Source: an uncultured Gammaproteobacteria bacterium (GTDB lineage: Bacteria > Patescibacteriota > Patescibacteriia > Magasanikbacterales > UBA922). Taken from it: a stretch of DNA of 64,000 nt. Positions within the stretch are counted from its first letter, which is position 1; the number at the start of each line of letters is the position of its first letter. Below the pieces are notes generated by a model that saw only the letters and a list, made by a program, of their open reading frames with translations, made no database searches and had not been told where the DNA came from. Location: positions 92-64,091 of the forward strand of contig CAYMVY010000002.1 in NCBI GenBank assembly GCA_964394405.1. Direction: 5' to 3'. Shown piece after piece: positions 1-64,000 of the stretch. The position numbers and the translations under genes are program-made.

Positions 1-40
1 ACCAATAAAAAAAATAGGGAAGTGGTCTCTGGTTATTTTC

Positions 41-457
41 TTTGGTGCCGCGTTATTTTTATTTGGGTGGAATCGATTGCATTGGCCCAAAGCCTCGCTT
101 GAAATCAATGGGCATACGATTCGCGTATTGGTTGCAAAATCAGTGTATCAGCAGTATCGTGGACTAGGAAAACGTGATTCGATTGATCCGTATGATGGTA
201 TGATTTTTCCATTTTTACTTTATGGAAAGCATGGGATCGTGATGCGTGATATGCGATTTCCTATTGATATTATCTGGCTTCATGATGGAGTAGTTGTTGA
301 TTTGGCACAACATGTTCCACTAGAACCTGGTGTAAGTGAAGGGTATTATCATATCTACCGTCCTCGTGCTGATGCAAATGCGGTTTTGGAGCTTCCTGCG
401 GGCAGGGCTCTTGAGCTTGGGATTGTGATTGGGACGGAGATTGAGCAGGTGCGTTAG
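41..457 (+). CDS. DUF192 (COG1430) family protein; start uncertain, TTG/GTG upstream of the tracked start encodes a hydrophobic N-terminus
   Basis: ORF 77..457 translation fits the DUF192 pattern (GMxFP, DIIWL). The upstream in-frame stretch from ~41 encodes a hydrophobic leader (SGLWLFSLVPRYFLFGW) after a stop at 14-16. Confidence 0.55.
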   Translation, partial: FGAALFLFGWNRLHWPKASLEINGHTIRVLVAKSVYQQYRGLGKRDSIDPYDGMIFPFLLYGKHGIVMRDMRFPIDIIWLHDGVVVDLAQHVPLEPGVSEGYYHIYRPRADANAVLELPAGRALELGIVIGTEIEQVR

Positions 458-608
458 CTAGTCTTTTATTCTCTTAAGTTGGTATTTTTTCCGTCACCCT
501 GCCCCTCAGAGGGGAGGGGAGAGTAGACTCTTGACTTTTTTACCTGTTCCCTGTATATTACTCCTGTTTCCCAAAACATTTATTAAAAATCTTAGTTATT
601 TATTTCGT

Positions 609-920
609 ATGTTTGCAGTTATTGAAACCGGCGGAAAACAGTATCTGGTGAAGGCCGGAGATGTTATCAGAGTTGAAAAAATTGAGCTTGAAAAAGGTCA
701 GGAAGCAGTATTTGATAAAGTACTCCTTACTGCTGATGAAAATGGCGAAAATATCGTATTTGGTAAGCCATACATCGATGGCGCAAGTATCCGAGCCACT
801 GTTGAAGAACAGGGACGACACGCGAAAGTTCGTGTGGTCAAGTACAAGCGCAAAGTTCGCTACAAAAGAACGATTGGACATAGACAAGCGTTTACCAAAG
901 TGAAGATTGCAAAAGTGTAA
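609..920 (+). CDS. rplU: 50S ribosomal protein L21
   Basis: MFAVIETGGKQYLVKAGDVIRVEKI... is a canonical L21 N-terminus. The internal ATG at 609 was chosen over the tracked 531 start. Confidence 0.9.
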   Translation: MFAVIETGGKQYLVKAGDVIRVEKIELEKGQEAVFDKVLLTADENGENIVFGKPYIDGASIRATVEEQGRHAKVRVVKYKRKVRYKRTIGHRQAFTKVKIAKV

Positions 921-924
921 TTTT

Positions 925-951
925 AAAAAATCCCGCGAAAGCGGGATTTTT
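925..951. terminator. Rho-independent terminator hairpin with GAAA tetraloop (ATCCCGC-GAAA-GCGGGAT) flanked by A- and T-runs
   Basis: aaaaaatcccgcgaaagcgggattttt lies directly after the rplU stop. The same core recurs in reverse complement at 45585-45604. Confidence 0.8.
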
Positions 952-1011
952 GATTGCAAATATTAATTGACTATGGTTATATTATTCTAACTTCTGCAAG
1001 AGGAGAGTGCT

Positions 1012-1416
1012 ATGTTCCCGCGCCATGAGAGTGTCGTTGAGGGTGAATTCGAGGTTCTGGATGTCACGGACATCATGACAGCTACTGGTACGGACGAAAA
1101 TTCACTTAGACCGGTCACGGTCCATGTGGTGGTCTGGCTTCGGATCAAGAAGCCGGGAACGAGGAATAATGTGTACCGTGCGTACGGACAGTTCGTCTAC
1201 ACGAAAGGAAAGCATCCAACCTTTCGAGATGCGTGTCCGTGGCGTCGTGGTACGGTGATCCCCCATAAGTTCGTTGTTTCTATGCCGGTCGGGCTTACCA
1301 AGTGGTTTCGTACTACTTATGTGAAACCTGAAACTTCACGGAAACCCTTCCTCTGTAGTCAACACGGGGCGATTCTCAATCTCCAAGACTGGTGGGATTC
1401 AGTTCTCACTGCATGA
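1012..1416 (+). CDS. Hypothetical protein encoded in a high-GC islet with a strong SD (AAGAGGAGAG N5 ATG)
   Basis: GC content is clearly above surrounding genes. Codon third positions are G/C-rich. There is a canonical RBS, unlike neighbouring host genes. No family recognised. Confidence 0.6.
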   Translation: MFPRHESVVEGEFEVLDVTDIMTATGTDENSLRPVTVHVVVWLRIKKPGTRNNVYRAYGQFVYTKGKHPTFRDACPWRRGTVIPHKFVVSMPVGLTKWFRTTYVKPETSRKPFLCSQHGAILNLQDWWDSVLTA

Positions 1417-1466
1417 AGCCATGCGCCTGTGGTCCATCTGACTGCGGGCGCGTGCCTCTCTACATT

Positions 1467-1495
1467 AAAAACATCCCGAATTGGTCGGGATGTTT
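1467..1495. terminator. Bidirectional terminator hairpin (AACATCCCGA/TCGGGATGTT) between the convergent ORF 1012 (+) and recR (-)
   Basis: aaaacatcccgaattggtcgggatgtttt has a perfect 10-bp stem with an A-run 5' and a T-run 3'. Confidence 0.75.
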
Positions 1496-2094
1496 TAATT
1501 TGTAGTTCTATTCTTCAGTGCACTCGACAGCGTAATATCATCAGCGTATTGGAGATCGCTTCCCATGGGAAGTCCTCGTGCCAGTCGAGATACTTTTATT
1601 TGTGGGGCAAGCTCTTTAATTTTTTTTTCGAGGTACATCATGGTGGTTTCTCCGTATAAGTCAGGATTGAGAGCTAGGATTATTTCGTCAATTTGGCTTT
1701 TTCGTATCCGTGCAAGCAGTTCTGGAATTTTTAGACCTTTGAAGGAATTTTCATCATGACCTTTGATAAGTCCACGCAAAACATGGTACCCGCCTCTATA
1801 TGATCCTGTTTTTTCGATTACTTCACGATCCTGGGGTTCGGCAACCACACATACTGTCTTTGGGTCACGCTGGGGTGAATTGCAGATGGTACAGGGGTTG
1901 GTATCAGAAAAAGTCCAGCATAGCTCGCAACTCTTTACACTCTCAATTAATTCTTTGAGAGCAATCGTGAGTTCTGCGGCGTCTTTTTTTCCAGATTTGA
2001 GCAAATAAAAAACAAAGCGTTCCGCAGTCCGAGGACCAACGCTTGGAAGACTCGCGAACGCTTGGATGAGGTTTTGTATTGACTTAGAATACAT
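1495..2094 (-). CDS. recR: Recombination protein RecR
   Basis: N-terminal helix-hairpin-helix motif LPSVGPRTAERFVFYLL. C4 zinc finger CELCWTFSDTNPCTIC. Toprim region. Confidence 0.92.
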   Translation of the reverse strand: MYSKSIQNLIQAFASLPSVGPRTAERFVFYLLKSGKKDAAELTIALKELIESVKSCELCWTFSDTNPCTICNSPQRDPKTVCVVAEPQDREVIEKTGSYRGGYHVLRGLIKGHDENSFKGLKIPELLARIRKSQIDEIILALNPDLYGETTMMYLEKKIKELAPQIKVSRLARGLPMGSDLQYADDITLSSALKNRTTN

Positions 2095-2101
2095 GTCTTA
2101 T

Positions 2102-2404
2102 CTAACTTAGTCCCGGTATCTCAGGAAATCCTCCCATTTCTTTCATTTTCATTGCCATAGTGCGCTGCATTTTTTTCAAAGCGTCTTTGTGAGCATCTTT
2201 GATTCCTTCTTCTAATTTTGATTTTTTTTCTGGAGAGAGTAGGGAAGGATCGATTACAACTGAGGTGAGCTCGAGATTGCCATTCATGGTGACCGAAATA
2301 GAGCCACCCGCAGCTGTAGTTGTCACTGATTCCTGGCCCAGAGTATTTTGTAACTCTTTTGCTTTATCTCGGATATCTTTGAACTGTTTCAGTTTATTAA
2401 ACAT
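2102..2404 (-). CDS. ybaB: Nucleoid-associated protein YbaB/EbfC
   Basis: MFNKLKQFKDIRDKAKELQ...GGFPEIPG is typical of YbaB. It forms the conserved ybaB-recR gene pair. Internal ATG used, at 2404 on the minus strand. Confidence 0.85.
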   Translation of the reverse strand: MFNKLKQFKDIRDKAKELQNTLGQESVTTTAAGGSISVTMNGNLELTSVVIDPSLLSPEKKSKLEEGIKDAHKDALKKMQRTMAMKMKEMGGFPEIPGLS

Positions 2405-2484
2405 ACTATGTAAATTAAAAAGTAAAAAGGAAAAAGTCAAAAGAACGTATGTATTCTTTTTACTTCTACCTTTTGTCTTTTGAT

Positions 2485-3885
2485 TTATCCGAGACTAGAT
2501 ACGCCACCACCATGCTGCAAATCAAGATTTTTGTAGCTGGCGCGTGCTTCATCAAAATACACTTTGACTACCCCGGTTGGACCGTTTCTATGTTTTGCAA
2601 TATGAATTTCTCCAATATATCGCTCATCTGGCGGAATATCTTCCATGCGGTAGTTGCGATCTGCTGATTTTCGGTAAATAAACATTACCACGTCAGCATC
2701 CTGCTCAATACTACCAGATTCACGGAGGTGCGCAAGCTTTGGGACAGCAGGTTTGCTTTGCTCTACTGCGCGTGAAAGCTGGGAGAGCGCAATAACCGGA
2801 ACATTGAGTTCTCGGGCAATACCTTTCAAATTTCGGCTAATTTGTGATACTTCTTGCACACGGTTGTCACTAAATTTGTTGGTATGCGATTCCATGAGTT
2901 GTAAGTAATCAATAATGATCATGCCTAAACCATGCTCTGCCTGGAGTTGGCGAGCTTTGGTTCTGATATGCATGACGTTGTTTCCTGGAGTGTCATCGAT
3001 ATAGATGGGTGCTTCGGCCAGGAGACCCATGGCGTGTCCAATACGAGGAAAATCATCGCTATCTGGTCGGTCTGAGAGGTTGCCGGTACGCATTTTCCAT
3101 AGATCGATTCCCGCCTCAGCACAGAGCAGACGATCGACTAATTGTTCTTTACTCATTTCAAGAGAAAATATTCCGACTGGTACTTTCATGCGTACTGCAG
3201 CATGTCGCGCTACATCAAGCGCAAAAGATGTTTTTCCAACCGATGGACGTGCTGCAAGAATAACCAGGTCTGATTTTTGGAATCCTGCAAGGAGGTTGTC
3301 TAGTTGGGTAAATCCACTTGCGATACCGCGTAGTTTCCCTTTTTCTCTATGTAGCTCATCAATGCGATCAAACGCTTCATTAAGAATCCCTCTGATCGGT
3401 GTGAATGTCTGTCGTAAATGTTTTTGTGAGATTGAGAATAGGTGCTGTTGTGCTTCATCGAGTAATACGTCTACATCTTCTTCATCTTCTTTGTACCCAA
3501 GCTTTGAGATTTCATGCGCTGATTGTAATAATCTTCGGAGTGTGGATTTTCTACGCACTATTTTTGCGTATTGCTGTATGTGTGATGCTGTTGGCACGCT
3601 GTTTGATAATTCTACGAGATAGCTTCGTCCCCCGATTTGTTCGAGCTGACCTTTTTCTGCCAAACGATTGGAAACAGTGAGCACATCAATCGGCTCTGAC
3701 TTGCTGTAGAGTTCGAGCATCACTTCAAAAATCATTGAGTGGCCGGTTTTGTAGAAATCTTCAATATCAACCAGATCTGCTATTTTGATCATTGAATCTT
3801 TGTCAATCAAAATAGCTCCCAGCAGAGATTTTTCAGCTTCGAGATTTTGTGGGGGTATTTTTTCTAGTTGTGTAATATCAGCCAT
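2485..3885 (-). CDS. dnaB: Replicative DNA helicase DnaB
   Basis: DnaB N-terminal domain (LEAEKSLLGAIL). RecA-like core with Walker A ARPSVGKTSFALD and LESGSIEQDADVV. Start set at MADITQ (3885) rather than the tracked 3999. Confidence 0.9.
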   Translation of the reverse strand: MADITQLEKIPPQNLEAEKSLLGAILIDKDSMIKIADLVDIEDFYKTGHSMIFEVMLELYSKSEPIDVLTVSNRLAEKGQLEQIGGRSYLVELSNSVPTASHIQQYAKIVRRKSTLRRLLQSAHEISKLGYKEDEEDVDVLLDEAQQHLFSISQKHLRQTFTPIRGILNEAFDRIDELHREKGKLRGIASGFTQLDNLLAGFQKSDLVILAARPSVGKTSFALDVARHAAVRMKVPVGIFSLEMSKEQLVDRLLCAEAGIDLWKMRTGNLSDRPDSDDFPRIGHAMGLLAEAPIYIDDTPGNNVMHIRTKARQLQAEHGLGMIIIDYLQLMESHTNKFSDNRVQEVSQISRNLKGIARELNVPVIALSQLSRAVEQSKPAVPKLAHLRESGSIEQDADVVMFIYRKSADRNYRMEDIPPDERYIGEIHIAKHRNGPTGVVKVYFDEARASYKNLDLQHGGGVSSLG

Positions 3886-3990
3886 AGTCCCTGTATAGTA
3901 CCGCAGTAGTAGGAGTCTTTCAAATGTACATACTGCACAACATGTGCGGAAGGTGTGTGTAACTGGAAAGTTTAAAAAAAATGTGCTACA

Positions 3991-4080
3991 GTGAGCCAAT
4001 AGTTCATAGCAAGAAAGCCAATAGGAATACGAATTCGTGTTTTTATCGACTATTGGCTATGAACTATTGGCTATGAACTA
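3991..4080. promoter_or_regulatory. Divergent dnaB/GT4 intergenic region carrying three copies of a TATTGGCTATGAAC motif (one inverted, two tandem)
   Basis: gccaatagttcatagc at 3995-4010 is the reverse complement of the junction of the tandem tattggctatgaac copies at 4051-4064 and 4065-4078. Confidence 0.5.
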
Positions 4081-4084
4081 AAAT

Positions 4085-5260
4085 ATGAAAATTTGCATTA
4101 TCAATAACATCTATCCACCCTATCACCGTGGGGGAGCAGAACAGGTGGTGGTACAAACCGTAAAAGGTCTGCGAGAGCGAGGACACTCTGTTGTTGTGAT
4201 TACCTCGACTCCAGAGCATGATGAATTGGTAGAGGAACAGGGAGTAAAAATTTATCGGATTAATCCAAAGATGTCATATTTTTATACGGATGCTCATACA
4301 TATGGAATTTTTTCTCGAATACGATGGCATATCGAAAATATCTGGAATAGGGGAGTTGCGGACGCAGTGGATCAGATCATTGAAAATGAGAAACCTGATG
4401 TAGTGCACACGCATAATCTCATGGGATTGTCATTTCTTATTCCACAAAAGATTCGCGCGCGGCGTATCAGGCATGTACATACGATTCACGATGTTCAGCT
4501 TGTTGAACCCAGTGGGATGATTCTCAAAACTAAGGAGCATAGTTTTCGCTACCATGGTCCGCACACACTACTCTATAGTTTTATTACCAGAAAACTATTT
4601 GGTTCTCCTGAGGTGGTTATTTCACCTTCAAAATTTTTACTTGATTTTTATCGAGCGCGCGGTTTTTTTGGCAACTCACTCTGTACTGTTATTAGAAATC
4701 CGCTTACATTTTCAGGCGAACCATTGTATGAAAAGAAGGCTAATACAAAGCTCACTCTTCTCTATGTCGGTCAAATTGAATATCACAAAGGTATTTCAAT
4801 TCTTATTGATACACTTCAGAAACTCGCATCAGTTCCTTTTGAATTGCATATTGCAGGAGGGGGATCACTACTTCCTGAGGTAAAAAAAAGAACAGAACAT
4901 ATGCCACATGTGTTCGTTCACGGGAGAGTGGAGAAGGGTGAACTTCGCGAGTTGTATAAACAAGCTGAAATTACGATTGTACCATCGCTGTGTTATGAAA
5001 ATTCTCCCACAGTTATTTTTGAAAGTTTTTCATTCCACACCCCAGTTCTTGCAAGCAAAATTGAAGGAATCGCAGAACTGATTGAGGAGGGGAAAAATGG
5101 AATTACGTTTGAGGCGGGGAGTGTCAAGGAACTTCTGGAAAAAATACAATGGTGTGCTCTGCATCAACATGAACTTGAGGCAATGAGAAAATTTATTACC
5201 GTGCCAAAGACGAGTAATGAAGAGTATGTCAGAGCGCTTGAGGAGAGTTATCGTTCCTAG
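4085..5260 (+). CDS. Glycosyltransferase family 4 (GT-B, group 1)
   Basis: MKICIINNIYPPYHRGGAEQVV N-terminus, and the C-terminal GT1 core motif E..S.T..E....G.PV.A, are typical of GT4. Confidence 0.8.
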   Translation: MKICIINNIYPPYHRGGAEQVVVQTVKGLRERGHSVVVITSTPEHDELVEEQGVKIYRINPKMSYFYTDAHTYGIFSRIRWHIENIWNRGVADAVDQIIENEKPDVVHTHNLMGLSFLIPQKIRARRIRHVHTIHDVQLVEPSGMILKTKEHSFRYHGPHTLLYSFITRKLFGSPEVVISPSKFLLDFYRARGFFGNSLCTVIRNPLTFSGEPLYEKKANTKLTLLYVGQIEYHKGISILIDTLQKLASVPFELHIAGGGSLLPEVKKRTEHMPHVFVHGRVEKGELRELYKQAEITIVPSLCYENSPTVIFESFSFHTPVLASKIEGIAELIEEGKNGITFEAGSVKELLEKIQWCALHQHELEAMRKFITVPKTSNEEYVRALEESYRS

Positions 5261-7361
5261 TGTATTCAAAAATCCACATCTTATCATCAATCGATTGCCA
5301 TTTATCGGCAGTCGATTTTCCACCTTCTACAATTTTATCAGAATTTTTCCAATACCAGCTGACAACAAAATAGACTTTGTCTACATGTGTTAGATCAAAA
5401 ACTTTGTCTATTGTTTCTCGTTTTTGCCCCTGATACAACATTTCCTCATACAGAATATAGAGTGGTCCACCAGCAGGTATTGAATAATAGAATTGGGGAC
5501 CTTTTTCTGTATCGATATATCTAGCAAAAGGGTATTCGGTAAGCGAGGTGACTGCGGTCAGAATAGTAGAGAGTACTACATAATTATTTTCTGGATTTTG
5601 ATTGTGAATTGTTTGTACCACTTTTTTGTCGTACTCAGTCACATTGAAACCAGGAAAATACACTTTGCCATTGTATTGCGGGTAGGCAAAGTAGAGAGAG
5701 AACATGAGAAGTATTCCAATTTTTATTGACCCGAGAATATATAGTGTATGTGGTTTGATAGATAATTTATTTTGAATCCATAATAATTTTTTTTCTGAAA
5801 ATTTGTATACCCCATACATACTCAAAGGAATAAGTGTGATAATTGCGCCGACTAGTAATCGGAGCGGATAGTTTCCCTGTTCGTGGAAAGAGACGTCGGG
5901 GAATGTGAATAGCGTACGCAGTAGAAACGCGCCTATAAGAAGTCCGGTGCTGGAAGATAGTAGGATCCATGTAATTTTTGTTTTTCGTAGGTATCGTGCG
6001 CCCACAAGGCCAAAGAAAATTACGATAGGTGTGATCGCGTATTGCCAGATATAGAGTATCTCGAGATACCATGCTGCATCAGCTTTGTACCAGAATGGTC
6101 GGATAACATATTCTTTGAATAATGCGACATGTGTGAAGGGGTTTCGTAGCGAAGGAGCTCCATGTCCATTGAGCCATTGTTGCACTCCAAACATCACGAG
6201 TGGAATACTTATCAGAAGGAGTGTCAGTATACTACAGACAATTACCGTGATTTTTTTGGATTGATATTTTTTTTGTATAAACGCTCCTGCAACAATACAC
6301 ATGAGCGGCGCGCCAAGCAGCGGGTGAGTAGCTAGTGCGTATAGGGATACCATACATATAAGAGAAAAGGGGATAATTGAATGGTAATAGCCAACTATAC
6401 CGAGTATTACCAGTACCATCGCGAGAGTAGTCAGATTGTGCGGTGTAGTGAGATTGAATGGTAAGAAAAAAATAAACGGAATTATGAGCGAAATAACGAG
6501 AGCGGATTGTCGTGTAATATTCCAGATTTTTGGAAATATAGCACGGACTAGGGTGGGGATTGAGATAGATGCAAGGATAGGAACAAGGAAGATGTCGATG
6601 TGTTGTATCGATATTCCACTCAATCGTGAGAGTGTTACTACGAGTCCATATTGTCCGATATAGAATGGTTCTTTTGGGCTGATAAAACCATTTTGCAAAA
6701 TCCACGACTCTGTCGCTCGGTGTATGAATCCGTCAAATCCGAAGCCTAATTTGTATACGATTGCTGCGATACAATAAAAAATAAAAAAATGTATGATTAT
6801 TCCCAGTGTCATGATTTTTCCCGAAGTCTTTTGGGATAATAGGTACACTATTATGCTTGTAGATATCGCAAATAGGATAAAAAACCATGGGGAGAACATT
6901 ATCCAGGGTGAGGGCATCAGCTCTCCGCTTCTTGAAGAAATAATAATGAGCATCAGTATAATTTCCAAAAGCAGGAATAGGTATATAAGCTTATTGGAGC
7001 GTGGGTGGTTTGGTATCAATGCATCTTCTGTAGTTTTCTTTTTTGGTAGCAAAAGAAAGAATAATGGGATAATGAAAGATATAATTGAGGTTAGGGGTGT
7101 TATTTTAAATAGATAGTAGAAGATTACATTGGCGAGGGAAATTGACGATAGGAGTATTGCGAACCCTCCCCACCATTGTATCTCTTTATTACTACTCAAG
7201 CGCTCACCAATTGATTTTCCCGCAATAACGAGATAGGTAATGCATGCAATGCCTGATACTATGGGCGCATCATAGATGTAGGCTTCGATGGTGCATAGTA
7301 TCAGAGAGACGCATAGCAGGACTGTTCGTATGTTGATTTTTGTGCTTATTTTAGCTATCAT
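5229..7361 (-). CDS. Large polytopic membrane protein, putative GT-C-type glycosyltransferase or polysaccharide-related
   Basis: 710 aa with more than 12 predicted TM helices followed by a soluble C-terminal domain. It lies in the glycosylation cluster. The family was not resolved from sequence. Confidence 0.4.
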   Translation of the reverse strand: MIAKISTKINIRTVLLCVSLILCTIEAYIYDAPIVSGIACITYLVIAGKSIGERLSSNKEIQWWGGFAILLSSISLANVIFYYLFKITPLTSIISFIIPLFFLLLPKKKTTEDALIPNHPRSNKLIYLFLLLEIILMLIIISSRSGELMPSPWIMFSPWFFILFAISTSIIVYLLSQKTSGKIMTLGIIIHFFIFYCIAAIVYKLGFGFDGFIHRATESWILQNGFISPKEPFYIGQYGLVVTLSRLSGISIQHIDIFLVPILASISIPTLVRAIFPKIWNITRQSALVISLIIPFIFFLPFNLTTPHNLTTLAMVLVILGIVGYYHSIIPFSLICMVSLYALATHPLLGAPLMCIVAGAFIQKKYQSKKITVIVCSILTLLLISIPLVMFGVQQWLNGHGAPSLRNPFTHVALFKEYVIRPFWYKADAAWYLEILYIWQYAITPIVIFFGLVGARYLRKTKITWILLSSSTGLLIGAFLLRTLFTFPDVSFHEQGNYPLRLLVGAIITLIPLSMYGVYKFSEKKLLWIQNKLSIKPHTLYILGSIKIGILLMFSLYFAYPQYNGKVYFPGFNVTEYDKKVVQTIHNQNPENNYVVLSTILTAVTSLTEYPFARYIDTEKGPQFYYSIPAGGPLYILYEEMLYQGQKRETIDKVFDLTHVDKVYFVVSWYWKNSDKIVEGGKSTADKWQSIDDKMWIFEYTRNDNSPQAL

Positions 7362-7385
7362 ATATGTAACAGTCTATACGATTTT

Positions 7386-8009
7386 ATGGGATTTATCAAA
7401 CGGTTCAAAGAGCGGAATGGGGACTTATTCGTGTATTTGAAAGCAGAAGAAGTTCATCCACATGACTATTTTTTGGCAAAAACGATACTCAAATGGTTTC
7501 CATCGAGTATTACCCCGAATCGGATAAGCATTTTTAGAATTTTAGCAACTCCTGTTGTTTTTTATTTGATACTCAATGGCTTTTATCGAATTGGGATTAT
7601 CACTTTTCTTCTAGTAGCATTTACTGATGCTCTCGACGGTTCTCTCGCTCGGACAGAGAATAAGGTGACCAAGTTTGGGATGCTTATTGATCCTGTGGCT
7701 GATAAATTTCTCGTAGGATCGATTATTCTTATTTTGGTTTTTAGAAATCTCAATCCTTGGCTAGGTATTGCAGTTTTGGGAATTGAGGTGGTATTTATTG
7801 TTTCAGCATTAGTGTCGCGGATAAAATTTAAAACTGTCCGAATGGCAAACAGATGGGGTAAGATTAAGATGTTTCTTCAGGTACTCGCTATGTGTGCGAT
7901 TATGTTTGGGTTGGTACTCGATGTACCTATATTTTTTTCATTCGCAACTGGAATTTTGGGACTTGCAATCGGATTTGCTATTGTGAGTTTGTTTAAACAT
8001 GGACTTTAA
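7386..8009 (+). CDS. CDP-alcohol phosphatidyltransferase family protein
   Basis: Signature D-G-x2-A-R-x8-G-x3-D-x3-D is present as DALDGSLARTENKVTKFGMLIDPVADK. It is a multi-TM protein. Confidence 0.8.
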   Translation: MGFIKRFKERNGDLFVYLKAEEVHPHDYFLAKTILKWFPSSITPNRISIFRILATPVVFYLILNGFYRIGIITFLLVAFTDALDGSLARTENKVTKFGMLIDPVADKFLVGSIILILVFRNLNPWLGIAVLGIEVVFIVSALVSRIKFKTVRMANRWGKIKMFLQVLAMCAIMFGLVLDVPIFFSFATGILGLAIGFAIVSLFKHGL

Positions 8010-8023
8010 GTACGTATTGTAGT

Positions 8024-9718
8024 ATGACTATTTCTGACTTAGGCACTCAACCTCACCCTGCACCCTCCCCTAAAAGGGGAGGGAAATACATATTACCTCT
8101 AGTAGCGTTGTTGTTTTTTGGATTGTATTTTTATCTTCATGGAGGTGAGGCACTCACAGACCTAAGAAACGGCGAAAGTCATAACATTATTTCAAATCAG
8201 CCAGATGAAATGGCTAATTATTTTTTTATCAAGGAATTAGTTGTCAATCATTCGTTTGGGTGGTATGAAGCTCTGAATGAGATTGTATCGAGTCAGGTGC
8301 ATGCGCGCAGCATGACGGTGATTGATGGGCGACTGGAGCCAATTGGATTCCCATTTTTTATTGTATTGGTTTCTGCATTTGCATTTGTACCAACGATGAT
8401 TTTTGGTACAAGTTTTTTCAACATAGTCGCCATCAGCTTAGTACCGCTACTTGCTGTTGCGTCTAATTTTTTGTTGTATGGAATAGTGAAGAGAGTATGG
8501 AATGAACGAATGGCCTTGATCAGTTCGATGTTATTATTTCTACTGCCCTCGTGGTGGTATTGGGCAAGTCGACCATTTCAGCATACGATTCCATTTATAT
8601 TTTTTGTACTCCTCAGTGTGTATGGAATGTTGCGAATACTGGATACCAAAATCACACGTGAGAAATTATGCTATGCCGTGGTGAGCGCTCTTGGAATTTC
8701 AATTGCGCTTGCAATTCGTCCGAATGAATTACTTTGGGTTTTAGGGCTTTATGGGTATGTCGTGTATCTGATGCGAAAGCATATATCCAAGCAACATATT
8801 ATTGCATGGAGTGTGAGTGTTGTGTTTGTTTCTATATTATTTTTTGTGATACAGGATGCTTTCTATGGCAGTCCGCTAGCAAGCGGATATGTAAAACCAA
8901 CCGCAGATGGAGACGCAGGAGGTGTGCTCGGTGGTGGACAAGGAGTATCGTTTCTTCGAGCTTTTTTCTTTCCTTTTGGAATTCATCTCATGAATGCGCT
9001 CACCACTGTGTATCGATATTTTTTTCTTTTGTTTAATTCATGGATATTATGGGCATTTGTATCATTTGTGTTTATTTTGGCACGTGGTGAAAGCTCTATG
9101 AGGAGATATGTCGCAGTGTATTGCGTGTTAAGTGCGTATTTGGTGTTGTGGTATGGATCATGGAGTTTTACTGACAATCTGCTCGGCCTTCCCTCTATCG
9201 GTAGCTCACAAGCACGATATTTTATGCCCGTATATCTTGGTATGATTCCCTTGATTGCATATTTTTGTGACCGTATACTAACTACACTCTCTCGTACGAA
9301 ACAAATTCTTGCCGCCAGTGTTTTGGTTCTTATTTTTTCACTAACTTCACGTAGCGCTGTGTTTGCTTCATTTCCCGAAGGGCTCACTGCAGTCAAACAT
9401 ACGTTGCGTGTATATTCAGAGAGACAAACTGGAATTTACGCTCATGTTCCTGCATATGGATTGGTAGTGACTCGCTATGGAGACAAATATATATTTCCCG
9501 AACGAAAAGTCATGATTCGGACAGAAGAAACTATCTGGGCATACTCAGTAAAACAACTATTGGAAATTGGTATGCCGGTATGGTGGTATGATTTGGAATT
9601 AACATCTGAAGAACAAGAAGAAGTGGACGCGCTTTTGAGTACTAATGGACTGGTACTTGGTGAAGTTAAAGCAACGTGGGACAATCTCCAGCTTAGAGAG
9701 ATAGGGTTGAAAAAATAA
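8024..9718 (+). CDS. Polytopic membrane protein, GT-C fold (GT39/GT83-like, ArnT/PMT family)
   Basis: 564 aa, many TM helices with a large loop, typical of 4-amino-arabinose/mannosyltransferase-like enzymes. The N-terminal codons overlap the GC-rich hairpin repeat at 8053-8084. Confidence 0.55.
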   Translation: MTISDLGTQPHPAPSPKRGGKYILPLVALLFFGLYFYLHGGEALTDLRNGESHNIISNQPDEMANYFFIKELVVNHSFGWYEALNEIVSSQVHARSMTVIDGRLEPIGFPFFIVLVSAFAFVPTMIFGTSFFNIVAISLVPLLAVASNFLLYGIVKRVWNERMALISSMLLFLLPSWWYWASRPFQHTIPFIFFVLLSVYGMLRILDTKITREKLCYAVVSALGISIALAIRPNELLWVLGLYGYVVYLMRKHISKQHIIAWSVSVVFVSILFFVIQDAFYGSPLASGYVKPTADGDAGGVLGGGQGVSFLRAFFFPFGIHLMNALTTVYRYFFLLFNSWILWAFVSFVFILARGESSMRRYVAVYCVLSAYLVLWYGSWSFTDNLLGLPSIGSSQARYFMPVYLGMIPLIAYFCDRILTTLSRTKQILAASVLVLIFSLTSRSAVFASFPEGLTAVKHTLRVYSERQTGIYAHVPAYGLVVTRYGDKYIFPERKVMIRTEETIWAYSVKQLLEIGMPVWWYDLELTSEEQEEVDALLSTNGLVLGEVKATWDNLQLREIGLKK

Positions 9719-9878
9719 CACTAATGCGATAGGATGAGGTTTGAGGTTAGTATTTTGGATTTTAATTATCGGCTCTGGTGAACAACCTTGATCCGACCCC
9801 TTTTCATTCTAAAGATTACAAGATGTAAGAATGAAGATTGGAATTTTCTTTTTACTTTTTACTTTTGACTTTACTATT

Positions 9879-10283
9879 ATGGACTGCGTTTTTTGTAAAA
9901 TTTTAAAAGGAGAAATTCCTAACTATACTGTGTATGAGGATGAATATGTTTTGGCGTTTCTCGACATTCATCCTACTGTTGAAGGGCATACCGTAGTCAT
10001 TCCAAAAACACATGGTGCGACAATTTTTGATTTTAGCGAAGAGGTTTTGGGGCAATTGATGAAGGGCGCACAAAGAGCAAGTGAGAGATTGAATGAAGTT
10101 TTGCATCCAGATGGATTTTCTATTGGGTGGAATCATGGAGAAGCAGCAAAACAGGGTGTGCCTCATCTTCATATACACATTATTCCTCGGTATCATGGTG
10201 ATGGCGGGGGAAGTATGCATTCGATTGTTCGACAAGATGGTATGCACACCGTTGAGGATGTTTCAAAGCTTTTTCATAGATAA
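9879..10283 (+). CDS. HIT family hydrolase (histidine triad)
   Basis: MDCVFCKI... and the HxHxHxx motif (HLHIHIIP). Internal ATG start used. Confidence 0.85.
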   Translation: MDCVFCKILKGEIPNYTVYEDEYVLAFLDIHPTVEGHTVVIPKTHGATIFDFSEEVLGQLMKGAQRASERLNEVLHPDGFSIGWNHGEAAKQGVPHLHIHIIPRYHGDGGGSMHSIVRQDGMHTVEDVSKLFHR

Positions 10284-10288
10284 TCGTT

Positions 10289-10828
10289 ATGCCATCTCCA
10301 CTCAAAAAAGTTTCAGAAGAAATATTGCATGAAAATCCCTGGTGGAGATATAAGCATGATATTTTTTCTTTTCCTGATGGTAAAGAGGGGAGTTATTATT
10401 ATGGAGAGACATATGGTATGTCTATCATTGTTCCAATTTTGCCCGATGGGCGATTGGTGATGGTAAAACAATATCGATATTTAAATGACAGATACAGTAT
10501 TGAATTTCCTGGTGGAGGAATAAAAAAGGGAGAAGCCCCTTCGGCTGTTGCTAAGCGAGAATTGATGGAAGAAACTGGATTTTCTGCCAAAGAATTTATT
10601 AATATTTCAAATTTTGAACCTCACAATGGATTGTTCCTTGATTCGACTCATGTATTTATTGCCAAACAAATTTCACAAATTGATACTCATGAACCAAAGG
10701 GTGATGAGACAGAATTTATCGAAATCTTGCTGCGTCGACCAGATGAGATAGATCAGTTGATTCGGAATAATGAAATTTGGGATGGACAGACGCTCGCAAC
10801 GTGGGCAGTGGCACGGTATTATGTATAA
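10289..10828 (+). CDS. NUDIX hydrolase
   Basis: Nudix box GGGIKKGEAPSAVAKRELMEETG. Confidence 0.8.
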   Translation: MPSPLKKVSEEILHENPWWRYKHDIFSFPDGKEGSYYYGETYGMSIIVPILPDGRLVMVKQYRYLNDRYSIEFPGGGIKKGEAPSAVAKRELMEETGFSAKEFINISNFEPHNGLFLDSTHVFIAKQISQIDTHEPKGDETEFIEILLRRPDEIDQLIRNNEIWDGQTLATWAVARYYV

Positions 10829-10881
10829 ACATTGATTTAGACAGATTAAAAGGATTGAGACTGAAGATGTGTGTCCTTTAA

Positions 10882-10921
10882 AATCTGCGTAATCAATGTT
10901 AATCTGCGTAATCAATGTTTT
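10882..10921 (+). promoter_or_regulatory. Tandem duplicated motif AATCTGCGTAATCAATGTT x2 ending 2 nt before the rfbB start codon
   Basis: Exact 19-bp tandem copies at 10882-10900 and 10901-10919. The same half-sites TCTGCGTAATC and AATCAATGTT are found upstream of mraY. Confidence 0.6.
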
Positions 10922-11929
10922 ATGAAATTACTAGTAACTGGCGGAGCTGGTTTTATCGGATCAAATTTTATTCGATATTGGTTGAGAGAGCATGCAGACG
11001 ATGAAATCGTTAATTTTGATGTATTAACATACGCGGGCAATCTAGAAAATCTAGATGAAGTAAGCGATGATCCCCGATATCATTTTATCAAAGGAGACAT
11101 TACTGATCGGGATGCAGTTTTTGACGCAGTAAAAGATGTTGACGTCGTGGTGCATTTTGCCGCTGAGTCTCATGTGGATCGATCGATTATGGATCCTATG
11201 ATTTTTGTAAAAACAAATGTTATTGGAACGCAGAATTTGCTTGATGCCACAAAAGAATATAAGAAAAGATTTCATCATATCTCGACTGATGAAGTGTTTG
11301 GAGCTTTGAAATTAGGGGAAGCCGCGTTCAATGAGCTCACTCCATATGATCCGAAAAGTCCTTACTCTGCTTCCAAAGCCGCTTCTGATCATCTGGTTCG
11401 TGCATATCGACATACTTTTGGAATTGAGGCGACCATTTCAAATTGTTCGAACAATTACGGCCCGTACATGTTTCCTGAAAAGTTTATTCCATTATGTATT
11501 TCCAATCTGATGGAACATAAAAAAGTACCAGTCTATGGTGATGGACTGTATATACGAGACTGGATACATGTTGATGATCACTCACGTGGAATTGATGTTA
11601 TTTTGAGTAAGGGAAGAATAGGAGAGACTTATTGTCTTGGTGGAAATTCTGAAATGACGAATCTCGATGTAGTAACATTGCTTTTGAAGTACATGCACAA
11701 AGATGAATCGTATATTGAATTTGTAACAGATCGACCAGGACATGATCGACGATATGCGATTGATTTTACCAAAGCAAAGACTGAGCTCGGATGGGGGCCT
11801 GAAATCAAGTTTGAAGAAGGACTCAAAAATATGGTAGACTGGTATCTCTCGAATCAAGACTGGGTGAATCGCTGTAAGAGCGGTGCTTATCGAGAGTACT
11901 ACGCTACACAATATGGTGAACGTTACTAG
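10922..11929 (+). CDS. rfbB: dTDP-glucose 4,6-dehydratase
   Basis: [16 protein letters not shown] Rossmann N-terminus, catalytic YSASKA, SDR extended family. Its length and motifs match RmlB. Confidence 0.9.
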
Positions 11930-11931
11930 TT

Positions 11932-12807
11932 ATGAAAATACTTATTCTCGGTAATGGATATATCGCGAAGCGCTGTGCGAAAGCATGGGCCAACGCGGTA
12001 CATGATCCTACAAAAATATATTCGAAAGAAGATGTTATTGTGTTAATCGAAAAACACCATCCTGATGTAATACTTAACGCTGCGGGCGTGCGTGGAAAAC
12101 CCAATGTTGACTGGTGTGAGACTCATCAGCTCGAAACTATTGTTGGTAATACTAAACTTCCAATTCTCATTGCAGAAGCATGTCAGGAAAAAAATGTGTA
12201 TCTTCTGCATATTGGCTCTGGTTGTATTTTTTATGGCGATTCTCCGCATCCGGATAAGAAATGGCGCGAGAATGATATGGGAAATCCGACAGATGTGACC
12301 TATTCTCGAACGAAATGGGCAGCTGATCTGGTGCTTTCTACTTTGCCAAATACCGGTATTGCTCGAATCCGCATGCCGATTGACTGGATTCCCGCACCTG
12401 ATAATCTGATTAACAAACTCACGTCGTTTTCGAAAGTGATTGATGTTGAAAATAGTGTGACTATTCTTGATGACATGGTTGAGGTTTTTTATAAATTACT
12501 TGAGAAAAAAGCAGAAGGAATTTTTCATGTAACTAATCCTGGAACTTTGAAGCACAGAGAGATTGTTGGTTTATATGAAGAAATAGTTGATTCTGCACAC
12601 AAGAATGAGTGGATTAGTAATGATGATCTGGTAACGCAGGGGCTTGCAACTAAGGGTCGATCGAATAATTTTCTAGCTTCAGAAAATCTCGGAAAGATTG
12701 GTATTGAAATGCGCGAGGTAAAACAAGCAATTCGAGACACTATGGAAAAATATGCTAAGGCAAAAAAAGATGGATTGCATTGGGAAGAATTTCTGACAGT
12801 TGAATAA
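11932..12807 (+). CDS. dTDP-4-dehydrorhamnose reductase-like NAD(P)-dependent epimerase/reductase
   Basis: MKILILGNGYIAK Rossmann-like N-terminus and a YSRTK catalytic motif. It sits immediately downstream of rfbB. Confidence 0.65.
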   Translation: MKILILGNGYIAKRCAKAWANAVHDPTKIYSKEDVIVLIEKHHPDVILNAAGVRGKPNVDWCETHQLETIVGNTKLPILIAEACQEKNVYLLHIGSGCIFYGDSPHPDKKWRENDMGNPTDVTYSRTKWAADLVLSTLPNTGIARIRMPIDWIPAPDNLINKLTSFSKVIDVENSVTILDDMVEVFYKLLEKKAEGIFHVTNPGTLKHREIVGLYEEIVDSAHKNEWISNDDLVTQGLATKGRSNNFLASENLGKIGIEMREVKQAIRDTMEKYAKAKKDGLHWEEFLTVE

Positions 12808-12824
12808 ACAGTATATATCTCATA

Positions 12825-12853
12825 CAAACCTTCTTATCAGAGAGGGTTTTTTG
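12825..12853. terminator. Terminator-like hairpin followed by a T-run after the rmlD-like gene
   Basis: caaaccttcttatcagagagggttttttg. Confidence 0.5.
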
Positions 12854-12970
12854 TTTACCATTGACACCAGACCGGAAAAGTGATATTTTTTTTAATCTTG
12901 TCCATTTCGGATCGGATCCCTATATGCCTAGGGTAATCGGCTATACTGCATTACAGGAGAGGGTGCCACC

Positions 12971-13591
12971 ATGGCACATAATTCTTCGTGGATCGAGTGG
13001 TTCAATACGCAGTGTATCGTTTCGTCGATGATCGTCGTCCCGAAGCCTATTCAGACCGTGCGTGGATGGGTGATGGATCTTCTTCGGGGATGGTTCGGTC
13101 GGACGGATGGTAAGTTCTTCCAGATGGTCGGGTTCGAGATCTCGGTGCCGAAGCCTGGACAGCGGGAGATCCCGAGCTGGGACCAGCCTCTGATCCAGGA
13201 GGTGGGCGAGGGAGCTCTCGGACTTCTCAAGGTCCGGGGAGAGGATCTGTACCTGGTCTCTGCCAAGGCCGAGCCGGGCAACAAGTCCAGAGGTCGGGTC
13301 CTCCTCGCGCCTAGCCTGCAGGCTTCCCGCTCCAACCTCGAGCAGGCGCATGGTGGCACCCTGCCGCCGCGTGCCGAATTCGCTCGAGAGTCGGGCGTCA
13401 AGTGGGTCGACTTCCTCAAGGATGGTGGCCGCTTCTTCGAGAGCACCAACCAGGCCGCGGTGATCGAGGTCGACTACTTCCATCCGAACTCGAACGAGCG
13501 ATGGTTCAGTCGCTACGAGCTCAGGGAGGCTCTCCTTCGCGGTGTGTGCAACGCACACCTTCGAGAGCTGCTCGCGCTCGCGTTCATCTGA
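12971..13591 (+). CDS. Single-domain NDP-hexose 2,3-dehydratase-like protein (Hexose_dehydrat family; Nudix-like fold), high-GC, with SD AGGAGAGG
   Basis: Motifs recalled for the TylX3/EvaA/EryBVI family: GKFFQMVGFEISV, WDQPLIQEVGEGALGLL, LVSAKAEPGN, LAPSLQASRSN..HGG, DGGRFFESTNQAAVIEV. It is 206 aa, half of the usual two-domain enzyme. It shows ~60% GC against a ~40% background. Confidence 0.6.
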   Translation: MAHNSSWIEWFNTQCIVSSMIVVPKPIQTVRGWVMDLLRGWFGRTDGKFFQMVGFEISVPKPGQREIPSWDQPLIQEVGEGALGLLKVRGEDLYLVSAKAEPGNKSRGRVLLAPSLQASRSNLEQAHGGTLPPRAEFARESGVKWVDFLKDGGRFFESTNQAAVIEVDYFHPNSNERWFSRYELREALLRGVCNAHLRELLALAFI

Positions 13592-13603
13592 GATAGAACG
13601 CTC

Positions 13604-13716
13604 GTAGATGTTCTTTTGTGGCCGTATCGGGGGGAGATACATCTCGATACGGCATCTGCAAAAAAGCCTTTCTTCAAGGGCTTTTTTGTTTTCAAGTTTA
13701 TTGATAATAGGCTTGA
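13604..13716. repeat. Left copy of a ~110-bp direct repeat flanking ORF 13773..14324; contains a palindrome and terminator-like hairpin
   Basis: gttcttttgtg...ccgtatcg/cgatacgg palindrome...acggcatctgcaaaaaagcctttcttcaagggcttttttgtttt...tattgataataggcttgac aligns with 14323-14455. Confidence 0.7.
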
Positions 13717-13775
13717 CTTTTTTGTTATATATGCTAATATCCTCTGTCCATCTGACCAGAAGGAGGTTCGAAATG
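13714..13775 (+). promoter_or_regulatory. Canonical sigma70-like promoter (TTGACT N15 TAATAT) and SD AAGGAGG upstream of ORF 13773
   Basis: ttgacttttttgttatatatgctaatat, then ccagaaggaggttcgaaATG. Confidence 0.55.
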
Positions 13776-14324
13776 GACGGGGCAATGTATGAGATACAAC
13801 AGGCAGAAATAGTTCGGGCGCTGAAAATGCTTCCGAACGGGAATGGTCCGCTGCCACACGACATCTTCGTTCAGATCGCACGCGCGTGGTACCTCATCGC
13901 CTTCGAGGCCGTACTCTTGCGCAAGGGGCAGGGTGGCATCGAGGTCTATCTGACTCAACGCGATCTGAGGGACGCGTTCTACCCTGGGGAGTGGCATGCG
14001 CCGGGTTCCATTCTCCTGCCTCGTGAGGAGGATGCTGACGTGGCTCGGCGGCTCGGCAAGAGGGAGTTCAAGAGCCCGATCACGGACAGCTCGTTGGTCG
14101 GGTGCAAGTTCCACCAAGAAGCACGGGGGTGGATGCTCTCGATGATCTTCCTCACCACGGTTCCGGACCTGTCGCACGCTGGTGGCACCTGGTACCCGGT
14201 CGACCGTCTGCCGAAGAATACCGTCTCGTCCCATGTGGACTTCATCATCCCCATGGCAGTTGCGGCCTTCAAGCGGCGGCACGGGTGGCGTGCCTGGGTC
14301 GGGAAGCTGCTCGGTCTGGTGTAG
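13773..14324 (+). CDS. High-GC Nudix-fold-like hypothetical protein (degenerate Nudix box)
   Basis: PGEWHAPGSILLPREEDADVARRLGKREF approximates GX5EX7REUXEEXGU but is off-register. GC content is high. It has a strong SD and its own promoter. Internal ATG at 13773 was chosen over the tracked 13608. Confidence 0.55.
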   Translation: MDGAMYEIQQAEIVRALKMLPNGNGPLPHDIFVQIARAWYLIAFEAVLLRKGQGGIEVYLTQRDLRDAFYPGEWHAPGSILLPREEDADVARRLGKREFKSPITDSSLVGCKFHQEARGWMLSMIFLTTVPDLSHAGGTWYPVDRLPKNTVSSHVDFIIPMAVAAFKRRHGWRAWVGKLLGLV

Positions 14325-14455
14325 TCGTTCTTTTGTGAAAAATTAGGGGTTGCCCTACCGGAGTGAAATAATCTTCGGTACGGCATCTACAAAAAAGCCT
14401 TTATTTTAAGGGCTTTTTTGTTTTACAAAAGCCTATTGGTTTGATAGGATTACCC
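14323..14455. repeat. Right copy of the ~110-bp direct repeat flanking ORF 13773..14324
   Basis: gtcgttcttttgtg...taccgg..cggta palindrome...acggcatctacaaaaaagcctttattttaagggcttttttgtttta...tattggtttgataggattac. Confidence 0.7.
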
Positions 14456-14488
14456 TGTATATGCGTTATACTCTATAACTTATTTTTT

Positions 14489-15553
14489 ATGTTAGATTCA
14501 CTTACTCAAATTAAAAAAATTGATACTGAAAACATGCTCGGCAGTTTGCAACTACTCCATACACAAGTAGCAGAAGTTGCTCAGAATGCAGAGGGTTTGA
14601 CTATCCCTTCAGCGTATAAAAAAATTGACCGAATAGTAGTTTTTGGCATGGGTGGATCTGCTCTTGGTGGGCATATTATTCAATCCTTATATCGAAAAGA
14701 ATTGAAATACCCACTTGAGATTGTGAATGGGTATGAAGTGCCTGGGTATGTGAATGCAAAAACATTGGTTATTTTATCCAGCTATTCTGGCACGACTGAA
14801 GAAGTATTATTTGTAGCTGAACTTGTGCGGGCACGAAAAGCAAAGATTGTGGTAATCAGTGCGGGCGGTGATTTGGCACAGTTTGCACAGAAACACAAAT
14901 ATCCGGCTTTGATTTTTTCAACTGAGAATAATCCCTGTGGATCTCCACGTATGGGTCTCGGATATTCAATCATTGGACAGTTGATTCTTCTTTCAAAATT
15001 TGGTGTTGTAAAAATTTCATCAAAACAAATTCAAAACATTATTAAGGTGCTTGCCGAGTATGACACACTCTATGGTGTTCTTACTCCAGAAAAAGAAAAT
15101 TTTGCAAAGCAATTGGGGAGAAAGACGATTGATCGAAGTGTATGGTATGTGGGAAGTGAACATCTACTTGGGAGCGCACATACCGCAGCAAATCAGATGA
15201 ATGAGAATGGAAAACGTATGAGCGGATATTTTGCATTACCTGAACTCAACCATCATTTGATGGAAGGTATGATGTATCCGAAGACAAATAAGAATACGTT
15301 ACTTTTTGTCCTGATTGAATCATCCTTGTATTATGCTCGCGTGCAGAAGCGATACGAAGTAACGAGAAAGGTGTTGGAAAAGAATCATATTGCACATACA
15401 TTGTATCGTGTAAAAGAAACTGATGCGTTATTGCAGGCATGCGAATGTTTGGTATTTTTCAGTTATGTGAGTTATTACTCAGGACTCTTGAAAAAGATTG
15501 ATCCGACTGCGATTCCGTTTGTGGATTATTTTAAGCGTGAACTGTCAAAATAG
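14489..15553 (+). CDS. Bifunctional phosphoglucose/phosphomannose isomerase (SIS domain, PGI/PMI family)
   Basis: Tandem SIS-domain signatures: IVVFGMGGSALGG and a second VWYVGSEHLLGSAHTAANQMNENGK. Archaeal-type PGI/PMI architecture. Internal ATG 14489. Confidence 0.7.
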   Translation: MLDSLTQIKKIDTENMLGSLQLLHTQVAEVAQNAEGLTIPSAYKKIDRIVVFGMGGSALGGHIIQSLYRKELKYPLEIVNGYEVPGYVNAKTLVILSSYSGTTEEVLFVAELVRARKAKIVVISAGGDLAQFAQKHKYPALIFSTENNPCGSPRMGLGYSIIGQLILLSKFGVVKISSKQIQNIIKVLAEYDTLYGVLTPEKENFAKQLGRKTIDRSVWYVGSEHLLGSAHTAANQMNENGKRMSGYFALPELNHHLMEGMMYPKTNKNTLLFVLIESSLYYARVQKRYEVTRKVLEKNHIAHTLYRVKETDALLQACECLVFFSYVSYYSGLLKKIDPTAIPFVDYFKRELSK

Positions 15554-15632
15554 AACACGGATGACACGGGTCTAACGGATTTTATTGCATTATCCGTGAT
15601 AACCCGTGTTACCCGTTCAATCCGCGTTCTAT
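15551..15632. repeat. Array of ~9-bp units (AACACGGAT / ACCCGTGTT types) arranged convergently, between the PMI and GT2 genes
   Basis: aacacggat gacacgggt ctaacggatt | atccgtgat aacccgtgtt acccgttca atccgcgttc. A homologous array with opposite arrangement lies at 31869-31958. Confidence 0.65.
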
Positions 15633-15643
15633 TAATTAAGATT

Positions 15644-16501
15644 ATGCGAGTATCTGTTATTACGGTGACCTGGAATAGTAAGGAGTTTATTTTCAACCAA
15701 ATTGAATCTGTTAAGCGTGCGGCACAGAATATTCAGATTGAGCAGATTGTAGTTGATAATGCATCGACTGATGGGACTGTCGAGGTAATACAAGAGAGAT
15801 TTTCTGATGTTATAGTGATTGCAAATAAAGAAAATAAAGGATTCGGTGCAGCGAATAATCAGGGTGTGGAGATTTCGAAAGGGGAGTATGTATTGTTTCT
15901 CAATCCTGACATGAAGTTGGAACCAGGATCACTCGATATATTTGTTGATTGGATGGATACAAATCCAAAGGTTGGTATTGCGAGTCCAAAATTGGTTGAT
16001 GAGCAAGGTGTACTTAATTTGAACACAACTCCCCGTCGATTCCCACGAGTGTGGGAACAGATTGCGTTGATTGTTAAATTACCCCACCTTTTCCCCTCAT
16101 TTCTTGACGGGTATCGAATGAAGGGGTTTGATAGTACTAGAGAACAAGAGGTGGATTCGGTACAGGGTTCGTGCATGCTGGTACGAAGAGAATTGATTGA
16201 AAAATTGGGGTATGCCTTCGATCTTCGATATTTTATCTGGTATGAGGATGTCGATCTTTGTAGGGAGGCATATCGGCTGGGATACGTGGTTATGTATACG
16301 CCGGTCATTAGTGCGGTTGATTATAGTGGGCAGAGTTTTAAAAAACGGACGACTTTGTGGAAACAAAAACAATTTACTCGATCCATGCTTGTTTATTTTC
16401 AAAAATGGGAACCATGGTGGAAGTGGGTATGGATCGCAGTATTTAGACCAGTAGGAATTGGGATCGTCTGGATAGGGGAAAAAGTAAAAAGTAAAAAGTA
16501 A
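15644..16501 (+). CDS. Glycosyltransferase family 2
   Basis: MRVSVITVTWNS...DNASTDGT...NKGFGAANNQG...YVLFLNPD is the GT-A DxD-type fold. Confidence 0.85.
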   Translation: MRVSVITVTWNSKEFIFNQIESVKRAAQNIQIEQIVVDNASTDGTVEVIQERFSDVIVIANKENKGFGAANNQGVEISKGEYVLFLNPDMKLEPGSLDIFVDWMDTNPKVGIASPKLVDEQGVLNLNTTPRRFPRVWEQIALIVKLPHLFPSFLDGYRMKGFDSTREQEVDSVQGSCMLVRRELIEKLGYAFDLRYFIWYEDVDLCREAYRLGYVVMYTPVISAVDYSGQSFKKRTTLWKQKQFTRSMLVYFQKWEPWWKWVWIAVFRPVGIGIVWIGEKVKSKK

Positions 16502-16515
16502 AAAATATTTTTTAT

Positions 16516-17595
16516 ATGCAGAAGTTGGTTATACAGCTGGTGACTTGGAACGGAAAAAAGTATATTCCGTATTTGTTTGATTCACTCAGGAAGCAAACAT
16601 TTAAAGATTTTTATTTGTATATTTTGGACAATGGATCAACTGATGGAACTCCAGAAGCAATCGATAGAGAATTACAAAATTTTCAGTTTGAATATACGTT
16701 TGAAAGGAACGAGAAAAATATGGGATTTGCAGGAGGGCATAATCAGATATATAAAGTCGCAAGTCGCAAGTCGCAAGTCGAAAGTTTCGAATATATACTT
16801 TTGTTGAATCAAGATATATATCTTATACCCGATTGTATTGACAAAATGGTGAATTTTTTAGATGCAAATCAAAATGCATCTGCAGTAAGTCCGAGGCTTA
16901 TGCGGTGGAATTTTGAAGAAGTTCATGATGGTGTAGAGAAAAGTTTTAGTTTTTTTATTGATTCACTGGGACTCCGGGTTTTTCGCAATCGTCGTGTCAT
17001 TGAAAAATACGCAGGAAAAACCTGGGAAGAGAAAAAATCAAGACTGGAATTATCATTTCGCACGCATGACGACGCAATGGAAGTTTTTGGAGTTTCTGGA
17101 GCATTGCCCATGTTTCGACGCAGCTCGCTTGAAGTTGTGAGTTTTAGTGACGGAACTTTTTTTGATGAATGGTATCAATCGTATAAAGAAGATATTGATC
17201 TTGCATATCGATTGAGAATCGCTGGCTTTCAATCATTTGTGTTGCTTAATGCAGTCGCATACCATGATCGATCCGCTGTCGGATTAGAGAGAATGGGTGA
17301 TCGTATTGCAGCTCTGAATAAAAAGAAACAGTCAGTATGGGTCAAATATAATAGTTATAAGAATCATCTCGTGACTATTTATAAAAATGAGTATTGGCAG
17401 AATCTCATCCTTGATTTTTATCTTATTATATGGTATGAGTTGAAGAAGTTTTTGTATTATTTATTATTCGATCGCCCGGTACTCAAGGGTATTCTCGAGA
17501 TTTGGAGAGATAGAAAAAAACTTAAGTATATGAGAAAGGAGATTGTACATATGAGACGGGTTTCATGGAGAGAATTAAGAAAGTGGTGGAAATAG
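16516..17595 (+). CDS. Glycosyltransferase family 2 (rhamnosyltransferase-like) containing an in-frame heptanucleotide tandem repeat
   Basis: LVTWNGKKYIPY..DNGSTDGT..NMGFAGGHNQ...YILLLNQD. The 7-bp repeat lies at 16756-16783. Confidence 0.85.
   Translation: MQKLVIQLVTWNGKKYIPYLFDSLRKQTFKDFYLYILDNGSTDGTPEAIDRELQNFQFEYTFERNEKNMGFAGGHNQIYKVASRKSQVESFEYILLLNQDIYLIPDCIDKMVNFLDANQNASAVSPRLMRWNFEEVHDGVEKSFSFFIDSLGLRVFRNRRVIEKYAGKTWEEKKSRLELSFRTHDDAMEVFGVSGALPMFRRSSLEVVSFSDGTFFDEWYQSYKEDIDLAYRLRIAGFQSFVLLNAVAYHDRSAVGLERMGDRIAALNKKKQSVWVKYNSYKNHLVTIYKNEYWQNLILDFYLIIWYELKKFLYYLLFDRPVLKGILEIWRDRKKLKYMRKEIVHMRRVSWRELRKWWK
16756..16783 (+). repeat. Heptanucleotide tandem repeat (GTCGCAA)x3 + GTCGAAA inside the GT2 coding sequence
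   Basis: aagtcgcaagtcgcaagtcgcaagtcgaaag. 3x7=21 nt keeps the frame. It encodes a short insertion relative to paralogous GT2s in the window. Confidence 0.8.
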
Positions 17596-17598
17596 CGT

Positions 17599-18432
17599 AT
17601 GAAAGATATTGGGGTAGTTATCGTTAATTATAAAATGAAAGAACACATTGAAAAATGTCTTACTTCGTTATTTCCGCAGATTGCACGTTCAACTCTCAAT
17701 ATTAGCGTCGTCGTTGTGGACAATGCGTCAGACGATCACATTAATCTTTTTTTACTTGAACATTTTCCTCAGGTTACTTGTGTAATGCTTCAGAAAAATG
17801 AGGGTTTTGGGAAAGCACAAAACGTTGGTATGAGAAGTATGGAAGCAAAATATTATTTTATTCTTAATCCAGATACCGTATTTACTGAAAATGATCGAAC
17901 CCTCGAGCGTTTGTATCATTTTATGGAATCACGTCCCAAAGTCGGAATGGCTGGTCCTAAATTGCTTAATTCTGATGGATCTCTCCAGCATTCATGTTGG
18001 CGTTTTCCTACGTTTTGGCAACCTTTGTTTAGTCGAACTCGATTGGGTGAAAAGGGGAGGGGTAAAATGATCTCTGATCATTATTTTATGAAAGATTTTG
18101 ATCATGAGTCTACGCGTCCAGTCGATGCTCTGATGGGTTCTGCAATGTTTGTGCGAGGAGAAGCAATTAAGAATGTCGGTAGATTTGATGAACGTTTTTG
18201 GATGTATTTTGAAGATGTGGATTGGTGTATTCGGATGTGGGAAGCAGGTTGGTTTGTGTATTATATCCATGATATTGTGTTAAAACATAGACATGGACGA
18301 GGTTCGGCTAAGGTTCCTGGAATTTTTCGAGCATTTTTCAAAAATAAACTTGCACGAGTACATTTTTTTAGTTGGATAAAGTATTTTTTGAAGTGGCGAG
18401 ATATACATCCGTATTACACCAGTAAATTTTAA
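17599..18432 (+). CDS. Glycosyltransferase family 2
   Basis: VVIVNYKMKEH..VVVVDNASDD..NEGFGKAQNVG..YFILNPD. Confidence 0.85.
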   Translation: MKDIGVVIVNYKMKEHIEKCLTSLFPQIARSTLNISVVVVDNASDDHINLFLLEHFPQVTCVMLQKNEGFGKAQNVGMRSMEAKYYFILNPDTVFTENDRTLERLYHFMESRPKVGMAGPKLLNSDGSLQHSCWRFPTFWQPLFSRTRLGEKGRGKMISDHYFMKDFDHESTRPVDALMGSAMFVRGEAIKNVGRFDERFWMYFEDVDWCIRMWEAGWFVYYIHDIVLKHRHGRGSAKVPGIFRAFFKNKLARVHFFSWIKYFLKWRDIHPYYTSKF

Positions 18433-18440
18433 CCTCTCGT

Positions 18441-19547
18441 ATGGATCAACTTAAACCAAAAATCGGTATTGTGTACCTACTGTATTATCATAATGAGACA
18501 TATATTGATGATATGGTTTCTTCTTTGCGGAAAATTACGTATCCCAAAGATAGGATTGAACTTATTATTGTTGCTAATCCACATGCTGACGAGGGTTCTT
18601 TTGTTCACTATATTGAATCAGCTGTTATGCCCCTTTCGGGCAATGAAATTCCGCATACCACAATACTCCCTCAGGAAAAGAATCTTGGGTTTGGTATAGG
18701 GAATAATGTAGGAACAAAATGGGCAATTGAACATGGGTGCGACTATGTATTTTTTCATAATAACGATGGTTTTTTGGCGACCAATGCATTTGAGCCACTA
18801 GTCGAAGCTTTTGCTTCGGACCCACAGATTGGCGCTGCACAGTCGCTTGTATTGCTCCATCCGGAGACTAATTTGCTCAATAGCGCGGGAAATTCCTTTC
18901 ACTATCTTGGTTTTGGGTTTTGCGATCAATATCGAGTGGATATTAAAAATGTATCATTTCCCCCAATTAAAGATGTAGATTATGCGAGTGGTGCCGCACT
19001 CATGGTTCGTTCTGATTTGATTAAAAAGTATGGTGGATGGGACACGGACTTTTTTATGTATCACGAAGATTTAGAGTGGGCATTTCGGTTGAGGATTCGT
19101 GGGTATAGGACTATTCTCGTCCGTGATTCGATTTTTTATCATAAATATCAATTTGGTAGAAGTATTGAAAAGTTTTTTTGGATGGAAAGAAATCGGCATG
19201 CAATCATGCTTATGTTTTTCAAAATTCCAACCCTCATTTTCCTTCTTCCCATGGGAATTATACTTGAAATTGGGTTGTGGTTTTTTACAATCAAAAATAA
19301 ATATGTCTCAAAACGGGTTGAAGTTTACAAGTATTGGCTTACTTGGAAAAATTGGAAGCTATGGCTCGAGAAGCGAAAAAAAATGCAATCTGAACGGGTT
19401 ATTTCTGATCGCCAACTATTGAAATATTCAGTTCCTGAAATCAAATTTCAAGAAACTGGGATACATAACCCTTTGCTTGTCTACATTGGTAATCCGATTA
19501 TGAAATTGTACTACTGGATTGTAGTTAAGGGTTTGATTTGGTGGTAA
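18441..19547 (+). CDS. Glycosyltransferase family 2 with C-terminal membrane segment
   Basis: IVYLLYYHNE..NLGFGIGNNVG..DYVFFHNND, with a hydrophobic C-terminal region. Confidence 0.8.
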   Translation: MDQLKPKIGIVYLLYYHNETYIDDMVSSLRKITYPKDRIELIIVANPHADEGSFVHYIESAVMPLSGNEIPHTTILPQEKNLGFGIGNNVGTKWAIEHGCDYVFFHNNDGFLATNAFEPLVEAFASDPQIGAAQSLVLLHPETNLLNSAGNSFHYLGFGFCDQYRVDIKNVSFPPIKDVDYASGAALMVRSDLIKKYGGWDTDFFMYHEDLEWAFRLRIRGYRTILVRDSIFYHKYQFGRSIEKFFWMERNRHAIMLMFFKIPTLIFLLPMGIILEIGLWFFTIKNKYVSKRVEVYKYWLTWKNWKLWLEKRKKMQSERVISDRQLLKYSVPEIKFQETGIHNPLLVYIGNPIMKLYYWIVVKGLIWW

Positions 19548-19592
19548 TTCCCGCGTGATACATAGCACATATCAAAATTACAAAAGAAATTT

Positions 19593-20678
19593 ATGCGAAT
19601 AAGAAAAGCGATTTTAACAGGTGGTGGACGTGCAACACGATTGCAACCCATCACTACAACTATCAACAAACATCTTCTTCCACTTGCAAATAAGCCGATG
19701 ATTTTTCATGCAATAGAAAAAGCAGTGGAGGCAGGGGTAGTTGAAATTTTTATTAATACCAATCCTGGGGATACTGAGTTGCAACGAGTGATTGGTGACG
19801 GGGGGCATTGGGGAGTCAATATAACATTTTTTGAACAGACCGGAGGGCCCCAAGGGATTGCGCATGTGGTGAATGAAGCGCGTAATTTTATTGGAGACGA
19901 CCCCTTTATGTTTTACCTTTCAGATAATGTGGTTTTGGGGGATCTCAAGGGATTTTTTGATGAATTTTCTATGGGCAATTATGATTGCATGCTTGCGCTT
20001 TCGGCTGTCTCTGATCCCGAGCGTTTTGGAGTACCTATATTTAATGAAAAGAAAGAACTGATTGATGTAATTGAGAAGCCGAGTAATCCTCAGAACAATT
20101 TTGCAGTGACGGGCATGTACCTCTATGGTCCGCGGGTATTTTTTGATGCGTTTGAACATATTGAAAAAAGTCCCCGCGGAGAATATGAGATTTCGAGTAT
20201 TCATTCATATTTTTTGAAACAGGGAAAGCGTGTCGGGTACAAAGAAATTACCGGGTGGTGGAAAGATACGGGGAAAATGGATGACCTGTTGATTGCCAAT
20301 CGTCTGTTACTTGATAAAACTGACAAGGATTTTTTTGTCTACCCGCGTGAGCTCGTGAAAGATGCAGTGCTTTCTGGCGATGTGCATATTGGCAATGGCA
20401 CGCAAATTGGGAAGAATGTAATTCTCAAAGGGCCAGTGGTTGTTGCTGAAAATGTATTGTTAGAAAATTGCGTGATTGGCCCACATGTGACTATAGGCTC
20501 AGGGTCTGAGATCAGAGACGCACGTATTGATGATTCAATTATCCTCGATAATTCTACGATTATTGCAGACATGCATATTACCCGTAGTATCATTGGTAAA
20601 CATGTCCGATTGACAAAAAAGAGTACTGACGGTGGTCGATCAATGATTATTGGAGACAAAACAAATGTAGAGTTGTAG
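19593..20678 (+). CDS. Sugar-1-phosphate nucleotidyltransferase (RmlA/G1P thymidylyltransferase-like) with C-terminal left-handed beta-helix
   Basis: AILTGGGRATRLQPITTTINKHLLPLANKPMI N-terminal NTP-transferase motif. C-terminal hexapeptide repeats (IGNGTQIGKNV...). Confidence 0.75.
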   Translation: MRIRKAILTGGGRATRLQPITTTINKHLLPLANKPMIFHAIEKAVEAGVVEIFINTNPGDTELQRVIGDGGHWGVNITFFEQTGGPQGIAHVVNEARNFIGDDPFMFYLSDNVVLGDLKGFFDEFSMGNYDCMLALSAVSDPERFGVPIFNEKKELIDVIEKPSNPQNNFAVTGMYLYGPRVFFDAFEHIEKSPRGEYEISSIHSYFLKQGKRVGYKEITGWWKDTGKMDDLLIANRLLLDKTDKDFFVYPRELVKDAVLSGDVHIGNGTQIGKNVILKGPVVVAENVLLENCVIGPHVTIGSGSEIRDARIDDSIILDNSTIIADMHITRSIIGKHVRLTKKSTDGGRSMIIGDKTNVEL

Positions 20679-20686
20679 AGAATTTT

Positions 20687-22027
20687 TTAATACTCTATCG
20701 AGTACACCCCTCGATGACCTGCAAAGACGCCAGAAAAATATACGATACGCTTGGTCGTGTTTACTGACACAAATGTGTATGTCTCAAGCGGAATGAGAGA
20801 ATGTCTCACATAATACCCCGGGTTGAATGCTGCGAGTTCTTTCTCTGTTGCAAGTAATATCACTCCGCTTGTGTCGAGCAGTGTGATATTTTGTATTTTA
20901 TCTCCACTTCGATTCAATAAACTTACACCACCATCTGGATATACACTCGAGAGTTCCCATTCAGACCATATCAGCCACTCCTGAGTTCTTCGATTATAGT
21001 GGGTACGCGTTCCATTGATAGTTTGAATTGACTCAATTCCCTCATTGTTTAGCGCTACTACCATTGTCTTATCGCCATGAGTGGCGATGATGCGGGAATT
21101 ATTTATGTGTATGATTGAGTCAACATGATCAGGAAGTGAAAATATCTTTCCATTGTTTTGATTTTTAATTGTCGAGCCTTCGGCTTCCCAGATGCTTCCC
21201 TCGTCATCACGGTACCATAATGTTCCTGAAGTTGTACCTATCTGTCTTTCGGTTCTTGAGGGATATAGAATACTTATGTTTTTTCCTTCTTTTTTGTATA
21301 GAGGCTCAGTTGTATTGGTTGCGTTCCATGAGAGTTCTGCATTTTTTTCAATTGAGGTGATGGTTGTATTTTCTGGATTGGCAAGGGAGATGAGATATAG
21401 GGTATCTTCAGTTGCACCCCGTATGCGACTGTATCCGAGAGAGAGGTAAGGTGAGACCTCGACCTGGGGCATCTCAGCGTGTGGAGTTCGGTAAATTAAT
21501 GTATCTTCATTATTTACTGTATTCAACACGTGAAGTTCATAAAATTCATTTATTTTTTTTAGAATAAGTAGTGTGTCATTATATCCATGCACCGATACAA
21601 TATCTTCAGTCCAATCAAGTATGCGAATAGGTAGTGCATCTTTGATCAGGGTGACTCCTTTGATATAGGTGGTGTTATTACTCTCGATTACAATATCACG
21701 CTCCCATGTTTTGTATCCAGGGCGTTCAATCTTCAGAGCATAGGTGCCAGGCGCGCGATTCGACAATCGTATTGGAATTTCTTTTTCAATAGGTATGTTA
21801 TTCAACATGACGTGTACATCTTGCGGCTCCACATCCACACTCAATACCCCTGTCTGCTTGATTTGATTGGTTTCAAAATCATACCGATATCCCGCAGTGT
21901 ATAGAATTATGGAAGGACAGATAACAAAAAAGGCAATCCATAGTGTTATCATAAGCGCTCGTCGCACTGGACGAGTCACCAGGTGACCTACATAGTATGT
22001 TTTTGGCCTCGTAACCATAGATTGCAA
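20687..22027 (-). CDS. Membrane-anchored PEGA-domain protein with C-terminal beta-rich domain
   Basis: N-terminal TM helix. PEGA-like segment APGTYALKIERPGYKTWERDIVI. Confidence 0.55.
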   Translation of the reverse strand: MQSMVTRPKTYYVGHLVTRPVRRALMITLWIAFFVICPSIILYTAGYRYDFETNQIKQTGVLSVDVEPQDVHVMLNNIPIEKEIPIRLSNRAPGTYALKIERPGYKTWERDIVIESNNTTYIKGVTLIKDALPIRILDWTEDIVSVHGYNDTLLILKKINEFYELHVLNTVNNEDTLIYRTPHAEMPQVEVSPYLSLGYSRIRGATEDTLYLISLANPENTTITSIEKNAELSWNATNTTEPLYKKEGKNISILYPSRTERQIGTTSGTLWYRDDEGSIWEAEGSTIKNQNNGKIFSLPDHVDSIIHINNSRIIATHGDKTMVVALNNEGIESIQTINGTRTHYNRRTQEWLIWSEWELSSVYPDGGVSLLNRSGDKIQNITLLDTSGVILLATEKELAAFNPGYYVRHSLIPLETYTFVSVNTTKRIVYFSGVFAGHRGVYSIEY

Positions 22028-22080
22028 ATAGGTAGTTATTTTGATATGATTATAAGCGAAATTTCATACTATTTCAATCT

Positions 22081-23388
22081 ATGGCGACTTATATCATCAA
22101 AGGCGGAAAGAAACTCAAGGGTTCTATTGCGGTTGGTACTGCAAAGAATTCTGCCTTGGGATTGCTTTCTGCAGCAGTAATGCTCAAAGGAAAAGTGACT
22201 TTTCGCGACATGCCTCGGATTGAGGAGGTGTATCGATTTATTGAAATCTTGCAGAGTATCAATGTATCGTGCGAGTGGACTGCGGATCACACGCTAGTTA
22301 TCGATAGTTCAAAAAAATTGAATTTGGATACGCTTGATAAACAAGCATCAATGAAAATTCGATCTTCATTACTTTTGCTCGGATCGCTTGCTTCAGTTGT
22401 TCCCTCATATCGATTGTATCGATCAGGTGGTTGTAAACTCGGAGAGCGTACGGTGCGTCCACATCTCTATGCGCTTGAGAAATTTGGCGTCAAGATCGAG
22501 ACTACTAATGAACAATATCAAGTAACCAATCAAAAATTGCGCGCTGCGTATGTGGTCATGTATGAAGCAGGGGATACGCCGACTGAAAATGCGATTATGG
22601 CTGCTGCACGCGCAGAAGGAATTACTACTATCAAATTTGCTTCGGCAAATTACATGGTTCAGGATTTGTGTTATTTTTTGGTCAAAGCAGGTGTCAAAAT
22701 TTCAGGTATTGGTACACAGACTCTCACTATTGAGGGGGTGAAAAAATTGAAATCAGATTTTGAATATCATGTAATGCCAGATCCAGTTGAAGCTATGGCA
22801 TTTATTGCAACGGCGATTACTACACATTCTCCCCTTACTATAGAAAATTGTCCGATTGATTTTCTTGAGCTTGAGCTTGAAAAACTCTCGGTCATGGGGC
22901 AACGCTACTCCGTCACCAAAGAGCGGGTATCGAAAAATGGAAAATTTCGAATTGTTGATATTACTATCACACCTTCTGAATTGACTGCATTGCCTGACAA
23001 AATTCATGGCTTGCCTTTTCCAGGAATTAATATTGATAATGTTCCTTTTTTTGTTCCCATTGCTACTCAAGCAAAAGGGCGGACGCTCATCCATGACTGG
23101 ATGTGGGAAAATAGGAGTGTGTATTACCTGGAATTCCAGAAAATTGGAGGAAAAATTACGTTGCTTGACCCACATCGCGTCTTTGTCGAAGGTCCTACCA
23201 AGCTTACAGGTCGCAAAGGCGAAATAGTCGCTCCTGATGGAATTCGTCCAGCTATGGCGCTTTTGATCGGAATGCTCGCTGCTAAGGGCGTTTCGCAGCT
23301 ACAGGATATTTATGTAATCGAGCGGGGATATGAGGATTTGGAATCGAGACTTCGATCGATCGGAGCTGATATTACGCGTACAGAATGA
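22081..23388 (+). CDS. murA: UDP-N-acetylglucosamine 1-carboxyvinyltransferase
   Basis: EPT-family fold. MATYIIKGGKKLKGSIAVGTAKNSALGLL. Length 435 aa. Confidence 0.9.
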   Translation: MATYIIKGGKKLKGSIAVGTAKNSALGLLSAAVMLKGKVTFRDMPRIEEVYRFIEILQSINVSCEWTADHTLVIDSSKKLNLDTLDKQASMKIRSSLLLLGSLASVVPSYRLYRSGGCKLGERTVRPHLYALEKFGVKIETTNEQYQVTNQKLRAAYVVMYEAGDTPTENAIMAAARAEGITTIKFASANYMVQDLCYFLVKAGVKISGIGTQTLTIEGVKKLKSDFEYHVMPDPVEAMAFIATAITTHSPLTIENCPIDFLELELEKLSVMGQRYSVTKERVSKNGKFRIVDITITPSELTALPDKIHGLPFPGINIDNVPFFVPIATQAKGRTLIHDWMWENRSVYYLEFQKIGGKITLLDPHRVFVEGPTKLTGRKGEIVAPDGIRPAMALLIGMLAAKGVSQLQDIYVIERGYEDLESRLRSIGADITRTE

Positions 23389-23397
23389 AATTAATAT

Positions 23398-23522
23398 ATT
23401 TTTAACGCAAAACTCAAATGTCAAAACGAAAAACTATAACTAAAAATTTAAAACTAACATACGATGTATAAAGTTTTAGATTTGAGTTATAGTTTTGAAC
23501 TTTGAGTTTTCAGTTTTGACTC
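23398..23522. repeat. ~125-bp palindromic dispersed element (AAACTCAAA / TTTGAGTTATAGTTT family), copy 1
   Basis: The left arm aaaactcaaatgtcaaaacgaaaaactataact mirrors the right arm agttatagttttgaactttgagttttcagttttg. Related copies lie at 33298-33402, 56599-56696 and 60096-60155. Confidence 0.7.
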
Positions 23523-23528
23523 TTATCT

Positions 23529-24797
23529 ATGGAATTAAACCAACCGACACGAAAGGAAAAATTTTTACGATTTGCATTAACCGGGGCGCTCATCCTGGGT
23601 GTTTTTGTTTCCGGAGTACTCACGGGAACTTCATATGGAATGCGAGCACTGCTTCGGGGGAATAGTGTATCTGCGATTACAAATGTGACTAATTTGTTTT
23701 CACACTCTGATACTACCAATGTTTCTTTTGATCAATTCTGGGAAGTGTGGAAAAAAGTGCAAGAGAAGTACGTGTATAAGCCAGTCACTAGTACAGATTT
23801 GTTCTATGGCTCAATGGTCGGAATGGTTGCTGCGCTCAAAGATCCGTACTCGGTATATATGCCTCCGGTCAAGGCAGAAGAATTCAAGCGTGATTTATCT
23901 GGCGAGTTCTTTGGTATTGGAGCTGAGATTGGTCTCAAGGAGACTCGAGTGACTATCATTGCTCCACTACCCGATTCTCCTGCTGAGAAGGCTGGTCTCA
24001 AGGCACAGGATGTTATCATCATGGTTGATGGAACAGATATTGCAGGAAAACCATTGGATGAGGTTATCAGTCTGATTCGAGGGCCAAAAGATACTGTCGT
24101 CACATTGACTGTGGTAAAGCAGGGGTCACAAACACCCAAAGAAATCAAGATTACTCGCGGTGTTATTACAGTTCCTACGGTAACATGGAATGTCAAAGAT
24201 GGATCGATTGTATATATGCGTATTAGCTACTTTAATGACACTACCTGGAATGAATTTGATAAAGCAGCTCGAGAAATCGTTGCGAAAAAACCCAAAGGTA
24301 TTGTACTCGATTTGCGGAGCAATCCAGGTGGGTATCTCGATACCTCGGTCAAAGTTGCGAGTGAATGGGTCACGAGCGGAGTTATCGTATATGAGAAAAT
24401 GAATGATGGATTCAGAGATCAGTATACTGCTGATGCTGGGAAGCATCGATTTGTGGGTATTCCGACTGTGATATTGGTCGATGAAGGTACTGCGTCAGGC
24501 TCAGAGATTGTGTCCGGAGCTCTCCAGGACTATGGAGTCGCGACACTTGTTGGTACAAAGACCTTTGGAAAAGGCTCGGTGCAGGATTTTGAATATTTTC
24601 CTGATGGATCTGCATTGAAATTGACGATTGCTGAATGGCTCACGCCTCATGAACGCCAGATCAATAAAGTAGGAATTGAACCTGATGAAACAATTGAAAA
24701 GATGTTTGTACAAAAAGAAGGAACTGATGGCACCTCACCAGATCATTTTGTTGATAAAGGTCTTGAACGTGCACTTGAATTATTACAGAAAAAATAA
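23529..24797 (+). CDS. Carboxyl-terminal processing protease (S41, CtpA/Prc-like) with PDZ domain
   Basis: PDZ segment GIGAEIGLK...PAEKAGLKAQDVIIMVDG. S41 catalytic region LDLRSNPGGYL. Confidence 0.85.
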   Translation: MELNQPTRKEKFLRFALTGALILGVFVSGVLTGTSYGMRALLRGNSVSAITNVTNLFSHSDTTNVSFDQFWEVWKKVQEKYVYKPVTSTDLFYGSMVGMVAALKDPYSVYMPPVKAEEFKRDLSGEFFGIGAEIGLKETRVTIIAPLPDSPAEKAGLKAQDVIIMVDGTDIAGKPLDEVISLIRGPKDTVVTLTVVKQGSQTPKEIKITRGVITVPTVTWNVKDGSIVYMRISYFNDTTWNEFDKAAREIVAKKPKGIVLDLRSNPGGYLDTSVKVASEWVTSGVIVYEKMNDGFRDQYTADAGKHRFVGIPTVILVDEGTASGSEIVSGALQDYGVATLVGTKTFGKGSVQDFEYFPDGSALKLTIAEWLTPHERQINKVGIEPDETIEKMFVQKEGTDGTSPDHFVDKGLERALELLQKK

Positions 24798-24810
24798 GCT
24801 CACTTCTTCT

Positions 24811-25164
24811 ATGCTTCATATTTCAGGAATTGTAGTTGAGGGAGAGAAGCGAGGGCGCGTCTTGGGATTTCCTACTGCGAATCTTGAGTTTAAGAAGCGT
24901 CTACATATCAGCCCAGGTATCTATGCCGGGTGGGTGATTGTGGGAAAGAAGAAGTACCTGGCAGGTCTCTATATTCCAGAGCCTATGAATCGAGTTGAAG
25001 CGCATGTGCTCGATTATACCGGTGAGTCACTGTATGGGGTGTTTATTGAAGTTGAAGCAGTACAGAAAGTGAGTGAGATCGAGAAGCATGATTCTGATGA
25101 GGAATTAGTTAAGAAAATTAAGAGTGATATTGAGATGGTGAGGGAGGTGTTGGGGAAGTCATAA
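24811..25164 (+). CDS. Riboflavin kinase domain protein (RibF C-terminal-like)
   Basis: GEKRGRVLGFPTANL motif. Internal ATG at 24811 chosen, because the tracked start overlaps ctpA. Confidence 0.7.
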   Translation: MLHISGIVVEGEKRGRVLGFPTANLEFKKRLHISPGIYAGWVIVGKKKYLAGLYIPEPMNRVEAHVLDYTGESLYGVFIEVEAVQKVSEIEKHDSDEELVKKIKSDIEMVREVLGKS

Positions 25165-25191
25165 AGTCCATAAAGTCGAAAGTCAGAAAGT

Positions 25192-25217
25192 AAAAATTCA
25201 CCGAGAGGTGAATTTTT
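25192..25217. terminator. Rho-independent terminator (ATTCACC-GAGA-GGTGAAT + T-run)
   Basis: aaaaattcaccgagaggtgaattttt. Confidence 0.8.
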
Positions 25218-25311
25218 GGTACTATTGACAAAAATTATAAAAAGGTGTAGTGTGATTTGTTTCGTGCTGGAAAAACACTATTCGTACTTTGTGGTACAAA
25301 GGATTGGATAC

Positions 25312-25821
25312 ATGAAGCGGCCTATTCCTAGTTTTCCTCCTGTGAATGGTGAGATGCTAATGCCCTGTGAACCGGATGAACTCCCAGATGATCTGCAGGG
25401 TGCATTACCGGATCCCTGTCAGGAGACTGCTGCACATACGTTCCTTCGTAACTCCCGTAACAAGGGTTGTTGGGTTGGTATGAGTGGGTCTGATTTTTTG
25501 GACCATCTTAACAGCTTTAGCAACCAGCGTATCTGGAAGTTCGTGTCCAAGAAGAAGTGGTATCAGTGGCTGTGCCGATCCAAGATCCATCCCCTGACTG
25601 TTCGCTGGGAACATCGGGGGGAAGGTCTGAATTATTCGGGTACTGACACCGATACGCTGTACGAGACGGACTTCTTTAGAGTCGGAATACACCGACTCAT
25701 CGAGTCACAAATGGTATTGCTCGTGCCAGGCAAGAAACCGGAAGCAACGATGATATTCCCGACGCCGCTTCTGGTCTCGACCCTCATGAAGCACCAAGCT
25801 CGCCAGCAAGTTCGCTCGTGA
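25312..25821 (+). CDS. Hypothetical protein in a high-GC islet with SD (AAGGA N8 ATG)
   Basis: GC clearly elevated. Followed by a GC-rich 15-bp-stem hairpin (25832-25867) lacking a U-tract. No family recognised. Confidence 0.5.
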   Translation: MKRPIPSFPPVNGEMLMPCEPDELPDDLQGALPDPCQETAAHTFLRNSRNKGCWVGMSGSDFLDHLNSFSNQRIWKFVSKKKWYQWLCRSKIHPLTVRWEHRGEGLNYSGTDTDTLYETDFFRVGIHRLIESQMVLLVPGKKPEATMIFPTPLLVSTLMKHQARQQVRS

Positions 25822-25919
25822 GCACGAAGCCGAGTCCGGGCGCACGACCAAGGTCGTCCCCGGACTCGCGCTGAATAACAAAAAACCGCGATGAAGCGGA
25901 TTTTTTATTTTGTTTTAAA

Positions 25920-26768
25920 TTACAATCTCTCCACCCAATGTTTATCAACTTCTACTTCAAGTTCGAGATATACTTTTTTTGCAAGTGCTTGTTCGAGTTC
26001 GCGGCGAGCCATTTGGCCAATTTCTTTGATACGCTTTCCACCAGCTCCGATAATTAATTTTTTGTACCGTTCTTCGTCAGTCAAGATTCTCGCAGTGATG
26101 ACAAAAATATCTTCTTTTTCTTCTACATTATCTACCTCTACGGTCATGGAATAGGGAACTTCTTTGTCAAAGACTGAGAATACTTTTTCACGGATAAGTT
26201 CTGAGATAAAGAAATATTCATGCACATTGGTGAGTTGTCCATCAGTATACATGGGTTCACCTTCGGGCATTAATTCCATTACTTTTTCTTTCAAAGGTTG
26301 GATATGACTTGCTCGAAGCGCTGAGAGTGAAAATACTGCGTTGAATTCTTTGCCGAGCATTTCATAGTCTTTTTGATGTCTTCGTTCACGTTCCGGAAGA
26401 TCACTTTTGTTTATAACTAGAATTTTGGGCAGATCAATATGTCGGATAAGCCCGAATGCGTATCGTTCCTCATCTCCAATTTCTCGGGTAGGGTCAACCA
26501 CATAGACAATCAGGTCTACTCCCTCGAGCGCTTCTTTTGCACGCTGGATAAGTTTACTCGTAAGCGAGCTTTTGCGGTCTTTGAAGATACCTGGAGTATC
26601 GACGAAGGTGATCTGTCCTTCAGACGTGTTTACTACCCCATGAATGACGTTTCGGGTCATTTGTGCACGAAAACTCGTAGCGGAAACTTTGGTTCCGACG
26701 AGGGTGTTTAAGAGGGTGGATTTTCCTACATTTGAACGGCCGATAAGGATTGCGAAACCGGATTTCAT
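25920..26768 (-). CDS. era: GTPase Era
   Basis: G1 GRSNVGKSTL, G3 DTPG, G4 NKSD. C-terminal KH domain. Confidence 0.9.
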   Translation of the reverse strand: MKSGFAILIGRSNVGKSTLLNTLVGTKVSATSFRAQMTRNVIHGVVNTSEGQITFVDTPGIFKDRKSSLTSKLIQRAKEALEGVDLIVYVVDPTREIGDEERYAFGLIRHIDLPKILVINKSDLPERERRHQKDYEMLGKEFNAVFSLSALRASHIQPLKEKVMELMPEGEPMYTDGQLTNVHEYFFISELIREKVFSVFDKEVPYSMTVEVDNVEEKEDIFVITARILTDEERYKKLIIGAGGKRIKEIGQMARRELEQALAKKVYLELEVEVDKHWVERL

Positions 26769-26867
26769 AATGGTTTTTTGGTTGTCTAGTTTACTAGTTG
26801 TCTGGTTAATAAAAGGAATATATCATGTTATTGCCTAAATTTCAAGGATACTGTATCATATTCCCAT

Positions 26868-27317
26868 ATGAAAGTACTTCTTTTGAGTGATGTAAAAACT
26901 CTTGGGAAAAAGGGGGAAGTCAAAGAAGTCTCCGAAGGTTATGCTCGGAATTTTCTCGTCCGTCAGGGACTGGCTGAAATAGCGACAGGGAAGACGATGG
27001 AAATGGTCGCTGCACGCGCACGAAAAGCTGAAAAAATACTATTGCAGGAAGCAAAAGAGCATCGAAAGATGTTTACTGCACTGAATGGAAAGTCTATTAC
27101 GGTCGCGGCAAAAGTCGCTGGTGGCACTACCCTGTATTCCGCAGTGTCTCCTGCACATATTGCAGATGAGATTGAGGAAGTTTTCGATATTCTGATTGAA
27201 CCGCATGATATTGTAATAGATGAACCAATCAAAACGGTAGGGACGCATGCTATTGTGGTACGGTGTGACAAAGATTTGCATGCACAAATGAAAATTTCAG
27301 TTGAAGCATTGGATTAA
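26868..27317 (+). CDS. rplI: 50S ribosomal protein L9
   Basis: [30 protein letters not shown] is a canonical L9 N-terminus. 149 aa. Confidence 0.9.
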
Positions 27318-27318
27318 G

Positions 27319-27350
27319 TGTCTCTGTCGCAGGAGACAGTTTTATTTTTT
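27319..27350. terminator. Terminator hairpin + T-run after rplI
   Basis: gtctctgtcgcaggagacagttttatttttt. Confidence 0.7.
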
Positions 27351-27367
27351 ACAACATTTTAATATCT

Positions 27368-29005
27368 ATGAAAAAAAAGTCTGTCAAGCGTAAATTTATA
27401 TTTGTAGTCGGAGGTGTATTGTCTGGGGTAGGTAAGGGGGTCACCTCTGCATCTATTGGAGCAATCATGAAGGCAAAGGGTTTTTCAGTAACTGCACTGA
27501 AAATCGATCCGTATGTGAATGTAGATGCGGGAACTATGAATCCGGTTGAGCATGGTGAAGTATTTGTGACTGATGATGGTGATGAGACTGATCAGGATAT
27601 GGGAAATTACGAACGATTTCTTGATGTTGATCTCACGAGCTTGAATTACATGACTACTGGGCGAGTGTATCTCAGTGTAATTGAGGCTGAACGAGCGATG
27701 AAATATAAAGGAAAATGTGTACAAGTTGTACCACATATTCCTGAACAAGTGATTGAGCGGATTGAAAAAGCTGCACAGATTGCCAATGCACATATTAGTA
27801 TTATTGAAGTTGGGGGAACAGTCGGAGAATATGAGAATATTTTGTTTCTTGAAGCTGCTCGCATGATGAAACTCAAAGATCCCGAAAGTGTAGCTGTGGT
27901 TCTGGTGAGTTATTTGCCTATACCATCTCATCTGGGAGAGATGAAGACTAAACCCACCCAACATGCTTCACGCGCGCTCAATAGCACGGGAATCCAGGCA
28001 GATATGATTGTGGCGCGTGGACCTCACGATCTTGATTTGCCTCGTCGAGAAAAATTGGCAATTTTTTGCGGGGTGAAAAAAGATTTTTGTATTTCAGCTC
28101 CTGATGTATCAAGTATTTATGAGATTCCTCTCAAGATGGAGGAGCAAGATATCGGAAATAAATTATTGGGCATTCTCAAACTCTCAAAGAGAAAATCACA
28201 ATTAGGTCCATGGAGTTCATTGATTACACGTGTACAAAATGGCACGAGAGAGGTAAAAATCGCGGTCGTGGGCAAGTATTTTGGAACGGGAAATTTTACT
28301 CTCGCTGATTCGTATATTTCGGTTATTGAATCAATCAAACACGCATCATGGAGTCAGTCAGTACGACCCAAGCTTGAATGGATTGATTCTGAGGAATTTG
28401 AGAATGATCCTAAGTCTATTAAAAACTTGAGCAATTTTGATGCAGTAATTGTTCCTGGAGGATTTGGGACTAGAGGGGTTGAAGGAATTATTTCTGCAAT
28501 TGAATATGTACGTAAAAATAATATTCCATATTTGGGATTGTGTTATGGTATGCAACTTGCGTGTATTGAATTTGCGAGACATATTTTGAAAAAGACTGAT
28601 GCACACACGGTAGAAGTAAATTCTAAAACGAAACATCCTATTATTCATATCAATCCCATGCAAGCAAGTAATGTTCGTGAACAGAAGTACGGGGGGACTA
28701 TGCGATTGGGAGCATATGATTGTGCTCTGCGGAAGGATACGAGAGTATATAAAGCATATGGTAGTGACATTATTTCAGAACGTCATCGCCATCGCTATGA
28801 ATTCAATAATGAGTATCGGGAGGAAATGGATGCTGCTGGACTCCAGGTAGTGGGTATTAATCCAGAGACAGATCTGGTGGAGATAGTAGAACTTGAAAAT
28901 CATCCATATTTTGTGGGAGTGCAATTCCATCCTGAGTTCAAATCTCGTCCCATGCGACCACATCCACTGTTTGTAGGGCTTGTCAAAGCTGCTCTTCACA
29001 TCTAG
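27368..29005 (+). CDS. pyrG: CTP synthase
   Basis: FVVGGVLSGVGKG N-terminal synthetase motif. C-terminal glutamine amidotransferase domain with GLCYGMQ and HPEF. Confidence 0.92.
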   Translation: MKKKSVKRKFIFVVGGVLSGVGKGVTSASIGAIMKAKGFSVTALKIDPYVNVDAGTMNPVEHGEVFVTDDGDETDQDMGNYERFLDVDLTSLNYMTTGRVYLSVIEAERAMKYKGKCVQVVPHIPEQVIERIEKAAQIANAHISIIEVGGTVGEYENILFLEAARMMKLKDPESVAVVLVSYLPIPSHLGEMKTKPTQHASRALNSTGIQADMIVARGPHDLDLPRREKLAIFCGVKKDFCISAPDVSSIYEIPLKMEEQDIGNKLLGILKLSKRKSQLGPWSSLITRVQNGTREVKIAVVGKYFGTGNFTLADSYISVIESIKHASWSQSVRPKLEWIDSEEFENDPKSIKNLSNFDAVIVPGGFGTRGVEGIISAIEYVRKNNIPYLGLCYGMQLACIEFARHILKKTDAHTVEVNSKTKHPIIHINPMQASNVREQKYGGTMRLGAYDCALRKDTRVYKAYGSDIISERHRHRYEFNNEYREEMDAAGLQVVGINPETDLVEIVELENHPYFVGVQFHPEFKSRPMRPHPLFVGLVKAALHI

Positions 29006-29033
29006 GAATCCTAGTGCTATAGTGGATCCTAGT

Positions 29034-30125
29034 ATGGATCAAGCTAATTACAACATTTATCACACTACAAAAGAAGCATGGGAAGCCATGCTTCTCGCTA
29101 TTGGGGAAGCAAAACACTCGATTTATTGGGAGATGTATATTTTGGTTGACGATGATGCTGGGAAACGTTTTTTTGACTTGCTGAAGAGTAGATCTGAGGC
29201 TGGTGTTAAAGTAAAGATCATTATTGATTATTGGGGAAGTTTTTGGCTTTCAGGAAAAAAAATTGATGAACTCAAGCGTAGTGGTATTGATATTCGTGTA
29301 TTTCAGCCACAAAAGAATCCGTTTTCTGGTTTCAAAAATTGGATTATGCGACGAACACATCGCAAAATTCTTATTGTTGATGAGAAGGTTGGTTTTGTCG
29401 GAGGGGTGAATGTCGATAAACAGATGGAAAATTGGGATGATCTCGTGGTTGAACTCTATGGGAAACCCGTCCGTTCACTACTCCGCTCATTTGCGCGTAC
29501 CTATGTGATTGCTGGTGGGGAGAAGAGTGAAGTGCGTCATTTGCTTGCATATCGATACCGGGTTCGTCATGACACGTTTGATATCGTATATGATGATATT
29601 GATCGGAAAAAATCAAAAATTAAGAATACCTATCTCAATGCTATTTATAAAGCCCGAGAGCGAGTTATATTATTTTCTCCATACTATTTTCCCGACAAGC
29701 ACTTTCTTCATGCGCTATGGGTCGCGCGTAAACGTAATGTAAAAATTGACCTGCTTATCCCATTCCGCACTGATGTACGTATTGCGACGTACGCTGCGTA
29801 TGCGTGGTTTTCTGTTATGTCGAAGCTTGGGGTGCGGGTACATCTGACCAAAAAGATGATGCATGGGAAGGGAGTTGTAGTTGATGATGACTTTGCATTT
29901 GTTGGTACGAGCAATCTCGAACATTCGAGTTTTGACTATAATCAGGAGGTCAATGTGACGCTTAAGGATAAAAAAGTTGTAGCACGAGTGAAACATATAC
30001 TCGAAAAGTGGATTGTTGATGCAGATGAACTTGATCATGAGCGTTGGAATAAGAGGGGGCGTCTAGCGCGATTTAAAGAAAAAATTGCACGTTGGCTGTA
30101 TAGCTATTGGTTTGATGTTAAGTAG
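29034..30125 (+). CDS. Phospholipase D / cardiolipin synthase-like protein with two HKD motifs
   Basis: HRKILIVDEKVGFVGGVN and HGKGVVVDDDFAFVGTSN. Internal ATG 29034 avoids an overlap with pyrG. Confidence 0.75.
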   Translation: MDQANYNIYHTTKEAWEAMLLAIGEAKHSIYWEMYILVDDDAGKRFFDLLKSRSEAGVKVKIIIDYWGSFWLSGKKIDELKRSGIDIRVFQPQKNPFSGFKNWIMRRTHRKILIVDEKVGFVGGVNVDKQMENWDDLVVELYGKPVRSLLRSFARTYVIAGGEKSEVRHLLAYRYRVRHDTFDIVYDDIDRKKSKIKNTYLNAIYKARERVILFSPYYFPDKHFLHALWVARKRNVKIDLLIPFRTDVRIATYAAYAWFSVMSKLGVRVHLTKKMMHGKGVVVDDDFAFVGTSNLEHSSFDYNQEVNVTLKDKKVVARVKHILEKWIVDADELDHERWNKRGRLARFKEKIARWLYSYWFDVK

Positions 30126-30130
30126 TGTTA

Positions 30131-30166
30131 GCTGGGTTTTCTAAGTTTGCTGAGTTGGCTAAGTTA
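30131..30166. repeat. 9-bp tandem units (RAGTTNKCT x4), intergenic copy
   Basis: gggttttct aagtttgct gagttggct aagttaaga. A related array lies in frame inside the Elp3-like gene at 34919-34958. Confidence 0.6.
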
Positions 30167-30183
30167 AGAAACACTTACTACTT

Positions 30184-31431
30184 ATGAGTTTTCATGAGAA
30201 ACAATCTACACGGGAACCACTGGCGTACCGCATGCGACCGAGAAATTTTGATGAGTATGTGGGGCAGGAAAAGCTTACGGGTAAGAACTCTTCTTTGCGG
30301 TCCATGATTGAGAGAGGTGTAGTACCTCCTATGATGCTCTGGGGACCACCTGGGGTCGGGAAGACGAGTCTCGCGTCGCTTATTTCAGAAGTAGCAGGAT
30401 TACCCTTTGTTACGCTTTCAGCTGTTGAAAGCGGAAAGAAGATGTTGACTGAAGTTGTGCGTCAGGCAGAAGAGCTTTTCCAGAAGGAAGGTAAACGCAC
30501 CATTCTTTTTGTTGATGAAATTCATCGTTGGAATAAGGCACAGCAGGATGCACTATTACCGTATGTAGAGCGAGGGACGGTCATACTGATTGGCGCGACT
30601 ACTGAGAATCCGTCATTTGAAATTATTTCTCCGCTATTATCTCGTACCCGAGTATTTATATTGGAACGTTTGGAGAGCGAGCATATTATTACCATTATTG
30701 ATCGTGCATTGAAAGATGAGGAAAGGGGATTAGGAAAAATGAATATCAAACTTGGGTCTGATGTACTTGACTACATTGCTGAAATTTCAGGTGGTGATGC
30801 ACGAGTAGCCTTGAATGCGCTTGAGCTTGCGTATGTTTCAAAATCTCACACGAAAAAAAAGACTGGTGAGATCGTTATTGATGAAAAAGATATCAAAGAA
30901 GCACTACAGCGGACACATGTAATTTTTGATAAAAAAGGTGAAGAATTTTATAATCTTATTTCCGCTTTGCACAAATCAATGCGGGGGAGTGATCCGAATG
31001 CTTCATTGTATTGGCTTGCGCGCATGCTTGAGGGTGGGGCAGATCCACTCTATATTGCTCGGCGTGTGCTTCGATTTGCAAGCGAGGATATTGGTATGGC
31101 GAATAGTGAGGCTATGATCCAGGCAAATGCAGTGTATGACGCAGTTCATAAGATTGGCATGCCTGAGTGCGCGGTGCATCTCGCTCAGGCGGTTGTGTAT
31201 TGTGCGAAGTCGAAGAAATCAAACGCTCTATATCGAGCCTATGGATTAGCTGCGGCTGACGCAAAGAATACGTCACATCTCGGAGTACCGATTCATCTTC
31301 GTAATGCTCCAACCAAGTTGATGAAAGATATTGGGTATGGGAAAGAGTATAAATATAATCCGGATTATGACGGAGAAGTTGAGCAGGATTATTTTCCTCC
31401 TGAATTAAAAAAAAGAGACTATTTTTCTTAA
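30184..31431 (+). CDS. rarA: Replication-associated recombination protein A (AAA+ ATPase)
   Basis: Walker A GPPGVGKTSLA. Walker B ILFVDEIHR. MgsA C-terminal domain. Confidence 0.9.
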   Translation: MSFHEKQSTREPLAYRMRPRNFDEYVGQEKLTGKNSSLRSMIERGVVPPMMLWGPPGVGKTSLASLISEVAGLPFVTLSAVESGKKMLTEVVRQAEELFQKEGKRTILFVDEIHRWNKAQQDALLPYVERGTVILIGATTENPSFEIISPLLSRTRVFILERLESEHIITIIDRALKDEERGLGKMNIKLGSDVLDYIAEISGGDARVALNALELAYVSKSHTKKKTGEIVIDEKDIKEALQRTHVIFDKKGEEFYNLISALHKSMRGSDPNASLYWLARMLEGGADPLYIARRVLRFASEDIGMANSEAMIQANAVYDAVHKIGMPECAVHLAQAVVYCAKSKKSNALYRAYGLAAADAKNTSHLGVPIHLRNAPTKLMKDIGYGKEYKYNPDYDGEVEQDYFPPELKKRDYFS

Positions 31432-31862
31432 ATAGTCTCCACAGTGATTGTCCGTTCAGTGGTAGTTCCAGCTTTTAAGGTTACTACTATCAATTTTCTA
31501 TTTTCAAGCAATTTTTCTACTTTTTCGGGCCACTCAATAATGGTGAGTGTATCTGGTCTACCTAAATATTCTTCAATTCCAATTTCTATCAAATCTTCGT
31601 AGGTTTCAAGTCTATAGGTATCCACATGCACCAATTCTTTGATTGTTTCATGGTCTACGGGATAGACACTCATGAGTGTGAATGTGGGACTCATCACTTC
31701 TTTTTCAATTCCCAATCCTTCGGCGATTCCTTTGGTAAAGGCTGTCTTTCCTGCTCCTAAATCTCCTTTGAGAATTATAATATCTCCACCAGTGAGTGTA
31801 CGAGCAAGCTCTGCACCGATTTTTTTGGTTTCGTGGGCTGAGTGGGAGATATGTGTGGACAT
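31428..31862 (-). CDS. tsaE: tRNA threonylcarbamoyladenosine biosynthesis protein TsaE
   Basis: GDIIILKGDLGAGKTAFTKGI P-loop. SPTFTL motif. Internal ATG at 31862 chosen, because tracked N-terminal codons translate the repeat array. Confidence 0.8.
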   Translation of the reverse strand: MSTHISHSAHETKKIGAELARTLTGGDIIILKGDLGAGKTAFTKGIAEGLGIEKEVMSPTFTLMSVYPVDHETIKELVHVDTYRLETYEDLIEIGIEEYLGRPDTLTIIEWPEKVEKLLENRKLIVVTLKAGTTTERTITVETI

Positions 31863-31868
31863 AATTGT

Positions 31869-31958
31869 ATTACCCGTGTATACCCGTGTTAATCCGTACA
31901 ACCCGCGTTCCATTCAATAGAACACGGATGACACGGATTAAACGGATTGGGGCGGATT
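31869..31958. repeat. Second array of ~9-bp ACCCGTGTT / AACACGGAT units, divergent arrangement, upstream of tsaE
   Basis: tacccgtgta tacccgtgtt aatccgtaca acccgcgttc ... agaacacggat gacacggat taaacggatt ggggcggatt. Homologous to 15551-15632. Confidence 0.65.
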
Positions 31959-31967
31959 TAATTCACA

Positions 31968-33221
31968 TTATTTAGCTAGTTCCGGATACAGTGGGAATTT
32001 ATCAGTAAGATTTTTTACTTCACTTTTTATTTCACTCAACTTTGCTTCATTAGATGAATTACTAAGAGCCTGATCAATGAACTGTGCTACTAGCTTCATC
32101 TCTTCTTCCTTGAATCCTCGAGTAGTGAGTGCTGGAGTTCCAAGACGAATTCCACTCGGGTCCATCGCTGATCGTGCATCATCTGGAATCATGTTTTTGT
32201 TTACCGTAATTCCTGCCTTATCAAGGGCTTTTTCTCCCTCTGATCCACTGATTCCCTTACTCGTCACCACATCAATCAGAAGCAGATGGTTATCAGTTCC
32301 ACCAAACATGAGTTTGTATCCGAGTGTATTGAACTCTGATTCAAGTACTTTTGCATTTTTTCTGATTTGCTTTGCGTACTCTTTGAATGCAGGTTCGAGC
32401 GCTTCTTTGAATGCTACTGCTTTTGCTGCAATATTATTCTCATGCGGACCACCTTGGAATCCAGGGAATACTGATTTATCAATCGCTTTTGCAATTTCTT
32501 TTTTGCACATAATCATTCCACCGCGAGGTCCACGAAGTGTTTTGTGTGTGGTGGTCGTCACTACATCAAATAGGGGAACCGGATTATTCATTTCTCCTCC
32601 AGCAATGAGTCCTGCAATATGAGCAATGTCTGCCATGGTGAGTGCACCGACTTCATCAGCAATCTTTTTTATTTCTGCATATTCGATTTCTCGTGAATAT
32701 GCGCTGTAGCCCACCAAAATTAATTTTGGCTTGTGTTCAATCGCCATGGCACGAAGATTATCTAGATCAATTTTTCCTTCGGCATTCGTTTTGTATCTAA
32801 TAAAATTAAACACTTTGGTCATGTGTGTGACTGGGTGACCGTGAGTCAGGTGTCCGCCGTGTGACAAGTCCATACCAAGAATGGTGTCGCCTGGATTCAA
32901 TAGCCCAAAATAAACTGCAATATTTGCAGGTGCTCCGGATAATGGCTGTACATTCACATGTTCGGCACTAAATAATTGTTTTGCACGATCAATGGCAAGT
33001 GTTTCAATTTCGTCAATAAATTCACATCCACCATAGTATCGTTTGCCTGGATAACCTTCAGAATATTTATTGGTGGCAATTGATCCAAGAGCTTCGAGTA
33101 CTGGGAGTGAGACAAAGTTTTCAGAAGGGATCATCTCCAATCCTGTCTCTTGTCGATTCCGTTCACGTTCGAGTGCTGAGTATAGGGAAGGGTCAAATTC
33201 TTTGATTTTTTGTTTGTTCAT
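31968..33221 (-). CDS. glyA: Serine hydroxymethyltransferase
   Basis: SHMT motifs: EMIPSENF, PLP-lysine region VTTTTHKTLRGPRGG. Confidence 0.92.
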   Translation of the reverse strand: MNKQKIKEFDPSLYSALERERNRQETGLEMIPSENFVSLPVLEALGSIATNKYSEGYPGKRYYGGCEFIDEIETLAIDRAKQLFSAEHVNVQPLSGAPANIAVYFGLLNPGDTILGMDLSHGGHLTHGHPVTHMTKVFNFIRYKTNAEGKIDLDNLRAMAIEHKPKLILVGYSAYSREIEYAEIKKIADEVGALTMADIAHIAGLIAGGEMNNPVPLFDVVTTTTHKTLRGPRGGMIMCKKEIAKAIDKSVFPGFQGGPHENNIAAKAVAFKEALEPAFKEYAKQIRKNAKVLESEFNTLGYKLMFGGTDNHLLLIDVVTSKGISGSEGEKALDKAGITVNKNMIPDDARSAMDPSGIRLGTPALTTRGFKEEEMKLVAQFIDQALSNSSNEAKLSEIKSEVKNLTDKFPLYPELAK

Positions 33222-33297
33222 AAAATAGCTAATAACAATAAGCAGAATAAGTAGTAAGCAATTCGGATTTAGAATTACAACATATTATATATTGAAT

Positions 33298-33402
33298 AAG
33301 CTCAAAACGTAAAACTCAAAGCTTAAAACTGGAACTAAAAACTCAAAATTTTAAGCTTTGAGTTATAGTTTTAAGTTTTGATATTTAAGCTTTGAGTTTT
33401 TT
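33298..33402. repeat. Palindromic AAACTCAAA/TTTGAGTT dispersed element, copy 2 (overlaps the 3' end of the NUDIX gene)
   Basis: ctcaaaacgtaaaactcaaagcttaaaactggaactaaaaactcaaaattttaagctttgagttatagttttaagttttgatatttaagctttgagtttt. Confidence 0.7.
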
Positions 33403-33802
33403 TTAAATACTCCTCAACAACAGCTCTTACATTTGGAGCACAATCTTCCGGTAGATCATTAATATCAAACCAGTTCCATTCAACAATATTTTCACCTGGT
33501 TTTATTTCTCCAATTCGCTTTGCAAGATAGTGGATAAGAATCACTAGTTTTTCTGGATGGTCTGGGCGATGTACGAGCATTGGTTTTAATGGTTGTATGA
33601 TTTCAACTTTAATTCCCATTTCTTCCATTACTTCACGTTTACATGCTTCTTCAAGTGAAATATCAAAAGATTCTACTTCTCCGCCAGGAAAAAGCCAGGT
33701 GGTAATTCGACCATTTTCTTTCTTCTCTTTATTAAGCAAAACTTTGCCATTTTCAATAATGACTGGTCCCGAGGCAATAATTGTTTGATCTGGTAGATAC
33801 AT
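33371..33802 (-). CDS. NUDIX hydrolase
   Basis: Nudix box GGEVESFDISLEEACKREVMEEMG. Confidence 0.8.
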   Translation of the reverse strand: MYLPDQTIIASGPVIIENGKVLLNKEKKENGRITTWLFPGGEVESFDISLEEACKREVMEEMGIKVEIIQPLKPMLVHRPDHPEKLVILIHYLAKRIGEIKPGENIVEWNWFDINDLPEDCAPNVRAVVEEYLKKTQSLNIKT

Positions 33803-33833
33803 AGGGCTTTATTATTAAGGTATTGTAACTAAG

Positions 33834-34260
33834 ATGGCGAAATATCACAAGCTGGTTTTGGTTGACTTTCGGTGGGATGTATTGTACGCTTTTTTGCGGA
33901 TTTTGCCCGAAGTACGGGCCCGTCACCCAAGTACTGTGGAGGTCAGTTCATGTTCACCCTGGTGTGCGTTATGGGGTTGTGGACCCAGATCATGTATGTC
34001 CCGGACAAGGGGAGGAAGATTTCTCGTGCACGGGACCGCAAGGGTCGTTGGCACGTCGGAGGGGTGGGGCAGCTTCCGAGGGGGCACTGTCGGAAATTCA
34101 GGAAGCCGCGTTGAGTGGCTAGGAGTGGTAGATCTGGGAACAGATCTTAGCTCAGGAGCGCTTTCCTGGATCCATCATGTCGTCGACGGGGCTGTGCATC
34201 GCACGGTCCCGTCAGTTCTCTTAACCTATTTATTCGAGCCCTATCGGGCTTTTATTATTT
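33834..34260 (+). other. High-GC ~430-nt segment, probably noncoding, ending in an intrinsic terminator; candidate structured RNA or decayed foreign gene
   Basis: All three forward frames are open with R/G/S/W/C-rich translations, typical of non-coding GC-rich DNA. Terminator gagccctatcgggcttttattatttt at 34236-34260. No RNase P, tmRNA or SRP signature motifs could be matched by eye. Confidence 0.35.
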
Positions 34261-34359
34261 TACCAAATAAAGTATTGACTTTATAATAATGTTCATATAT
34301 CCTATTGCGGTGCTTAGCTCAACCTCGGTCGAGTTGTGCCGTCAACCAGAGGAAACATC

Positions 34360-34566
34360 ATGTCAGATTCAGAAAGAAATGATCAGCCGCGCCCTCGGAG
34401 TCGCCGTCGAGTCCATACTGCCGGAGCTTTCGATCACATTCAACGTGTGCTCGTCGACGAAGAGCAGAACATGCGACCCTATCGGGACGTAGGGCATCAG
34501 CAGTCCGGAGTGCGTCTCAATGATGCATGCATCATTCCCAACCAGCGGCCGGACTACAAGTCCTGA
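34360..34566 (+). CDS. Small high-GC hypothetical ORF (68 aa) with SD AGAGGAAACATC-ATG
   Basis: GC-rich. Followed by a perfect 14-bp-stem hairpin ccaggaagactgtg/cacagtcttcctgg (34582-34614) without a U-tract. Overlaps an antisense ORF, so coding status is uncertain. Confidence 0.3.
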   Translation: MSDSERNDQPRPRSRRRVHTAGAFDHIQRVLVDEEQNMRPYRDVGHQQSGVRLNDACIIPNQRPDYKS

Positions 34567-34654
34567 TCCGTGATCCTCTTGCCAGGAAGACTGTGCTCTG
34601 CACAGTCTTCCTGGCTCCTTCGCCAAATTAAGAGAAGCTCCTAATAGGAGCTTC

Positions 34655-36352
34655 TTATGTTATTTCTTTAATCATGTATGTACCTTCTTTTTTGTAGCCA
34701 AGCTTTTCATAATATCCACGTACACCTACTCCGGAAATCACAGCGAGTTTTTTTACTTTATTTTCTTTGCTAATACGCTCAGCTTCAGCCATTAGTTTTT
34801 TACCGTATCCTTTGTGTTGACTACCGATTGTTTTTGTTTTTCCGATTCCGATCATTTGTCCATATACGTGTAGTTCTCGGATGAAAGCGCTGTTTGTTAG
34901 CTCGGGCATGAGTTTTTTTAAGTTTTCTAAGTTGGCTGAGTTAGCTAAGTTTTCTGAGTGGGGAATGCGTAAACGTAAGAAACCGTAGACGGCGATGCGA
35001 TTTTTGTCTTCCATTGAAATGAAATATTCTGTTCCGCCAATAGTTTCATATGTGTCAACAAAAATTTGTGGTTCTTCGTTTTCATTAATATTATCTTTTT
35101 GTCGATAAATTTCTCGGCAACGCAGACATTCGCAATGCTTTCCTTCTTTCTTTAATTGATATTCAAGCATCTCGCGCAAGTTGGTAATGATATTTCCATT
35201 CTCAATTTCTGTTGCAGGGATATCGCGAATGAGTCGAGAAATGCGGCAATAGCGGGGAGTCGCGAGTTTCATTTCGAGCAATGCCTTGAATAATCCTTCA
35301 TCGCCATACGATTTATATCGTCCATCAAGAAACCACTGATACAGCTCTGCGGATTTAATAACCGTGTTTGGATAAATTTTGATCATGTCTGGGCGAAGGC
35401 CTGGATCCATGAATATTTCTTTGTACATTTCTACATCATGCTCAGGGCTACTCCCTGGTAAATCAGGCATGAAATGCAAATCTACTTTGAAACCCGCTTC
35501 GCGAAGTAGGTAGATTGCCTCGCGGAATTGTTGTACTGTATGTCCGCGTTTGATTAATTCAAGAATTTTATTGTCTGTTGCCTGCAGACCTAATTCAATT
35601 CGGGTACAACCCTGAAGGCGCATATGGTGAATCGTTTTTCCCGAAATTGCGTCTGGTCGAGTCTCAAGTGTGAGACCAATAATACGATGTCCAGTAGATT
35701 CATTAATCGTTTGCTCTTTATCAAGAGCTTCCTGTAATTCAGTAAGAGGTCTATCATTCCAATATTCCTCACTGGTTGGACCAATTGGAACTTCACGGCT
35801 GAAATCATTGCATGCTTTGAATGATTCGAGAATGAACCAGTATTGATATTTAAGCGGATATGCATTCCATGTCCCACCTTTTAAAATATACTCAATTTTG
35901 TCAGTAGGGTGACCATTCACCTCAAGCATTTCGATGCGTCTCTTCATCTGTTCGTATGGGCTAAAATCAAGCCGTAGTGCTCGTGCTGCGGCGGGTTCGG
36001 TTGCAATATAGCTTTTGGGCATGCGGAGCTCAGTAGGGCAGTATACGCATTTTCCGGGGCAGGTATAGGGCTTTACCAATGAGGTTATAATTACTACTCC
36101 AGAAAGGGTACGTACATTTGCTTTGCGAAGAAAAAATTCCATTTGTTCGTCTGGTTCTACACTTTTCTTTTCGAGTAGACTCTGGTAGGCTATGAGCAGT
36201 TGTTGGTTTGCAGGTTGTTTGATTTTTAATTTCGAAGCGCCAAGTCTTTTTGCATCATCAAAATCCTCTTTGGTTTGAGGCTTGTATGCGACGATATATT
36301 CCATTAATTTTTCTGCTATTTCATTCATACGTATGTCGAAAGTTGACTTCAT
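34655..36352 (-). CDS. Elp3-like radical SAM / GNAT acetyltransferase (bacterial Elp3 homologue)
   Basis: Radical-SAM CxxxCxxC (CPGKCVYC). C-terminal GNAT (GYGKKLMAEAERI). 565 aa. It contains an in-frame 9-bp tandem insertion (ENLANSANLENL). Confidence 0.75.
   Translation of the reverse strand: MKSTFDIRMNEIAEKLMEYIVAYKPQTKEDFDDAKRLGASKLKIKQPANQQLLIAYQSLLEKKSVEPDEQMEFFLRKANVRTLSGVVIITSLVKPYTCPGKCVYCPTELRMPKSYIATEPAAARALRLDFSPYEQMKRRIEMLEVNGHPTDKIEYILKGGTWNAYPLKYQYWFILESFKACNDFSREVPIGPTSEEYWNDRPLTELQEALDKEQTINESTGHRIIGLTLETRPDAISGKTIHHMRLQGCTRIELGLQATDNKILELIKRGHTVQQFREAIYLLREAGFKVDLHFMPDLPGSSPEHDVEMYKEIFMDPGLRPDMIKIYPNTVIKSAELYQWFLDGRYKSYGDEGLFKALLEMKLATPRYCRISRLIRDIPATEIENGNIITNLREMLEYQLKKEGKHCECLRCREIYRQKDNINENEEPQIFVDTYETIGGTEYFISMEDKNRIAVYGFLRLRIPHSENLANSANLENLKKLMPELTNSAFIRELHVYGQMIGIGKTKTIGSQHKGYGKKLMAEAERISKENKVKKLAVISGVGVRGYYEKLGYKKEGTYMIKEIT
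34919..34958. repeat. 9-bp tandem units (RAGTTNKCT x4) within the Elp3-like coding region
   Basis: aagttttct aagttggct gagttagct aagttttct gagt, translated in frame as ...ENLANSANLENL.... Confidence 0.6.
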
Positions 36353-37460
36353 TTCCCAGAATAGAGATTTTTATGACATTATTGCTCCGTATTTTTCCAA
36401 TACCCGAGAGTTTTTGTGGGAAGATCTCAAAGATTTCTCCCAGTATATCACGAAGGATGATGCTGTTCTTGATATTGGGTGCGGGAATGGAAGAGTATAT
36501 CAATTATGCGAGAATTTGCAAGTAGCGTATACCGGGATTGATCAGAGTAAGGAACTTGTTGCGATAGCCCGAGAAAAATATCCGCAGGCACATTTTGATA
36601 TCGGAGAAATGACGACACTTCCATATGCTGATGCATCTTTTTCGGTAATACTTTGCATTGCAACGTTTAACCATCTACCAACTGTAGAAACTAGAATTCA
36701 GGCGCTCAAGGAAATGAAACGTGTACTGAAACCTGGAGGAGTTATTCTCATGACCAATTGGAATGTCTTGTCAGATAATGCGCAGAAATATATTGATAAA
36801 GGAAAATGGAAGATTGTAGATACTAATAGACAAGATGTCCTAGTGCCATGGATGACACCGATTGGTGAAAAAATGCCTGGCGATCGATATTATCATGGAT
36901 ATGAACTATCAGAATTATTTGATTTGTTTACCACTGTAGGATTTATTGTAGAACAGCAATATTATTCGAAAAAAGGAAAACGGAGTACAAAAAATGAAGG
37001 ACATAATATTGTAAGCATTATTAGAAATCAGTGGACTGGCGTACCTTCTGCTGGGGGAGTGGTAGTACGAAAAGAAGGGGAGGAATATTTTGTTGCTGTT
37101 GAAAGAGATGGGAGTTTGATTCAGGGCGAGTATTGGTTTATTCCCAAAGGTCATATGGACCCAGGAGAAACGCTTGAAGAAGCTGCACGACGAGAGATTG
37201 GCGAAGAAGTTGGTGTGACTGAATTGATCTATAATTGTTTTCTTATGAAAACTGAACGAGAAGCTGTGATTGGTGGTGAATGGAAGAATATGTATTATTT
37301 TTTGTATATTACTGAGCAAGTTGAATTGCAACCAACTGCAACTGATAAACCTCATGAAGCTCGATGGGTGAATTTGTTTCAGGATACACCGATTTCGTCG
37401 TTAGAGGAGCAAGAGAGAGTGTTTGAGATGGTGAGGAAAATAATTCGATCAGATGTATAA
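36333..37460 (+). CDS. Fusion protein: class I SAM-dependent methyltransferase + C-terminal NUDIX hydrolase domain
   Basis: MTase motif I VLDIGCGNGR, with post I/II motifs. C-terminal Nudix box GHMDPGETLEEAARREIGEEVGV. Confidence 0.75.
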   Translation: MSKVDFISQNRDFYDIIAPYFSNTREFLWEDLKDFSQYITKDDAVLDIGCGNGRVYQLCENLQVAYTGIDQSKELVAIAREKYPQAHFDIGEMTTLPYADASFSVILCIATFNHLPTVETRIQALKEMKRVLKPGGVILMTNWNVLSDNAQKYIDKGKWKIVDTNRQDVLVPWMTPIGEKMPGDRYYHGYELSELFDLFTTVGFIVEQQYYSKKGKRSTKNEGHNIVSIIRNQWTGVPSAGGVVVRKEGEEYFVAVERDGSLIQGEYWFIPKGHMDPGETLEEAARREIGEEVGVTELIYNCFLMKTEREAVIGGEWKNMYYFLYITEQVELQPTATDKPHEARWVNLFQDTPISSLEEQERVFEMVRKIIRSDV

Positions 37461-37481
37461 TAAATAAGAAAGGAGGGGATT

Positions 37482-37850
37482 GTGTGGAGGTATATACGTT
37501 CTCACAATCGAGGAGAATTTAAGGATCGGCGACAAGACTTGCGCACATTTTCGACTAAAGCAGAACGAGTTTTGTGGCAAGAATTGAGAAAGCGAAAACT
37601 CAGATATAGATTTCGTCGGCAGTTTGGCATTACGACATATATTGTCGATTTTTATTGTCCATATTTGTGGCTTATTATTGAAGCTGATGGACCAATTCAT
37701 TTGAAACAAAAGGAACAAGATAAAAAACGCGAAGATTTTTTAAAATCTCGCGGATATACGGTTATTCGATTTACAAATGATGAAGTGTTGTTTGAACGAG
37801 AACGGGTTGTTGAGGAGATTAGGCGAGTGTGTCGAGAATTGGATGTTTAG
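37482..37850 (+). CDS. DUF559 / Vsr-like endonuclease-fold protein (GTG start, SD AAGGAGGGG)
   Basis: LWQELRKRKLRYRFRRQFGITTYIVDFYCPYLWLIIEADGPIH...GYTVIRFTNDEV matches the DUF559 pattern. Confidence 0.75.
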   Translation: MWRYIRSHNRGEFKDRRQDLRTFSTKAERVLWQELRKRKLRYRFRRQFGITTYIVDFYCPYLWLIIEADGPIHLKQKEQDKKREDFLKSRGYTVIRFTNDEVLFERERVVEEIRRVCRELDV

Positions 37851-37856
37851 CACGTT

Positions 37857-37943
37857 CTTCCCCCTTTCCCAAGGGGGAAGACAGAAGGGGGTATAAGCCT
37901 ATTCTACCCCACCCTGTCCCTCCCCTTGAGAAAGGGGAGGGAA
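37857..37943. repeat. Two adjacent GC-rich hairpins (CTTCCCCCTT..AAGGGGGAAG and GTCCCTCCCCTT..AGGGGAGGGAAC) between convergent genes; member of the CCCTCCCCT/AGGGGAGGG repeat family
   Basis: The same caccctg..ccctcccct-loop-aggggaggg core is found at 493-522 and 8053-8084. Confidence 0.7.
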
Positions 37944-37951
37944 CGCACTGA

Positions 37952-38839
37952 CTACATCCCTGTAATCAAGCACGCAACCGGTCCATCGAATTTCCAATTT
38001 TTTTGTAAAGCTTTTTGTAATCCTGCAATTGAGAGTGCAGAGTTTGGGGAGATTATACTTTCACATGTTTCCTCGATGAGCATGATTGCATTCTTGATTT
38101 CCTTATCACTCACCACCCATCCGAACCCATCGGATTTTTTTATTACTTCAATTACATGCTCTTTTCGATGAGCGACATTGTCGACGATTGCTCCGGCAAG
38201 TGACGATTCTCTATGGATAAATTCTGTATCAAAATGTTCAGCTATGGGGTGGCAATGTTCGGTTTGTACAATATGAATTTGTGGTTTTGGTTGGTCTAGT
38301 TTTTCAAATTCAATTCCGAGAGCTTGTGCGGTGGTTCCAGAAGAGGTAGGAATAAAAATAGCAGAAAGATTCGGAATACGTGCTAATTCTTTTGCTAGTT
38401 CAAAATATCCTTCCAGCGCTAAGTCATCAGTCGATTGTCGAAGATTCAGCGCAGTTCCTGCTTTATGCATTTCAAGCGCAGATTTTTTTGGTCGTTCAGT
38501 TTGTGTAATGGTGATGTGTGAGTCTTCTTCTCTTTCAGTTCCTAGAATCAGTAACTTTTTTGGTTGTATTTTTTGCCCCACAAACACTGTGAGGTTAAGC
38601 GGAGTTTCGACATTATTTCGATTATGTAGACACACATACTTTATTGCAGAGAGTGCGGCATTTCCTGATGATGAGATAACAAAAGAGGATTTATTTTCTT
38701 TTTTTACATAATGTTCAATCATGTGTGGAATTGATCGTCCTTTGTGTGACCCAAAAGCATGGAGATCTTCGCGTTTTAGGTATACCTCGACTCCTAGTGC
38801 CTCATTTAGTTTTTGGTATGATTGTTGGGTGGTTTTCAT
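37952..38839 (-). CDS. PLP-dependent enzyme, fold type II (threonine synthase/dehydratase/cysteine synthase-like)
   Basis: LKREDLHAFGSHKGRS resembles the PLP-lysine motif (SFKDRG-like). Glycine-rich PLP loop SSGNAALS. Confidence 0.55.
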   Translation of the reverse strand: MKTTQQSYQKLNEALGVEVYLKREDLHAFGSHKGRSIPHMIEHYVKKENKSSFVISSSGNAALSAIKYVCLHNRNNVETPLNLTVFVGQKIQPKKLLILGTEREEDSHITITQTERPKKSALEMHKAGTALNLRQSTDDLALEGYFELAKELARIPNLSAIFIPTSSGTTAQALGIEFEKLDQPKPQIHIVQTEHCHPIAEHFDTEFIHRESSLAGAIVDNVAHRKEHVIEVIKKSDGFGWVVSDKEIKNAIMLIEETCESIISPNSALSIAGLQKALQKNWKFDGPVACLITGM

Positions 38840-38934
38840 ACATTTTGACTATTGAAAAATATCGTGTTATAGTTTTTCATTATCCGTTCCCGTTTTGGCA
38901 AAAATTAAGACGGGCGAAGTAAACACTATCATGT

Positions 38935-39096
38935 ATGAGACTTATCTGTCCAGAATGTAAAAATGAAGTCGATCTATCGGCATATCCCAATCTTGCTGTT
39001 GATCAAGTGATTGAATGTGATATCTGTGGAATCACACTCATGATCACTAGCCTTGGTGATGAGGTGTCAGCTGAGATTGTGGATGAGGGAAAATAA
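38935..39096 (+). CDS. Small zinc-ribbon protein (53 aa), LysW-like fold; not in the supplied ORF track
   Basis: MRLICPECKNEVDLSAYPNLAVDQVIECDICGITLMITSLGDEVSAEIVDEGK* has two CxxC pairs with LysW-like spacing and an acidic tail. It is followed by a strong bidirectional terminator. Confidence 0.5.
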   Translation: MRLICPECKNEVDLSAYPNLAVDQVIECDICGITLMITSLGDEVSAEIVDEGK

Positions 39097-39103
39097 GGAA
39101 GAT

Positions 39104-39127
39104 AAAAAGCGCTCTACGCGCTTTTTT
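39104..39127. terminator. Bidirectional terminator (AAAGCGC-TCTAC-GCGCTTT) shared by the small ORF (+) and the NUDIX gene (-)
   Basis: aaaaagcgctctacgcgctttttt. Confidence 0.8.
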
Positions 39128-39129
39128 GT

Positions 39130-39678
39130 TTACTCGAATAACATTTTTTTAAATTCTTCAAGTTGTCCTTTGTAATACAAGGTAAGAATATCAAGCGACA
39201 GATCTTTTGATTGGAAATTTGGATCGATGATAATTTCCATAAATTCATCAAAAGATACCAGCATTGGTGTGATTTTTTCTCCAGGATCGAGATTTTGTTC
39301 TGCAATTTTTTTGCATTCGCGTGCAATAAACGTTTGGATTGTCCAATCAATTCGAGTATATAAATTTTTTGTTGCCAATAGTTCCCATTGTTCTGACGCA
39401 TACCCTATTTCTTCAAGCATTTCTCGTTTTGCTGCATTGAGTGGTTGTTCATCCTTATCTTGTTGACCACCCACGAGACCATATCGTTCAGGATAGGTGG
39501 GTTGCGTCTCTTTTACTATTATTATCTTATCTTCAATAATTGGAAGTATTTGTACACTACCTGGTCGTCTGAGCATTTCAAATGTTTTGACGCTTCCATC
39601 AAATTGTTTTTGATCCCAGTGGTAGGCATCGAAGATTATTCCTTCGAATACTTTTTTTGCGTCTTTGGGTATGGGCAT
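39130..39678 (-). CDS. NUDIX hydrolase
   Basis: Nudix box GLVGGQQDKDEQPLNAAKREMLEEIGY. Confidence 0.8.
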   Translation of the reverse strand: MPIPKDAKKVFEGIIFDAYHWDQKQFDGSVKTFEMLRRPGSVQILPIIEDKIIIVKETQPTYPERYGLVGGQQDKDEQPLNAAKREMLEEIGYASEQWELLATKNLYTRIDWTIQTFIARECKKIAEQNLDPGEKITPMLVSFDEFMEIIIDPNFQSKDLSLDILTLYYKGQLEEFKKMLFE

Positions 39679-39679
39679 A

Positions 39680-41056
39680 TTATCTACTTAGTTTACTCAC
39701 CAGCTCTTCGATCATACCACGAAACCCATGGCTACCGAGGAAGACGACAGAATCTCCAGGCTGAGCTTCTTCTATAATTGTCTGAATGAGTATGTGATCA
39801 TCATCAATATATTGTGTATGTGAATGTGTTTTTGTAATGATTTGAGCCAAGCCTTCGCCATCAAATGGTTTGTCTGCGTCTTTGTCAGTTTTGATGATTG
39901 TGAGACGGGGGATGATGACTATATCTGCGTCGGTAAATGCATGTGCATATCCTTCAGTTGCGCTTGGCTGCCTATTTCCAGTGTTTGGTTCAAAAATTGC
40001 AATTACTTTGCCTGCGGTGATTTTTTTCACGGTTGCGAGAGCTGACGATGCTTTGGTGGGGGAATGAGCAATATCATCAATAACAGTAACGTCACCTTCG
40101 TAGCGTTTTTCCATACGACGTTTGAGTCCTTGGTGAGCAGTGATTGAAGCGATAATTGATTCAGGTTCAATTCCAATCGTGTGGGCGAGCGCAAAACAGC
40201 CACTAATATTTTCTGCCTGATATTCACTTACGAAGGGAGTTTTGATCTGAAATGTTTTTTTGTCATGAGTAATCGTGAAAGTCATTCCATTCTTATCGCT
40301 TACAATATTAGAATACATGTAGTCATTGTGTTCACTTAGTCCATAGGTCACCACTTTGCATTCACTGTATTCTCTGTATTGTTCCGCACGTTCTGAAAGT
40401 ACGAGAAGTCCATCTTTCGGAAGAGAGCGTACGAGTGTCTCAAATGTATCAAAATATTTTTGTTCTGTTGGGTAAATATCTGCATGGTCCCATTCGACTG
40501 CGGTTAGGAGCAAGTGTGTTGGATTGTAGTGCGCAAATTTGGGGCTATTGTCCCAACGTGCGGTTTTGTATTCATCACCTTCGAGCACACTCCAGCCACT
40601 TTTTCCAATCTGTGCAGATGGAGTTTCATCTATACTTAGGCCACCAAACATATAGCTGGGGTCGTACTCTGCATCAGTAAGAATTTGAGCCATGAGCGCT
40701 GAAGAGCTGGTTTTTCCATAGGTCCCTGCACAGACAATTGAATTTTTCTTGAGGAAAAATTTTTCAATCAGTTCCGGATAAGAAACATAGGGAATGTTGT
40801 TTTCCTGTACACATATCCATTCTGGATTGGTAGAAGATGCGACGTTCCCAACAACTACGAGATCAGGATTTCCATTTGCGCACATTTTTTGTGGGTGCCA
40901 ACCTGGATAATAAGGGACGCCATTATCTTTCAGATATGTTGAAATAGGAGGAAAAAATCCTTTGTCACTGCCAGTCACATCGTGTCCAGCTTTTTTGAGG
41001 GCGAGTGCGAGACCTCCCATGGCTACGCCGCAGATTCCGATAAAGTGGATTTTCAT
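39680..41056 (-). CDS. Mur ligase family protein (MurC/Mpl-like UDP-N-acetylmuramate--amino acid ligase)
   Basis: N-terminal IHFIGICGVAMGGLALAL, P-loop GTYGKTSSSAL, 458 aa. Confidence 0.75.
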   Translation of the reverse strand: MKIHFIGICGVAMGGLALALKKAGHDVTGSDKGFFPPISTYLKDNGVPYYPGWHPQKMCANGNPDLVVVGNVASSTNPEWICVQENNIPYVSYPELIEKFFLKKNSIVCAGTYGKTSSSALMAQILTDAEYDPSYMFGGLSIDETPSAQIGKSGWSVLEGDEYKTARWDNSPKFAHYNPTHLLLTAVEWDHADIYPTEQKYFDTFETLVRSLPKDGLLVLSERAEQYREYSECKVVTYGLSEHNDYMYSNIVSDKNGMTFTITHDKKTFQIKTPFVSEYQAENISGCFALAHTIGIEPESIIASITAHQGLKRRMEKRYEGDVTVIDDIAHSPTKASSALATVKKITAGKVIAIFEPNTGNRQPSATEGYAHAFTDADIVIIPRLTIIKTDKDADKPFDGEGLAQIITKTHSHTQYIDDDHILIQTIIEEAQPGDSVVFLGSHGFRGMIEELVSKLSR

Positions 41057-41089
41057 AAAGTCAAAAGTAAAAACGCAAAAGTAAAAAGA

Positions 41090-42151
41090 TTAATTTCGAG
41101 CTATATCTGGAATATTTTTTCTTGGAATAATTCTAACCTGAACTTCTTTTTGTCCAAGAATATACGCTTTGACTAGTCTGTGTAATCCATCTAGAATAAC
41201 GTATTTACCCTTGTTTTCCATAATATCTATTGGATAGCGCAAATCAACTTGCTCTACGCGCTTTTGGTGATCGAGTGTTCCTTCTTTTTTATTAATCACT
41301 TCCCAGGGAGTTAGATTATATGCATCAGTGCCATCTTTTTCCCAAAAAGGTATATCAAAATGCCATGTTAATTCTTCAATATCTATGGTTTGTGTGGGGA
41401 TAACAAGTGCCCAGACTTTTTTTGAATCCCAATGGAAGTCAAAACCAACTTGCTTGATAATTTCTGGTAGTGTATCAGCATCATTGCGAGTATGGGTTAA
41501 AAGATTTTTTAACTCCTCAACATCTTCACTCCACTTCTCTCCATCAAACCATTCAGCTCCAGAAAATTGAAATTTATACGTGTCGGTAGGGCGCTGTGCT
41601 GAGCCGAGATACGCGTATTTCTTTTTAGCATCTTTTGACCAGACAATAGCTTTGGTCATCATTCCAATACCGATATTTGTAAATTGGCTCACGTTTGTGA
41701 GTTCGTAGAAGGGATAAGAATAGTGCAAGATATTTTCATTTGCATAGCAGATTGAGTAGCCGACTGCTTCTTCGTTATGAATATACTTAAGTAGTAAATT
41801 GAAATTACTTTCTTCAGTATCGGTCAGCAGTTCTTTTACTTTGTTTGCGCTAAAGGTTCCGTCGCCAAATTTGGTGGTATAAAAATCTTTGGCAAGTTTG
41901 CCGATAGACCAGTGATAGTTGGAATAGGAAAGGGGAATAGTTTCAAGCGTGATTTCATCAGTTTTTTTAAGCACTCGTCGATTTTCACTTGATAATTCAA
42001 ATTTTGATAAATCTATTCGTACACTACGCGTCTGATCCATTTCACCTTTGCCTCTGCGTGTAAAAACAAAACCATCAGCATATTGGTTACTAATGTTCTC
42101 TGGTGAGAAATCGGTAATGGTTTGTTTTTTCCAGGCGAGGTATGTCCCCAT
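41090..42151 (-). CDS. Fusion: aminoacyl-tRNA--protein transferase-like (ATE/Bpt C-domain-like, GNAT/Fem-like) + C-terminal ParB/Srx-like domain
   Basis: HYSYPFYE and IGIGMMTKAIVWSKDAKKKYAYLGS resemble Bpt/ATE motifs (YTFYDP, ILWQI..YLGYWI). The C-terminal YVILDGLHRLVKAYILG is a ParB/Srx DG.HR motif. The start may extend to 42214. Confidence 0.5.
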   Translation of the reverse strand: MGTYLAWKKQTITDFSPENISNQYADGFVFTRRGKGEMDQTRSVRIDLSKFELSSENRRVLKKTDEITLETIPLSYSNYHWSIGKLAKDFYTTKFGDGTFSANKVKELLTDTEESNFNLLLKYIHNEEAVGYSICYANENILHYSYPFYELTNVSQFTNIGIGMMTKAIVWSKDAKKKYAYLGSAQRPTDTYKFQFSGAEWFDGEKWSEDVEELKNLLTHTRNDADTLPEIIKQVGFDFHWDSKKVWALVIPTQTIDIEELTWHFDIPFWEKDGTDAYNLTPWEVINKKEGTLDHQKRVEQVDLRYPIDIMENKGKYVILDGLHRLVKAYILGQKEVQVRIIPRKNIPDIARN

Positions 42152-42159
42152 AGATGTGA

Positions 42160-42570
42160 TTATTTTTTGATTGCGGGCTGTGTTTTCTTTGTATTGAAAC
42201 GTTTTTCCATCCATCGATAGATTCCAATGAACGCACCTGTACTTAGTATCGTAAAGAATCCTACGAGCATATCGAATCCTCCGAAGAATGTCGCTACTAT
42301 TCCTCCGATCATAAAAATATAACTCCATGTTTTCATCTGCATTGCAGCAAAAAACATGTTTGCGGCAGGGTCCGAGAGATGCCAGTATCGATCGACGAGG
42401 AGAATATTGACTCCAAATATGAATACCCACATTGGTACTAGCAGAGTACCCAGTGTTTCTTCGGGGATTGATGAGCCAAATATCGCGAATGCGATAATTG
42501 CCCATACGAATGAAATACCGAATGCGATAGCGCCCACATAGAGCGCTTTTATTCTAAACCAGATTAGCAT
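42160..42570 (-). CDS. Small polytopic membrane protein (hypothetical)
   Basis: 136 aa, 4 predicted TM helices. Upstream in the same orientation as the tRNA-transferase-like gene. Confidence 0.55.
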   Translation of the reverse strand: MLIWFRIKALYVGAIAFGISFVWAIIAFAIFGSSIPEETLGTLLVPMWVFIFGVNILLVDRYWHLSDPAANMFFAAMQMKTWSYIFMIGGIVATFFGGFDMLVGFFTILSTGAFIGIYRWMEKRFNTKKTQPAIKK

Positions 42571-42607
42571 ATGTTATACTTATATTAATTATCTTTAATC
42601 TTCTTTG

Positions 42608-42787
42608 TATGGAAGAAAAACCTGTAGCTCCTTCGAGCAAGACTCGTCTGGTTTTCAGTGTCGTCGTACTCGTCGTCGGTCTCATCATGCTTGGCACTAT
42701 GGAAGAAAAGCAATGGGCATGGGTCGTGACAGTGGTTGGTGCGCTTTCCATAGTGTACAACATGGTCATGATAAAAAAAGGAAAATA
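42608..42787 (+). CDS. Small membrane protein (59 aa, two TM helices); not in the supplied ORF track
   Basis: MEEKPVAPSSKTRLVFSVVVLVVGLIMLGTMEEKQWAWVVTVVGALSIVYNMVMIKKGK*. Followed by a strong palindromic terminator. Confidence 0.4.
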
Positions 42788-42810
42788 GTGCTTTGTTTTG
42801 TTTTTTACGA

Positions 42811-42846
42811 AAAAATACGTACGTACTGTACGTATTTTTTTAATAT
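42811..42846. terminator. Bidirectional terminator, perfect palindrome AAAAAATACGTAC-GTACT-GTACGTATTTTTT
   Basis: Immediately follows the mraY stop (minus strand) and the small ORF (plus strand). Confidence 0.8.
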
Positions 42847-43970
42847 AATGCAATCCAGAGGCCCAGCAATACCATTCCTGCATGCACGATCCAAAAACGC
42901 ATGACGGTTTTTTCTTCACTCCAGCCACGGATTTCAAAGTGGTGGTGGATAGGTGCCATGGAGAAGATTCGGCGACCTAGCGTGTAGCGACCAAGAATTT
43001 GGATAATCACACTTAAAAGCTCTACAAAGAAGATAAAACCGAACAGGGGGAGCAGAAGCATGTGATTGATCACAATCATATTGATTGCGAGTAGTGCGCC
43101 TAAGCCGAGTGACCCTACGTCTCCCATCTGAAAGCGTGCAGGCTTGATGTTGAAATAGGTGTAGGCAATAAGCGCTCCTGCGACCATGGTATTGAGAATG
43201 GCAATTTCTTGGTAACCTTCGAGCCAGCTCAGTACTCCAAGTGTTGAGAAGGTGACTAGTAGAGAGCCGCCTGCAAGACCGTCCATACCATCAGCAACGT
43301 TTACGGCGTTTGCGGTAAATACGACAAAGAAAATAATAAGTGGAATGATCCACCAGCCAATATTTACAAATCCATCAAATGGAATATGAATTTCTCTCCA
43401 TGTTTCACCGAGTTTGAAATATACCCACCATGCAGTGATTCCTCCAGCAAGAAATTGCAGTAATAATTTTTCGTGTACATGAATTCCACGACCTGGATGA
43501 CGAGACAGCCAGACTGAAGTCCGTTTGAATAATGACCAGGGGAGCGTGAGCATATACCAGAGACGCATTTTCCAATCGTGGTGTACGCGAATGAGGCGAA
43601 ATACTTGACTCAGCTTTCTACTTCGACGCTTCTGTCCATAGATATTCATCACATCATCAATTCCACCGAGAAGGGCTGATAAAAGCATTACCCCGATTGG
43701 TACCCAGGTATACTTTCTCTCCCAATTGAAGATCATGGTGAGTACCGCGACGGTAACAATTACCAATAAGCCTCCCATTACGGGAACTCCAGCCTTGCTT
43801 TTTCGTGCACCCATTGCAAGAGTAGCGTCGTATTCCGGACGTCTCGTGAGATTGTATTTATAGAGAATTTTGGTGAGCAGTGGAGCCCAGGCAAATGCGG
43901 TAATGCAGGCAATAATACCGTAGCCGATTGTGGATCGGAGTAGAATGAGAGAAGATTCGTCAATTACCAT
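42840..43970 (-). CDS. mraY: Phospho-N-acetylmuramoyl-pentapeptide transferase-like (MraY/WecA family)
   Basis: Polytopic. KSKAGVPVMGGL, GGIDDVMN, NAVNVADGMDGLAGG motifs of the polyprenyl-phosphate N-acetylhexosamine-1-phosphate transferase family. Confidence 0.8.
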   Translation of the reverse strand: MVIDESSLILLRSTIGYGIIACITAFAWAPLLTKILYKYNLTRRPEYDATLAMGARKSKAGVPVMGGLLVIVTVAVLTMIFNWERKYTWVPIGVMLLSALLGGIDDVMNIYGQKRRSRKLSQVFRLIRVHHDWKMRLWYMLTLPWSLFKRTSVWLSRHPGRGIHVHEKLLLQFLAGGITAWWVYFKLGETWREIHIPFDGFVNIGWWIIPLIIFFVVFTANAVNVADGMDGLAGGSLLVTFSTLGVLSWLEGYQEIAILNTMVAGALIAYTYFNIKPARFQMGDVGSLGLGALLAINMIVINHMLLLPLFGFIFFVELLSVIIQILGRYTLGRRIFSMAPIHHHFEIRGWSEEKTVMRFWIVHAGMVLLGLWIALY

Positions 43971-44052
43971 AACATTGATTTAGACTGATTGGAATACAAG
44001 ATTACGCAGACTAGATCTGTTTAAATCAATTTAAATCTGCATAATCAATGTT
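43971..44052. promoter_or_regulatory. mraY upstream region carrying the same TCTGCGTAATC and AATCAATGTT(ATG) half-sites as the rfbB leader, plus a second full copy
   Basis: The minus strand reads ...agtctgcgtaatc N24 aatcaatgttATG. The plus strand at 44034-44052 reads aatctgcataatcaatgtt. Confidence 0.6.
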
Positions 44053-44114
44053 AAAAAGAAATGGCTTAATTAAGCCATTCTAGTTTACTGTAAAATAGGG
44101 AAAAATTCAAGTCA

Positions 44115-44759
44115 TTACTTATCCTGGATTTTTCTTCTCAGTTCATCGATATTTCGTAGGTCACTTCCCATGATACTTTCTCGAGAGACAACGCCTGTCT
44201 GGTCCAAGTTTTGTTGTAACATGTTTAGGACACATTTAACGAGACATTCTTGTAGTCCTTGCGCACTACCACGACCTATTTTTTCAGCGGGAATACCTCG
44301 TTTGTCTAATTCATTTTTTATTTGTTCGTTGATGTCGCTAGATTGTAGTAATTTTTGAGTTTGTGGTTTACTAAATTCTCTCACTACGCCTTTTACAAAA
44401 GAATTGATGTTGTCTATTGTAAAATTATTTTCAGGATTTTTGCCGATTTGTATACCAGGTATGCCTGCTTCTTGGAGGAGGGTAAGACGATCTCTCAGGG
44501 TGTCAAAATTGTCGGTATCAAATAATGTATGGACTTCTTCTATTGCTTTCTTCAGCTCCTCCGCATGTCTCGCCTCTCCTTCTAGTTTTTTGCGTCGAGC
44601 TTTTAATTCTTGAATTTTTTGGTCTATATCGTCAAGATCAGCATCTATTTCAAGTAGATCATTTTTTAAAGAATCTATTTTTTTAATATATTCAGGTTTT
44701 CGGTCGGGCCAGACTTCTGCTGCTCCTCCCCAGACTGGTCCTTTTTTTGACTCTGTCAT
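44115..44759 (-). CDS. Hypothetical coiled-coil protein
   Basis: Charged heptad-rich sequence (DLDDIDQKIQELKARRKKLEGEARHAEELKK). Confidence 0.5.
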   Translation of the reverse strand: MTESKKGPVWGGAAEVWPDRKPEYIKKIDSLKNDLLEIDADLDDIDQKIQELKARRKKLEGEARHAEELKKAIEEVHTLFDTDNFDTLRDRLTLLQEAGIPGIQIGKNPENNFTIDNINSFVKGVVREFSKPQTQKLLQSSDINEQIKNELDKRGIPAEKIGRGSAQGLQECLVKCVLNMLQQNLDQTGVVSRESIMGSDLRNIDELRRKIQDK

Positions 44760-44763
44760 ATGT

Positions 44764-45537
44764 TTAAAATTTATATATGCGTCTTAGATGTATTGCCTCA
44801 GCCGACTTGAGATAGTCCCATGTTTCATTTTTTTCTCCAGTTTTTCCATCCTCGGTCCACTTTTGCTCGAGTAATGTTCCTTTTGGTTTACTAATTTCTA
44901 TACTACCACGTCTAATACCTTTGGTAAATTTTCCTTGGCTTTTCCAGGTATATGAATGTGTGTATTCTACTGAAATCAAATTATCAGCTTCATCATGTTT
45001 TGTCGAGGTTATTACAAGTATATGATTGTAGTCATGCTGGAGTCCGCCACCGATTGCAATAATCAAGTCCCCGGGAGAAAAATCTTTGAGTGCGATTTCT
45101 TTTGAATTTTCATTGAAAATAGTGACACTGGTATTTTCTACTGTGCGGAATAGTGCAATGAATCTCCGTAATAAACTTTTTGATTTGAATGATAGGAGAG
45201 ATTTCAGATTTTGGTTTTTTGTAGCGCGAAGTTCTGCGTCGAGGATGTAGTATACAAAAGCTGAACAATCAATTCCGATGTGATGGTCGGTAAGAAATTT
45301 TGTAATTGTACTTTCATCAAGAGCCTCTAAATCTACTTTATCCCTCAGACTGATGATCCGTGCTTCATCTGTGATTTCTTGCGCTGTGCCTTTGCCTACG
45401 AGTACTCGAAGTGCACCACGGAGATTGGTGGTTCGGTTATTGAAATACGGGCAATTGATAGTTTTATTTCCAATTTTGAGATGTTCGTATGAATCAATTA
45501 CTGCGAGAGCTTGGGGGGAGAGGGTTGTTGTCGTCAT
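44764..45537 (-). CDS. Hypothetical protein with papain-like cysteine hydrolase-type motif (NlpC/P60- or YiiX-like)
   Basis: HHIGIDCSAFVYYIL (Cys in a DCS context) and a downstream HILVITS histidine. Family not resolved. Confidence 0.35.
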   Translation of the reverse strand: MTTTTLSPQALAVIDSYEHLKIGNKTINCPYFNNRTTNLRGALRVLVGKGTAQEITDEARIISLRDKVDLEALDESTITKFLTDHHIGIDCSAFVYYILDAELRATKNQNLKSLLSFKSKSLLRRFIALFRTVENTSVTIFNENSKEIALKDFSPGDLIIAIGGGLQHDYNHILVITSTKHDEADNLISVEYTHSYTWKSQGKFTKGIRRGSIEISKPKGTLLEQKWTEDGKTGEKNETWDYLKSAEAIHLRRIYKF

Positions 45538-45549
45538 ATTTTTTTCGTC

Positions 45550-45604
45550 ATCCCCGTGAAAACGGGGATCTTTGAGTTTTTTAGATTCCCGCTTTCGCGG
45601 GAAT
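45550..45604. terminator. Two tandem tetraloop hairpins (ATCCCCGT-GAAA-ACGGGGAT and ATTCCCGC-TTTC-GCGGGAAT)
   Basis: The second hairpin is the reverse complement of the rplU terminator core ATCCCGCGAAAGCGGGAT at 931-948. Confidence 0.7.
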
Positions 45605-45619
45605 GACGTGAAATGTTAG

Positions 45620-46837
45620 TTATGAAATAATGTCTTTAATACGTGCACCAATATCAGTAAATTCATTATCAGTTTCAATAATACTCGTTTTTGATTGTAT
45701 ACGTAACAGATCACTATTGTGTTCAGTATTGTTATACGTAATCACTTTGAAGTTTTTTTCTGTGAGTTTTTTTGATGCTTCTTCAACTTGTGCAAGTGAT
45801 GTTATTTTTTTTGTCACTCGTTGAATAATCTGTGCTCCATCAGAAATTTTTATCAGAGAATAATTTCCGAGTGGTTCATCCAAGAGTGCCTTCAGGTGCG
45901 CTTCGAGAATGGTGATGGTATCATCATCTTGTTTTGCGCTAAACTGAAGTTCGCTTTCGTACGAAGCGCTTGCAGGCTGGCGCGCATTGATTTCAATCAG
46001 ATACCATCTACTTTCTTTGGTACTCCAGATTGCGTCAATGCCGAATAATCCGACCCAGCCGAGCTCGCGAAGCGTGTCCGCAACCTCTCGGACCAACATA
46101 TCGTATGCGGTCCGTTCTGATTCATTGAGTATTCTATACGGTGCGCCCCAATCATTTCCAATAGTTGCAAATGCACTATCAGTGAATGGTTTTATTCCCG
46201 TAATCTGGTAGCTGATATTTCCAGTGAGAGTAACATCTTTTGCCACTACGATGTTACTTGTAAACACGGGTCCTTCTATTACGGGCGCAATTCGTGATTC
46301 ACGTTTTGGAAATCGATTTTTTAGTTCGTTGAGTTTTTCTACGGTATCAATAATCATTGTTCCACTTCCCGTGTGCGAGTGATTGAACTGAAGCACCAAA
46401 GGTGTGCCAAGCCATTGAATTTCTTCAATTCTCTTTTTTTCATATCGTGGCATGAGTTCACGTATTTTTTCGAGCGTTGTCAATTGTGTGATTTTTTCCT
46501 CGAGTGAACTTGCTAATTGTGACGCAGGATTGAGGAGTTCATATCCTTTTTCTCTACACCATTTTTCAATCAACGACGTATTTTTGAAAACAACAATTTT
46601 TGGTGAATCAATACTTACCAAAATTTTTTCTGTTTCTTTGTGGACTAGAAGTTCATGAGTATCAAGTGTGTTCAGGCTATCTACAAGATATACACGATCA
46701 GGGTAGGTATTTTTTATTAACTTGGCAAAGGGGGAATGATTTGAGATAATGAAAATAGACGGAATGGTAAGGCATCCGAGTGCACGCTCAATGTCACGAG
46801 TGATATAGACGATTGTGTTCTTGCTAAATTTCTTCAT
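45620..46837 (-). CDS. ATP-grasp domain protein (carboxylate-amine ligase-like)
   Basis: C-terminal ATP-grasp signature ...LFGIDAIW...RWYLIEINARQP. Divergent from murB. Confidence 0.65.
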   Translation of the reverse strand: MKKFSKNTIVYITRDIERALGCLTIPSIFIISNHSPFAKLIKNTYPDRVYLVDSLNTLDTHELLVHKETEKILVSIDSPKIVVFKNTSLIEKWCREKGYELLNPASQLASSLEEKITQLTTLEKIRELMPRYEKKRIEEIQWLGTPLVLQFNHSHTGSGTMIIDTVEKLNELKNRFPKRESRIAPVIEGPVFTSNIVVAKDVTLTGNISYQITGIKPFTDSAFATIGNDWGAPYRILNESERTAYDMLVREVADTLRELGWVGLFGIDAIWSTKESRWYLIEINARQPASASYESELQFSAKQDDDTITILEAHLKALLDEPLGNYSLIKISDGAQIIQRVTKKITSLAQVEEASKKLTEKNFKVITYNNTEHNSDLLRIQSKTSIIETDNEFTDIGARIKDIIS

Positions 46838-46872
46838 AATTTAGACTCAAGCATACTCTTTTTTTCTTCTAA

Positions 46873-47841
46873 TTGCAACGTATGGATGGACTTGCGACAA
46901 AATTGAAACAGTATGGAAAAGTAAAGATAAGTGAGTTGTTATCAAAACATACATCTTTTAAAATCGGTGGTCCTGCACGATTTTTTGTCTCACCGGAAAC
47001 ACTCGATGATCATGTTGAGCTTATGCGGTATCTCGATGGTATTGGCGTCCCGTATATGATTCTTGGTGGTGGGAGCAATATGCTTGCAGGTGATTCTGGG
47101 TTTGATGGCGTGGTAATTCATCCAGAGTATAAGAAAATTACCCGAGACGGAAAACATCTTATTGCGGACGCAGGAGCTCTCACGGTGACCGTTTCGCGAG
47201 AGTCTATGAGAGAGCAACTTACTGGATTTGAATGGGGGGTCGGGGTGCCAGGCACTATTGGCGGAGCAGTGCGCGGAAATGCAGGAGCTATGGGATTTGA
47301 GATGAAAGATTCTGTATCGCGCGTGAAAGCGTATCGTGACGGAGAAATTGTGCTACTCACCAATGAACAATGCGAATTTGGATATCGTTCGAGTGTTTTT
47401 AAACGTGCTGGTGGGGTTGTGCTCCAAGTCACTCTTGAACTTGAAGCCACAGAGAATAAGGAATTAATCAAACATGCGCTTGAGTATCTTAATTATCGCA
47501 ATTCTACTCAGCCTCAAGGACATGCGTCGACTGGTTGTATTTTTCAGAATCCTGACGTTGGTAAATATCGTCCACAATTAGTTGAACATTTTGATAAATA
47601 TAGTGAGCATGTACAAAAATTTTTAAGCTTGGGTAAGATATCCGCAGGGTGGCTAATTGAACAAGCGGGACTCAAGGGTGAGCAGGTGGGACAAGCATTG
47701 GTTTCTGAACAGCATGGTAATTTTATTGTGAATTTGGGCGGAGCAACGGCTCTCGATGTGCAGACACTTATTGATAGGATCAAGGAAACAGTCTATACTA
47801 AATTTGGGATCATGTTGGAGGAGGAAATCTATACGTTTTAG
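46873..47841 (+). CDS. murB: UDP-N-acetylenolpyruvoylglucosamine reductase
   Basis: FAD-binding N-terminal TSFKIGGPARFF, and YRSSVF. 322 aa. Confidence 0.88.
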   Translation: MQRMDGLATKLKQYGKVKISELLSKHTSFKIGGPARFFVSPETLDDHVELMRYLDGIGVPYMILGGGSNMLAGDSGFDGVVIHPEYKKITRDGKHLIADAGALTVTVSRESMREQLTGFEWGVGVPGTIGGAVRGNAGAMGFEMKDSVSRVKAYRDGEIVLLTNEQCEFGYRSSVFKRAGGVVLQVTLELEATENKELIKHALEYLNYRNSTQPQGHASTGCIFQNPDVGKYRPQLVEHFDKYSEHVQKFLSLGKISAGWLIEQAGLKGEQVGQALVSEQHGNFIVNLGGATALDVQTLIDRIKETVYTKFGIMLEEEIYTF

Positions 47842-47864
47842 TCATTATTCTTAACCCGAATCGT

Positions 47865-48212
47865 ATGAATATCTCAATTCATGCAAATAATATCGAGCTT
47901 ACAGACGCTATCCGAGAATATACTGAGAAGAAGATACAGGGTTTGGTAAAATATTTTGATCGAATTACCAATGCTGCGGTGGATATTGGTCTTACATCAA
48001 ATCATCATCAAAAAGGAAAAATTTATTATGCAGAGGTTAATGTACATCTTCCTCAGGGACAGATGGTTCGAGTGAGAAAAGAAGCGGAAGATTTGTATAA
48101 AGCAATTGATAAAGTCAGAGATCATCTGAAGCTTGAGCTTGATGAAATTAAGGATAGGATGCGTGCCAAAGATCGTGAAGTATTACGAGATGCAAAGGGG
48201 TATCAGGAATAA
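47865..48212 (+). CDS. hpf: Ribosome hibernation promoting factor (HPF/RaiA family)
   Basis: MNISIHANNIELTDAIREYTEKKIQGL...YAEVNVHLPQGQMVRV matches the YfiA/HPF fold sequence pattern. Confidence 0.85.
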   Translation: MNISIHANNIELTDAIREYTEKKIQGLVKYFDRITNAAVDIGLTSNHHQKGKIYYAEVNVHLPQGQMVRVRKEAEDLYKAIDKVRDHLKLELDEIKDRMRAKDREVLRDAKGYQE

Positions 48213-48372
48213 TTACATCTGAGTGCCAGAGCTCATTTTCTGTGGGGCAAATAGAAAAAAGTGGTGGGAAATCAAATACATTGGCCGAGTTTTCACAGTT
48301 TTTGGCTTCAATTCAGGATAAAATTCAGGCTGAAAATTATGATTTTCTAGGGTAGACATGCGGATTATTTTA

Positions 48373-48411
48373 TGATATAATCAGCTAGCTTATTTACTGA
48401 AGCTAGCTTTT
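48373..48411 (+). promoter_or_regulatory. Extended -10 promoter (TGATATAAT) followed by a 9-bp-stem hairpin in the secA leader
   Basis: tgatataat then cagctagctt-atttactg-aagctagctttt, 8 nt before the secA ATG. Confidence 0.45.
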
Positions 48412-48419
48412 TATATTGT

Positions 48420-51206
48420 ATGTCATTTTTACACAAATTGTTTCCAGATCAGAATAAGAAGGTGATCAAAAGTCTGCAACCATTGGTTGATCGTATCAAT
48501 CAGCTTGAAGTTGAATTCGAAAAAATATCAAACGATGGAATAAAGGATAAAACTACTGAGTTCAAATCCAGGCTTGAAAAAGGTGAGACACTTGATGATC
48601 TATTACCTGAAGCATTTGCGACGGTGCGTGAAGCAGCAAAGCGTACACTCGGTATGCGACACTATGATGTGCAGCTCATCGGAGGTATCACGCTTCATCG
48701 TGGACGAATTGCTGAAATGCGCACGGGTGAAGGAAAAACACTCACGGCTACACTTGCAGTCTATCTTAACGCGCTTTCAGGCAAAGGCGTGCATTTGGTT
48801 ACCGTGAATGATTATTTGGCAAAACGCGATGCGGTGTGGATGGGGCAGATTTATGATTTTTTGGGAATGTCTATTGGAATTGTGCAGAATCAGCGGGTAA
48901 GTTTTGTCTATGACGCAAGCGCAAAAGCTACTGAAGAGGGAAGTGAAGCGGACAAAGAGCGAGATGAGGAAGGTAGTTTTAAAGTTGAAAATGAATATTT
49001 GAGACCAGCCTCTCGTCAAGAGGCGTATCGCTGTGATATTACGTACGGAACTAATAATGAATTTGGGTTTGATTATCTTCGCGACAACATGGTGCAGCGA
49101 ATCGAAGATATGGTAATGCGTCCAGGGAGTGAAATGAGTTATGCAATTGTTGATGAAATCGATTCTATCTTGATTGACGAAGCGCGAACTCCATTGATTA
49201 TTTCTGCTCCTGCTGAAGAAGCAACTGATCAGTACTATCGATTTGCTGATTTGGTAAAAATGCTTACGTTGAATGAAGATTATAATCTAGATGAAAAATT
49301 ACGAAGTGCAACTCTGACCGGAGAGGGTATTGCAAAATTTGAAAAATGGTTGAATGTCGATAATATCTATGTCGAAGGTGGTATCCGAACAGTGCATCAT
49401 ATTGAGCAGGCTCTCAAAGCAGAATTTTTATTCAAGAGGGATAAAGATTATATCGTTGATGGGAAAGAAATTATTATTATTGATGAATTCACGGGACGCA
49501 AGATGCCGGGTCGACGATATTCTGAAGGATTGCATCAGGCGATCGAAGCAAAAGAGCGGGTACCGATTCAGAAAGAGAGTAGAACGCTTGCAACAATTAC
49601 GTTCCAGAATTTATTCAGAATGTATGACAAGCTGGGCGGAATGACAGGTACCGCAAAGACCGAAGAAGAGGAATTTTTCAAGATTTATGGACTGGAAGTG
49701 ACAACGATTCCGACCAATAAACCTGATAATCGCAAAGATCATCCTGATCGGATTTACAAAAATAATAAAGGAAAATACAAAGCCATTGTAGAAAAGGTGC
49801 AGGAAGCTCGGGCAAAGGGGCAGCCCGTACTTATTGGTACGATTTCGGTTGAAAAGAATGAAGAATTGAGTGCCTACCTCTTTGGTCAGGGAATTGAACA
49901 TGAAATTTTGAATGCAAAGAATCATGAACGTGAAGGAGAAATTATCGCGCAGGCCGGTCGTCCAGGTGCCATCACTCTCGCTACCAACATGGCAGGACGT
50001 GGTGTCGATATCAAACTTGGCGGCGTCCCTGCAGTCGAGGAGGATGTGAAGAAAGTGGTAGAGGCTGGAGGATTGTTTGTCCTCGGAACTGAACGACATG
50101 AGTCACGACGCATCGATAATCAGCTTCGCGGACGAAGTGCTCGTCAGGGAGATCCGGGTGAGACTCAGTTTTTTGTGTCTGCAGAAGATGATCTCATGCG
50201 CGTCTTTGCGGGTGATCGATTGAAGAGTGTGATGACACGGTTCAATATACCGGACGACATGCCAATTGAGCAGAAGATGATTACTCGAATTCTTGAAAGC
50301 GCACAGAAAAAAGTAGAATCACATCATTTTGATACTCGAAAACATTTGCTTTCATATGATGACGTATTGAACAAGCAGCGTGATGTCATCTACAAGAAAC
50401 GTCGAGAGATTCTTGATTCTGCTAAGCGAGAAATTGATGCTGCAGCGGGGGATAAGGATACACTTCCTCCAGAACTCGCACCTCGACCACTTCGGGATAT
50501 TATTCTCGAAATGGTAGATCAGGAAATTGAGACTGTGGTATCGATGCATACTAGTGCTGAAGATGAGACAGAGTGGAATACCAAAGAGATTGTCGAGAGT
50601 ATGTCTGCGATGATGCCTCTTGAAAATACTGATAAATCAAAAATCGAATCAGTTATCGCTTCTGCAACAAAGGAAAATAAGAATCCGATTGAGGTTAGAA
50701 ATGAGGTTGTAGAAAATCTAGTTGCCAATGCTCGTCGTGCGTATGATGCTTTTGTAGCTTCGCTTGAGAAAATCCAACCAGATGCAAAACTTCGTACTCA
50801 GATGGTCTCTGAAGTGGAGCGCGGGGTGTTGCTTCGCACTATTGATATGATGTGGGTTGATTATCTGATCACTATCGATCATCTTCGCGCGGGGATTGGA
50901 TTGCAGGGCTATGGACAGAGAGATCCATTGGTTCAGTACAAACAGGAGAGTTTCCATCTTTTCAATCGACTGCTTTCGGGAATTCAGCGGGAAGTCGCAA
51001 ATACGATATTCAAAGTTCATGCAGGAATTCAGCTTTCTCCATCGGTTATGGCGACTGATGTCATGACACTGGGTGGCGCGCAGAAAACTGCAAAATCAGA
51101 AGTGTCTGGATCTGGAGTAGGGAAACCGGGGGATGGGAAAGTAGGGCGGAATGATCCCTGTCCGTGTGGTTCTGGCAAAAAGTATAAGAAGTGTCATGGG
51201 GCGTGA
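48420..51206 (+). CDS. secA: Preprotein translocase ATPase SecA
   Basis: DEAD-like motor ([32 protein letters not shown]). C-terminal zinc finger [14 protein letters not shown]. Confidence 0.95.
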
Positions 51207-51207
51207 T

Positions 51208-51474
51208 ATGGCAATAATTAAGAAGAAAATAGTACCTCAGTATTTCGAAGCGGTAGTTTCTGGGAAAAAGAAGGCAGAATTACGTTTGAATGATTTCAAT
51301 ATTGAAGAAGGGGATACTCTTGTGTTGGAAGAGTGGAATCCTGAGACAAAAGAATATACAGGTCGGAAAATAGAGAAAAAAGTGACCCATGTTGCCAAAT
51401 TTAAAATGGATAACTTTTTTTGGTCGAAAGCTGAAATTGACGAGAAGGGTATTCAGATTATTTCTCTTGAATAA
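51208..51474 (+). CDS. DUF3850/ASCH-like (PUA-fold) small protein
   Basis: KKKIVPQYFEAVVSGKKKAELRLNDFNIEEGDTLVLEEW. ATG 2 nt after the secA stop. Confidence 0.55.
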   Translation: MAIIKKKIVPQYFEAVVSGKKKAELRLNDFNIEEGDTLVLEEWNPETKEYTGRKIEKKVTHVAKFKMDNFFWSKAEIDEKGIQIISLE

Positions 51475-51488
51475 TATAGACAGGGCGT

Positions 51489-52067
51489 ATGTTTAAAAAA
51501 ATACTTCTTTTATTTCTGGTTTTAGTTTTTTTGGGATTCGGATGTAATTCTAATCAGGGAATTACTCAATCTGCGACTACTCCAGGATGGAAAACCTATA
51601 CGAATACTTCCTATGGCATATCAATAGATATCCCGAAATCGTGGAAAATAGCTGAGTATACAGGGTCAGGAGATGATATTGTTTCGATAGCATTTGATCC
51701 GAAACAGGTTGGCAGTCAGGCTGACTATAATACGCTTGATCAGGCAATGGGGCTTGTTACGATTAGTTTGTCTACAAAAGTTCGGCCTAGTGAACAGTTT
51801 ATGGTGAATAAGGTGAAAATGGGTAAAGATAAAATTCCTGCAGATTTATTGATTCAACTCTGCAAAGAACCTGAGTGTCCAAATCCGTGGTGGGTTGACC
51901 GTGCGCGAGTCGATTATTATGTGGATCTTCCCGAAGATAAGAAAACTGAGAATTTTGATTCTTTACGAATTTCTTTCCAGTATCCTGAAGGCACTGAAGC
52001 TGAAGATACTTTTAGATTGACGCTTGAAAATATTGTCGCTTCGTTTGAATTCATTAATACGAAATAG
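51489..52067 (+). CDS. Putative lipoprotein (signal peptide with lipobox LGFGC)
   Basis: MFKKILLLFLVLVFLGFGCNSNQG... Confidence 0.6.
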   Translation: MFKKILLLFLVLVFLGFGCNSNQGITQSATTPGWKTYTNTSYGISIDIPKSWKIAEYTGSGDDIVSIAFDPKQVGSQADYNTLDQAMGLVTISLSTKVRPSEQFMVNKVKMGKDKIPADLLIQLCKEPECPNPWWVDRARVDYYVDLPEDKKTENFDSLRISFQYPEGTEAEDTFRLTLENIVASFEFINTK

Positions 52068-52097
52068 TATGAAAGCGACCAATATGTAACGTAGTTT

Positions 52098-52127
52098 AAA
52101 AAAATCCTCTTAGTAAGAGGATTTTTT
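52098..52127. terminator. Bidirectional terminator, palindrome AATCCTCTTA-G-TAAGAGGATT with A/T runs
   Basis: aaaaaaatcctcttagtaagaggatttttt. Confidence 0.8.
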
Positions 52128-52132
52128 ATGTA

Positions 52133-52552
52133 TTACACTTCATGAATTTTTTCAAGCAACTTCTGATGCAGATTCTCGTGAGTAAAATTGCCTGGAATAT
52201 ATAGTGGGGTTACTTTTGGAAGAGTGAGTTTTTCGAGTAGTTGATTTTTGAGATTTTCTGGAGCAGCCACTACAACATTGTGATATTCAGCGGCACCATA
52301 TAACTCTCTCGTAATGCGTACAACTGTATCCAGATGTTTTCTGGTTTCTTCGTCCCACATTTCGTTTGTTTTCAGATTTCCACCAGTGGTAGGACCTTTG
52401 TTTGATCGTCCTTCTTTGTCACTAAATTGTGCTTTTTCTTCGACTGCAGTTTCCAATTGTATCATACGGTTCTCACTTTCTACACGGTACCATTGAGACT
52501 CATGAGAATTGGTTATCAGGAGCAGGAATGGGTGCACGATTTGTGGATGCAT
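52133..52552 (-). CDS. Hypothetical protein (Host_attach/baeRF-like motif VVVAAPENLKNQL)
   Basis: Weak resemblance to the host-attachment protein family. Low certainty. Confidence 0.35.
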   Translation of the reverse strand: MHPQIVHPFLLLITNSHESQWYRVESENRMIQLETAVEEKAQFSDKEGRSNKGPTTGGNLKTNEMWDEETRKHLDTVVRITRELYGAAEYHNVVVAAPENLKNQLLEKLTLPKVTPLYIPGNFTHENLHQKLLEKIHEV

Positions 52553-52676
52553 AGACGTTATTTAAGGATAAAATTCTCTATGTACTGTACTACTTTCATG
52601 AATATCCGGCAAATTTGCATATACGTATGTAAAAAGGTACGATAGTACTATATAGTGACCTATAGATTTTTTCTGT

Positions 52677-53504
52677 ATGTTTAAAAACTTTATTTTTATA
52701 TTATTGATTGGGGGTACTGCTCTTGTTTCCAGTTTTTTTGTCGCTGATTATTTTTTTTCCAAAGAGCGACCGAAGATCCCTCAGATTTCTTCTGGTACAC
52801 CAAGCAATGTGGTCACTACTTCTTCTATTGTGACAAGTACTGAATCAGAACCCAATCCTCAGGAACCTGCAATCACTACGAGCACGGTCAACACAGCAGA
52901 TGAATTGCCACAGAAAGTGCTTCTCACGGTTCCGTTTACACCACAGGCCCCATTTGGTGGCTGGTCAGATCCACGACAGCAGGATGGATGTGAGGAAGCA
53001 TCAGTGGTTATGGCGTGGCGCTGGGCGAATGGCGAAGATCTTACCAGACAAGAAGCGCTTGAAGAGATTACCAATATGTCCAATTGGGAGGAGACTCAGT
53101 ATGGGAGTTATCGTGACACCTCTGCCGCAGACACACTCAAACGCCTGCTTCAAGAATTTTATGGATACAAAGGTGGACGAGTCGAGTATGATATTACACT
53201 TCAAGATGTGAAGCGCGAACTTGCAGCAGGGAATGTCCTTATTATTCCATTTGATGGACAAATTCTTGAAAATCCAAATTTTTTGAATGGGGGACCGGAG
53301 CGCCATATGCTCGTCGCAATTGGATATGATGATACTAAGAAACATATTATCACGAATGACCCTGGTACAAGACTTGGACAAGGATTTACGTATTCATATC
53401 GTAATTTTGAAGACTCGTTTCGTGATTATGAGACTGGGGACCATGAGCCGATAGTGGGGAGGCGGAGCGCGATGATTGTGGTTGAGAAAGTTCGTAGTCA
53501 ATAG
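52677..53504 (+). CDS. Secreted/anchored papain-like cysteine peptidase (Peptidase_C39-like)
   Basis: N-terminal TM/signal. Catalytic Cys context QQDGCEEASVVMA, His HMLVAIGYDD, Asn/Asp ITNDPG. Thr/Ser-rich linker. Confidence 0.65.
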   Translation: MFKNFIFILLIGGTALVSSFFVADYFFSKERPKIPQISSGTPSNVVTTSSIVTSTESEPNPQEPAITTSTVNTADELPQKVLLTVPFTPQAPFGGWSDPRQQDGCEEASVVMAWRWANGEDLTRQEALEEITNMSNWEETQYGSYRDTSAADTLKRLLQEFYGYKGGRVEYDITLQDVKRELAAGNVLIIPFDGQILENPNFLNGGPERHMLVAIGYDDTKKHIITNDPGTRLGQGFTYSYRNFEDSFRDYETGDHEPIVGRRSAMIVVEKVRSQ

Positions 53505-53515
53505 CGAGAAAGTCA

Positions 53516-53534
53516 ATCCCGACTTAGTCGGGAT
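53516..53534. terminator. Hairpin ATCCCGAC-TTA-GTCGGGAT after the C39-like gene
   Basis: Perfect 8-bp stem. No strong T-run, so weaker as an intrinsic terminator. Confidence 0.45.
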
Positions 53535-53616
53535 GAACTAATAATTACTCACTTGACTCTATAGCCTGGATATCGTACAATACTGCTCATTCTAAATTGA
53601 TAGTGATTGTTACCTT

Positions 53617-55665
53617 ATGAGCTATAGAAATAAAGACATTCGATCGAAAATTAAGTGGGGGATTGCAGGTATATTAGTGTTATTAGTTGTATCAAGCGGT
53701 TTTGTGTATCCACAACCACTCAATGCAGTAATTTCACGGCTTAATTCTGTTGCTAAATTAGGGCTTCCTCAGATTCCTGAAACCCCATTCCAGCTCGGAT
53801 TGGATTTGCAGGGTGGAGCTCATTTGGTATATGAAGCAGATATGAGTGCGATTCCTGAGACTAACCGTGCAGATGCTCTTGAGGGTGTGCGTGATGTGAT
53901 TGAGCGTCGTGTGGGAGGAATCGGAGTTTCTGAACCACAAGTACAGACAGGTAAAGTCGGCGATTCATATCGATTGAGTGTTGATTTGCCAGGAATTGGA
54001 AATGTTGAAGATGCAATTAAACTTATTGGTCAGACACCTATTTTGGAATTTAAAGAAGAAAATAAAGAAGCTCCTCGTGATCTCACTAAGGATGAAGAGG
54101 AGTTCATGAAGACATATAATGCTGAGGCAAAGAAAAAAGCTGAAGATATTTTGAAACGTCTCAAGAAAAAGGAAGTGTTCGAAGATCTTGCAAAAGAACT
54201 TTCAGAAGATGAGCAGAGTAAAAATAATGGAGGATATCTGTCATATGTGAATTTGAAAAACATGTATGCGGAGATTTATGACTGGGCAGCAAGTTCGACT
54301 GAAGGGTCGATATCATCACGTGTTATAGAAGCTCCAGATGGATATAATATTTTGAAACGCGGTAAAGAGCGTGATGGTGGAAAAGAAGCGCTTGCAAGTC
54401 ATATTTTGATTTGTTATTTGGGTGCAGTGAATTGTGACGCTCCGATGTTTAACAAAGATGAAGCGCGCGCAAAAGCACAGGAAATTTATGACAAAGCTAC
54501 TGGTGATAATTTTGCGACACTTGCTGAAGAGAATTCAACTGATCCTACCGTGTCCCTCAATCAGGGTGATTTGGGTTGGGTTCCTACTGGTATTATGGTC
54601 CCCGAATTTGAGAACGCTTTGTTCGGATCTGAGAAAGGTCAGATTATTGGCCCAGTCGAAACTCAGTTTGGTTTTCATATTATTTACAAGAAAGATGAAC
54701 GGGTTTCAAAAGAATATGAAGTATCTCGCATCTTGATTAAAACTCATACCAAAGAAGATCTCGTCCCTCCGGTAGATCAGTGGAAAGAGACGGGATTGTC
54801 AGGAAAACAATTGGCTCGTGCAGAGGTAGTCACTGATCAGCAGACTGGTGCGGTACAAGTTGCTCTTAATTTCAACGAAGAGGGTACCAAATTGTTTGCT
54901 GAAATCACTGAGCGCAATCTTAATAAGACTGTTGCTATATTTCTCGATGGCGAAGTAATCAGCGCTCCGACAGTACAGGCAGTCATCCGTGATGGAAAAG
55001 CTGTTATTACTGGTGCTGGAAATATACAGGAGGCGCGTCTTTTGACACAGCGCTTGAATGCGGGAGCGCTTCCAGTTCCTGTTGAGCTTGCAAGCCAGCA
55101 GAAAGTGGGTGCGACATTGGGTGCAGAATCAGTTGCAATGAGTGTAAAAGCAGGAGTCGTGGGTGTGATTATCATTATGTTATTCATGATTCTCTATTAT
55201 CGCCTGCCAGGATTTCTTTCAGTTATCTCATTATCACTCTATATTGTTGTGACTCTCTCTATTTTCAAACTGATCGGTGTCACGCTTACTCTTGCGGGTA
55301 TCGCAGGATTTATTCTGTCGATTGGAATGGCGGTTGATACCAATATTCTCATTTTTGAACGTTTGAAAGAGGAGTTGCAAAGAGGAAAAAGTCTCAAAGT
55401 TGCGGTTGAAGAAGGATTCAAACGAGCATGGACTTCGATTCGAGATGGTAATGTCTCAACGCTTATTACTTGCGTACTTTTGATTTGGCTCGGCACAAGC
55501 TTTGTAAAAGGCTTTGCAGTAGCGCTTATCATTGGTGTATTGGTAAGTCTGTTTAGTGCGATTACTGCAACTCGTGTAATGCTCCGATTTGTGGTGCCTT
55601 GGTTTACCAAACGCGATGGTGGAAAGTTATTCCTCGGCAGTGGCCATTCTACTGAACAAAAATAA
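53617..55665 (+). CDS. secD: Protein translocase subunit SecD with an inserted PpiC-type (parvulin) PPIase domain
   Basis: SecD N-terminal TM and P1 domain, C-terminal 6-TM core. A central ~100-aa segment ASHILICY...GDLGWVPTGIMVPEFENALF...IGPVETQFGFHIIYKKDE matches the parvulin signature. Confidence 0.8.
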   Translation: MSYRNKDIRSKIKWGIAGILVLLVVSSGFVYPQPLNAVISRLNSVAKLGLPQIPETPFQLGLDLQGGAHLVYEADMSAIPETNRADALEGVRDVIERRVGGIGVSEPQVQTGKVGDSYRLSVDLPGIGNVEDAIKLIGQTPILEFKEENKEAPRDLTKDEEEFMKTYNAEAKKKAEDILKRLKKKEVFEDLAKELSEDEQSKNNGGYLSYVNLKNMYAEIYDWAASSTEGSISSRVIEAPDGYNILKRGKERDGGKEALASHILICYLGAVNCDAPMFNKDEARAKAQEIYDKATGDNFATLAEENSTDPTVSLNQGDLGWVPTGIMVPEFENALFGSEKGQIIGPVETQFGFHIIYKKDERVSKEYEVSRILIKTHTKEDLVPPVDQWKETGLSGKQLARAEVVTDQQTGAVQVALNFNEEGTKLFAEITERNLNKTVAIFLDGEVISAPTVQAVIRDGKAVITGAGNIQEARLLTQRLNAGALPVPVELASQQKVGATLGAESVAMSVKAGVVGVIIIMLFMILYYRLPGFLSVISLSLYIVVTLSIFKLIGVTLTLAGIAGFILSIGMAVDTNILIFERLKEELQRGKSLKVAVEEGFKRAWTSIRDGNVSTLITCVLLIWLGTSFVKGFAVALIIGVLVSLFSAITATRVMLRFVVPWFTKRDGGKLFLGSGHSTEQK

Positions 55666-55670
55666 TACCT

Positions 55671-56600
55671 ATGAATATTTCCTTTGTTTCAAAACGAAAT
55701 TATTTCTTCTTGATCTCGATTGTATTTGTTGCGGTGAGTATCGTAAGTCTCATTATGTATGGTCTCAAACCAGGGATTGATTTTACGGGTGGCACCTTGG
55801 TTGAGTTGAAATTTACTCATGAGAGGCCAACTCTTTCAGAGATACAAGAAATTGTTCCTGAGTCGACCTATGGATCAAGTATTATCCAGTCTGTTGGAGA
55901 CATGGGATATCTGTTGCGTCTACGCTTTATCTCGGAAGAAGAACATCAGCAGATTCTTGCGAGTGCTCGGGAAAAATTTGAAGTAGCGGGAACAAGTGAA
56001 ACTCCTGAGAATCGAGTTCTTGAGGAAAGTATTGAGACTATCGGTCCTGCAATCAGTGAATCTCTGAGAGAGCGATCGGTCCAGGCGGTGATTGCGGTTT
56101 TACTTACGATTGGTGCCTATATCGCGTATACCTTCAGAAAAGTTTCACGTCCAGTCGCTTCGTGGAAATACGGACTTGCTGCTATTATCGCACTTTTCCA
56201 TAATATACTTATTACGATTGGTGTTTTTTCTCTTTTGGGACATTTTCATGGCGTAGAAGTCGGTATTTCGTTTGTACTCGCACTTCTCACGATTCTTGGT
56301 TTTTCGGTACACGATACTATTGTGGTGTTTGACCGTATTCGAGAAAACCTGAATCGATATGGGGCAAATGAGTTTGAGTCATTGGTCGATCGAGCGCTTA
56401 ATGAGACTTTTGTCCGTTCGATTAATACTTCGATTACGGTATTGATTGTATTATTCTCACTTTTTGTATTCGGAGGAGAATCAATCAGATACTTCGTACT
56501 TGCGCTGATTGTGGGCATCTTCTTTGGAACATATTCTTCGATTTTTATTGCGTCACCACTTTTGGTGGTTTCACATCGGTTGTCACGGAAGAGAGCGTAA
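55671..56600 (+). CDS. secF: Protein translocase subunit SecF
   Basis: LKPGIDFTGGT.., a 6-TM core, and its position after secD. Confidence 0.9.
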   Translation: MNISFVSKRNYFFLISIVFVAVSIVSLIMYGLKPGIDFTGGTLVELKFTHERPTLSEIQEIVPESTYGSSIIQSVGDMGYLLRLRFISEEEHQQILASAREKFEVAGTSETPENRVLEESIETIGPAISESLRERSVQAVIAVLLTIGAYIAYTFRKVSRPVASWKYGLAAIIALFHNILITIGVFSLLGHFHGVEVGISFVLALLTILGFSVHDTIVVFDRIRENLNRYGANEFESLVDRALNETFVRSINTSITVLIVLFSLFVFGGESIRYFVLALIVGIFFGTYSSIFIASPLLVVSHRLSRKRA

Positions 56601-56696
56601 CTCAAAACGTAAAGTTTAAAGCTTAAAACTATAACTCAAATCTCAAAGGTTTGAGTTTTTAGTTTCAGTTTTGCGTTTTGACATTTGAGTTTTGAA
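56599..56696. repeat. Palindromic AAACTCAAA/TTTGAGTT dispersed element, copy 3
   Basis: taactcaaaacgtaaagtttaaagcttaaaactataactcaaatctcaaaggtttgagtttttagtttcagttttgcgttttgacatttgagttttg. Confidence 0.7.
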
Positions 56697-56733
56697 TTTT
56701 CTATGCTATACTTTTCCTATAACTATTCTTCAT

Positions 56734-56910
56734 ATGACCGATACTTCCACTCGTCACATCATAGCATTCCTCGGAACCCTTGCATTTCTGATTGTCTTTT
56801 TGGCCGGATATGTGGCTGGAACGCTTGGCTGGTGGCTTGCTGCGGTTATCGTGCTCTCTCTCTATCCGATCATCTATAAATTGGTCAATGCTTCTTCTGG
56901 ACATCACTAG
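56734..56910 (+). CDS. Small membrane protein (hypothetical)
   Basis: MTDTSTRHIIAFLGTLAFLIVFLAGYVAGTLGWWLAAVIVLSLYPIIYKL has two TM helices. Confidence 0.4.
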   Translation: MTDTSTRHIIAFLGTLAFLIVFLAGYVAGTLGWWLAAVIVLSLYPIIYKLVNASSGHH

Positions 56911-56922
56911 TCCGAATATTGT

Positions 56923-58362
56923 ATGGATTTTGGCTTGTTTACCTTTAATTTTTCAGACATTTTTTCGTTTCTTGATCAACCGACATCGAGTATTTTTATT
57001 CAGTTATTTGCCATTATCCTCTGGGTTCCCTTGGTAAATTTTTTGTTGATGGAAATTCTAAACACATTCCACCATTATCGCGTCCATCAATCTACCCACC
57101 ACTGGAAACATGTAGTTCTTGCAATCGATATTCCACAGCTCAATGTACAGACGCCAAAGGCGGTAGAGCAGCTTTTTTCTCATCTTGCTGCAGTATTCAG
57201 TAAGCCTGATCTCAGAGAGAAATTTATTGAGGGATATCAACAGAAGTGGTTTAGTTTTGAAATTATTAGTATTGAGGGGTACATACAATTCCTCGTATGG
57301 ACCGAAGAGCAATATCGAGATTTGATGGAAACAGCTATCTATGCCCAGTATCCAGAAGCTGAAATTACTGAGGTAGAGGATTACGTATCGTTTGCCCCTG
57401 ATACCTATCCTAATCAGGAATATGATATTTGGGCGGGTGAATTCGCGCTTGCAGAAGATGCGGCTTTTCCTATTCGTACGTATGAAGAGTTTGAACACTC
57501 TATTTCAAAGGATACGGTATTGAAGGACCCTATGGGTACGATGCTCGAAAGCTTTTCACGTATTGGACATGGAGAGCAGATGTGGTTTCAGATTTTAGTC
57601 GAACCAATTGACAATGAGTGGAAAGAAAGCGTCATTGCAAAAATTAAAGAGTTTATTGGAGAAGAAGATGCACACGGACATGGACATGGATCACCATTGA
57701 GTTTTCTTACTGATAATTTTTTGGTAACTGAGGCAAAAGGTCTTTTACAAGAAGCGGGTAGGCAAGTGGCAGGAATGGGTGGGGGCGGGCATGAAGAACA
57801 CGCAGAAGAGAAGGTAGATAAAAATCAGCTCAAGTATATGACTCCAGGGCAAGTGAAGCTGGTCGAAGCAATGGAGAAAAAGATTCAGAAAATTGGATTC
57901 AAGACCAATATTCGTGCAGTCTATATTGCGCGTAAAGAAATTTTTAATACCGCACGCGGAGTTACTGCACTCAAGGGGTCACTTAGTCAGTTCAATATTC
58001 CGAGCGCAAATTCTATTGTGACTGAAAAAACAACAGGCGCGAGAAAGCCACAGGTGTCTAATAAGAAAAAAGCTACATATATTGCGGCGTATAAAAAACG
58101 CAAGATGGGTCTTGAAGTAAAACCATTTGTTCTGAATATCGAAGAGCTGGCGACACTCTGGCATTTCCCAATGTCACATGTGAAGACGCCTTTGCTTCAG
58201 AAGGCATCAAGCAAGGCTGCAGAACCGCCTTCTGGATTGCCGGTGGAATTTGTACCCGCTCCTGTTGCCGAAGCTCCTACGACCCATGCAAATGGCCAAA
58301 AAAAGCGTATTGTGACTGATTCGGGTGAGGAGATTGTGACAGATGAGGAAGAGTACGGTTAA
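56923..58362 (+). CDS. Hypothetical membrane-anchored protein (479 aa) with His/Gly-rich segment
   Basis: N-terminal TM. No P-loop. HGHGHG and GMGGGGHEEH segments. Family not recognised. Confidence 0.5.
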   Translation: MDFGLFTFNFSDIFSFLDQPTSSIFIQLFAIILWVPLVNFLLMEILNTFHHYRVHQSTHHWKHVVLAIDIPQLNVQTPKAVEQLFSHLAAVFSKPDLREKFIEGYQQKWFSFEIISIEGYIQFLVWTEEQYRDLMETAIYAQYPEAEITEVEDYVSFAPDTYPNQEYDIWAGEFALAEDAAFPIRTYEEFEHSISKDTVLKDPMGTMLESFSRIGHGEQMWFQILVEPIDNEWKESVIAKIKEFIGEEDAHGHGHGSPLSFLTDNFLVTEAKGLLQEAGRQVAGMGGGGHEEHAEEKVDKNQLKYMTPGQVKLVEAMEKKIQKIGFKTNIRAVYIARKEIFNTARGVTALKGSLSQFNIPSANSIVTEKTTGARKPQVSNKKKATYIAAYKKRKMGLEVKPFVLNIEELATLWHFPMSHVKTPLLQKASSKAAEPPSGLPVEFVPAPVAEAPTTHANGQKKRIVTDSGEEIVTDEEEYG

Positions 58363-58389
58363 TTTTAGTGAAAATAATTTTTTGGTAGT

Positions 58390-59328
58390 ATGGTAAATTT
58401 AGATGAACAGAATTCATCGGGTACACCGAGTGTTCCGTTGGTTAATACAAAACGTACTCAAATATTTGTGTTAGTTGGTGTGATTTTTATCTTATCTATT
58501 TTTTTGAATTTGTTTTTTCTTTTTAAAGTTGATGAAAGACTAGGTCCGAAGAAAAATTTTGTACAAAAAGAAATACCCCAGAAAGAGAGGACTTTCATTG
58601 AAGAAAAAATAATTGTTAACACAACAACGATACAAAGTGGTGATTTATTACAACAGACACACACTATTGATAAACAAGTGAGTAATGGTGGAATTTTGTG
58701 GTTAGGTATGAAGACTGTGCAAAGCAGAGACCAGTCCACATCCCATAGTGCATCTAATTATGAACTATGGCGTATTGATGGCAGTAACAGCTCTCTCATT
58801 GAAAATTTTACTATATCTTGGTGTGATGATGTTACATGGGATCTTAATAGTGGAGGTGGAATTGATTTGTTGTACAGTAGGTCACCTTGCGAGGCTATTC
58901 AGGTTCAGACTCATATTGTCTATGATAGCGAAGCTGTCGAGCAATTTAGAATTGAGTACAACACGGGTGGTGGAGGACAATTTGAATTTAAACAATTTTT
59001 TAAACCTCATTATACCGTTAGTCTAGTTACTGAAGGAGTTTGTGAAGGTGTGGTTCCTCAGTCTCCGGCTGAACCTGTAGTACCAAGCGTTATGCTAAAG
59101 GGAATAAAACTTACTACGTTCAAGGGAGATGATGAGGTGGAAAATATATTTACTTTGCCGAAGTTAGAAAAAGTCTCCTGTGGTGTAGGCTATGGTGACT
59201 CGATCACTGATCCACTAATTAAGGAACCTATCTTTGATGAAGAAAAGATTGAATTTGTTTTACCGAATAAACAAACAGCAATAATTTCTTTGAAATCATC
59301 TGACTACGCACAAGTGCGGTTTAAATAG
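58390..59328 (+). CDS. Hypothetical membrane-anchored/secreted protein (312 aa)
   Basis: N-terminal TM followed by a soluble domain. No recognisable family. Confidence 0.5.
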   Translation: MVNLDEQNSSGTPSVPLVNTKRTQIFVLVGVIFILSIFLNLFFLFKVDERLGPKKNFVQKEIPQKERTFIEEKIIVNTTTIQSGDLLQQTHTIDKQVSNGGILWLGMKTVQSRDQSTSHSASNYELWRIDGSNSSLIENFTISWCDDVTWDLNSGGGIDLLYSRSPCEAIQVQTHIVYDSEAVEQFRIEYNTGGGGQFEFKQFFKPHYTVSLVTEGVCEGVVPQSPAEPVVPSVMLKGIKLTTFKGDDEVENIFTLPKLEKVSCGVGYGDSITDPLIKEPIFDEEKIEFVLPNKQTAIISLKSSDYAQVRFK

Positions 59329-59350
59329 GTAGAATTGTTAAAAAAACCGT

Positions 59351-59384
59351 TTACCTCAGGTAAACGGTTTTTTGGTGTTAGTAT
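59351..59384. terminator. Rho-independent terminator (AACCGTTTACC-TCA-GGTAAACGGTT + T-run)
   Basis: aaaaaaccgtttacctcaggtaaacggttttttgg. Confidence 0.8.
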
Positions 59385-59507
59385 TGACAAACTTATGTCT
59401 TTTTGGTAGATTCATCTATCAACTATTGTCTACTGCGCTGGCTGTATAGTATGTACATCTGGCGCAGCCGGCAATCCCGCCATCAGAGGCTGCCAAGGAG
59501 AATCGAA

Positions 59508-59840
59508 ATGATTCACGTGTTCCGTCAGATGAGTGAATGGCATCACCGGTATCCTGAAAAGTGCGAAAAGACGATCCCTACTGATACAACGGTGGGTTCG
59601 GCTGAGTTCGCTCGTCTGCCTGACCTGGGACGTTGTCCCTCCTGTGTCGGGTATCTCTACGCCAAGGGGCGAGGACATCACGAGAGCATCTTCCATGCAC
59701 TCTGTCCGGTCGGAAGGCATCTGACTACCGTCTGCGGGAAGTCTGTCGGGATCAATGAGATTCCTCTCAAGGAGTTCCACATGCTCCCGCCTGAGCGTAA
59801 GTGTGAGAAGTGCGCTGAGCTCGTTCGTTCTTTCAAGTAA
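59508..59840 (+). CDS. High-GC Cys-rich (zinc-ribbon-like) hypothetical protein with SD AAGGAG
   Basis: CEK..CPSC..C..C..CEKC cysteine pattern. aaggagaatcgaaATG. GC clearly above background. Confidence 0.5.
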   Translation: MIHVFRQMSEWHHRYPEKCEKTIPTDTTVGSAEFARLPDLGRCPSCVGYLYAKGRGHHESIFHALCPVGRHLTTVCGKSVGINEIPLKEFHMLPPERKCEKCAELVRSFK

Positions 59841-60052
59841 TCGCAGTGGTCTGTCGGATGTGCTAGTTCTGCCTCAATCGTGATCATTGCGTGGTCGCTC
59901 CCGAATGTTGTAAATATCTATAGATTGTAGAAAAAAAGAAAAATATTTAAAACATAACATAAGCGGCCGACGGGGGAAATGAGAAATTGATTGAATATTA
60001 CAAAACCCCGAAGCCAAATATTATTTTGTTCACTACGAAGTAATTGAGGATT

Positions 60053-60080
60053 AAAAAACACCCGCATTAAGGTGTTTTTT
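60053..60080. terminator. Terminator hairpin ACACC-CGCATTAA-GGTGT + T-run
   Basis: aaaaaacacccgcattaaggtgtttttt. Confidence 0.6.
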
Positions 60081-60095
60081 AATTTTAGCTGATTA

Positions 60096-60155
60096 TTTTT
60101 AGTTTTAAGCTTTAAGTTTCAGTTTTGAATTTTGCGTTTTTAGTTTTGAACTATA
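60096..60155. repeat. Half copy of the AAACTCAAA/TTTGAGTT element family (copy 4)
   Basis: agttttaagctttaagtttcagttttgaattttgcgtttttagttttgaactata. Its reverse complement contains aaagcttaaaact and aaaacgcaaaa, as in copies 1-3. Confidence 0.6.
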
Positions 60156-60641
60156 AAATCGTACTGCTTCAATTCCTCCGACCAATACTCCCGTATAGAA
60201 GAAATCACTCAATAAACTATTTCGGAAGAAGGGGAGAGCGAGGTAGTAGCTTTCCATAAGTCCGGCAATAGTTCGTGGGTAGAGCGCGCCAAATGCCCAG
60301 ACCATGGTATTAGTGACGAAGTAGAATAGGATCGAGCTTGCCAGGGTAATTCCAATTATTGTCCCAACATTTTTGTGCTTTTTTGCCCAGGTACCAAAAT
60401 AGGTTGTGGCAAGCAAACATCCGTATACTGATACCATGACTAGTGGATGGTAGAAGCCAATGAATAGATCGCTTACGAGCATTGCAGTCATTGGCACGAT
60501 ATATGCCAGTTTGCGGGGTAGATATAGCCCTCCTACGAGTGCTAGGGCGGTAATTGGTACAAAGTTTGGGCTATGCGGCATAAGGCGTGCTAGGACCCCG
60601 TATGCTGCCAAAGCGATGACTAGGATAAGGTATTTTTTCAT
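60105..60641 (-). CDS. Small polytopic membrane protein
   Basis: 178 aa, 5-6 TM helices. Immediately downstream of the surface-protein pair. Resembles the sizes and topology of ECF-transporter S components. Confidence 0.4.
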   Translation of the reverse strand: MKKYLILVIALAAYGVLARLMPHSPNFVPITALALVGGLYLPRKLAYIVPMTAMLVSDLFIGFYHPLVMVSVYGCLLATTYFGTWAKKHKNVGTIIGITLASSILFYFVTNTMVWAFGALYPRTIAGLMESYYLALPFFRNSLLSDFFYTGVLVGGIEAVRFYSSKLKTQNSKLKLKA

Positions 60642-60666
60642 AGTGAGTAGATTATATCATCAATGC

Positions 60667-62853
60667 TTATTTTTTTGAAGACTTCCTGCTTATACCCATA
60701 TATCCGGTGAGCAGGATGAATATGGTAAGTGATATGATGAATATATATGTATTTGTATTACTTTTGGGTTTGGGTGTTTCTATTACCTCGCCTTGATCTT
60801 GTAGTTCTATCACTTCTTCGGTAAGCGGCTGAGTATTTTTCTCTTCTACTATTTCTGTATTTTCAATTCTCTCTCCGAGTACTACAGGTTCCCGATATGT
60901 GACAACTTGTATTGTATTCGCTTCCTCGGGTACTATCACATTTTCTTCTTCTATTACTACCGCGACTTCAGGAGTGGAAGTAGTGATTGGGTTTTCTGTC
61001 TGAGTTGTTGTGACAAAAATGGTAGAAGTAGTAACTGGTGCGGTTGATGTGACTGTTGGAGTTGGAGTGGTGGTTGTCGTAGTACCAATTGCCCCGGTAT
61101 TAGTTGGGTTCTGTACTGTGCTTGGTTTGTTGAAACCGGAAAGAATCGACCCCCATTTTTTTTCGAGTACACCAGGAATTGCGTATGACGTAGCCCAAAT
61201 TCGATTGGTAAGTATATCACCAGACAAAAGTCCGCCATCAGTGTCCTGGTTTTTAGTAATATAGGTTATTCCAGAATTGTCTCCCATTTTCCATGTTTCT
61301 GCAGTTTCACCAAGTGCCTGAATTGCCTGAAGTGTCCAACCGGTTGCGTATACATTTCCAAAACTTCCATCAGTTCCTTGAATTGATTTGAGATATGCTT
61401 TTGCTTTTGTAAGTGCTTCTTCTACACCAGAAATACCTGAGGTCATAGAAAGTGCCTGGATTCCGGCTGCAGTAAGGTCGACTGAGCCAAATGATCCGAC
61501 CTGATTTTGACTTGCAATAATATGTTTTGTCGTGCTTACGATTAGTTGATCCTGCGCTGTATAACCGGCTTTGAGTAGAGGAACGAGAGCAAAGATGTCA
61601 TCGTTCACCAGTCCGGCATCCCCAAATTGGTTACCGTCATATCCGTCGAGAATGGCTTGAATGTAGTTGGTTTTGGTTCCGGTGTAGGGATTGATTCCAA
61701 GAGACATTAGACCCATTGCGCGACGTGCATAGTTGGTCGTGTGGTTGGGGCCATCAAGCGGATTTGGATCTGTAAGTAGATATGTTGAAAGTTTCGATTT
61801 ACCCATTTGTTCACCAGTCCAGGCGCCGTATGCAATTGCAGCCCAGTCGCTCACGAATGCGCTTGATCCGAATGATCCATCGGCGTTCTGTTTTGCGTCA
61901 AGAAACGCAATCATCTGTTCTACTGGATTCTTGGTGGTGCAACATGAACCACCACCTCCGCTCCCTCCGCCTGGGCTGGTCGGCGGGGGAGTTACTGGAA
62001 TTTCTCTAGCCGTAATGGTGCGTTCTGTGGTTACATATCCTGATTTTGACACTAGAATAGTGTAGGGCTCTACGGTGGTTATTGAGAGTGTTGTTGTGTT
62101 TGAACTTGGTATTTCTTCTATACCGTTTATACTGATAGTTGAATTAGTACTCGGAAGCCATACGGGATTCCACGATGTATCAAGACCAAATTCGTAGATC
62201 GAAACGATTACTGAATCTCCTACGTGCGGAGAGGTTGTAGAAAGCTCGATTTTGAGAGGAATCGTATTGTATTGAATTAGTATCTCATCCCCTTCGATTA
62301 GGGTGTATGCATTTAGAGCAATTGATCCATATTCCAGATTGATAAAATACCCCCAGAAATTGTTTGCACTAAAATCATTGTGTACACCATTGATCGAATC
62401 AAGGAATGCATCAGTGCCAAAGAAATTCCAGGTTGAGGTTAATCCCGGTGCCTGATCCACCAGACATTTTGCATTGAGTGTGTATTCTGTTGATGCTTCA
62501 TATGGTTTACAGGCAGTGACGGTAAGAGTCTCGTTAAAGAGAATGTTTCCATTTGCTACTACATACAGCCGCGCAGAAACAGTTGGGAGTGTTGTTGTAG
62601 GTGTTGCTATTATTTCTTCTGTCACCTGTGCATCAGTCGAGGTCGTGGTAGTTTCTTGTAGGTCTTCTGTTTGAATTTCTTCTATTTCGAGTAGAGGAGC
62701 TTCTTCTATTTCTTCGGGTGCGGGTATGTTTTCTGGAATTTCTATACTCTCTGGTGCTGTTGTTTCGGGAATTGCGTCTTCTGCATGTACTGATACAGTT
62801 ATTGAGAAAGACAGTGCAAGGATAATGAATAGGCTAGAGTATTTCTTTTTCAT
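60667..62853 (-). CDS. Cell-surface protein: signal peptide, DUF4430-like beta-domain, alpha/alpha-toroid domain with QxDGSFG repeats, Thr-rich stalk, C-terminal TM anchor
   Basis: MKKKYSSLFIILALSFS signal. Repeats QNADGSFGS, QNQVGSFGS, QGTDGSFGN, QDTDGGLLS. Stalk TTTTTPTPTVTSTAPVTTST. C-terminal IFIISLTIFILLTGYMGISRKSSKK. Confidence 0.6.
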   Translation of the reverse strand: MKKKYSSLFIILALSFSITVSVHAEDAIPETTAPESIEIPENIPAPEEIEEAPLLEIEEIQTEDLQETTTTSTDAQVTEEIIATPTTTLPTVSARLYVVANGNILFNETLTVTACKPYEASTEYTLNAKCLVDQAPGLTSTWNFFGTDAFLDSINGVHNDFSANNFWGYFINLEYGSIALNAYTLIEGDEILIQYNTIPLKIELSTTSPHVGDSVIVSIYEFGLDTSWNPVWLPSTNSTISINGIEEIPSSNTTTLSITTVEPYTILVSKSGYVTTERTITAREIPVTPPPTSPGGGSGGGGSCCTTKNPVEQMIAFLDAKQNADGSFGSSAFVSDWAAIAYGAWTGEQMGKSKLSTYLLTDPNPLDGPNHTTNYARRAMGLMSLGINPYTGTKTNYIQAILDGYDGNQFGDAGLVNDDIFALVPLLKAGYTAQDQLIVSTTKHIIASQNQVGSFGSVDLTAAGIQALSMTSGISGVEEALTKAKAYLKSIQGTDGSFGNVYATGWTLQAIQALGETAETWKMGDNSGITYITKNQDTDGGLLSGDILTNRIWATSYAIPGVLEKKWGSILSGFNKPSTVQNPTNTGAIGTTTTTTPTPTVTSTAPVTTSTIFVTTTQTENPITTSTPEVAVVIEEENVIVPEEANTIQVVTYREPVVLGERIENTEIVEEKNTQPLTEEVIELQDQGEVIETPKPKSNTNTYIFIISLTIFILLTGYMGISRKSSKK

Positions 62854-63418
62854 AGTTCCACATGATTATGTCGTTTGGGTTAAGTATGAGTGTTGATATT
62901 CCTTTGTTTGATTTTTTGCCATTGATGTAGAGTATCCAGTACATTTTTTCTCTAGTATTTTCTGCTATTCCATTGATTGATTTCACAAATGTGCCGAGAT
63001 CTCCACCATATTCAATGCTTTCGTACCAGAATGATTCAGGGTATCGTGAATGCGCATCTTTCATCGCACTTTCTGCTGACAGGTTTTCTTGATAGGGAAT
63101 ATGTAAGTTTTTTCCGTTTATTTGCAGTGTTATTTTTGTTTTGAATATTTCTTCTTGGTTTATTTCAGTAGTTGTTGGAGTGTCTGGTTCTGTACCGGTG
63201 CCAGTAGTTACTGTTTGTGTGGTAAGTGGTAGTTGGTAAGTGGTAGCTGGCTCAGTTTTATTTTGTTCATCATCAATTTTTACTTCTCTAATTATTTCTT
63301 CTTCCTTCTCTGGAATTTTGAAATTTTGATTTTGAACTTCGCTGTTCCATAAGTATCCACTCACGAGTGTTGCGGTACCAAAGATGGTAATGAGAAAATA
63401 TAGTAGTTTTTCACGCAT
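62834..63418 (-). CDS. DUF4430-domain protein with N-terminal membrane anchor
   Basis: ITLQINGKNLHIPYQ...WYESIEYGGDLGTFVKSINGIAEN...MYWILYINGKKSNKGISTLILNPNDIIMWNY matches the DUF4430 pattern. Confidence 0.6.
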   Translation of the reverse strand: MREKLLYFLITIFGTATLVSGYLWNSEVQNQNFKIPEKEEEIIREVKIDDEQNKTEPATTYQLPLTTQTVTTGTGTEPDTPTTTEINQEEIFKTKITLQINGKNLHIPYQENLSAESAMKDAHSRYPESFWYESIEYGGDLGTFVKSINGIAENTREKMYWILYINGKKSNKGISTLILNPNDIIMWNYEKEIL

Positions 63419-63686
63419 AGATACTTGTAGACAAAAAAATTCCCCTGAGCTGAGGAATGTCTATGTTGGTACATGGCGGTATCAAAAAATACCTATGTAC
63501 TGGTTCCTGCTCGGGATAACACACATTCTACAAGATCGGACTTTTACCGTTGCGGCACAGTCAGGGAATTACACCCTGGTTCCAGTAGAATAGGTTTTTG
63601 TTGTAAATAACAGGTAAATTGTATCAGGTATGTGCCTGATGTCAAACAGTCATAACTGTTGTTAAAAAAGGGATTTTTTGATATCC

Positions 63687-63736
63687 TGTGGATAACTTCA
63701 CTAATCTTGACAAAAAGTCTGGAAATGGGGTATTAT
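63687..63736 (+). promoter_or_regulatory. Perfect DnaA-box 9-mer (TGTGGATAA) followed by a sigma70-like promoter (TTGACA N18 TATTAT) in a 400-bp AT-rich intergenic region
   Basis: tgtggataa at 63687-63695. ttgaca at 63707-63712. tattat at 63731-63736. Confidence 0.4.
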
Positions 63737-63823
63737 CCTATGTCTTTTGGTGTGCGTTTATCTGGAATCTTTCTATATAGACGCGCGTCAAACGAATTGG
63801 CGCGGATATTCGGGAGGGGGTAT

Positions 63824-64000
63824 ATGTCCCTGTGGCAATTGTGGAGGCGCGTTCACTGCGCGTTCAAGAAGAAGTTCGGCGTCGAGTTCCGGGCCGAGCG
63901 AAGGGCTGAGGGTGTCAGCGTGATGCGGGTCGAGTACCGCGGTCAGGAGATGTCCGTGGTGTGGGATTTCGTGAGGTCTCCCGGGTTCGTCATCCTCGAG
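63824..64000 (+). CDS. High-GC hypothetical ORF (5' part; runs off the window end) with SD GGGAGGGGG
   Basis: gggagggggtatATGtccctgtggcaattgtgg... GC ~60%. Confidence 0.4.
   Translation, partial: MSLWQLWRRVHCAFKKKFGVEFRAERRAEGVSVMRVEYRGQEMSVVWDFVRSPGFVILE

Follow-up and report, generated by a model that had tools for sequence, protein, structure and literature searches.

GC-rich islets and the cassettes within them

The window, i.e. the whole 64-kb stretch of DNA that was analysed, is assigned to the chromosome of a Candidatus Magasanikbacteria bacterium (CPR/Patescibacteria). The nearest RarA loci are in Magasanikbacteria MAGs (91% and 86%), and the homologue of ORF1 (see below) is placed in Candidatus Magasanikbacteria by NCBI. 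Both point away from the Saccharibacteria-like episymbiont which an earlier note on this DNA had envisaged. Six segments with a GC content of 0.50-0.57 break up the backbone of 0.41 (150-nt windows with GC ≥0.50, merged; Table 1), as the earlier note had described with its at least six short high-GC segments. Islet GC3 reaches up to 0.76-0.86 compared with about 0.35 in host genes. The islets are 0.4-1.5 kb in size and carry one or two genes each. Every islet has host DNA on both flanks (rplU, recR, era, glyA, secA and similar). Integrase or transposase Pfam domains were absent from the islet ORFs, and no integrase, transposase or tRNA was found in the 64-kb window. Neither the islets nor their ends have repeats in common, except for a 75-nt module within islet 2. 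No sequence kinship was detected among islets, or between islets and the GC-rich stretches that relatives have at these loci, and the cassette proteins are mutually unrelated.

Table 1. Islets, cassette elements and one further accessory gene in the window (SD energies in kcal/mol; P, chance of the ORF length or stop-free run).
Feature	Position	Strand	Remarks
Islet 1	982-1533		GC 0.50
Promoter-like site TTGACT-N15-TAACTT	967-993	+	read from sequence; just 3′ of rplU terminator (~929-956)
SD AAGAGGAGAG	998-1007	+	4 nt before ATG 1012; -9.4
ORF1	1012-1416	+	134 aa; GC 0.51, GC3 0.54; P=0.014
Hairpin, 15 bp, GC-rich, no U-tract	1420-1454	+	directly 3′ of ORF1 stop
Bidirectional intrinsic terminator, host-type	1468-1496	.	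A-tract, stem, U-tract; common to convergent recR
Islet 2	12897-14423		GC 0.565
Promoter A TTGACA-N17-TATTTT	12861-12889	+	after rmlD-like terminator 12826-12852
SD AGGAGAGGG	12955-12963	+	7 nt before ATG 12971; -7.6
ORF A	12971-13591	+	206 aa; GC 0.61, GC3 0.76; NDP-hexose 2,3-dehydratase-like, single domain, Nudix-like fold
Cassette A 3′ module	13618-13692	+	hairpin 13621-13653 and terminator; direct repeat of 14349-14423, 73% identity
Promoter B TTGACT-N16-TAATAT	13713-13740	+	
SD AAGGAGG	13760-13766	+	6 nt before ATG 13773; -12.9
ORF B	13773-14324	+	183 aa, Nudix-like; GC3 ~0.70
Cassette B 3′ module	14349-14423	+	hairpin and terminator; second copy of direct repeat
Islet 3	25283-25948		GC 0.50
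Islet 3 5′ end	25195-25253	+	new terminator of flavokinase gene 25195-25218; promoter TTGACA-N17-TAGTGT 25225-25253
SD AAAGGA	25298-25303	+	8 nt before ATG 25312; -6.4
ORF3	25312-25821	+	169 aa; GC 0.51; P=0.001
GC hairpin, no U-tract	25828-25872	+	3′ of ORF3; z -5.8; then bidirectional terminator ~25880-25906
Islet 4	33832-34663		GC 0.52
Islet 4a	33834-34262	+	GC-rich; hairpin 34185-34213, terminator ~34236-34262; no SD (33834, -3.9); P=0.01
Islet 4b cassette	34275-34615	+	promoter TTGACT 34275-34303; SD AGAGGA 34348-34353, -5.9
Islet 4b ORF	34360-34566	+	68 aa; length alone P=0.15, not significant
Islet 4b hairpin	34581-34615	+	perfect, 16 bp; z -9.4
DUF559/Vsr-like endonuclease gene	37482-37942	+	GC 0.38; GTG start after AAGGAGG; hairpin 37917-37942
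Islet 5	59405-59924		GC 0.52
Islet 5 cassette	59384-59840	+	promoter TTGACA-N17-TAGATT 59384-59412; SD AAGGAG 59495-59500, -8.3
ORF5	59508-59840	+	110 aa, CxxC...CxxC; P=0.014
Islet 6	63734-end of window		GC 0.56
Islet 6 cassette	63707-64000	+	promoter TTGACA-N18-TATTAT 63707-63736; SD GGGAGGGGG 63812-63820, -11.6
ORF6	from 63824	+	runs off window; GC3 0.86 over in-window part

The elements of a cassette follow each other in the order promoter, leader, SD, short ORF, long GC hairpin without U-tract and host-type terminator. The promoters are candidate sites, i.e. matches to the consensus TTGACW-N16-18-TAnnnT. Six of its 17 matches in the window are located 34-96 nt before islet ORFs. Islet 1 has a less canonical variant with a 15-nt spacer, in a region that is kept in the related locus L127, and its leader is shorter than this range. 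The same promoter type precedes rplU, the gene at 53617 and the riboswitch operon. Distances between SD and AUG are 4-9 nt. No common regulator or shared motif was found among the cassettes beyond the generic promoter.

Hairpins such as those behind ORF3 and the islet 4b ORF also lie 3′ of ORF1, ORF A and ORF B. When the entire window was scanned strictly for GC-rich stems of at least 11 bp, four came up, three of them in islets; the fourth is located 3′ of another SD-led accessory gene. Folding and stem scans bear out that long GC hairpins without U-tracts (given before as 25832-25867 and 34582-34614) follow the islet ORFs, and that they differ from host terminators. Hairpins without U-tract resemble terminators described for high-GC bacteria. 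In the cassettes they would stabilise or terminate the transcript.

GC-rich patches of AT-rich genomes are often RNA genes, and the contigs are metagenomic. Are the islets structured RNA genes or assembly chimeras? At gathering threshold, Rfam matched in the whole window only an AdoCbl-II riboswitch (63525-63591, minus strand), which is outside the islets, and with permissive settings islet 4 had no credible match either. Structured RNA in the islets was dismissed on these grounds. Islet 4a, for which no convincing protein and no Rfam match was found, folds with a z-score of only -1.4 against shuffles; it is possibly a decayed cassette. The host flanks speak against chimeras, as do orthologous islets in assemblies from other samples (L127, L132 (ERZ27275549); L082, L083). 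The comparative data refute this reading for islets 1-3, and for the islets as a whole it is extremely improbable.

Start signals of islet ORFs and host genes

SDs were scored as duplex energies against ACCUCCUUU over positions -21 to -3, and values of -6 kcal/mol or below were taken as SD-like. Seven of the eight islet ORFs have an SD, with energies from -5.9 to -12.9 kcal/mol, and six reach the threshold; the sole islet ORF without an SD is that at 33834. The median of the host genes was -0.3 kcal/mol. At the first start only 2/56 were SD-like, and with the best candidate start within the first 40 codons the upper bound was 8/56. The difference between islet and host ORFs was highly significant (Fisher p=4.5e-7, or 7e-5 versus the upper bound; Mann-Whitney p=2e-5). 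The claim of the earlier note that islet ORFs are SD-led and host genes almost never are was thus upheld, and with it the view that the islets are foreign to the backbone, since composition and start signals both differ. As a control for chance, 16.6% of the plus-strand positions within islets reached the threshold. Composition accounts for part of the SD signal, yet not for six of eight ORFs (hand-computed binomial about 4e-4).

How do the host genes mark their starts? A U at position -1 was present in 39/43 host starts compared with 26% of internal AUGs (p=6.5e-19). In the start profile U(-1) is the strong position (0.88-0.91), and no A-rich position stands out. In ORFs called from TTG or GTG the first in-frame ATG is usually a U-AUG, consistent with the gene lengths in relatives. 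For rplU the start is ATG 609, without SD and with a leader of about 45 nt. What looks like an SD before TTG 531 is a hairpin located 5′ of the rplU promoter. A TAnnnT hexamer starting at -15 to -10 was found in 12/44 host genes and in 9-10/44 at control offsets. The TATAAT-like hexamer reported to lie within about 10 nt of the ATG is therefore not positionally enriched. Of the proposed leaderless or non-SD initiation the second part held and the first was not supported, as an excess of -10 elements was lacking. Host core genes begin at U-AUG, without SD and without leaderless promoter geometry.

U(-1) would act by pairing with A37 of the initiator tRNA, which adds a fourth base pair. Such quadruplet pairing is established in E. 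coli (PMC10018350), and here the U 5′ of AUG likewise is the dominant feature of host starts (91%). In E. coli, however, it has a modest effect in addition to that of the SD (PMC10018350), whereas host starts in the window have it almost invariably and in lieu of an SD; for CPR bacteria the mechanism is inferred.

Cassette proteins, their relatives and their age

ORF1 had no Pfam, PHROG or PADLOC family, and a PDB sequence search was empty. Among 1.84e9 representatives the sole homologous cluster was P0024 from Magasanikbacteria (52% identity by phmmer, 55% by pairwise alignment). In this pair pN was 0.32 and pS 0.67, all gaps were in frame, and RecR is 89% identical versus 55% for ORF1. ORF1 is, judged by these comparisons, a fast-evolving, lineage-restricted protein without functional assignment. 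A single-sequence AlphaFold model was unusable (pLDDT 42). The orthologue in L127 has the SD GAGGAGGGAG and retains the hairpin, with one-sided changes only (G-U/A-U, U-G/C-G); in the window the hairpin region (87 nt) folds with -44.2 kcal/mol (z -7.1). The recR/rplU spacer measures 574 bp in the window versus 30-140 bp in about 25 related metagenome contigs, and the bidirectional terminator is at the same junction in relatives. In L088, L090 and L120 the spacer contains other GC-rich or SD-led ORFs.

The dTDP-sugar cluster in which ORF A lies also has rfbB-like, rmlD-like and nucleotidyltransferase genes. It matched Pfam PF03559 (E=4.6e-27, 95.2 bits vs a cut-off of 25) and, in the PDB, the dehydratase EvaA (4j7g, E=2.3e-21). 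Unlike EvaA, which has two domains (about 470 aa), ORF A has a single Nudix-like domain; it is accompanied by small Nudix-like proteins with genes of their own (ORF B or Nudix2), in combinations that vary by genome. Between rmlD and PGI the window has A and B, L132 has B and a 262-aa Nudix-like gene, L082 has a low-GC B′ followed by A and Nudix2, and L133 has B and a Nudix2-like gene. All 22 ORF A homologues found measure 192-253 aa. The nearest relatives (31-57% identity) are single-domain proteins, mostly on CPR-type contigs, GC-rich and usually SD-led. In seven of eight low-GC contigs the family is GC-richer than its own backbone, often beside rfbB-rmlD; a low-GC, SD-less version exists in L128.

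The start of ORF B, earlier set at 13608, is 13773. Its orthologue in L132 is 83% identical (pN 0.10, pS 0.35). The SD is kept in L132 (AAGGAG) and L133 (AAGGAGG) and is retained across 47% identity in the family. The homologue in L082 is low-GC and SD-less and matches Pfam NUDIX. By their pN and pS values ORF1 and ORF B are under purifying selection, and the evolutionary rate of cassette proteins is several times that of core proteins nearby.

For ORF3 neither a family nor a PDB or phage match was found, and nothing meaningful in IMG/VR. Where the window has the islet 3 insert (25160-25876), the closest relative L044 has 17 bp; the 5′ end of the islet is missing there, and the bidirectional terminator downstream is common to both. 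L002 has a different insert at this site, including an SD-led 126-aa ORF. At the islet 4 locus, L044 and L002 have GC-rich but unrelated sequence without a clean ORF. ORF5 gave only zinc-finger hints below the Pfam threshold. ORF6 was completed on L134, where it has 98 aa (8833 to 8537, minus strand) and is followed by a second GC-rich segment. The DUF559 gene is accessory and SD-led as well, with host-like GC, and is missing in L044. Overall, neither homologue nor family was found for five of the eight islet ORFs. PADLOC defence families did not match the GC-rich islet ORFs, nor did PHROG credibly (only a marginal E=0.01 for ORF5). A tblastn of ORF1, ORF3 and ORF5 against 50,697 phage records gave nothing, and IMG/VR scans of ORF3, ORF5 and ORF6 gave one marginal 30-residue match only. 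A phage origin of the islets was rejected because a credible PHROG, phage-record or IMG/VR match was lacking.

These findings bear on the question whether the islets are environmental DNA captured in tolerated intergenic sites, with ORFs and SD-like tracts as by-products of composition. The missing homologues of most ORFs, the unconfident ORF1 model, islet 4a with its counterparts in L044 and L002, and the SD-like sixth of islet positions would fit. Yet stop-free ORF lengths exceeded those of shuffles in five of seven islet segments tested (P=0.001-0.014), and SDs are more frequent than composition predicts. In every cassette a promoter is suitably spaced from the ORF, and hairpin and terminator follow in order at the 3′ end. 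In addition, ORF1 and ORF B show conservation at the protein level, their gaps being in frame, and ORF A is a recognisable enzyme domain within a matching sugar pathway. We consider captured junk highly unlikely.

The junctions of islets 1-4 are empty, short or filled with other content in relatives. A sister lineage has orthologues of the islet 1 and islet 2 cassettes in matching positions, GC-rich and SD-led there as well. Islets 1 and 2 predate the split from this lineage. In the comparison with it synonymous changes of host genes have mostly reached saturation (pS 0.45-0.75); saturation and codon bias are too strong for a firm date by amelioration. In the earlier note the islets were a recent gain from a donor with high GC and SD use; Actinobacteria would fit as the donor if the organism were a Saccharibacteria-like episymbiont living on them. 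In this model the islets have not ameliorated and may be silent. The differences in GC, GC3 and SD are real, the hairpins are like high-GC terminators, and ORF A is related to actinobacterial EvaA. Islets 1 and 3 are indeed accessory, islet 3 being missing in the closest relative. Recent acquisition, however, does not hold for islets 1 and 2, and the organism belongs to Magasanikbacteria. Nor is the donor actinobacterial by the available homologues. Those of ORF1 are restricted to Magasanikbacteria, and the closest ones of ORF1, ORF A and ORF B are on contigs with a gene order of Magasanikbacteria type or a composition of CPR type, nearly all GC-richer than their own backbone. Actinobacterial EvaA is a distant two-domain relative only. 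Actinobacteria are a well-sampled group, yet 15 billion proteins gave no actinobacterial-like match for the ORFans, and a distant donor taxon was not found. Purifying selection on ORF1 and ORF B does not fit silent DNA. The earlier note itself held that closest homologues of equal GC content in low-GC relatives would speak against such an import, and the ORF A data come close to that. Recent import appears quite improbable.

Proposed origin and translation of the cassettes

The explanation we favour, with a probability of about 0.6, is that the islets are accessory cassettes from an SD-using gene pool, inserted between U-AUG core genes. At least eight small cassettes would interrupt the row of core genes, nearly all of them next to an intrinsic terminator. 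Each would be a self-contained expression unit with a sigma-70-type promoter of the host kind, an SD and a single short ORF (in most cases rich in GC, with codons ending in G or C), then a hairpin and a host-type terminator. Gain, loss and exchange of cassettes would take place in related genomes at the same junctions next to terminators, probably via recombination in or near terminators and homologous exchange of flanks. This mechanism is deduced from the anatomy of the junctions because integrase, transposase, tRNA and shared flanking repeats are absent. The ultimate source would be a GC-richer, SD-using and poorly sampled pool.

Hendrix and colleagues reportedly described phage morons, autonomous extra genes between conserved phage genes. 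The cassettes are alike in that one short gene with its own sigma-70 promoter and terminator is located between genes adjacent in relatives, in composition unlike its neighbours, variably present and often without functional assignment. They differ by their setting, a CPR housekeeping chromosome without phage or prophage and without PHROG, GenBank-phage or IMG/VR matches, by a start signal unlike that of the host and by the extra GC hairpin before the terminator. With acquired genomic islets they share atypical GC and GC3, patchy occurrence in relatives, many ORFans and a position adjacent to terminators and between convergent genes. Unlike these they are very small and lack integrase, tRNA and flanking repeats, and the nearest homologues are GC-rich genes of the same lineage. 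Integron cassettes were excluded: the islets have their own promoters and near-perfect GC stems, and no attC core (RYYYAAC/GTTRRRY) was seen by eye at the stem ends in the sequences inspected.

Among the points against the moron-like cassettes is the GC excess of the ORF A family, which persists across deep divergence, often in the same sugar cluster; a simple model of gain and amelioration does not predict this. The cassettes might instead be a resident class, i.e. vertically kept SD-led, GC-rich genes in which selection holds the state, e.g. as a separate, conditional mode of initiation. Apart from ORF A, most copies of which have an SD-like tract, the SD of the ORF B family and the avoidance of internal SD-like motifs in core genes (see below) argue for it. 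There is also a precedent. As outlined for Bacteroidia, the anti-SD is sequestered, upstream adenines mark starts and the SD-led rpsU is read by ribosomes with a free anti-SD (PMC9976891, PMC13000453). There, as here, core genes lack SDs and a few genes have strong ones; retention of the anti-SD is hinted at indirectly for the host, too. Yet the host has U(-1) and not A at -3, -6 and -12, and its SD-led genes are accessory ORFans and not rpsU. Against a resident class, content varies among close relatives and the junctions are empty in most. The low-GC, SD-less versions of ORF A (L128) and ORF B (L082) indicate that the state is not obligatory, and the cassette proteins are mutually unrelated, with nothing but a generic promoter in common. 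We regard a resident class as rather unlikely; were the GC/SD state maintained and not transient, genes would be partitioned into classes in a novel way.

The link between SD and GC extends beyond the window. Across 33 CPR loci poor in SDs, dGC was +0.064 for 29 SD-led genes versus -0.002 for 528 others (p=1e-6; p=3e-6 without the window), and the SD-led genes were shorter (135 vs 289 aa). Core genes of most related CPR loci likewise have no SD. Can the host ribosome read an SD? About half of the Parcubacteria are reported to lack CCTCCT (PMC9297842), and rRNA genes were found neither in the window nor among about 135 other loci. Host-like genes, taken from this organism and the relatives nearest to it, avoid internal GGAGG (observed/expected 0.63, z -6.0), as they do AGGAGG (0.45) and GGAGGT (0.53), but not GGTGG, GAGGG or GGAGA. 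This hints at a working anti-SD in the host. Because the reverse complement CCTCC is depleted to the same degree (0.62), the avoidance may be unrelated to the ribosome. In the moron-like scenario the host ribosome would keep a usable anti-SD and the cassettes would be translated; a 16S tail bearing CCUCC and ribosome-bound cassette mRNAs are predicted. As to the question raised before, whether the cassettes are expressed at all, non-expression appears unlikely in view of the host-type promoters, the purifying selection on ORF1 and ORF B and the avoidance of internal SD-like motifs by the host. Going further, SD-poor CPR bacteria may have two translation channels that can be addressed separately, core genes via the U-AUG quadruplet and turnover-prone cassettes via the retained anti-SD, with GC-ending codons and SD under selection. 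This is an improbable proposition; if true, the cell could gate its accessory set as a block. In a more radical version the cassettes may be built for a different translation apparatus, e.g. that of a host bacterium.

Start choice in SD-less bacteria is only partly understood, and CPR bacteria are not yet genetically tractable. The locus offers a contrast within one genome, about 56 U-AUG genes without SD versus eight SD-led cassettes, with one promoter type for both. In Magasanikbacteria the cassettes flag the accessory part of the genome and define junctions next to terminators where insertion recurs. For annotation, gene callers which rely on SDs would favour wrong starts here, and a U(-1) rule would mend most of them.

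Two classes of start signal

The window has a GC content of 41% and a steadily rising GC skew. For its backbone of about 56 genes Pfam confirmed ordinary housekeeping functions, i.e. DUF192, rplU, recR, ybaB, dnaB, murA, an S41 protease, flavokinase, era, rplI, pyrG, rarA, tsaE, glyA, a radical-SAM enzyme, a Mur ligase, murB, hpf, secA, secD/secF, several Nudix hydrolases and a dTDP-sugar/glycosyltransferase cluster (rfbB-like, rmlD-like, PGI-like, four GT2 genes, a nucleotidyltransferase). tRNA genes were absent from these 64 kb and the sole Rfam match was an AdoCbl-II riboswitch. At the RarA locus the nearest relatives were Candidatus Magasanikbacteria MAGs (species-representative genomes L044 and L002, 91% and 86% amino-acid identity); remoter matches were other Patescibacteria (CPR). 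The single homologue of ORF1, the reading frame of islet 1, also carries the NCBI name Candidatus Magasanikbacteria. Therefore, the organism belongs to the Magasanikbacteria group of the CPR and is not the Saccharibacteria-like episymbiont considered in the earlier note.

Six islets exceed 50% GC over 150 nt. The Shine-Dalgarno (SD) score was calculated as the pairing of region -21 to -3 with ACCUCCUUU. It was between -5.9 and -12.9 kcal/mol in seven of eight islet ORFs. The host genes had a median of -0.3, with -6 or below in only 2 of 56 (Fisher p=4.5e-7; p=7e-5 when host genes were granted the best candidate start within the first 40 codons). By composition alone 16.6% of the plus strand islet positions were SD-like; this accounts for part of the islet signal, not for 6/8 (hand-computed binomial ~4e-4). 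The proposed dichotomy was thus confirmed, yet two starts required correction. The second ORF of islet 2 begins at 13773 behind AAGGAGG, and the purine-rich stretch ahead of TTG 531 is a hairpin that precedes the rplU promoter; the start of rplU is ATG 609, without SD. In 33 SD-poor CPR loci (602 ORFs) 29 strong-SD ORFs averaged 6.4 GC points above the locus median, compared to -0.2 points for 528 ORFs without SD (Mann-Whitney p=1e-6; 3e-6 leaving the window out). These SD-led ORFs were about half as long as the others, and their products are small proteins of various kinds (zinc ribbons, membrane proteins, one kinase). The dichotomy is real, statistically solid and also present in SD-poor CPR lineages beyond this window. 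Genes of either signal class can lie in blocks: in the related metagenome contig L086 five consecutive genes with strong AAGGAGG-type SDs and near-backbone GC directly adjoin rfbB, rmlD and nucleotidyltransferase genes, which start at U-AUG without SD.

How are the host starts marked? A U at -1 was present in 39 of 43 ATG-start host genes versus 26% at 303 internal in-frame ATGs (p=6.5e-19). In ORFs called from TTG or GTG in their longest form the first in-frame ATG was mostly U-AUG, and the resulting lengths fit the orthologues in relatives. The U(-1)/no-SD pattern recurred in most related CPR loci, with U(-1) at 60-94% in many (also L002, L005, L011-L013, L044, L076). The same script returned 67% SD and 17% U(-1) for the control, Herpetosiphon. 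Leaderless initiation, as suggested earlier, was unsupported because -10-like hexamers at leaderless distance were found in 12/44 genes versus 9-10/44 at control offsets, and because rplU has a leader of ~45 nt behind TTGACT-N17-TATATT. The U(-1) context looks like a four-base signal, UAUG, in place of an SD. Loss of the anti-SD motif CCTCCT was reported in about half of Parcubacteria (PMC9297842), and in E. coli U(-1) raises initiation via a fourth base pair with initiator tRNA (PMC10018350). Such pairing may be the main start determinant in this host. A report of a UAUG start signal in CPR was not found in the searchable literature.

Positions of features (window coordinates unless a related locus is named)
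Feature	Position	Properties
Islet 1	982-1533	ORF1, 1012-1416
Islet 2	12897-14423	ORF A, 12971-13591; ORF B, 13773-14324
Islet 3	25283-25948	ORF3
Islet 4	33832-34663	
Islet 5	59405-59924	
Islet 6	63734 to window end	
DUF559/Vsr-like endonuclease ORF	37482-37850 (region 37482-37942)	GC 0.38, host-like; GTG start; perfect AAGGAGG; GC hairpin
Examples of U(-1) host starts	609, 4085, 22081, 26868, 48420	
AdoCbl-II (B12) riboswitch	63525-63591 (-)	
Riboswitch promoter	63645-63618	TTGACA-N16-TACAAT
DUF4430 genes	62834-63418, 60667-62853	
Nudix-fold genes, window	10289-10828, 13773-14324, 33371-33802, 36282-37460, 39130-39678	
Nudix-fold genes, relatives	L082 5352-7483; L132 8680-9468	
AT-rich repeats, 9-nt period	23404-23534, 33301-33400, 56599-56700, 60081-60150	
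AT-rich repeats, shorter runs	2410-2486, 9844-9874, 16473-16506, 41056-41102	
Five-gene SD block	L086 512-5444	
Cys-rich ORF pair	L088 4770-5240; L090 5497-6180	recR/rplU junction, 35% GC

Anatomy and age of the cassettes

Every islet consists of one or two self-contained cassettes. A promoter is followed by a leader, an SD 4-9 nt before the AUG and a single short ORF. Directly past the stop is a long GC-rich hairpin without U-tract (stems 12-16 bp, z -5 to -9) and past this an ordinary A-tract/stem/U-tract terminator. The promoter type, TTGACW-N16-18-TAnnnT, has 17 consensus matches in the window, six of them at 34-96 nt before islet ORFs; in islet 1 the spacer is N15 instead. On the host side rplU, gene 53617 and the riboswitch operon have this promoter type as well. 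All eight cassette ORFs (1012-63997) are on the plus strand, the leading strand as judged by the uniformly positive GC skew; host genes are divided between the strands ~35 to 22 by our own count. Both cassettes of islet 2 end in a copy of one 75-nt hairpin-plus-terminator module (73% identity). When the entire window was scanned strictly, four GC-rich stems of 11 bp or longer were obtained, three in islets and the fourth after the DUF559/Vsr-like gene, which is missing in L044. As this gene is SD-led and hairpin-ended at host-like GC, the layout marks accessory genes generally, GC-rich or not.

In 5/7 segments tested the ORFs were longer than expected from shuffled islet sequence (P=0.001-0.014). 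The other two were islet 4b, with an ORF of 68 aa (P=0.15), and islet 4a, where a long stop-free run (P=0.01) yielded no convincing protein. ORF A matched PF03559 (E=4.6e-27) and EvaA (E=2.3e-21), although EvaA has two domains and ORF A one; it fits its surrounding deoxysugar cluster. Among 1.84 billion representatives a single cluster was homologous to ORF1. The homologue, in the sister Magasanikbacterium L127, occupies the equivalent position, flanked by the rplU terminator and recR, and has its own strong SD, GAGGAGGGAG, a GC of 0.505, a GC3 of 0.61 and a conserved downstream hairpin. Between window and L127, RecR is 89% identical (pN 0.063, pS 0.74) and ORF1 55% at the amino-acid level (pN 0.32, pS 0.67), with all gaps in frame. 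Therefore, the ORF1 protein is under constraint yet evolves fast. ORF B and its orthologue in L132, a locus from the same sample as L127, share 83% identity (pN 0.10, pS 0.35), and the GC3 of the pair is 0.70 and 0.82; nearby host genes have a dS of 0.7 to >3. Because islets 1 and 2 are common to sister lineages at such divergence, they are either older than the split or were exchanged together with their flanks. Fresh imports into this genome they are not, and the recent acquisition proposed earlier was not borne out for them.

Turnover, origin and possible translation of the cassettes

Comparison with relatives shows the islets to be inserted at junctions that are used repeatedly. In L044 the flavokinase stop is followed by 17 bp and the bidirectional terminator which in the window follows islet 3; the window has 717 bp extra, starting with a new flavokinase terminator stem. 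L002 has a different insert of 1.3 kb at this site, including a GC-rich 126-aa ORF behind AAAAAGGAGG. The islet 4 locus is GC-rich in L044 (0.54) and L002 (0.52) as well; the sequences are unrelated. The convergent recR/rplU junction of islet 1 spans 30-140 bp in ~25 related metagenome contigs versus 574 bp in the window. Different inserts are present there in further relatives, e.g. an ORF with a GC3 of 0.87 in a 35%-GC locus or small SD-led ORFs. Between rmlD and PGI, the site of islet 2, cassette content is shuffled: ORF A and ORF B in the window, ORF B and a 262-aa Nudix-like gene in L132, a low-GC, SD-less ORF B homologue with ORF A and Nudix2 in L082, ORF B and a Nudix2-like gene in L133 (this locus stops before PGI).

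The homologous Cys-rich ORFs of L088 and L090 have apparent signal peptides and a GC3 of 0.87 and 0.68, respectively; their composition jump exceeds that in the window.

From the homologue searches neither an actinobacterial nor another identifiable donor emerged; with the only ORF1 homologue in Magasanikbacteria, the idea of an actinobacterial source was not sustained. All ORF A relatives (22/22) are single-domain proteins of 192-253 aa. The GC excess over backbone was compared in eight low-GC contigs, the window and seven others, most with Magasanikbacteria-type gene order or U(-1)-type starts (L130 looks non-CPR). It was +0.22 (L130), +0.21 (L082), +0.20 (window), +0.15 (L137), +0.12 (L085, L131), +0.11 (L086) and 0 (L128); most copies have an SD-like tract. 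Low-GC, SD-less forms of ORF A (L128) and ORF B (L082) demonstrate that both states occur in nature. That the ORF A family has kept its GC excess is explained neither by a single recent transfer nor by plain vertical descent with amelioration.

Can this host use SDs? SD-like words inside host-like coding sequences were compared with synonymous-codon shuffles in 118 genes (115 kb) taken from this organism and from its closest relatives (window, L001, L134, L044, L002, L132, L133). Observed/expected ratios were 0.63 for GGAGG (z -6.0), 0.45 for AGGAGG (z -3.9) and 0.53 for GGAGGT (z -3.2); the controls were at 1.28 (GGTGG, z +4.2), 0.97 (GAGGG, z -0.3) and 0.96 (GGAGA, z -0.7). A wider set of 448 genes gave 0.64 for GGAGG (z -9.3). 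Such avoidance is what a working anti-SD would select; however, the reverse complement CCTCC is depleted too (0.62) in these host-like genes, none of which rely on SD, and the avoidance may thus be unrelated to the ribosome. The ORF B family keeps its SD down to 47% identity. This conservation, the perfect SD of the DUF559 gene and the host-type promoters favour translation of the cassettes; none proves it.

Most likely, small moron-like accessory cassettes come from a gene pool that uses SDs and is generally GC-richer, and turn over at terminator-adjacent junctions. The chromosome's own genes use U-AUG without SD. The joint scenario of the earlier note, recent transfer from an actinobacterial host to a Saccharibacteria-like epibiont with leaderless initiation of host genes and islets that might be silent, is mostly not supported. 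Islets of atypical GC, lineages poor in SDs and the U(-1) effect are each known. A description of their combination was not found in the searchable literature: a near-invariant U(-1) in CPR, a sharply separate class of SD-led cassettes of fixed promoter/SD/hairpin layout, and a GC excess that has persisted in one family or more.

The number of Nudix-fold genes is unusually high. ORF A, ORF B, Nudix2 and the 262-aa gene among the variable cassettes are Nudix-like, and a host Nudix gene adjoins islet 4. The AdoCbl-II riboswitch sits behind its own promoter, and downstream are two DUF4430 genes and a DUF6580 gene, which suggests a cobalamin-related uptake operon. AT-rich repeat families with a 9-nt period (AGTTTTGAG, AGTTTTAAG, AAAGTAAAA and similar) are present between host genes in either orientation and often directly precede a gene start.

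Follow-up and report, generated by a model that had tools for sequence, protein, structure and literature searches.

A variable slot of GC-rich Nudix-fold cassettes in a Magasanikbacteria surface-glycan cluster, with a single-domain member of the NDP-hexose 2,3-dehydratase family

The window, a 64,000-nt stretch of a Candidatus Magasanikbacteria (CPR/Patescibacteria) genome, carries a slot of variable content within a surface-glycan cluster whose borders are conserved among relatives. In the window the slot holds two GC-rich ORFs. ORF1 encodes a one-domain protein of the NDP-hexose 2,3-dehydratase family, to which EvaA belongs; the ORF2 product is not related to it and has a Nudix fold in which the Nudix box is degenerate. 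Taken as a whole, we hold with moderate confidence that this is a variable cassette slot filled by an EvaA-family enzyme and an unrelated Nudix-fold protein, both of which have kept their high GC for a long time. The locus is a clean natural example of such a slot in a conserved glycan cluster of a minimal genome.

The cluster runs in the order HIT, Nudix, RmlB, RmlD-like, slot, PGI/PMI, four GT2 and long RmlA, the slot being the gap between the RmlD-like gene and PGI/PMI. The features of the locus are presented in Table 1. The start of RmlB was set at the ATG which agrees with the 334-aa homologues. Both RmlB and RmlA (TIGR01208 rmlA_long, 326.7 bits against a cut-off of 320) exceed their NCBIfam equivalog cut-offs, which supports the dTDP-sugar context proposed in an earlier, sequence-only reading of this DNA, the coordinates, ORFs and quoted motifs of which were all found in the sequence. 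That reading had also placed rfbB immediately upstream of ORF1, but the RmlD-like gene intervenes: RmlB ends about 1 kb upstream of ORF1, which agrees with the coupling of NDP-hexose 2,3-dehydratases to a 4,6-dehydratase. RmlB is the presumed source of the ORF1 substrate. Given the RmlD-like protein scores 53.6 bits, far under the rmlD equivalog cut-off of 224 (NCBIfam), it is no orthodox RmlD. For the isomerase at the right border, the top NCBIfam names are PGI/PMI, with scores under the cut-offs.

An assembly chimera or artefact was ruled out, since a separate Logan assembly of run SRR12404947 has the same arrangement at 100% identity and syntenic equivalents occur in the assemblies of other samples. 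A long antisense ORF (12941-13864, minus strand) was treated as a spurious open frame of the kind usual in GC-rich DNA; the Pfam match, the homologues and the GC3 pattern all lie on the plus strand.

Table 1. Features of the slot and its borders (positions within the window).
Feature	Position	Strand	Basis
RmlB, dTDP-glucose 4,6-dehydratase	10922..11929	+	TIGR01181 equivalog 479.9 bits, cut-off 365; Pfam
RmlD-like SDR reductase, left slot border	11932..12807	+	PF04321, 57 bits
Intrinsic terminator of RmlD-like gene	12826..12849	+	terminator scan
Sigma-70-type promoter of cassette 1, TTGACA-17-TATTTT, TG-extended	12861..12889	+	10/12 consensus matches
5' UTR of ORF1, with TGTCCAYYT motif and RBS GGAGAG	12890..12970	+	sequence
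ORF1, 206 aa, single-domain PF03559 (NDP-hexose 2,3-dehydratase family), 60.9% GC	12971..13591	+	Pfam E 4.6e-27
3' hairpin of cassette 1, 12-bp consensus stem	13621..13653	+	direct repeat with 14349-14423
Cassette-specific terminator module CAAAAAAGCCTTT-loop-AAGGGCTTTTTTGTTTT	13659..13693	+	invariant in six cassettes from five genomes
Sigma-70-type promoter of cassette 2, TTGACT-16-TAATAT, TG-extended	13713..13740	+	promoter scan
ORF2, 183-aa Nudix-fold protein, degenerate Nudix box (RLGxREF for REUxEE), 61.1% GC	13773..14324	+	fold, box alignment
3' hairpin of cassette 2	14352..14384	+	repeat, covariation
Second copy of terminator module	14390..14425	+	repeat
PGI/PMI promoter	14422-14450	+	promoter scan
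Bifunctional PGI/PMI-type SIS isomerase, right slot border	14489..15553	+	Pfam bact-PGI_C + SIS
Four GT2 glycosyltransferases and long-form RmlA	15596..20678	+	RmlA = 19593-20678

The family assignment of ORF1, which had been suggested from its motifs, is established by the agreement of Pfam, the PDB sequence search and the fold search. The PF03559 match scores 95.2 bits (gathering cut-off 25) and covers profile positions 4-201 of 203, and EvaA (4J7G) is the sole PDB sequence match. The protein is also half-size, as had been noted: it is a single full-length PF03559 domain, in place of the tandem two-domain architecture of about 450-490 aa. Neither ORF1 nor ORF2 has a match in NCBIfam. The AF2 model of ORF1 (pLDDT 90.7) shows a Nudix-like alpha/beta fold superposable on EvaA, and its best Foldseek matches are the EvaA structures 4J7H and 4J7G (E 3e-11 to 2.5e-10, TMq 0.69-0.76), followed by the Nudix enzymes YffH and ADP-ribose diphosphatase.

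Within EvaA, it is the catalytic N-terminal half that the ORF1 product resembles. The ORF1 family profile (alignment A1) scores 96.9 bits on the N domain and 88.0 on the C domain, and the motifs KxEPGN, QA(S/T)RSN and AHGG, common to the ORF1 family and the N domain, are decayed in the C domain. The catalytic residues of EvaA pocket A are E139 and E190 (PMC8987622). ORF1 E101 (in KAEPGN) aligns with E139 and is retained by at least 90% of the ~205-aa proteins which form a clade with ORF1, and D151 (in DGGRF) aligns with E190 and is invariant in the clade, yet is an Asp instead of a Glu. ORF1 may catalyze the 2,3-dehydration of dTDP-4-keto-6-deoxyglucose.

In comparison with the EvaA/TylX3/OleV-type dehydratases (PF03559; 4J7G, 4J7H), ORF1 shares the family, the Nudix-like fold and the N-domain motifs, including the E139 position, and its gene likewise lies downstream of a 4,6-dehydratase. 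The differences are the single domain of ~205 aa against a tandem pair of ~470 aa, the Asp at E190, the missing 3-ketoreductase partner, and the setting, which is a CPR surface-glycan cluster and not an antibiotic cluster. Furthermore, in a neighbour-joining tree the ~205-aa clade is separate from both halves of the two-domain enzymes. Single-domain forms account for about one quarter of the best 150 library matches, and a literature search returned neither a study of such single-domain PF03559 proteins nor enzymatic data on them. The structures that come next after EvaA, E. coli YffH (a GDP-mannose hydrolase) and ADP-ribose diphosphatase, are homodimeric Nudix sugar-nucleotide hydrolases similar in size to ORF1, and are the likely template for a two-subunit site in a single-domain PF03559 protein, although ORF1 is without a Nudix box and is only 10-17% identical to them. 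By analogy with these hydrolases ORF1 would be a homodimer, and single-domain PF03559 proteins may represent the pre-duplication, homodimeric form of the sugar 2,3-dehydratases.

Acting on dTDP-4-keto-6-deoxyglucose made by RmlA and RmlB, ORF1 would either open a 2-deoxy branch or drain this intermediate. Synthesis of 2,6-dideoxy sugars by the cluster is plausible, yet a complete pathway is not visible, given that no 3-ketoreductase, aminotransferase or RmlC is found in the cluster near ORF1. The C-3 ketoreductase or aminotransferase which captures the 3,4-diketo product of a 2,3-dehydratase is missing from the cluster; the cluster proteins include no member of the Gfo/Idh/MocA, aldo-keto reductase or DegT families, and the sole candidate reductase is the RmlD-like SDR.

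The 3,4-diketo product of 2,3-dehydration is unstable, as seen in work on TylX3 and Gra-orf27. Since it would decompose without a 3-ketoreductase, ORF1 would then drain dTDP-4-keto-6-deoxyglucose, and could be a pool-control or "housecleaning" enzyme instead of a biosynthetic one. We consider this alternative unlikely. The missing 3-ketoreductase, aminotransferase and RmlC are in its favor, but the neighbouring RmlD-like reductase could reduce the product. The company of the gene also fits pool control: HAD, HD and Nudix phosphohydrolases occupy the corresponding gap in four other CPR clusters (L008, L011, L014, L015), and the additional Nudix cassettes at the slot of two further relatives (L002, L003) have a canonical Nudix box, the core of which is shared by a divergent cassette in L001. 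Likewise, PF03559 is dispensable, being absent from L001 and, as far as its contig extends, from L002. On the other hand, the gene is kept beside GT2 genes in many CPR classes, which suggests its product is in use. Single-domain PF03559 proteins would suggest that the CPR surface, the interface between these epibionts and their hosts, carries sugars with a 2-deoxy or some other modification.

Each of the two GC-rich ORFs is predicted to form a transcription unit of its own, starting at a separate promoter and closing with a 3' hairpin, whose pairs covary, and a terminator of invariant sequence. The slot is filled by stand-alone cassettes of this kind, in which the GC-rich ORF stands behind a sigma-70 promoter and a short leader and is followed by the hairpin and the terminator module. 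Among six cassettes, compensatory changes occur in 8 of the 12 pairs of the hairpin. The terminator module has only two copies in the 64 kb, each after one of the two cassettes, and in related genomes it is present only after slot cassettes. The ORF1 start codon lies inside a small palindrome (12963-12977), and 14 nt of the start region (12960-12973) are perfectly complementary to 13349-13362. Rfam gave no significant RNA family in the cassette spacers or UTRs.

Two known kinds of unit were compared with the cassettes. An integron attC reading of the 3' repeat was rejected by eye, as the repeat is a hairpin followed by an A-tract/T-tract terminator, with no RYYYAAC...GTTRRRY core sites. In addition, no integrase family came up in the Pfam scan of about 1.5-25 kb of the window, which took in the cluster genes and the genes directly beside them, and integron cassettes are promoterless, whereas the slot cassettes each have their own promoter. 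Phage morons are independent promoter-gene-terminator units of deviant composition (PMC3594210). The slot cassettes share this architecture, as stand-alone units between genes with a GC unlike that of their neighbours, but they are chromosomal, in a conserved sugar cluster with no phage genes nearby, and their deviant GC appears to be long-lived and not a sign of recent arrival. A phage origin was rejected, given neither relatives nor the terminator module were found in IMG/VR.

The slot is filled by different Nudix-fold cassettes in four related genome lineages. The window has PF03559 and ORF2; L001 has ORF2 and a 262-aa Nudix protein; L002 has ORF2 and a 207-aa Nudix protein; L003 has an operonic ORF2, PF03559 and a 216-aa Nudix protein; and L169/L170 have PF03559 alone. 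The identities of the cluster to its relatives form a mosaic: the RmlD-like protein of the window is 62% identical to that of L001 and 81-84% to those of L002 and L003, and RmlB is 90%, 81% and 78% identical to those of L001, L002 and L003, respectively. Recombination at the repeated flanking modules would yield such differing cassette content in close relatives. Like variable O-antigen and capsule loci, the slot is a hot spot of a surface-polysaccharide cluster: conserved genes border it, allele identities are mosaic, and close relatives differ in gene content. The variable genes of O-antigen and capsule loci usually have a lower GC than the genome, whereas the slot genes are 20 points higher and each carries the repeated promoter/terminator module.

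The homologue searches covered 5.8 billion proteins, 185,579 species genomes and 241 million metagenome records. The ~205-aa PF03559 clade was found across CPR, and many single-domain PF03559 proteins occur in CPR, marine Thaumarchaeota and Acidimicrobiia. The PF03559 gene adjoins RmlB and/or GT2 in 9 of the 15 further CPR loci searched, and L169, L170 and L172 likewise have it in an RmlB/GT2 context; in the loci whose retrieved contig includes the sugar cluster, about half of them, the gene adjoins RmlB or the GT2 genes. RmlB is near PF03559 in at least ten CPR-type loci, and five loci (L007, L010, L012, L017, L173) have PF03559 outside any visible sugar cluster. Three sister pairs of the PF03559 tree agree with the RmlB tree, both being neighbour-joining trees without support values. 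Of the nearest relatives whose context is known (38-57% identity), nearly all lie in CPR-type surroundings of lower GC, and the actinobacterial forms, of ~260 aa, are only about 35% identical.

The sequence-only reading had described a 1.6-kb segment at about 60% GC. The two ORFs do stand at about 61% GC, against 40.6% in the rest of the window, where 600-nt windows outside the ORFs have a standard deviation of 3.1 points and a maximum of 52.8%. There is, however, no single block: the whole segment is at 54.9%, and the 5' flank (40.5%), the spacer (40.3%) and the 3' flank (37.1%) are host-like. In codon composition the cassette ORFs differ from the other genes, with a GC3 of 0.76 (ORF1) and 0.77 (ORF2) against 0.353 +/- 0.063 in 48 other genes, and GC1, GC2 and the Arg/Lys ratio are likewise shifted.

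A GC excess recurs across CPR. Some 22 CPR-type lineages offer enough flanking DNA for comparison, and in about 18 of these the PF03559 gene is 9-22 GC points above its flanks. Four-fold sites are near saturation between sister lineages, and GC4 is still 0.63-0.81, against 0.3-0.5 in the flanks. Hence, as the excess persists while synonymous sites turn over, a 20-point GC excess is not readable as recent horizontal transfer. A decay calibrated on the flanks needs an ancestral GC4 of 1.1-3.0, i.e., above 100%, and for this reason simple recent transfer is unlikely; either GC is actively maintained or the cassettes are repeatedly re-imported. A decay-only history from about 95% GC4 can fit the pair formed by the window and L001 if the S-to-W rate of the cassettes is half that of the flanks.

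Recent import from a high-GC donor, for instance an actinobacterium, would leave un-ameliorated DNA, the cassettes being gained independently in each lineage. We judge this unlikely, and with it the "horizontally acquired" origin which the sequence-only reading had drawn from GC. The GC3 of the ORFs and their amino-acid usage of high-GC type are what such a donor would give, and the L003 homologue of ORF2 and the L008 PF03559 gene, which have host-level GC3 and still-high GC1 and GC2, look like amelioration. Substitutions in ORF2 polarised with L002 as the outgroup also lean from GC to AT (26 against 13), a lean to be read with caution, since few sites are available and the polarisation itself favours a GC ancestor. 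As to possible donors, native high-GC single-domain PF03559 proteins occur in Actinomycetota, and a ~206-aa family member lies in a 60% GC contig (L172), so GC-rich carriers exist; but the nearest relatives with known context are, as given above, almost all outside such carriers, and no viral relatives were found in IMG/VR. The ORF2 family has just four matches, all of them at this slot wherever the context is known. Moreover, the AT-rich modules which frame the ORFs are conserved between genomes and between cassettes, and therefore any donor carries the same modules, i.e., is another Magasanikbacterium. The clade is CPR-wide, and the agreement of three of its sister pairs with RmlB is likewise against such an import.

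In the reading we favor, the high GC would be kept by selection or a GC-favouring fixation process, or else by cassettes of a common pool being exchanged again and again, and would not be the residue of one recent import. We put forward tentatively, as a possibility well short of even, a more specific version: a CPR pool of stand-alone cassettes held about 20 GC points over the genome by GC-favouring fixation, most plausibly by GC-biased gene conversion through frequent cassette recombination between the invariant promoter/terminator modules. If true, bacteria would here show biased gene conversion, or selection on GC, acting with rare sharpness at the scale of single genes, and compositional "islands" in reduced genomes would be unreliable evidence of recent transfer. 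The locus is a tractable system for testing GC-biased gene conversion versus selection in bacteria (background in PMC4450053). Selected mRNA structure was rejected as the cause, as the folding of the two coding sequences against synonymous-codon shuffles gives z values of -0.34 and -0.21. Whole-transcript folding gives a z of -5.1, a value confounded by mixed composition and the terminal hairpins.

The slot could also be an immunity or counter-immunity hot spot, whose Nudix-fold cassettes degrade nucleotide signals or modify nucleotides in phage/host conflicts. The cassettes are variable and evolve about twice as fast as the flanks at non-synonymous sites, Nudix proteins are many, and a HIT protein resembling ThsC is nearby. 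Yet the slot is tightly embedded in a dTDP-sugar/glycosyltransferase cluster across CPR, PF03559 is a sugar-nucleotide enzyme family, and PADLOC has no significant match for ORF1 or ORF2. Given these results, the defence reading of the cassettes was rejected as quite improbable.

As for ORF2, the sequence-only reading had seen a degenerate Nudix-box-like segment, and both a Nudix fold and an altered box were indeed found. ORF2 reaches only E 0.075 against Pfam NUDIX, and its L002 homologue scores 22.4 bits, above the cut-off of 21.1. The family consensus is G-x6-E-x7-R-L-G-x-R-E-F, against the Nudix box GX5EX7REUXEEXGU. Other residues take the place of the Glu of RE and of the first Glu of EE, so that ORF2 lacks two of the three glutamates which are catalytic in the REUxEE core, and with them the full metal-binding set of the canonical box.

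That reading had offered a naturally split or a single-domain enzyme: the single-domain part holds for ORF1, and the split with ORF2 as a diverged second domain does not, given profile comparison shows no relation of ORF2 to PF03559 and some relatives carry ORF2 but not ORF1. A heterodimer of ORF1 and ORF2 is most improbable, for although the genes are adjacent, both products have Nudix-type folds and their combined 389 aa come near the lower end of the two-domain enzymes, hhalign gives ORF2 and PF03559 a probability of 0.4%, EvaA is absent from the structural neighbours of ORF2, the two ORFs are separate transcription units, and each gene is found without the other in relatives, PF03559 and an ORF2 relative being together in the window and the L003 lineage only. 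ORF2 is no partner domain of ORF1; most likely it is a non-canonical Nudix protein which binds nucleotides or sugars. It resembles the regulators NrtR and AraR, which have non-catalytic Nudix domains, in this domain only (15-17% identity); no extra folded domain is seen in its model, the Nudix domain being accompanied by flanking helices only.

The unexpected part of the locus is its cassette architecture, combined with a GC excess that persists. ORF1 (206 aa, PF03559) and ORF2 (183 aa, Nudix fold) lie where the sequence-only reading had placed them, and every motif it quoted was found in the sequence. The difference from the neighbours that it expected in GC and codon usage was borne out, given a third-position GC (GC3) of 0.353 +/- 0.063 in 48 other genes. 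The GC-rich island it described stands as regards both ORFs but not as a continuous segment, as GC drops to a host-like 37-40% in the 181-nt spacer and on either side of the ORFs, in the 5' and 3' flanks alike. The remainder of the window has 40.6% GC, and 600-nt windows outside the segment peak at 52.8%. An independent Logan assembly (run SRR12404947) contains 2.6 kb with 100% identity.

Features of the window (coordinates in nucleotides)
Feature	Position	Strand	Composition
GC-rich islet	1012-1416	+	
RmlD-like gene	11932-12807		
ORF1 promoter, predicted	12861-12889		
ORF1 RBS/start region in 14-nt complementarity	12960-12973		
ORF1	12971-13591		61% GC, GC3 0.76
ORF1 AHGG codons in 14-nt complementarity	13349-13362		
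ORF2 promoter, predicted	13713-13740		
ORF2	13773-14324		61% GC, GC3 0.77
GC-rich islet	25216-25821	+	
Canonical Nudix gene	33371-33802	-	
GC-rich stretch (~400 nt)	33834-34290		52-60% GC
GC-rich islet	34360-34566	+	
GC-rich islet	59403-59840	+	
AdoCbl-II riboswitch	63525-63591	-	

ORF1 and ORF2 are separate transcription units. The leader start of both cassettes is marked by a common TGTCCAYYT motif, and both stop codons are followed by a direct repeat of ~100 nt, which contains a GTTCTTT motif, a 12-bp hairpin with compensatory changes in 8 pairs (six cassettes compared), and the invariant module CAAAAAAGCCTTT-loop-AAGGGCTTTTTTGTTTT. This module has only two copies in the 64-kb window, occurs in related loci only 3' of cassettes in the slot (the variable gap between the RmlD-like gene and PGI/PMI within a conserved sugar cluster), and was not found in IMG/VR. 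At least four more GC-rich islets of cassette-like build are present in the window (49-57% GC, GC3 0.54-0.61), ordered as upstream terminator, TTGAC-type promoter, RBS, small orphan ORF, GC-rich hairpin and AT-rich terminator; a Pfam search of the orphan ORFs in the four tabulated islets gave no match. Given this shared build, the cassette phenomenon is genome-wide and extends beyond the sugar cluster. In the GC-rich stretch adjoining the canonical Nudix gene, the one ORF, of 150 aa, is implausible, and neither Pfam nor Rfam gave a match; the stretch may represent a non-coding RNA or a cassette that has decayed.

Among the ~22 CPR-type (Patescibacteria) lineages with enough flanking DNA, the PF03559 gene lies 9-22 GC points above its contig in ~18, as in L014 (0.576 vs 0.376), L015 (0.618 vs 0.405) and L169 (0.600 vs 0.381); the lineages without this excess are L011/L092, L018, L024 and L172. 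Comparison of sister lineages at four-fold sites whose amino acid is conserved gives 62-63% differences, as many as in the flanks, and GC at these sites (GC4) is 0.63-0.78 in both cassette copies against 0.3-0.5 in the flanks. Under a flank-calibrated two-state decay model, which assumes that the cassettes co-diverged under the AT-biased process of the flanks, the ancestral GC4 required is 1.13-1.27 for ORF2 in the window-L001 pair, 1.3-2.0 for PF03559 in L014-L015 and 2.9 for PF03559 in window-L003, which is impossible for all three. For the window-L001 pair alone, decay from ~95% GC4 could fit if the cassette rate were half the flank rate. GC1, GC2 and the Arg/Lys ratio of the cassette genes are shifted too. 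The ORF2 homologue of L003, fused into the RmlD operon, still has high GC1 and GC2 with a GC3 of 0.29; hence, a gene that is no longer in the cassette state does ameliorate. Polarised substitution counts lean towards GC>AT.

Two accounts remain: a GC-favouring regime within cassettes, which would reflect selection or biased gene conversion tied to recombination at the modules, and repeated replacement of cassettes from a GC-rich pool. We prefer, with moderate confidence, intrinsic maintenance. One family member on a contig with 60% GC (L172) is a caveat to this. The AT-rich modules flank the GC-rich ORFs in every case, so a donor must carry these as well, which points to a pool within the same bacterial group and not to a uniformly GC-rich foreign genome. 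The horizontal acquisition first proposed, if taken as a recent import, is not the best account of the GC, since the excess outlasts synonymous turnover and the decay model yields impossible ancestors.

ORF1 is a new form within the already known PF03559 enzyme family of NDP-hexose 2,3-dehydratases, to which it had been assigned from its motifs: the Pfam match extends across the complete domain (95.2 bits, E 4.6e-27). The anticipated likeness to the two-domain enzyme EvaA, the sole solved structure among its relatives, was recovered with an AlphaFold model (pLDDT 90.7), whose best match is EvaA (E 3e-11, TMq up to 0.76). The ORF1 family profile scores 96.9 bits against the N domain of EvaA and 88.0 bits against the C domain; KxEPGN, QA(S/T)RSN and AHGG are common to the ORF1 family and the N domain, and decayed in the C domain. 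The closest folds after EvaA are the Nudix enzymes YffH and ADP-ribose diphosphatase, which are homodimers, and on this basis an ORF1 homodimer recreating the two-lobed EvaA architecture would be a natural inference. The review PMC8987622 gives E139 and E190, in pocket A of the EvaA N domain, as essential residues and describes pocket B as a duplication relic. The ORF1 counterparts of E139 and E190 are E101 and D151; across 22 clade members, D151 is kept in all and E101 in >=90%.

The best-supported reading of the predicted substrate is the RmlB product, dTDP-4-keto-6-deoxyglucose, which the enzyme would either divert into a 2-deoxy sugar of the GT2-built glycan or drain. RmlB and the long RmlA are bona fide (NCBIfam cut-offs passed); the RmlD-like reductase, which does not qualify as an orthodox RmlD, is a candidate partner for the 2-deoxy route. 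No RmlC, 3-ketoreductase or aminotransferase was found in the sugar cluster. The ORF1 RBS/start region and AHGG codons share perfect 14-nt complementarity, reached by 0/300 codon shuffles; the close relative L169 retains 9 nt in the same place. Outside these two the complementarity is absent, and either long-range translational control or coincidence may account for it.

The suggestion that ORF1 and ORF2 form a split enzyme is not supported, given a profile-profile probability of 0.4% between ORF2 and the PF03559 clade and the occurrence of each gene without the other: L001, and L002 up to the end of its contig, have ORF2 but no PF03559 gene; L169/L170 and the other CPR loci searched have PF03559 but no ORF2. 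Only four ORF2 homologues were found among 5.8 billion proteins, all at this slot where context is known. ORF2 is a constrained protein-coding gene, as its dN/dS against L001 is 0.23. Two of the three core glutamates are missing from its Nudix box; its probable role is that of a Nudix protein that binds a ligand or is non-canonical in some other way.

Slot content varies: PF03559 and ORF2 in the window; the ORF2 homologue with a 262-aa Nudix protein in L001 and a 207-aa one in L002; the operonic ORF2 homologue, PF03559 and a 216-aa Nudix protein in L003/L004/L009 (one locus); PF03559 only in L169/L170. The 207-aa and 216-aa proteins have a canonical Nudix box, whose core the divergent 262-aa protein shares. 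In other CPR classes this gap also holds HAD, HD and Nudix phosphohydrolases. Between slot genomes, flanking proteins are 73-92% identical and cassette proteins 47-57%, except for ORF2 (window vs L001, 83%). The window's RmlD-like protein is 62% identical to that of L001 and 81-84% to those of L002 and L003, while its RmlB is 90%, 81% and 78% identical to those of L001, L002 and L003; this mosaic of identities suggests that recombination breakpoints lie at the slot. The low value for the L001 RmlD-like gene (7037-7888), where genes either side of the slot show 90-92%, indicates allelic replacement at the slot border.

The ~205-aa PF03559 clade occurs in Doudna-, Uhr-, Magasanik-, Sacchari-, Peri- and Peregrinibacteria, and adjoins RmlB and/or GT2 genes in roughly half of the loci. 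In a neighbour-joining tree without support values, it forms a single clade that excludes both halves of two-domain enzymes as well as the single-domain proteins of ~250 aa from Actinomycetota, Thaumarchaeota and Gammaproteobacteria, which have native GC. PF03559 and RmlB trees, likewise without support values, agree on three sister pairs (window/L003, L014/L015, L008/L089). Marine contigs of Nitrosopumilus-type Thaumarchaeota (L098-L168, L025-L028) very commonly carry the ~250-aa form, which is another half-size branch within PF03559 and has a native low GC of 0.28-0.39. A Magasanikbacteria MAG (L023) carries a 3.2-kb GC-rich block (5944-9102, 55-60% GC) of four ORFs, two of them PF03559-like, next to genes of 33-40% GC, with a third, distant match at 1011-1643. 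L172, a 2.3-kb contig with 60% GC overall, holds a 206-aa PF03559 gene (236-856) followed by a GT2 gene; with a neighbour GC3 of 0.76-0.96, it is the sole GC-rich context found for the clade.

At 89% identity, the window's SecA matches a protein from Candidatus Magasanikbacteria, and on this match the source organism is placed in the CPR. L004/L009 (CAYWFD010000033.1) and L015 (CAZXML010000005.1) are titled 'uncultured Gammaproteobacteria bacterium', and both carry the CPR-type cluster, with RmlB and PGI identities to the window of 73-84% (L003, same locus as L004/L009) and 47-54% (L015); these labels are probably wrong. No tRNA genes were found across the 64-kb window, and the AdoCbl-II riboswitch scores 44.6 bits, above its Rfam gathering score.

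Follow-up and report, generated by a model that had tools for sequence, protein, structure and literature searches.

Repeated two-hairpin 3' modules behind GC-rich Nudix-fold genes at a glycan-cluster site in Patescibacteria

Our data indicate that two neighboring direct repeats within a 64-kb stretch of DNA, referred to here as the window, are probably paralogous 3'-end modules of independent transcription units, in which copies of an intrinsic terminator (T) would serve as homology for RecA-type gain and loss of genes. Each module contains two adjacent hairpins, H1 and T, and the module is conserved behind five gene families in ten loci. It stands at the end of each gene in a small array whose members are GC3-rich and have the Nudix fold, placed between an rmlD-like gene and pgi/pmi in the glycan/sugar-nucleotide cluster of a Patescibacteria lineage. 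The closest named relatives of the array-bearing lineage are labelled Candidatus Magasanikbacteria, and we found nothing in the literature on this locus or on GC-rich Nudix islands in Patescibacteria.

We propose that each gene of the array forms its own transcription unit, composed of a sigma-70-like promoter, a Shine-Dalgarno leader, the ORF, H1 and T. T would terminate transcription; the most likely role of H1 is to protect or define the 3' end of the mRNA. All copies of T, about 34 nt long, are nearly identical, and T could therefore act as portable homology: unequal or inter-genome homologous recombination between T copies would delete, add or swap whole gene units. The expected outcome is a cassette-like, species-variable array that operates without a site-specific recombinase. 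We infer termination, RNA stabilisation, RecA-type recombination and the direction of events (loss versus gain) from sequence comparison.

The repeat pair and the genes it closes

An earlier note on this DNA described a repeat of about 110 bp, at roughly 80% identity, after the stops of ORF 12971 and ORF 13773, and called for a pairwise alignment. Global alignment of 13604-13716 with 14323-14455 gave 93 matches in 109 aligned columns (85%; 82% when measured on the shorter copy) and a single 14-nt indel between the copies, and its score of 53.5 is far above that of 500 shuffles (7.1 ± 2.4, maximum 17.5), so the repeat is real and its identity holds. Within the hairpin-plus-terminator core the two window copies are 80% identical. 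The letter block reported in both copies is likewise present: GTTCTTTTGTG is exact at 13610 and 14327, ACGGCATCTRCAAAAAAGCCTTT has exactly two occurrences in the window compared to 0.01 expected, and AAGGGCTTTTTTGTTTT is exact at 13676 and 14408 and nowhere else in the 64 kb. The repeat has two copies only in the window, adjacent to each other, and no tandem repeats were found. The TATTG..ATAGG tails that had been described as shared are not similar beyond chance (p about 0.06-0.07), and the repeat proper therefore stops at the T-tract (about 13606-13692 and 14323-14424). For lack of significance we also dropped the idea that these tails are the relic of a duplicated pgi promoter.

The order of elements within a module is a GTTCTTT motif, the 10-15 bp hairpin H1, and T (AAAAAAGCCTTT-loop-AAGGGCTTTTTTGTTTT). 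Alignment, folding and a covariance model place the first copy, the 3' module of gene A, at 13606-13692 of the forward strand, the strand of all features given below unless antisense is stated. Its GTTCTTTTGTG motif lies at 13610-13620, H1 at 13621-13653 and the T stem-loop at 13658-13689, with the T-tract running to 13692; the covariance model matches 13598-13701 with 81 bits. The second copy, the 3' module of gene B, was delimited by the same three means at 14323-14424, with the motif at 14327-14337, H1 at 14352-14384 (loop TGAAATAAT), the T stem-loop at 14389-14421 and the T-tract to 14424 (covariance-model match 14342-14433, 94.9 bits).

The left flank of the array is a conserved rmlD-like reductase gene of normal composition (11932-12807, GC 0.39; Pfam RmlD_sub_bind, NCBIfam rmlD below cutoff), and L002, L003, L004, L008, L011 and L012 have the same gene on the left side of their arrays. 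The terminator-like hairpin that follows it (12826-12849, AAACCTTCTTATCAGAGAGGGTTT plus a T-run) is not a copy of T by sequence, and the module covariance model has no match there. A promoter-like site, TTGACA-17-TATTTT (12861-12889), begins the 5' region of the first GC-rich gene (12861-12970), whose leader motif TCCATTTCGGATCGGATCCCT also occurs in L012, where it lies in the leader of E264, a different gene. Gene A (12971-13591) encodes 206 aa with a single NDP-hexose 2,3-dehydratase (Nudix-like) domain and has a GC of 0.61 and a GC3 of 0.76. Its PF03559 domain is complete (E = 4.6e-27, profile positions 4-201 of 203). Characterised NDP-hexose 2,3-dehydratases carry two PF03559 domains in about 450-500 aa; family A is half the size of these two-domain enzymes, and its 22 relatives are all 192-253 aa long. 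Gene A has an orthologue with 57% identity at this site in L004, and identity to actinomycete enzymes is about 30%.

Gene B is preceded by a promoter-like site with an upstream TG, TTGACT-16-TAATAT (13713-13740), and a short leader with the Shine-Dalgarno sequence AAGGAGG (13713-13772 in all). The earlier note had this promoter carried by the repeat, with a 15-nt spacer. The site does exist and is retained ahead of the B orthologues of L002 and L003, but the spacer is 16 nt and the predicted promoter belongs to gene B's own 5' region, just outside the repeated core.

Gene B itself (13773-14324, GC 0.61, GC3 about 0.77) encodes 183 aa, and its product is predicted by structural modelling to have a divergent Nudix alpha/beta/alpha fold. 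The AlphaFold2 model has a pLDDT of 77.6 and a pTM of 0.75, the 50 best Foldseek matches in the PDB are all Nudix domains (E from 8e-7), and a profile search of PDB sequences returned only Nudix/MutT proteins (best E = 1.3e-3); Pfam NUDIX is below threshold on this protein. The Nudix box is degenerate, reading PGSILLPREEDADVARRLGKREF compared to GX5EX7REUXEEXGU, with the glutamates of REUXEE largely replaced, and among the best structural matches are the sensor Nudix domains of AraR and NrtR, which are non-catalytic. At profile level family B has 906 representatives, of which the named members are all Patescibacteria.

To the right, a promoter-like site with an upstream TG, TTTACA-17-TAGGAT, overlaps the end of T (14422-14488) and is kept upstream of pgi/pmi in all related loci. 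The bifunctional phosphoglucose/phosphomannose isomerase gene (14489-15553) is the conserved right flank, again of normal composition (GC 0.38; Pfam bact-PGI_C and SIS, NCBIfam, synteny). Neighboring genes in the window have a GC3 of about 0.30 compared to 0.76 and 0.77 in A and B. Antisense ORFs at 12941-13864, 13734-14282 and 13979-14386 have no family match and are taken as by-products of high GC, and a TGTCCATCTGAC motif common to the gene B leader and another GC-rich islet is not above chance.

The same site in related genomes

We found the same site, from the rmlD-like gene to pgi/pmi, in nine related loci from metagenomes and metagenome-assembled genomes (L002, L003, L004/L005, L007, L008, L009, L011, L012 and L013), two of which are labelled Candidatus Magasanikbacteria. 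The site holds one or two GC-rich genes drawn from five families, A to E, with H1 and T after each. Promoter-like sites precede each gene and are conserved along with it in orthologous loci. In L007, L011 and L013 an extra T, lacking any H1, stands before the first GC-rich gene. An independent assembly, L001, encodes both window proteins exactly in an identical gene layout.

Module copies number one to three per genome, all at one locus. The exact T pattern occurs in 7 contigs among 185,579 species genomes, and the examined matches adjoin pgi/pmi or a GC-rich gene of the locus. The further copies that had been sought elsewhere were not found: the 64-kb window has none besides the two, and in other genomes all examined matches of the exact pattern belong to this locus. 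A metagenome scan with pgi/pmi yielded two loci only, and one of the two, L014, is distantly related and has no cassette there.

These comparisons bear on the two readings that the earlier note had offered. Its alternative, in which gene cassettes each close with a conserved 3' element, is supported: in the nine related loci every GC-rich gene ends in the module, and differences in gene content between genomes start and stop at the terminator. The other reading, a footprint of site-specific insertion, is not supported, since we read the copies as paralogous 3' ends of two adjacent genes and not as target duplications; no integrase, recombinase or transposase was found in the scanned window ORFs or beside the related loci, and neither an attC-type R''/R' pair nor terminal inverted repeats were found around the ORF.

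The junctions between gene units point to T. The window spacer from B to pgi matches the L002 B-to-C spacer up to T and the L002 C-to-pgi spacer beyond T. In the sequence that precedes gene D, L004, L008 and L013 show no relation before T and become homologous exactly where T starts. Presence/absence boundaries between genomes coincide exactly with T, and recombination at T, which rests on three between-species comparisons, would account for them. The flanks are also mosaic in identity (62% for rmlD and 92% for pgi compared to L002, and 92% for rmlD compared to L012), which argues for the site being a recombination junction. The colinear gene order A<B<C<D is compatible with differential loss; as proof of an ancestral four-gene array it is uninformative, since 18 of 32 random orientations also fit.

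Families A and B share a common GTTCTTT/H1 subtype although their proteins have no detectable sequence similarity. The hairpin of window gene A has a likeness of 0.71 to that of window gene B compared to 0.47 to its L004 orthologue, and this higher likeness within the genome suggests exchange between copies inside it.

Our data do not agree with the earlier description of a single foreign gene. ORF 12971-13591 equals ORF 13773-14324 in its high GC, and the segment therefore comprises two genes. Recent foreign origin is also contradicted, since the named members of the 183-aa family are all Patescibacteria and, between orthologues, high GC3 is retained despite saturated synonymous sites; gene B's family is therefore not a recent import. 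Across the loci the GC3 of genes at the site is 0.51-0.82 compared to 0.3-0.5 in flanking genes and 0.2-0.5 in the host genomes, the Nudix-fold genes lie 12-25 GC points above the host genome across lineages, and high GC3 is also seen in homologues from other Patescibacteria classes. An origin from phage or plasmid was rejected: the only plasmid matches of gene A are from actinomycetes at 30% identity, gene B has no match in phage and viral collections, and the T pattern is absent from IMG/VR. A more ambitious version of our reading, which we consider rather unlikely as a whole, is an integrase-free cassette system in which T lets Magasanikbacteria-like lineages shuffle fast-evolving Nudix-fold genes at one glycan-cluster site, the high GC3 being a by-product of GC-biased gene conversion or a result of selected codon usage and not of recent foreign origin.

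Structure and conservation of T and H1

The earlier note had reported a palindrome and a terminator-like hairpin in each copy. Folding agrees, with two adjacent hairpins in both window copies (z = -5.4 and -6.1) and in 7 of 7 modules folded (z = -4.6 to -6.1). T consists of a stem of 13-15 bp (A6GCCUUU / AAGGGCU6) closed by a loop of 3-6 nt, with a UUUU(G)UUUU run behind it, and is positioned 65-70 nt past the stop codons. These are the features of a Rho-independent (intrinsic) terminator, and T is predicted to have terminating activity. A simple terminator scan missed T because its U-tract pairs with the upstream A-tract.

Across copies T is nearly invariant in sequence, more than terminator function requires, and its stem may have another, sequence-specific role; since L007-L013 were found by the exact T pattern, this invariance is partly ascertainment, with only the window, L002, L003 and L004 independent of that search. 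One such role would be regulatory: T would act in the DNA as a sequence-specific site, either a palindromic operator or a UP-like element, through which the downstream promoters are coordinated, and it would be conserved for this regulation, with termination secondary. The near-perfect palindrome, a stem that is almost invariant while the adjoining H1 evolves by compensatory change, the -35 boxes (TTGACA or TTTACA) that overlap or closely trail the T-tract in most copies, and the T that precedes the first GC-rich gene without H1 in L007, L011 and L013 are all consistent with such a site. However, the distance from T to the -35 box ranges between 0 and about 20 nt, a spread unusual for an operator, the array has no linked regulator gene, and the conserved U-G pair together with the A-tract/U-tract architecture is typical of terminators. 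Moreover, at L023, a locus further removed, the sequence of T has diverged through compensatory changes that kept its structure. We consider a primarily regulatory T unlikely.

H1 is a structured RNA on the sense strand whose pairs are kept by compensatory substitutions. In an alignment of fourteen modules from ten loci, compensatory changes were found at 9 of the 10 H1 pairs, and 93.6% of cells are paired. Over the whole module structure, 30 cells are changed on both sides compared to 9.3 ± 2.4 in shuffles, none of 500 shuffles matched the observed pairing or covariation, and 33-61% of cells pair in slid-partner controls compared to 96.9% observed. H1 contains G-U and U-G pairs and T a conserved U-G pair; the opposite strand would carry C-A mismatches in their place, which identifies the sense strand as the one on which the structure is read.

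The covariation in H1 and the strong folding z-scores would also suit a functional RNA, with GTTCTTT-H1-T acting as a 3'-UTR-derived small RNA or as a read-through (attenuator) switch for the next gene. The A/B subtype has features that might be expected of one: its single-stranded GTTCTTT...GGG motif and its TGAAATAAT loop are conserved in the window, L002 and L004, and partly in L003 and L023. Yet the C, D and E modules have neither motif nor conserved loop, the downstream genes possess promoter-like sites of their own, and the folds show no conserved antiterminator pairing; pairing of GTTCTTTTGTG, whether with T's 5' arm or with the ACAAAAG that follows T, appeared in a single fold, was not conserved and was set aside. 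Rfam has no family for the module at gathering thresholds in the whole window, and at permissive E-values the best matches at the locus reach 24-28 bits compared to cutoffs of 47-70. A small RNA or attenuator therefore seems quite improbable to us.

Recombinase searches and known systems

Given the cassette-like appearance of the array, a site-specific system has to be weighed, in which H1 (or H1 and T) would be attC-like and the ORFs would be cassettes caught by a tyrosine recombinase encoded elsewhere. Each ORF does end in an imperfect palindrome whose structure is more conserved than its sequence, all genes are co-oriented, array content differs among genomes, and the repeats are homogeneous inside the array, as in chromosomal integrons. 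However, the integrase or recombinase that was sought nearby was found neither in the scanned window ORFs nor beside the related loci. Pfam scans of 60 of the 61 greedily called window ORFs of at least 100 aa (the exception being the 112-aa ORF 2102-2440) returned no integrase, recombinase or transposase, with that ORF and the genes at 22081-23388, 37482-37850, 47865-48212, 51151-51474 and 52133-52552 covered in part by precomputed tables at most, and for L001-L005 such tables show none up to 6-10 kb from the arrays. A regular-expression scan of both strands of 12701-14600 for the attC core pair RYYYAAC...GTTRRRY, 50-140 nt apart, found none; single core-like heptamers occur in that interval only at 12799, 13953 and 14491, none inside the repeats.

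An integron would hold mostly promoterless cassettes transcribed from Pc, and here a conserved sigma-70-like site precedes each gene. The junctions lie in T, not in H1, the families remain and diverge at one chromosomal site, and in the 7 genomes that carry the exact T pattern every examined match is at pgi/pmi or at a GC-rich gene of the locus. The G-U wobbles favor structure at the RNA level as well, which is not decisive since attC also folds single-stranded. We regard an integron-like system as very improbable. Nor is the footprint of a MITE- or IS-type element supported: the only inverted repeats around ORF 13773-14324 are the internal hairpins, with no terminal inverted repeats, and two copies in the window and 7 contigs in 185,579 genomes are not the many dispersed copies of such elements. 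A chance or recent functionless local duplication, or an assembly artefact, would fit two adjacent copies in the window and is scarcely credible, being refuted by the same proteins and layout in the independent assembly L001, by nine further loci of different sample origin that carry the orthologous module, and by H1 covariation.

Paralogous 3'-end modules that recombine through T would resemble several known systems in part. Like chromosomal integron arrays (e.g., the Vibrio cholerae repeats), the locus has co-oriented single-gene units that each end in a repeated 3' element of about 100 nt with an imperfect palindrome, content that varies among relatives, and repeats that are closer within a genome than between orthologues. 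Unlike them, it has no integrase, attI, Pc or R''/R' core sites, each gene has its own putative promoter and terminator, the junctions fall in a sequence-conserved terminator rather than a structured palindrome, and one or two genes occupy a fixed site inside a biosynthetic cluster. With 3' UTRs or terminators multiplied by tandem duplication and unequal crossing-over it shares direct repeats that end neighboring genes, units apparently lost or gained by homologous recombination, and membership of a single fold superfamily (Nudix). It differs in that the proteins show no detectable sequence similarity (A versus B) or resemble each other at the Nudix box alone, whereas the non-coding module reaches 80% identity within the genome and is near-invariant across species, and in that the family A domain (NDP-hexose 2,3-dehydratase) has an independent, wider distribution.

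Hypervariable O-antigen and capsule clusters are similar in their sugar-nucleotide/glycosyltransferase context, atypical GC, flanking genes of mosaic ancestry and species-variable content. Here, in contrast, GC is above that of the genome and not below it, the variable part consists solely of small Nudix-fold genes, and exchange would take place at internal repeated terminators and not in flanking housekeeping genes. REP/BIME sequences, Correia elements and paired uptake sequences in terminators also involve a repeated intergenic hairpin that doubles as a terminator and a stem conserved in sequence. Those elements are scattered, with copy numbers from tens to thousands, and a part of them carry terminal inverted repeats and target duplications, whereas here there are one to three copies at one locus.

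If our reading is correct, this locus would be a sequence-defined case of gene-unit turnover through repeated terminators without a dedicated recombinase. Its hosts are genome-reduced, uncultured, ultra-small Patescibacteria, in which the mechanisms of gene-content change are poorly known. Recent horizontal transfer does not suffice to explain away the compositional anomaly of the Nudix-fold genes, and population data from metagenomes could separate biased gene conversion from selection as its cause. Furthermore, GC-rich ORFs with long spurious antisense ORFs make this a type of region that may be mishandled by gene callers and by screens for contamination or horizontal gene transfer.

The repeat pair and the two GC-rich genes

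The window has a GC content of about 41% and represents core chromosome, with genes for ribosomal proteins, SecA/SecDF, Mur ligases, DnaB, and RecR. On its minus strand it also carries an AdoCbl-II (cobalamin) riboswitch (63525-63591; 44.6 bits vs a gathering score of 36.5) upstream of DUF4430/cobalamin-binding-like genes at 60667-63418. The repeats lie within a sugar-nucleotide and glycosyltransferase cluster in the order HIT, NUDIX, dehydratase, rmlD-like reductase (11932-12807), GC-rich ORFs, pgi/pmi (14489-15553), four GT2 glycosyltransferases, and nucleotidyltransferase. An independent assembly (L001) encodes the products of both GC-rich ORFs, proteins A (ORF 12971-13591) and B (ORF 13773-14324), exactly and in an unchanged gene layout. 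An inverted repeat at 15549-15633 (33-nt arms, 76% complementary, 19-nt spacer) covers the stop codon of pgi/pmi and the beginning of the glycosyltransferase gene that follows.

We found that the repeat described after the stop codons of genes A and B is real. Global alignment of 13604-13716 with 14323-14455 gave 93 matches in 109 aligned columns with one 14-nt indel, and its score of 53.5 was far above that of shuffled sequences (7.1 +/- 2.4). GTTCTTTTGTG is identical in both copies, while within the 64 kb neither the 23-mer ACGGCATCTRCAAAAAAGCCTTT nor the 17-mer AAGGGCTTTTTTGTTTT occurs outside these two copies. The TATTG..ATAGG tails that the earlier note had counted as shared show no more similarity than expected by chance (p about 0.07), and therefore the repeat proper spans approximately 13606-13692 and 14323-14424. 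Each copy forms two adjacent hairpins (folding z = -5.4 and -6.1). When a covariance model was derived from 14 element copies, it matched the window at these two places alone (94.9 and 81 bits); the next-best match, at 20.9 bits, is an ordinary terminator. Further copies were found nowhere else in the window, and the genome matches examined all lie at this locus.

The repeats had been taken to bracket a single foreign gene, B. Both ORFs, however, have a GC content of 61% and a GC3 of 0.76-0.77, while the GC3 of their neighbors is about 0.30, so that both look foreign and not just the bracketed one. Gene A encodes a single NDP-hexose 2,3-dehydratase domain (PF03559, E = 4.6e-27), which has a Nudix-like fold. 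Protein B has no Pfam match and a degenerate Nudix box; the 50 best PDB structure matches of its predicted model (pLDDT 77.6) are all Nudix domains, and the profile of its family matches Nudix/MutT chains in the PDB. A sigma-70-like promoter site and a Shine-Dalgarno sequence precede each ORF. An antisense ORF of 307 aa (12941-13864, minus strand) crosses gene A, the first repeat copy, and the start of gene B. No family match was found for it, it is best explained as a product of stop-codon scarcity in GC-rich sequence, and gene callers could wrongly take it up.

The hairpin-terminator module at related loci

Related loci with the same synteny were first reached through homologs of proteins A and B. 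In addition, a scan of 185,579 species genomes found the exact terminator pattern on only seven contigs, two of them labeled Candidatus Magasanikbacteria, with one or two matches per contig; every match examined adjoins pgi/pmi or a GC-rich gene of this locus. All nine related loci contain one or two GC-rich genes at the site (GC3 0.51-0.82), and these genes sort into five families: A, a half-size dehydratase; B, a 183-aa family; C and D, both Pfam NUDIX; and E, a 264-aa protein. The array is A-B in the window, B-C in L002, B-D in L003, A-D in L004, and C-D in L008; L007, L009, and L011 contain C, L013 contains D, and L012 contains E. Behind every GC-rich gene of the window and the nine loci stand a hairpin, H1, and then a terminator element, T, and therefore the two repeats of the window belong to a family of gene-end modules. 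Since this module closes every array gene across loci, we rejected the repeat pair as a duplication made by insertion.

In an alignment of 14 modules, H1 comprises 10 pairs, of which nine show compensatory changes; paired cells make up 93.6% of the total. None of 500 shuffles reached the observed pairing or covariation of the whole module, and the pairing signal was lost when partners were slid by 1-3 columns. H1 contains G-U and U-G pairs and T a conserved U-G pair; these would be mismatches on the complementary strand, which argues that the structure is used on the sense strand, in the transcript. T consists of an A-tract/GCC stem of 13-15 bp with a U-run behind it, and by this sequence it is built like an intrinsic terminator. 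The T stem, in contrast to H1, hardly varies. This invariance is partly ascertainment because L007-L013 were found through the T pattern itself; the stem is nearly invariant as well in the seven copies that were reached by way of proteins (window, L002, L003, and L004). In a more distant relative with 34% GC (L023/L024), the module follows a family-A gene and precedes pgi, with the sequence of T changed and its structure kept. Rfam returned no family match for the module.

Between promoter and start codon, family-C genes have a conserved leader of about 115-130 nt that contains CCTGGCATTCGCCAAAGAGG and TGATAGTGATATCAGAGG (L002 10680-10793; L007 1425-1538; L011, reverse strand). It could be a cis-regulatory RNA and is absent from the window. 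L004 and L005 contain a normal-GC NUDIX_4-like gene (L004 5901-6389, 162 aa) directly after rmlD and ahead of the GC-rich array, and NUDIX genes of normal GC also occur in the window (10289-10828, 33371-33802, and 39130-39678); the lineage is thus unusually rich in Nudix genes.

Age of the high GC content

At the profile level family B comprises 906 cluster representatives, and all named members are from Patescibacteria. Its homologs in other Patescibacteria lineages also lie in glycan clusters and are GC-elevated (0.51 vs 0.39; 0.47 vs 0.33). Family-A homologs have the same offset (0.62/0.53, 0.54/0.43, 0.61/0.40, 0.47/0.32), which is absent from a 32%-identical relative. Between the B genes of the window and L003, four-fold sites are saturated (identity 0.14) while a GC3 of 0.65-0.77 is kept in both, and the amino-acid composition of both is also shifted to GC-rich codons. 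The saturated sites with a GC3 that is still high, together with the GC-elevated homologs, argue that the high GC is a long-standing, maintained property and not the trace of a recent import.

A second GC-rich islet (33834-34650, GC up to 0.61) lies beside the minus-strand NUDIX gene 33371-33802. Its first half gave no convincing ORF, Pfam match, or Rfam match; its second half contains two hairpins, one GC-rich (about 34583-34615) and one terminator-like (about 34634-34656), together with a 68-aa ORF (34360-34566) and, at about 34275, a promoter-like TTGACTTTATAATAATG. Orphan ORFs with raised GC3 (0.54-0.60) and no Pfam family occur at 1012-1416, 25216-25821, and 59403-59840, each with a promoter-like site. 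ORFs 1012-1416 and 25216-25821, at least, end in a GC-rich hairpin and then a separate AT-rich terminator, a layout like that of the main locus in unrelated sequence.

Proposed exchange of array units

Direct repeats had been proposed as the footprint of site-specific insertion. Pfam scans of 60 of the 61 called ORFs of at least 100 aa in the window, and annotation tables for the 6-10 kb around the arrays of L001-L005, showed no integrase, recombinase, or transposase. The locus has no attC core pair and no terminal inverted repeats, and neither the terminator pattern nor gene B gave a viral or phage match. None of this points to a site-specific recombination system.

The junctions between array units lie at T. 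The B-pgi spacer of the window matches the B-C spacer of L002 up to T and the C-pgi spacer of L002 past it, so the switch falls inside the 34-nt T, and the window would thus be without gene C through an event with its junction there. In front of gene D, the sequences of L004, L008, and L013 (where D comes after A, C, and an ordinary gene, respectively) show no relationship until T begins; homology starts exactly at its first base and continues from there. On the left side, the window and L012 have in common rmlD (92% identity) as well as the promoter and a portion of the leader, past which stands gene A in the window and gene E in L012. When L002, L004, and L012 were compared with the window, rmlD was 62% and pgi/pmi 92% identical to L002, while rmlD was 92% identical to L012; since the closest relatives of the flanks differ, the chromosome is a mosaic at this site. 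Furthermore, the gene-A hairpin of the window is more similar to its gene-B hairpin (0.71) than to its L004 ortholog (0.47). Together, the T junctions, mosaic flanks, and within-genome hairpin likeness point to homologous recombination between T copies, by which array units may be lost, gained, or swapped. Such recombination would act both within one genome and between genomes.

No empty site, with rmlD directly followed by pgi/pmi, was found among close relatives. A distant relative (L014, pgi 56% identical) has neither cassette nor module ahead of pgi, while L023, from another lineage that shares the synteny, has gene A and the module there, a contrast that weakly hints at long-term gain or loss at this site. 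The proposal of cassettes each ending in a conserved 3' element holds for the shared H1 and T ends and is modified in that the cassettes are independent transcription units. Our data support, in this modified form, that the shared hairpin-terminator ends of these units may serve as recombination junctions in a small array of GC3-rich Nudix-fold genes whose content varies among species.
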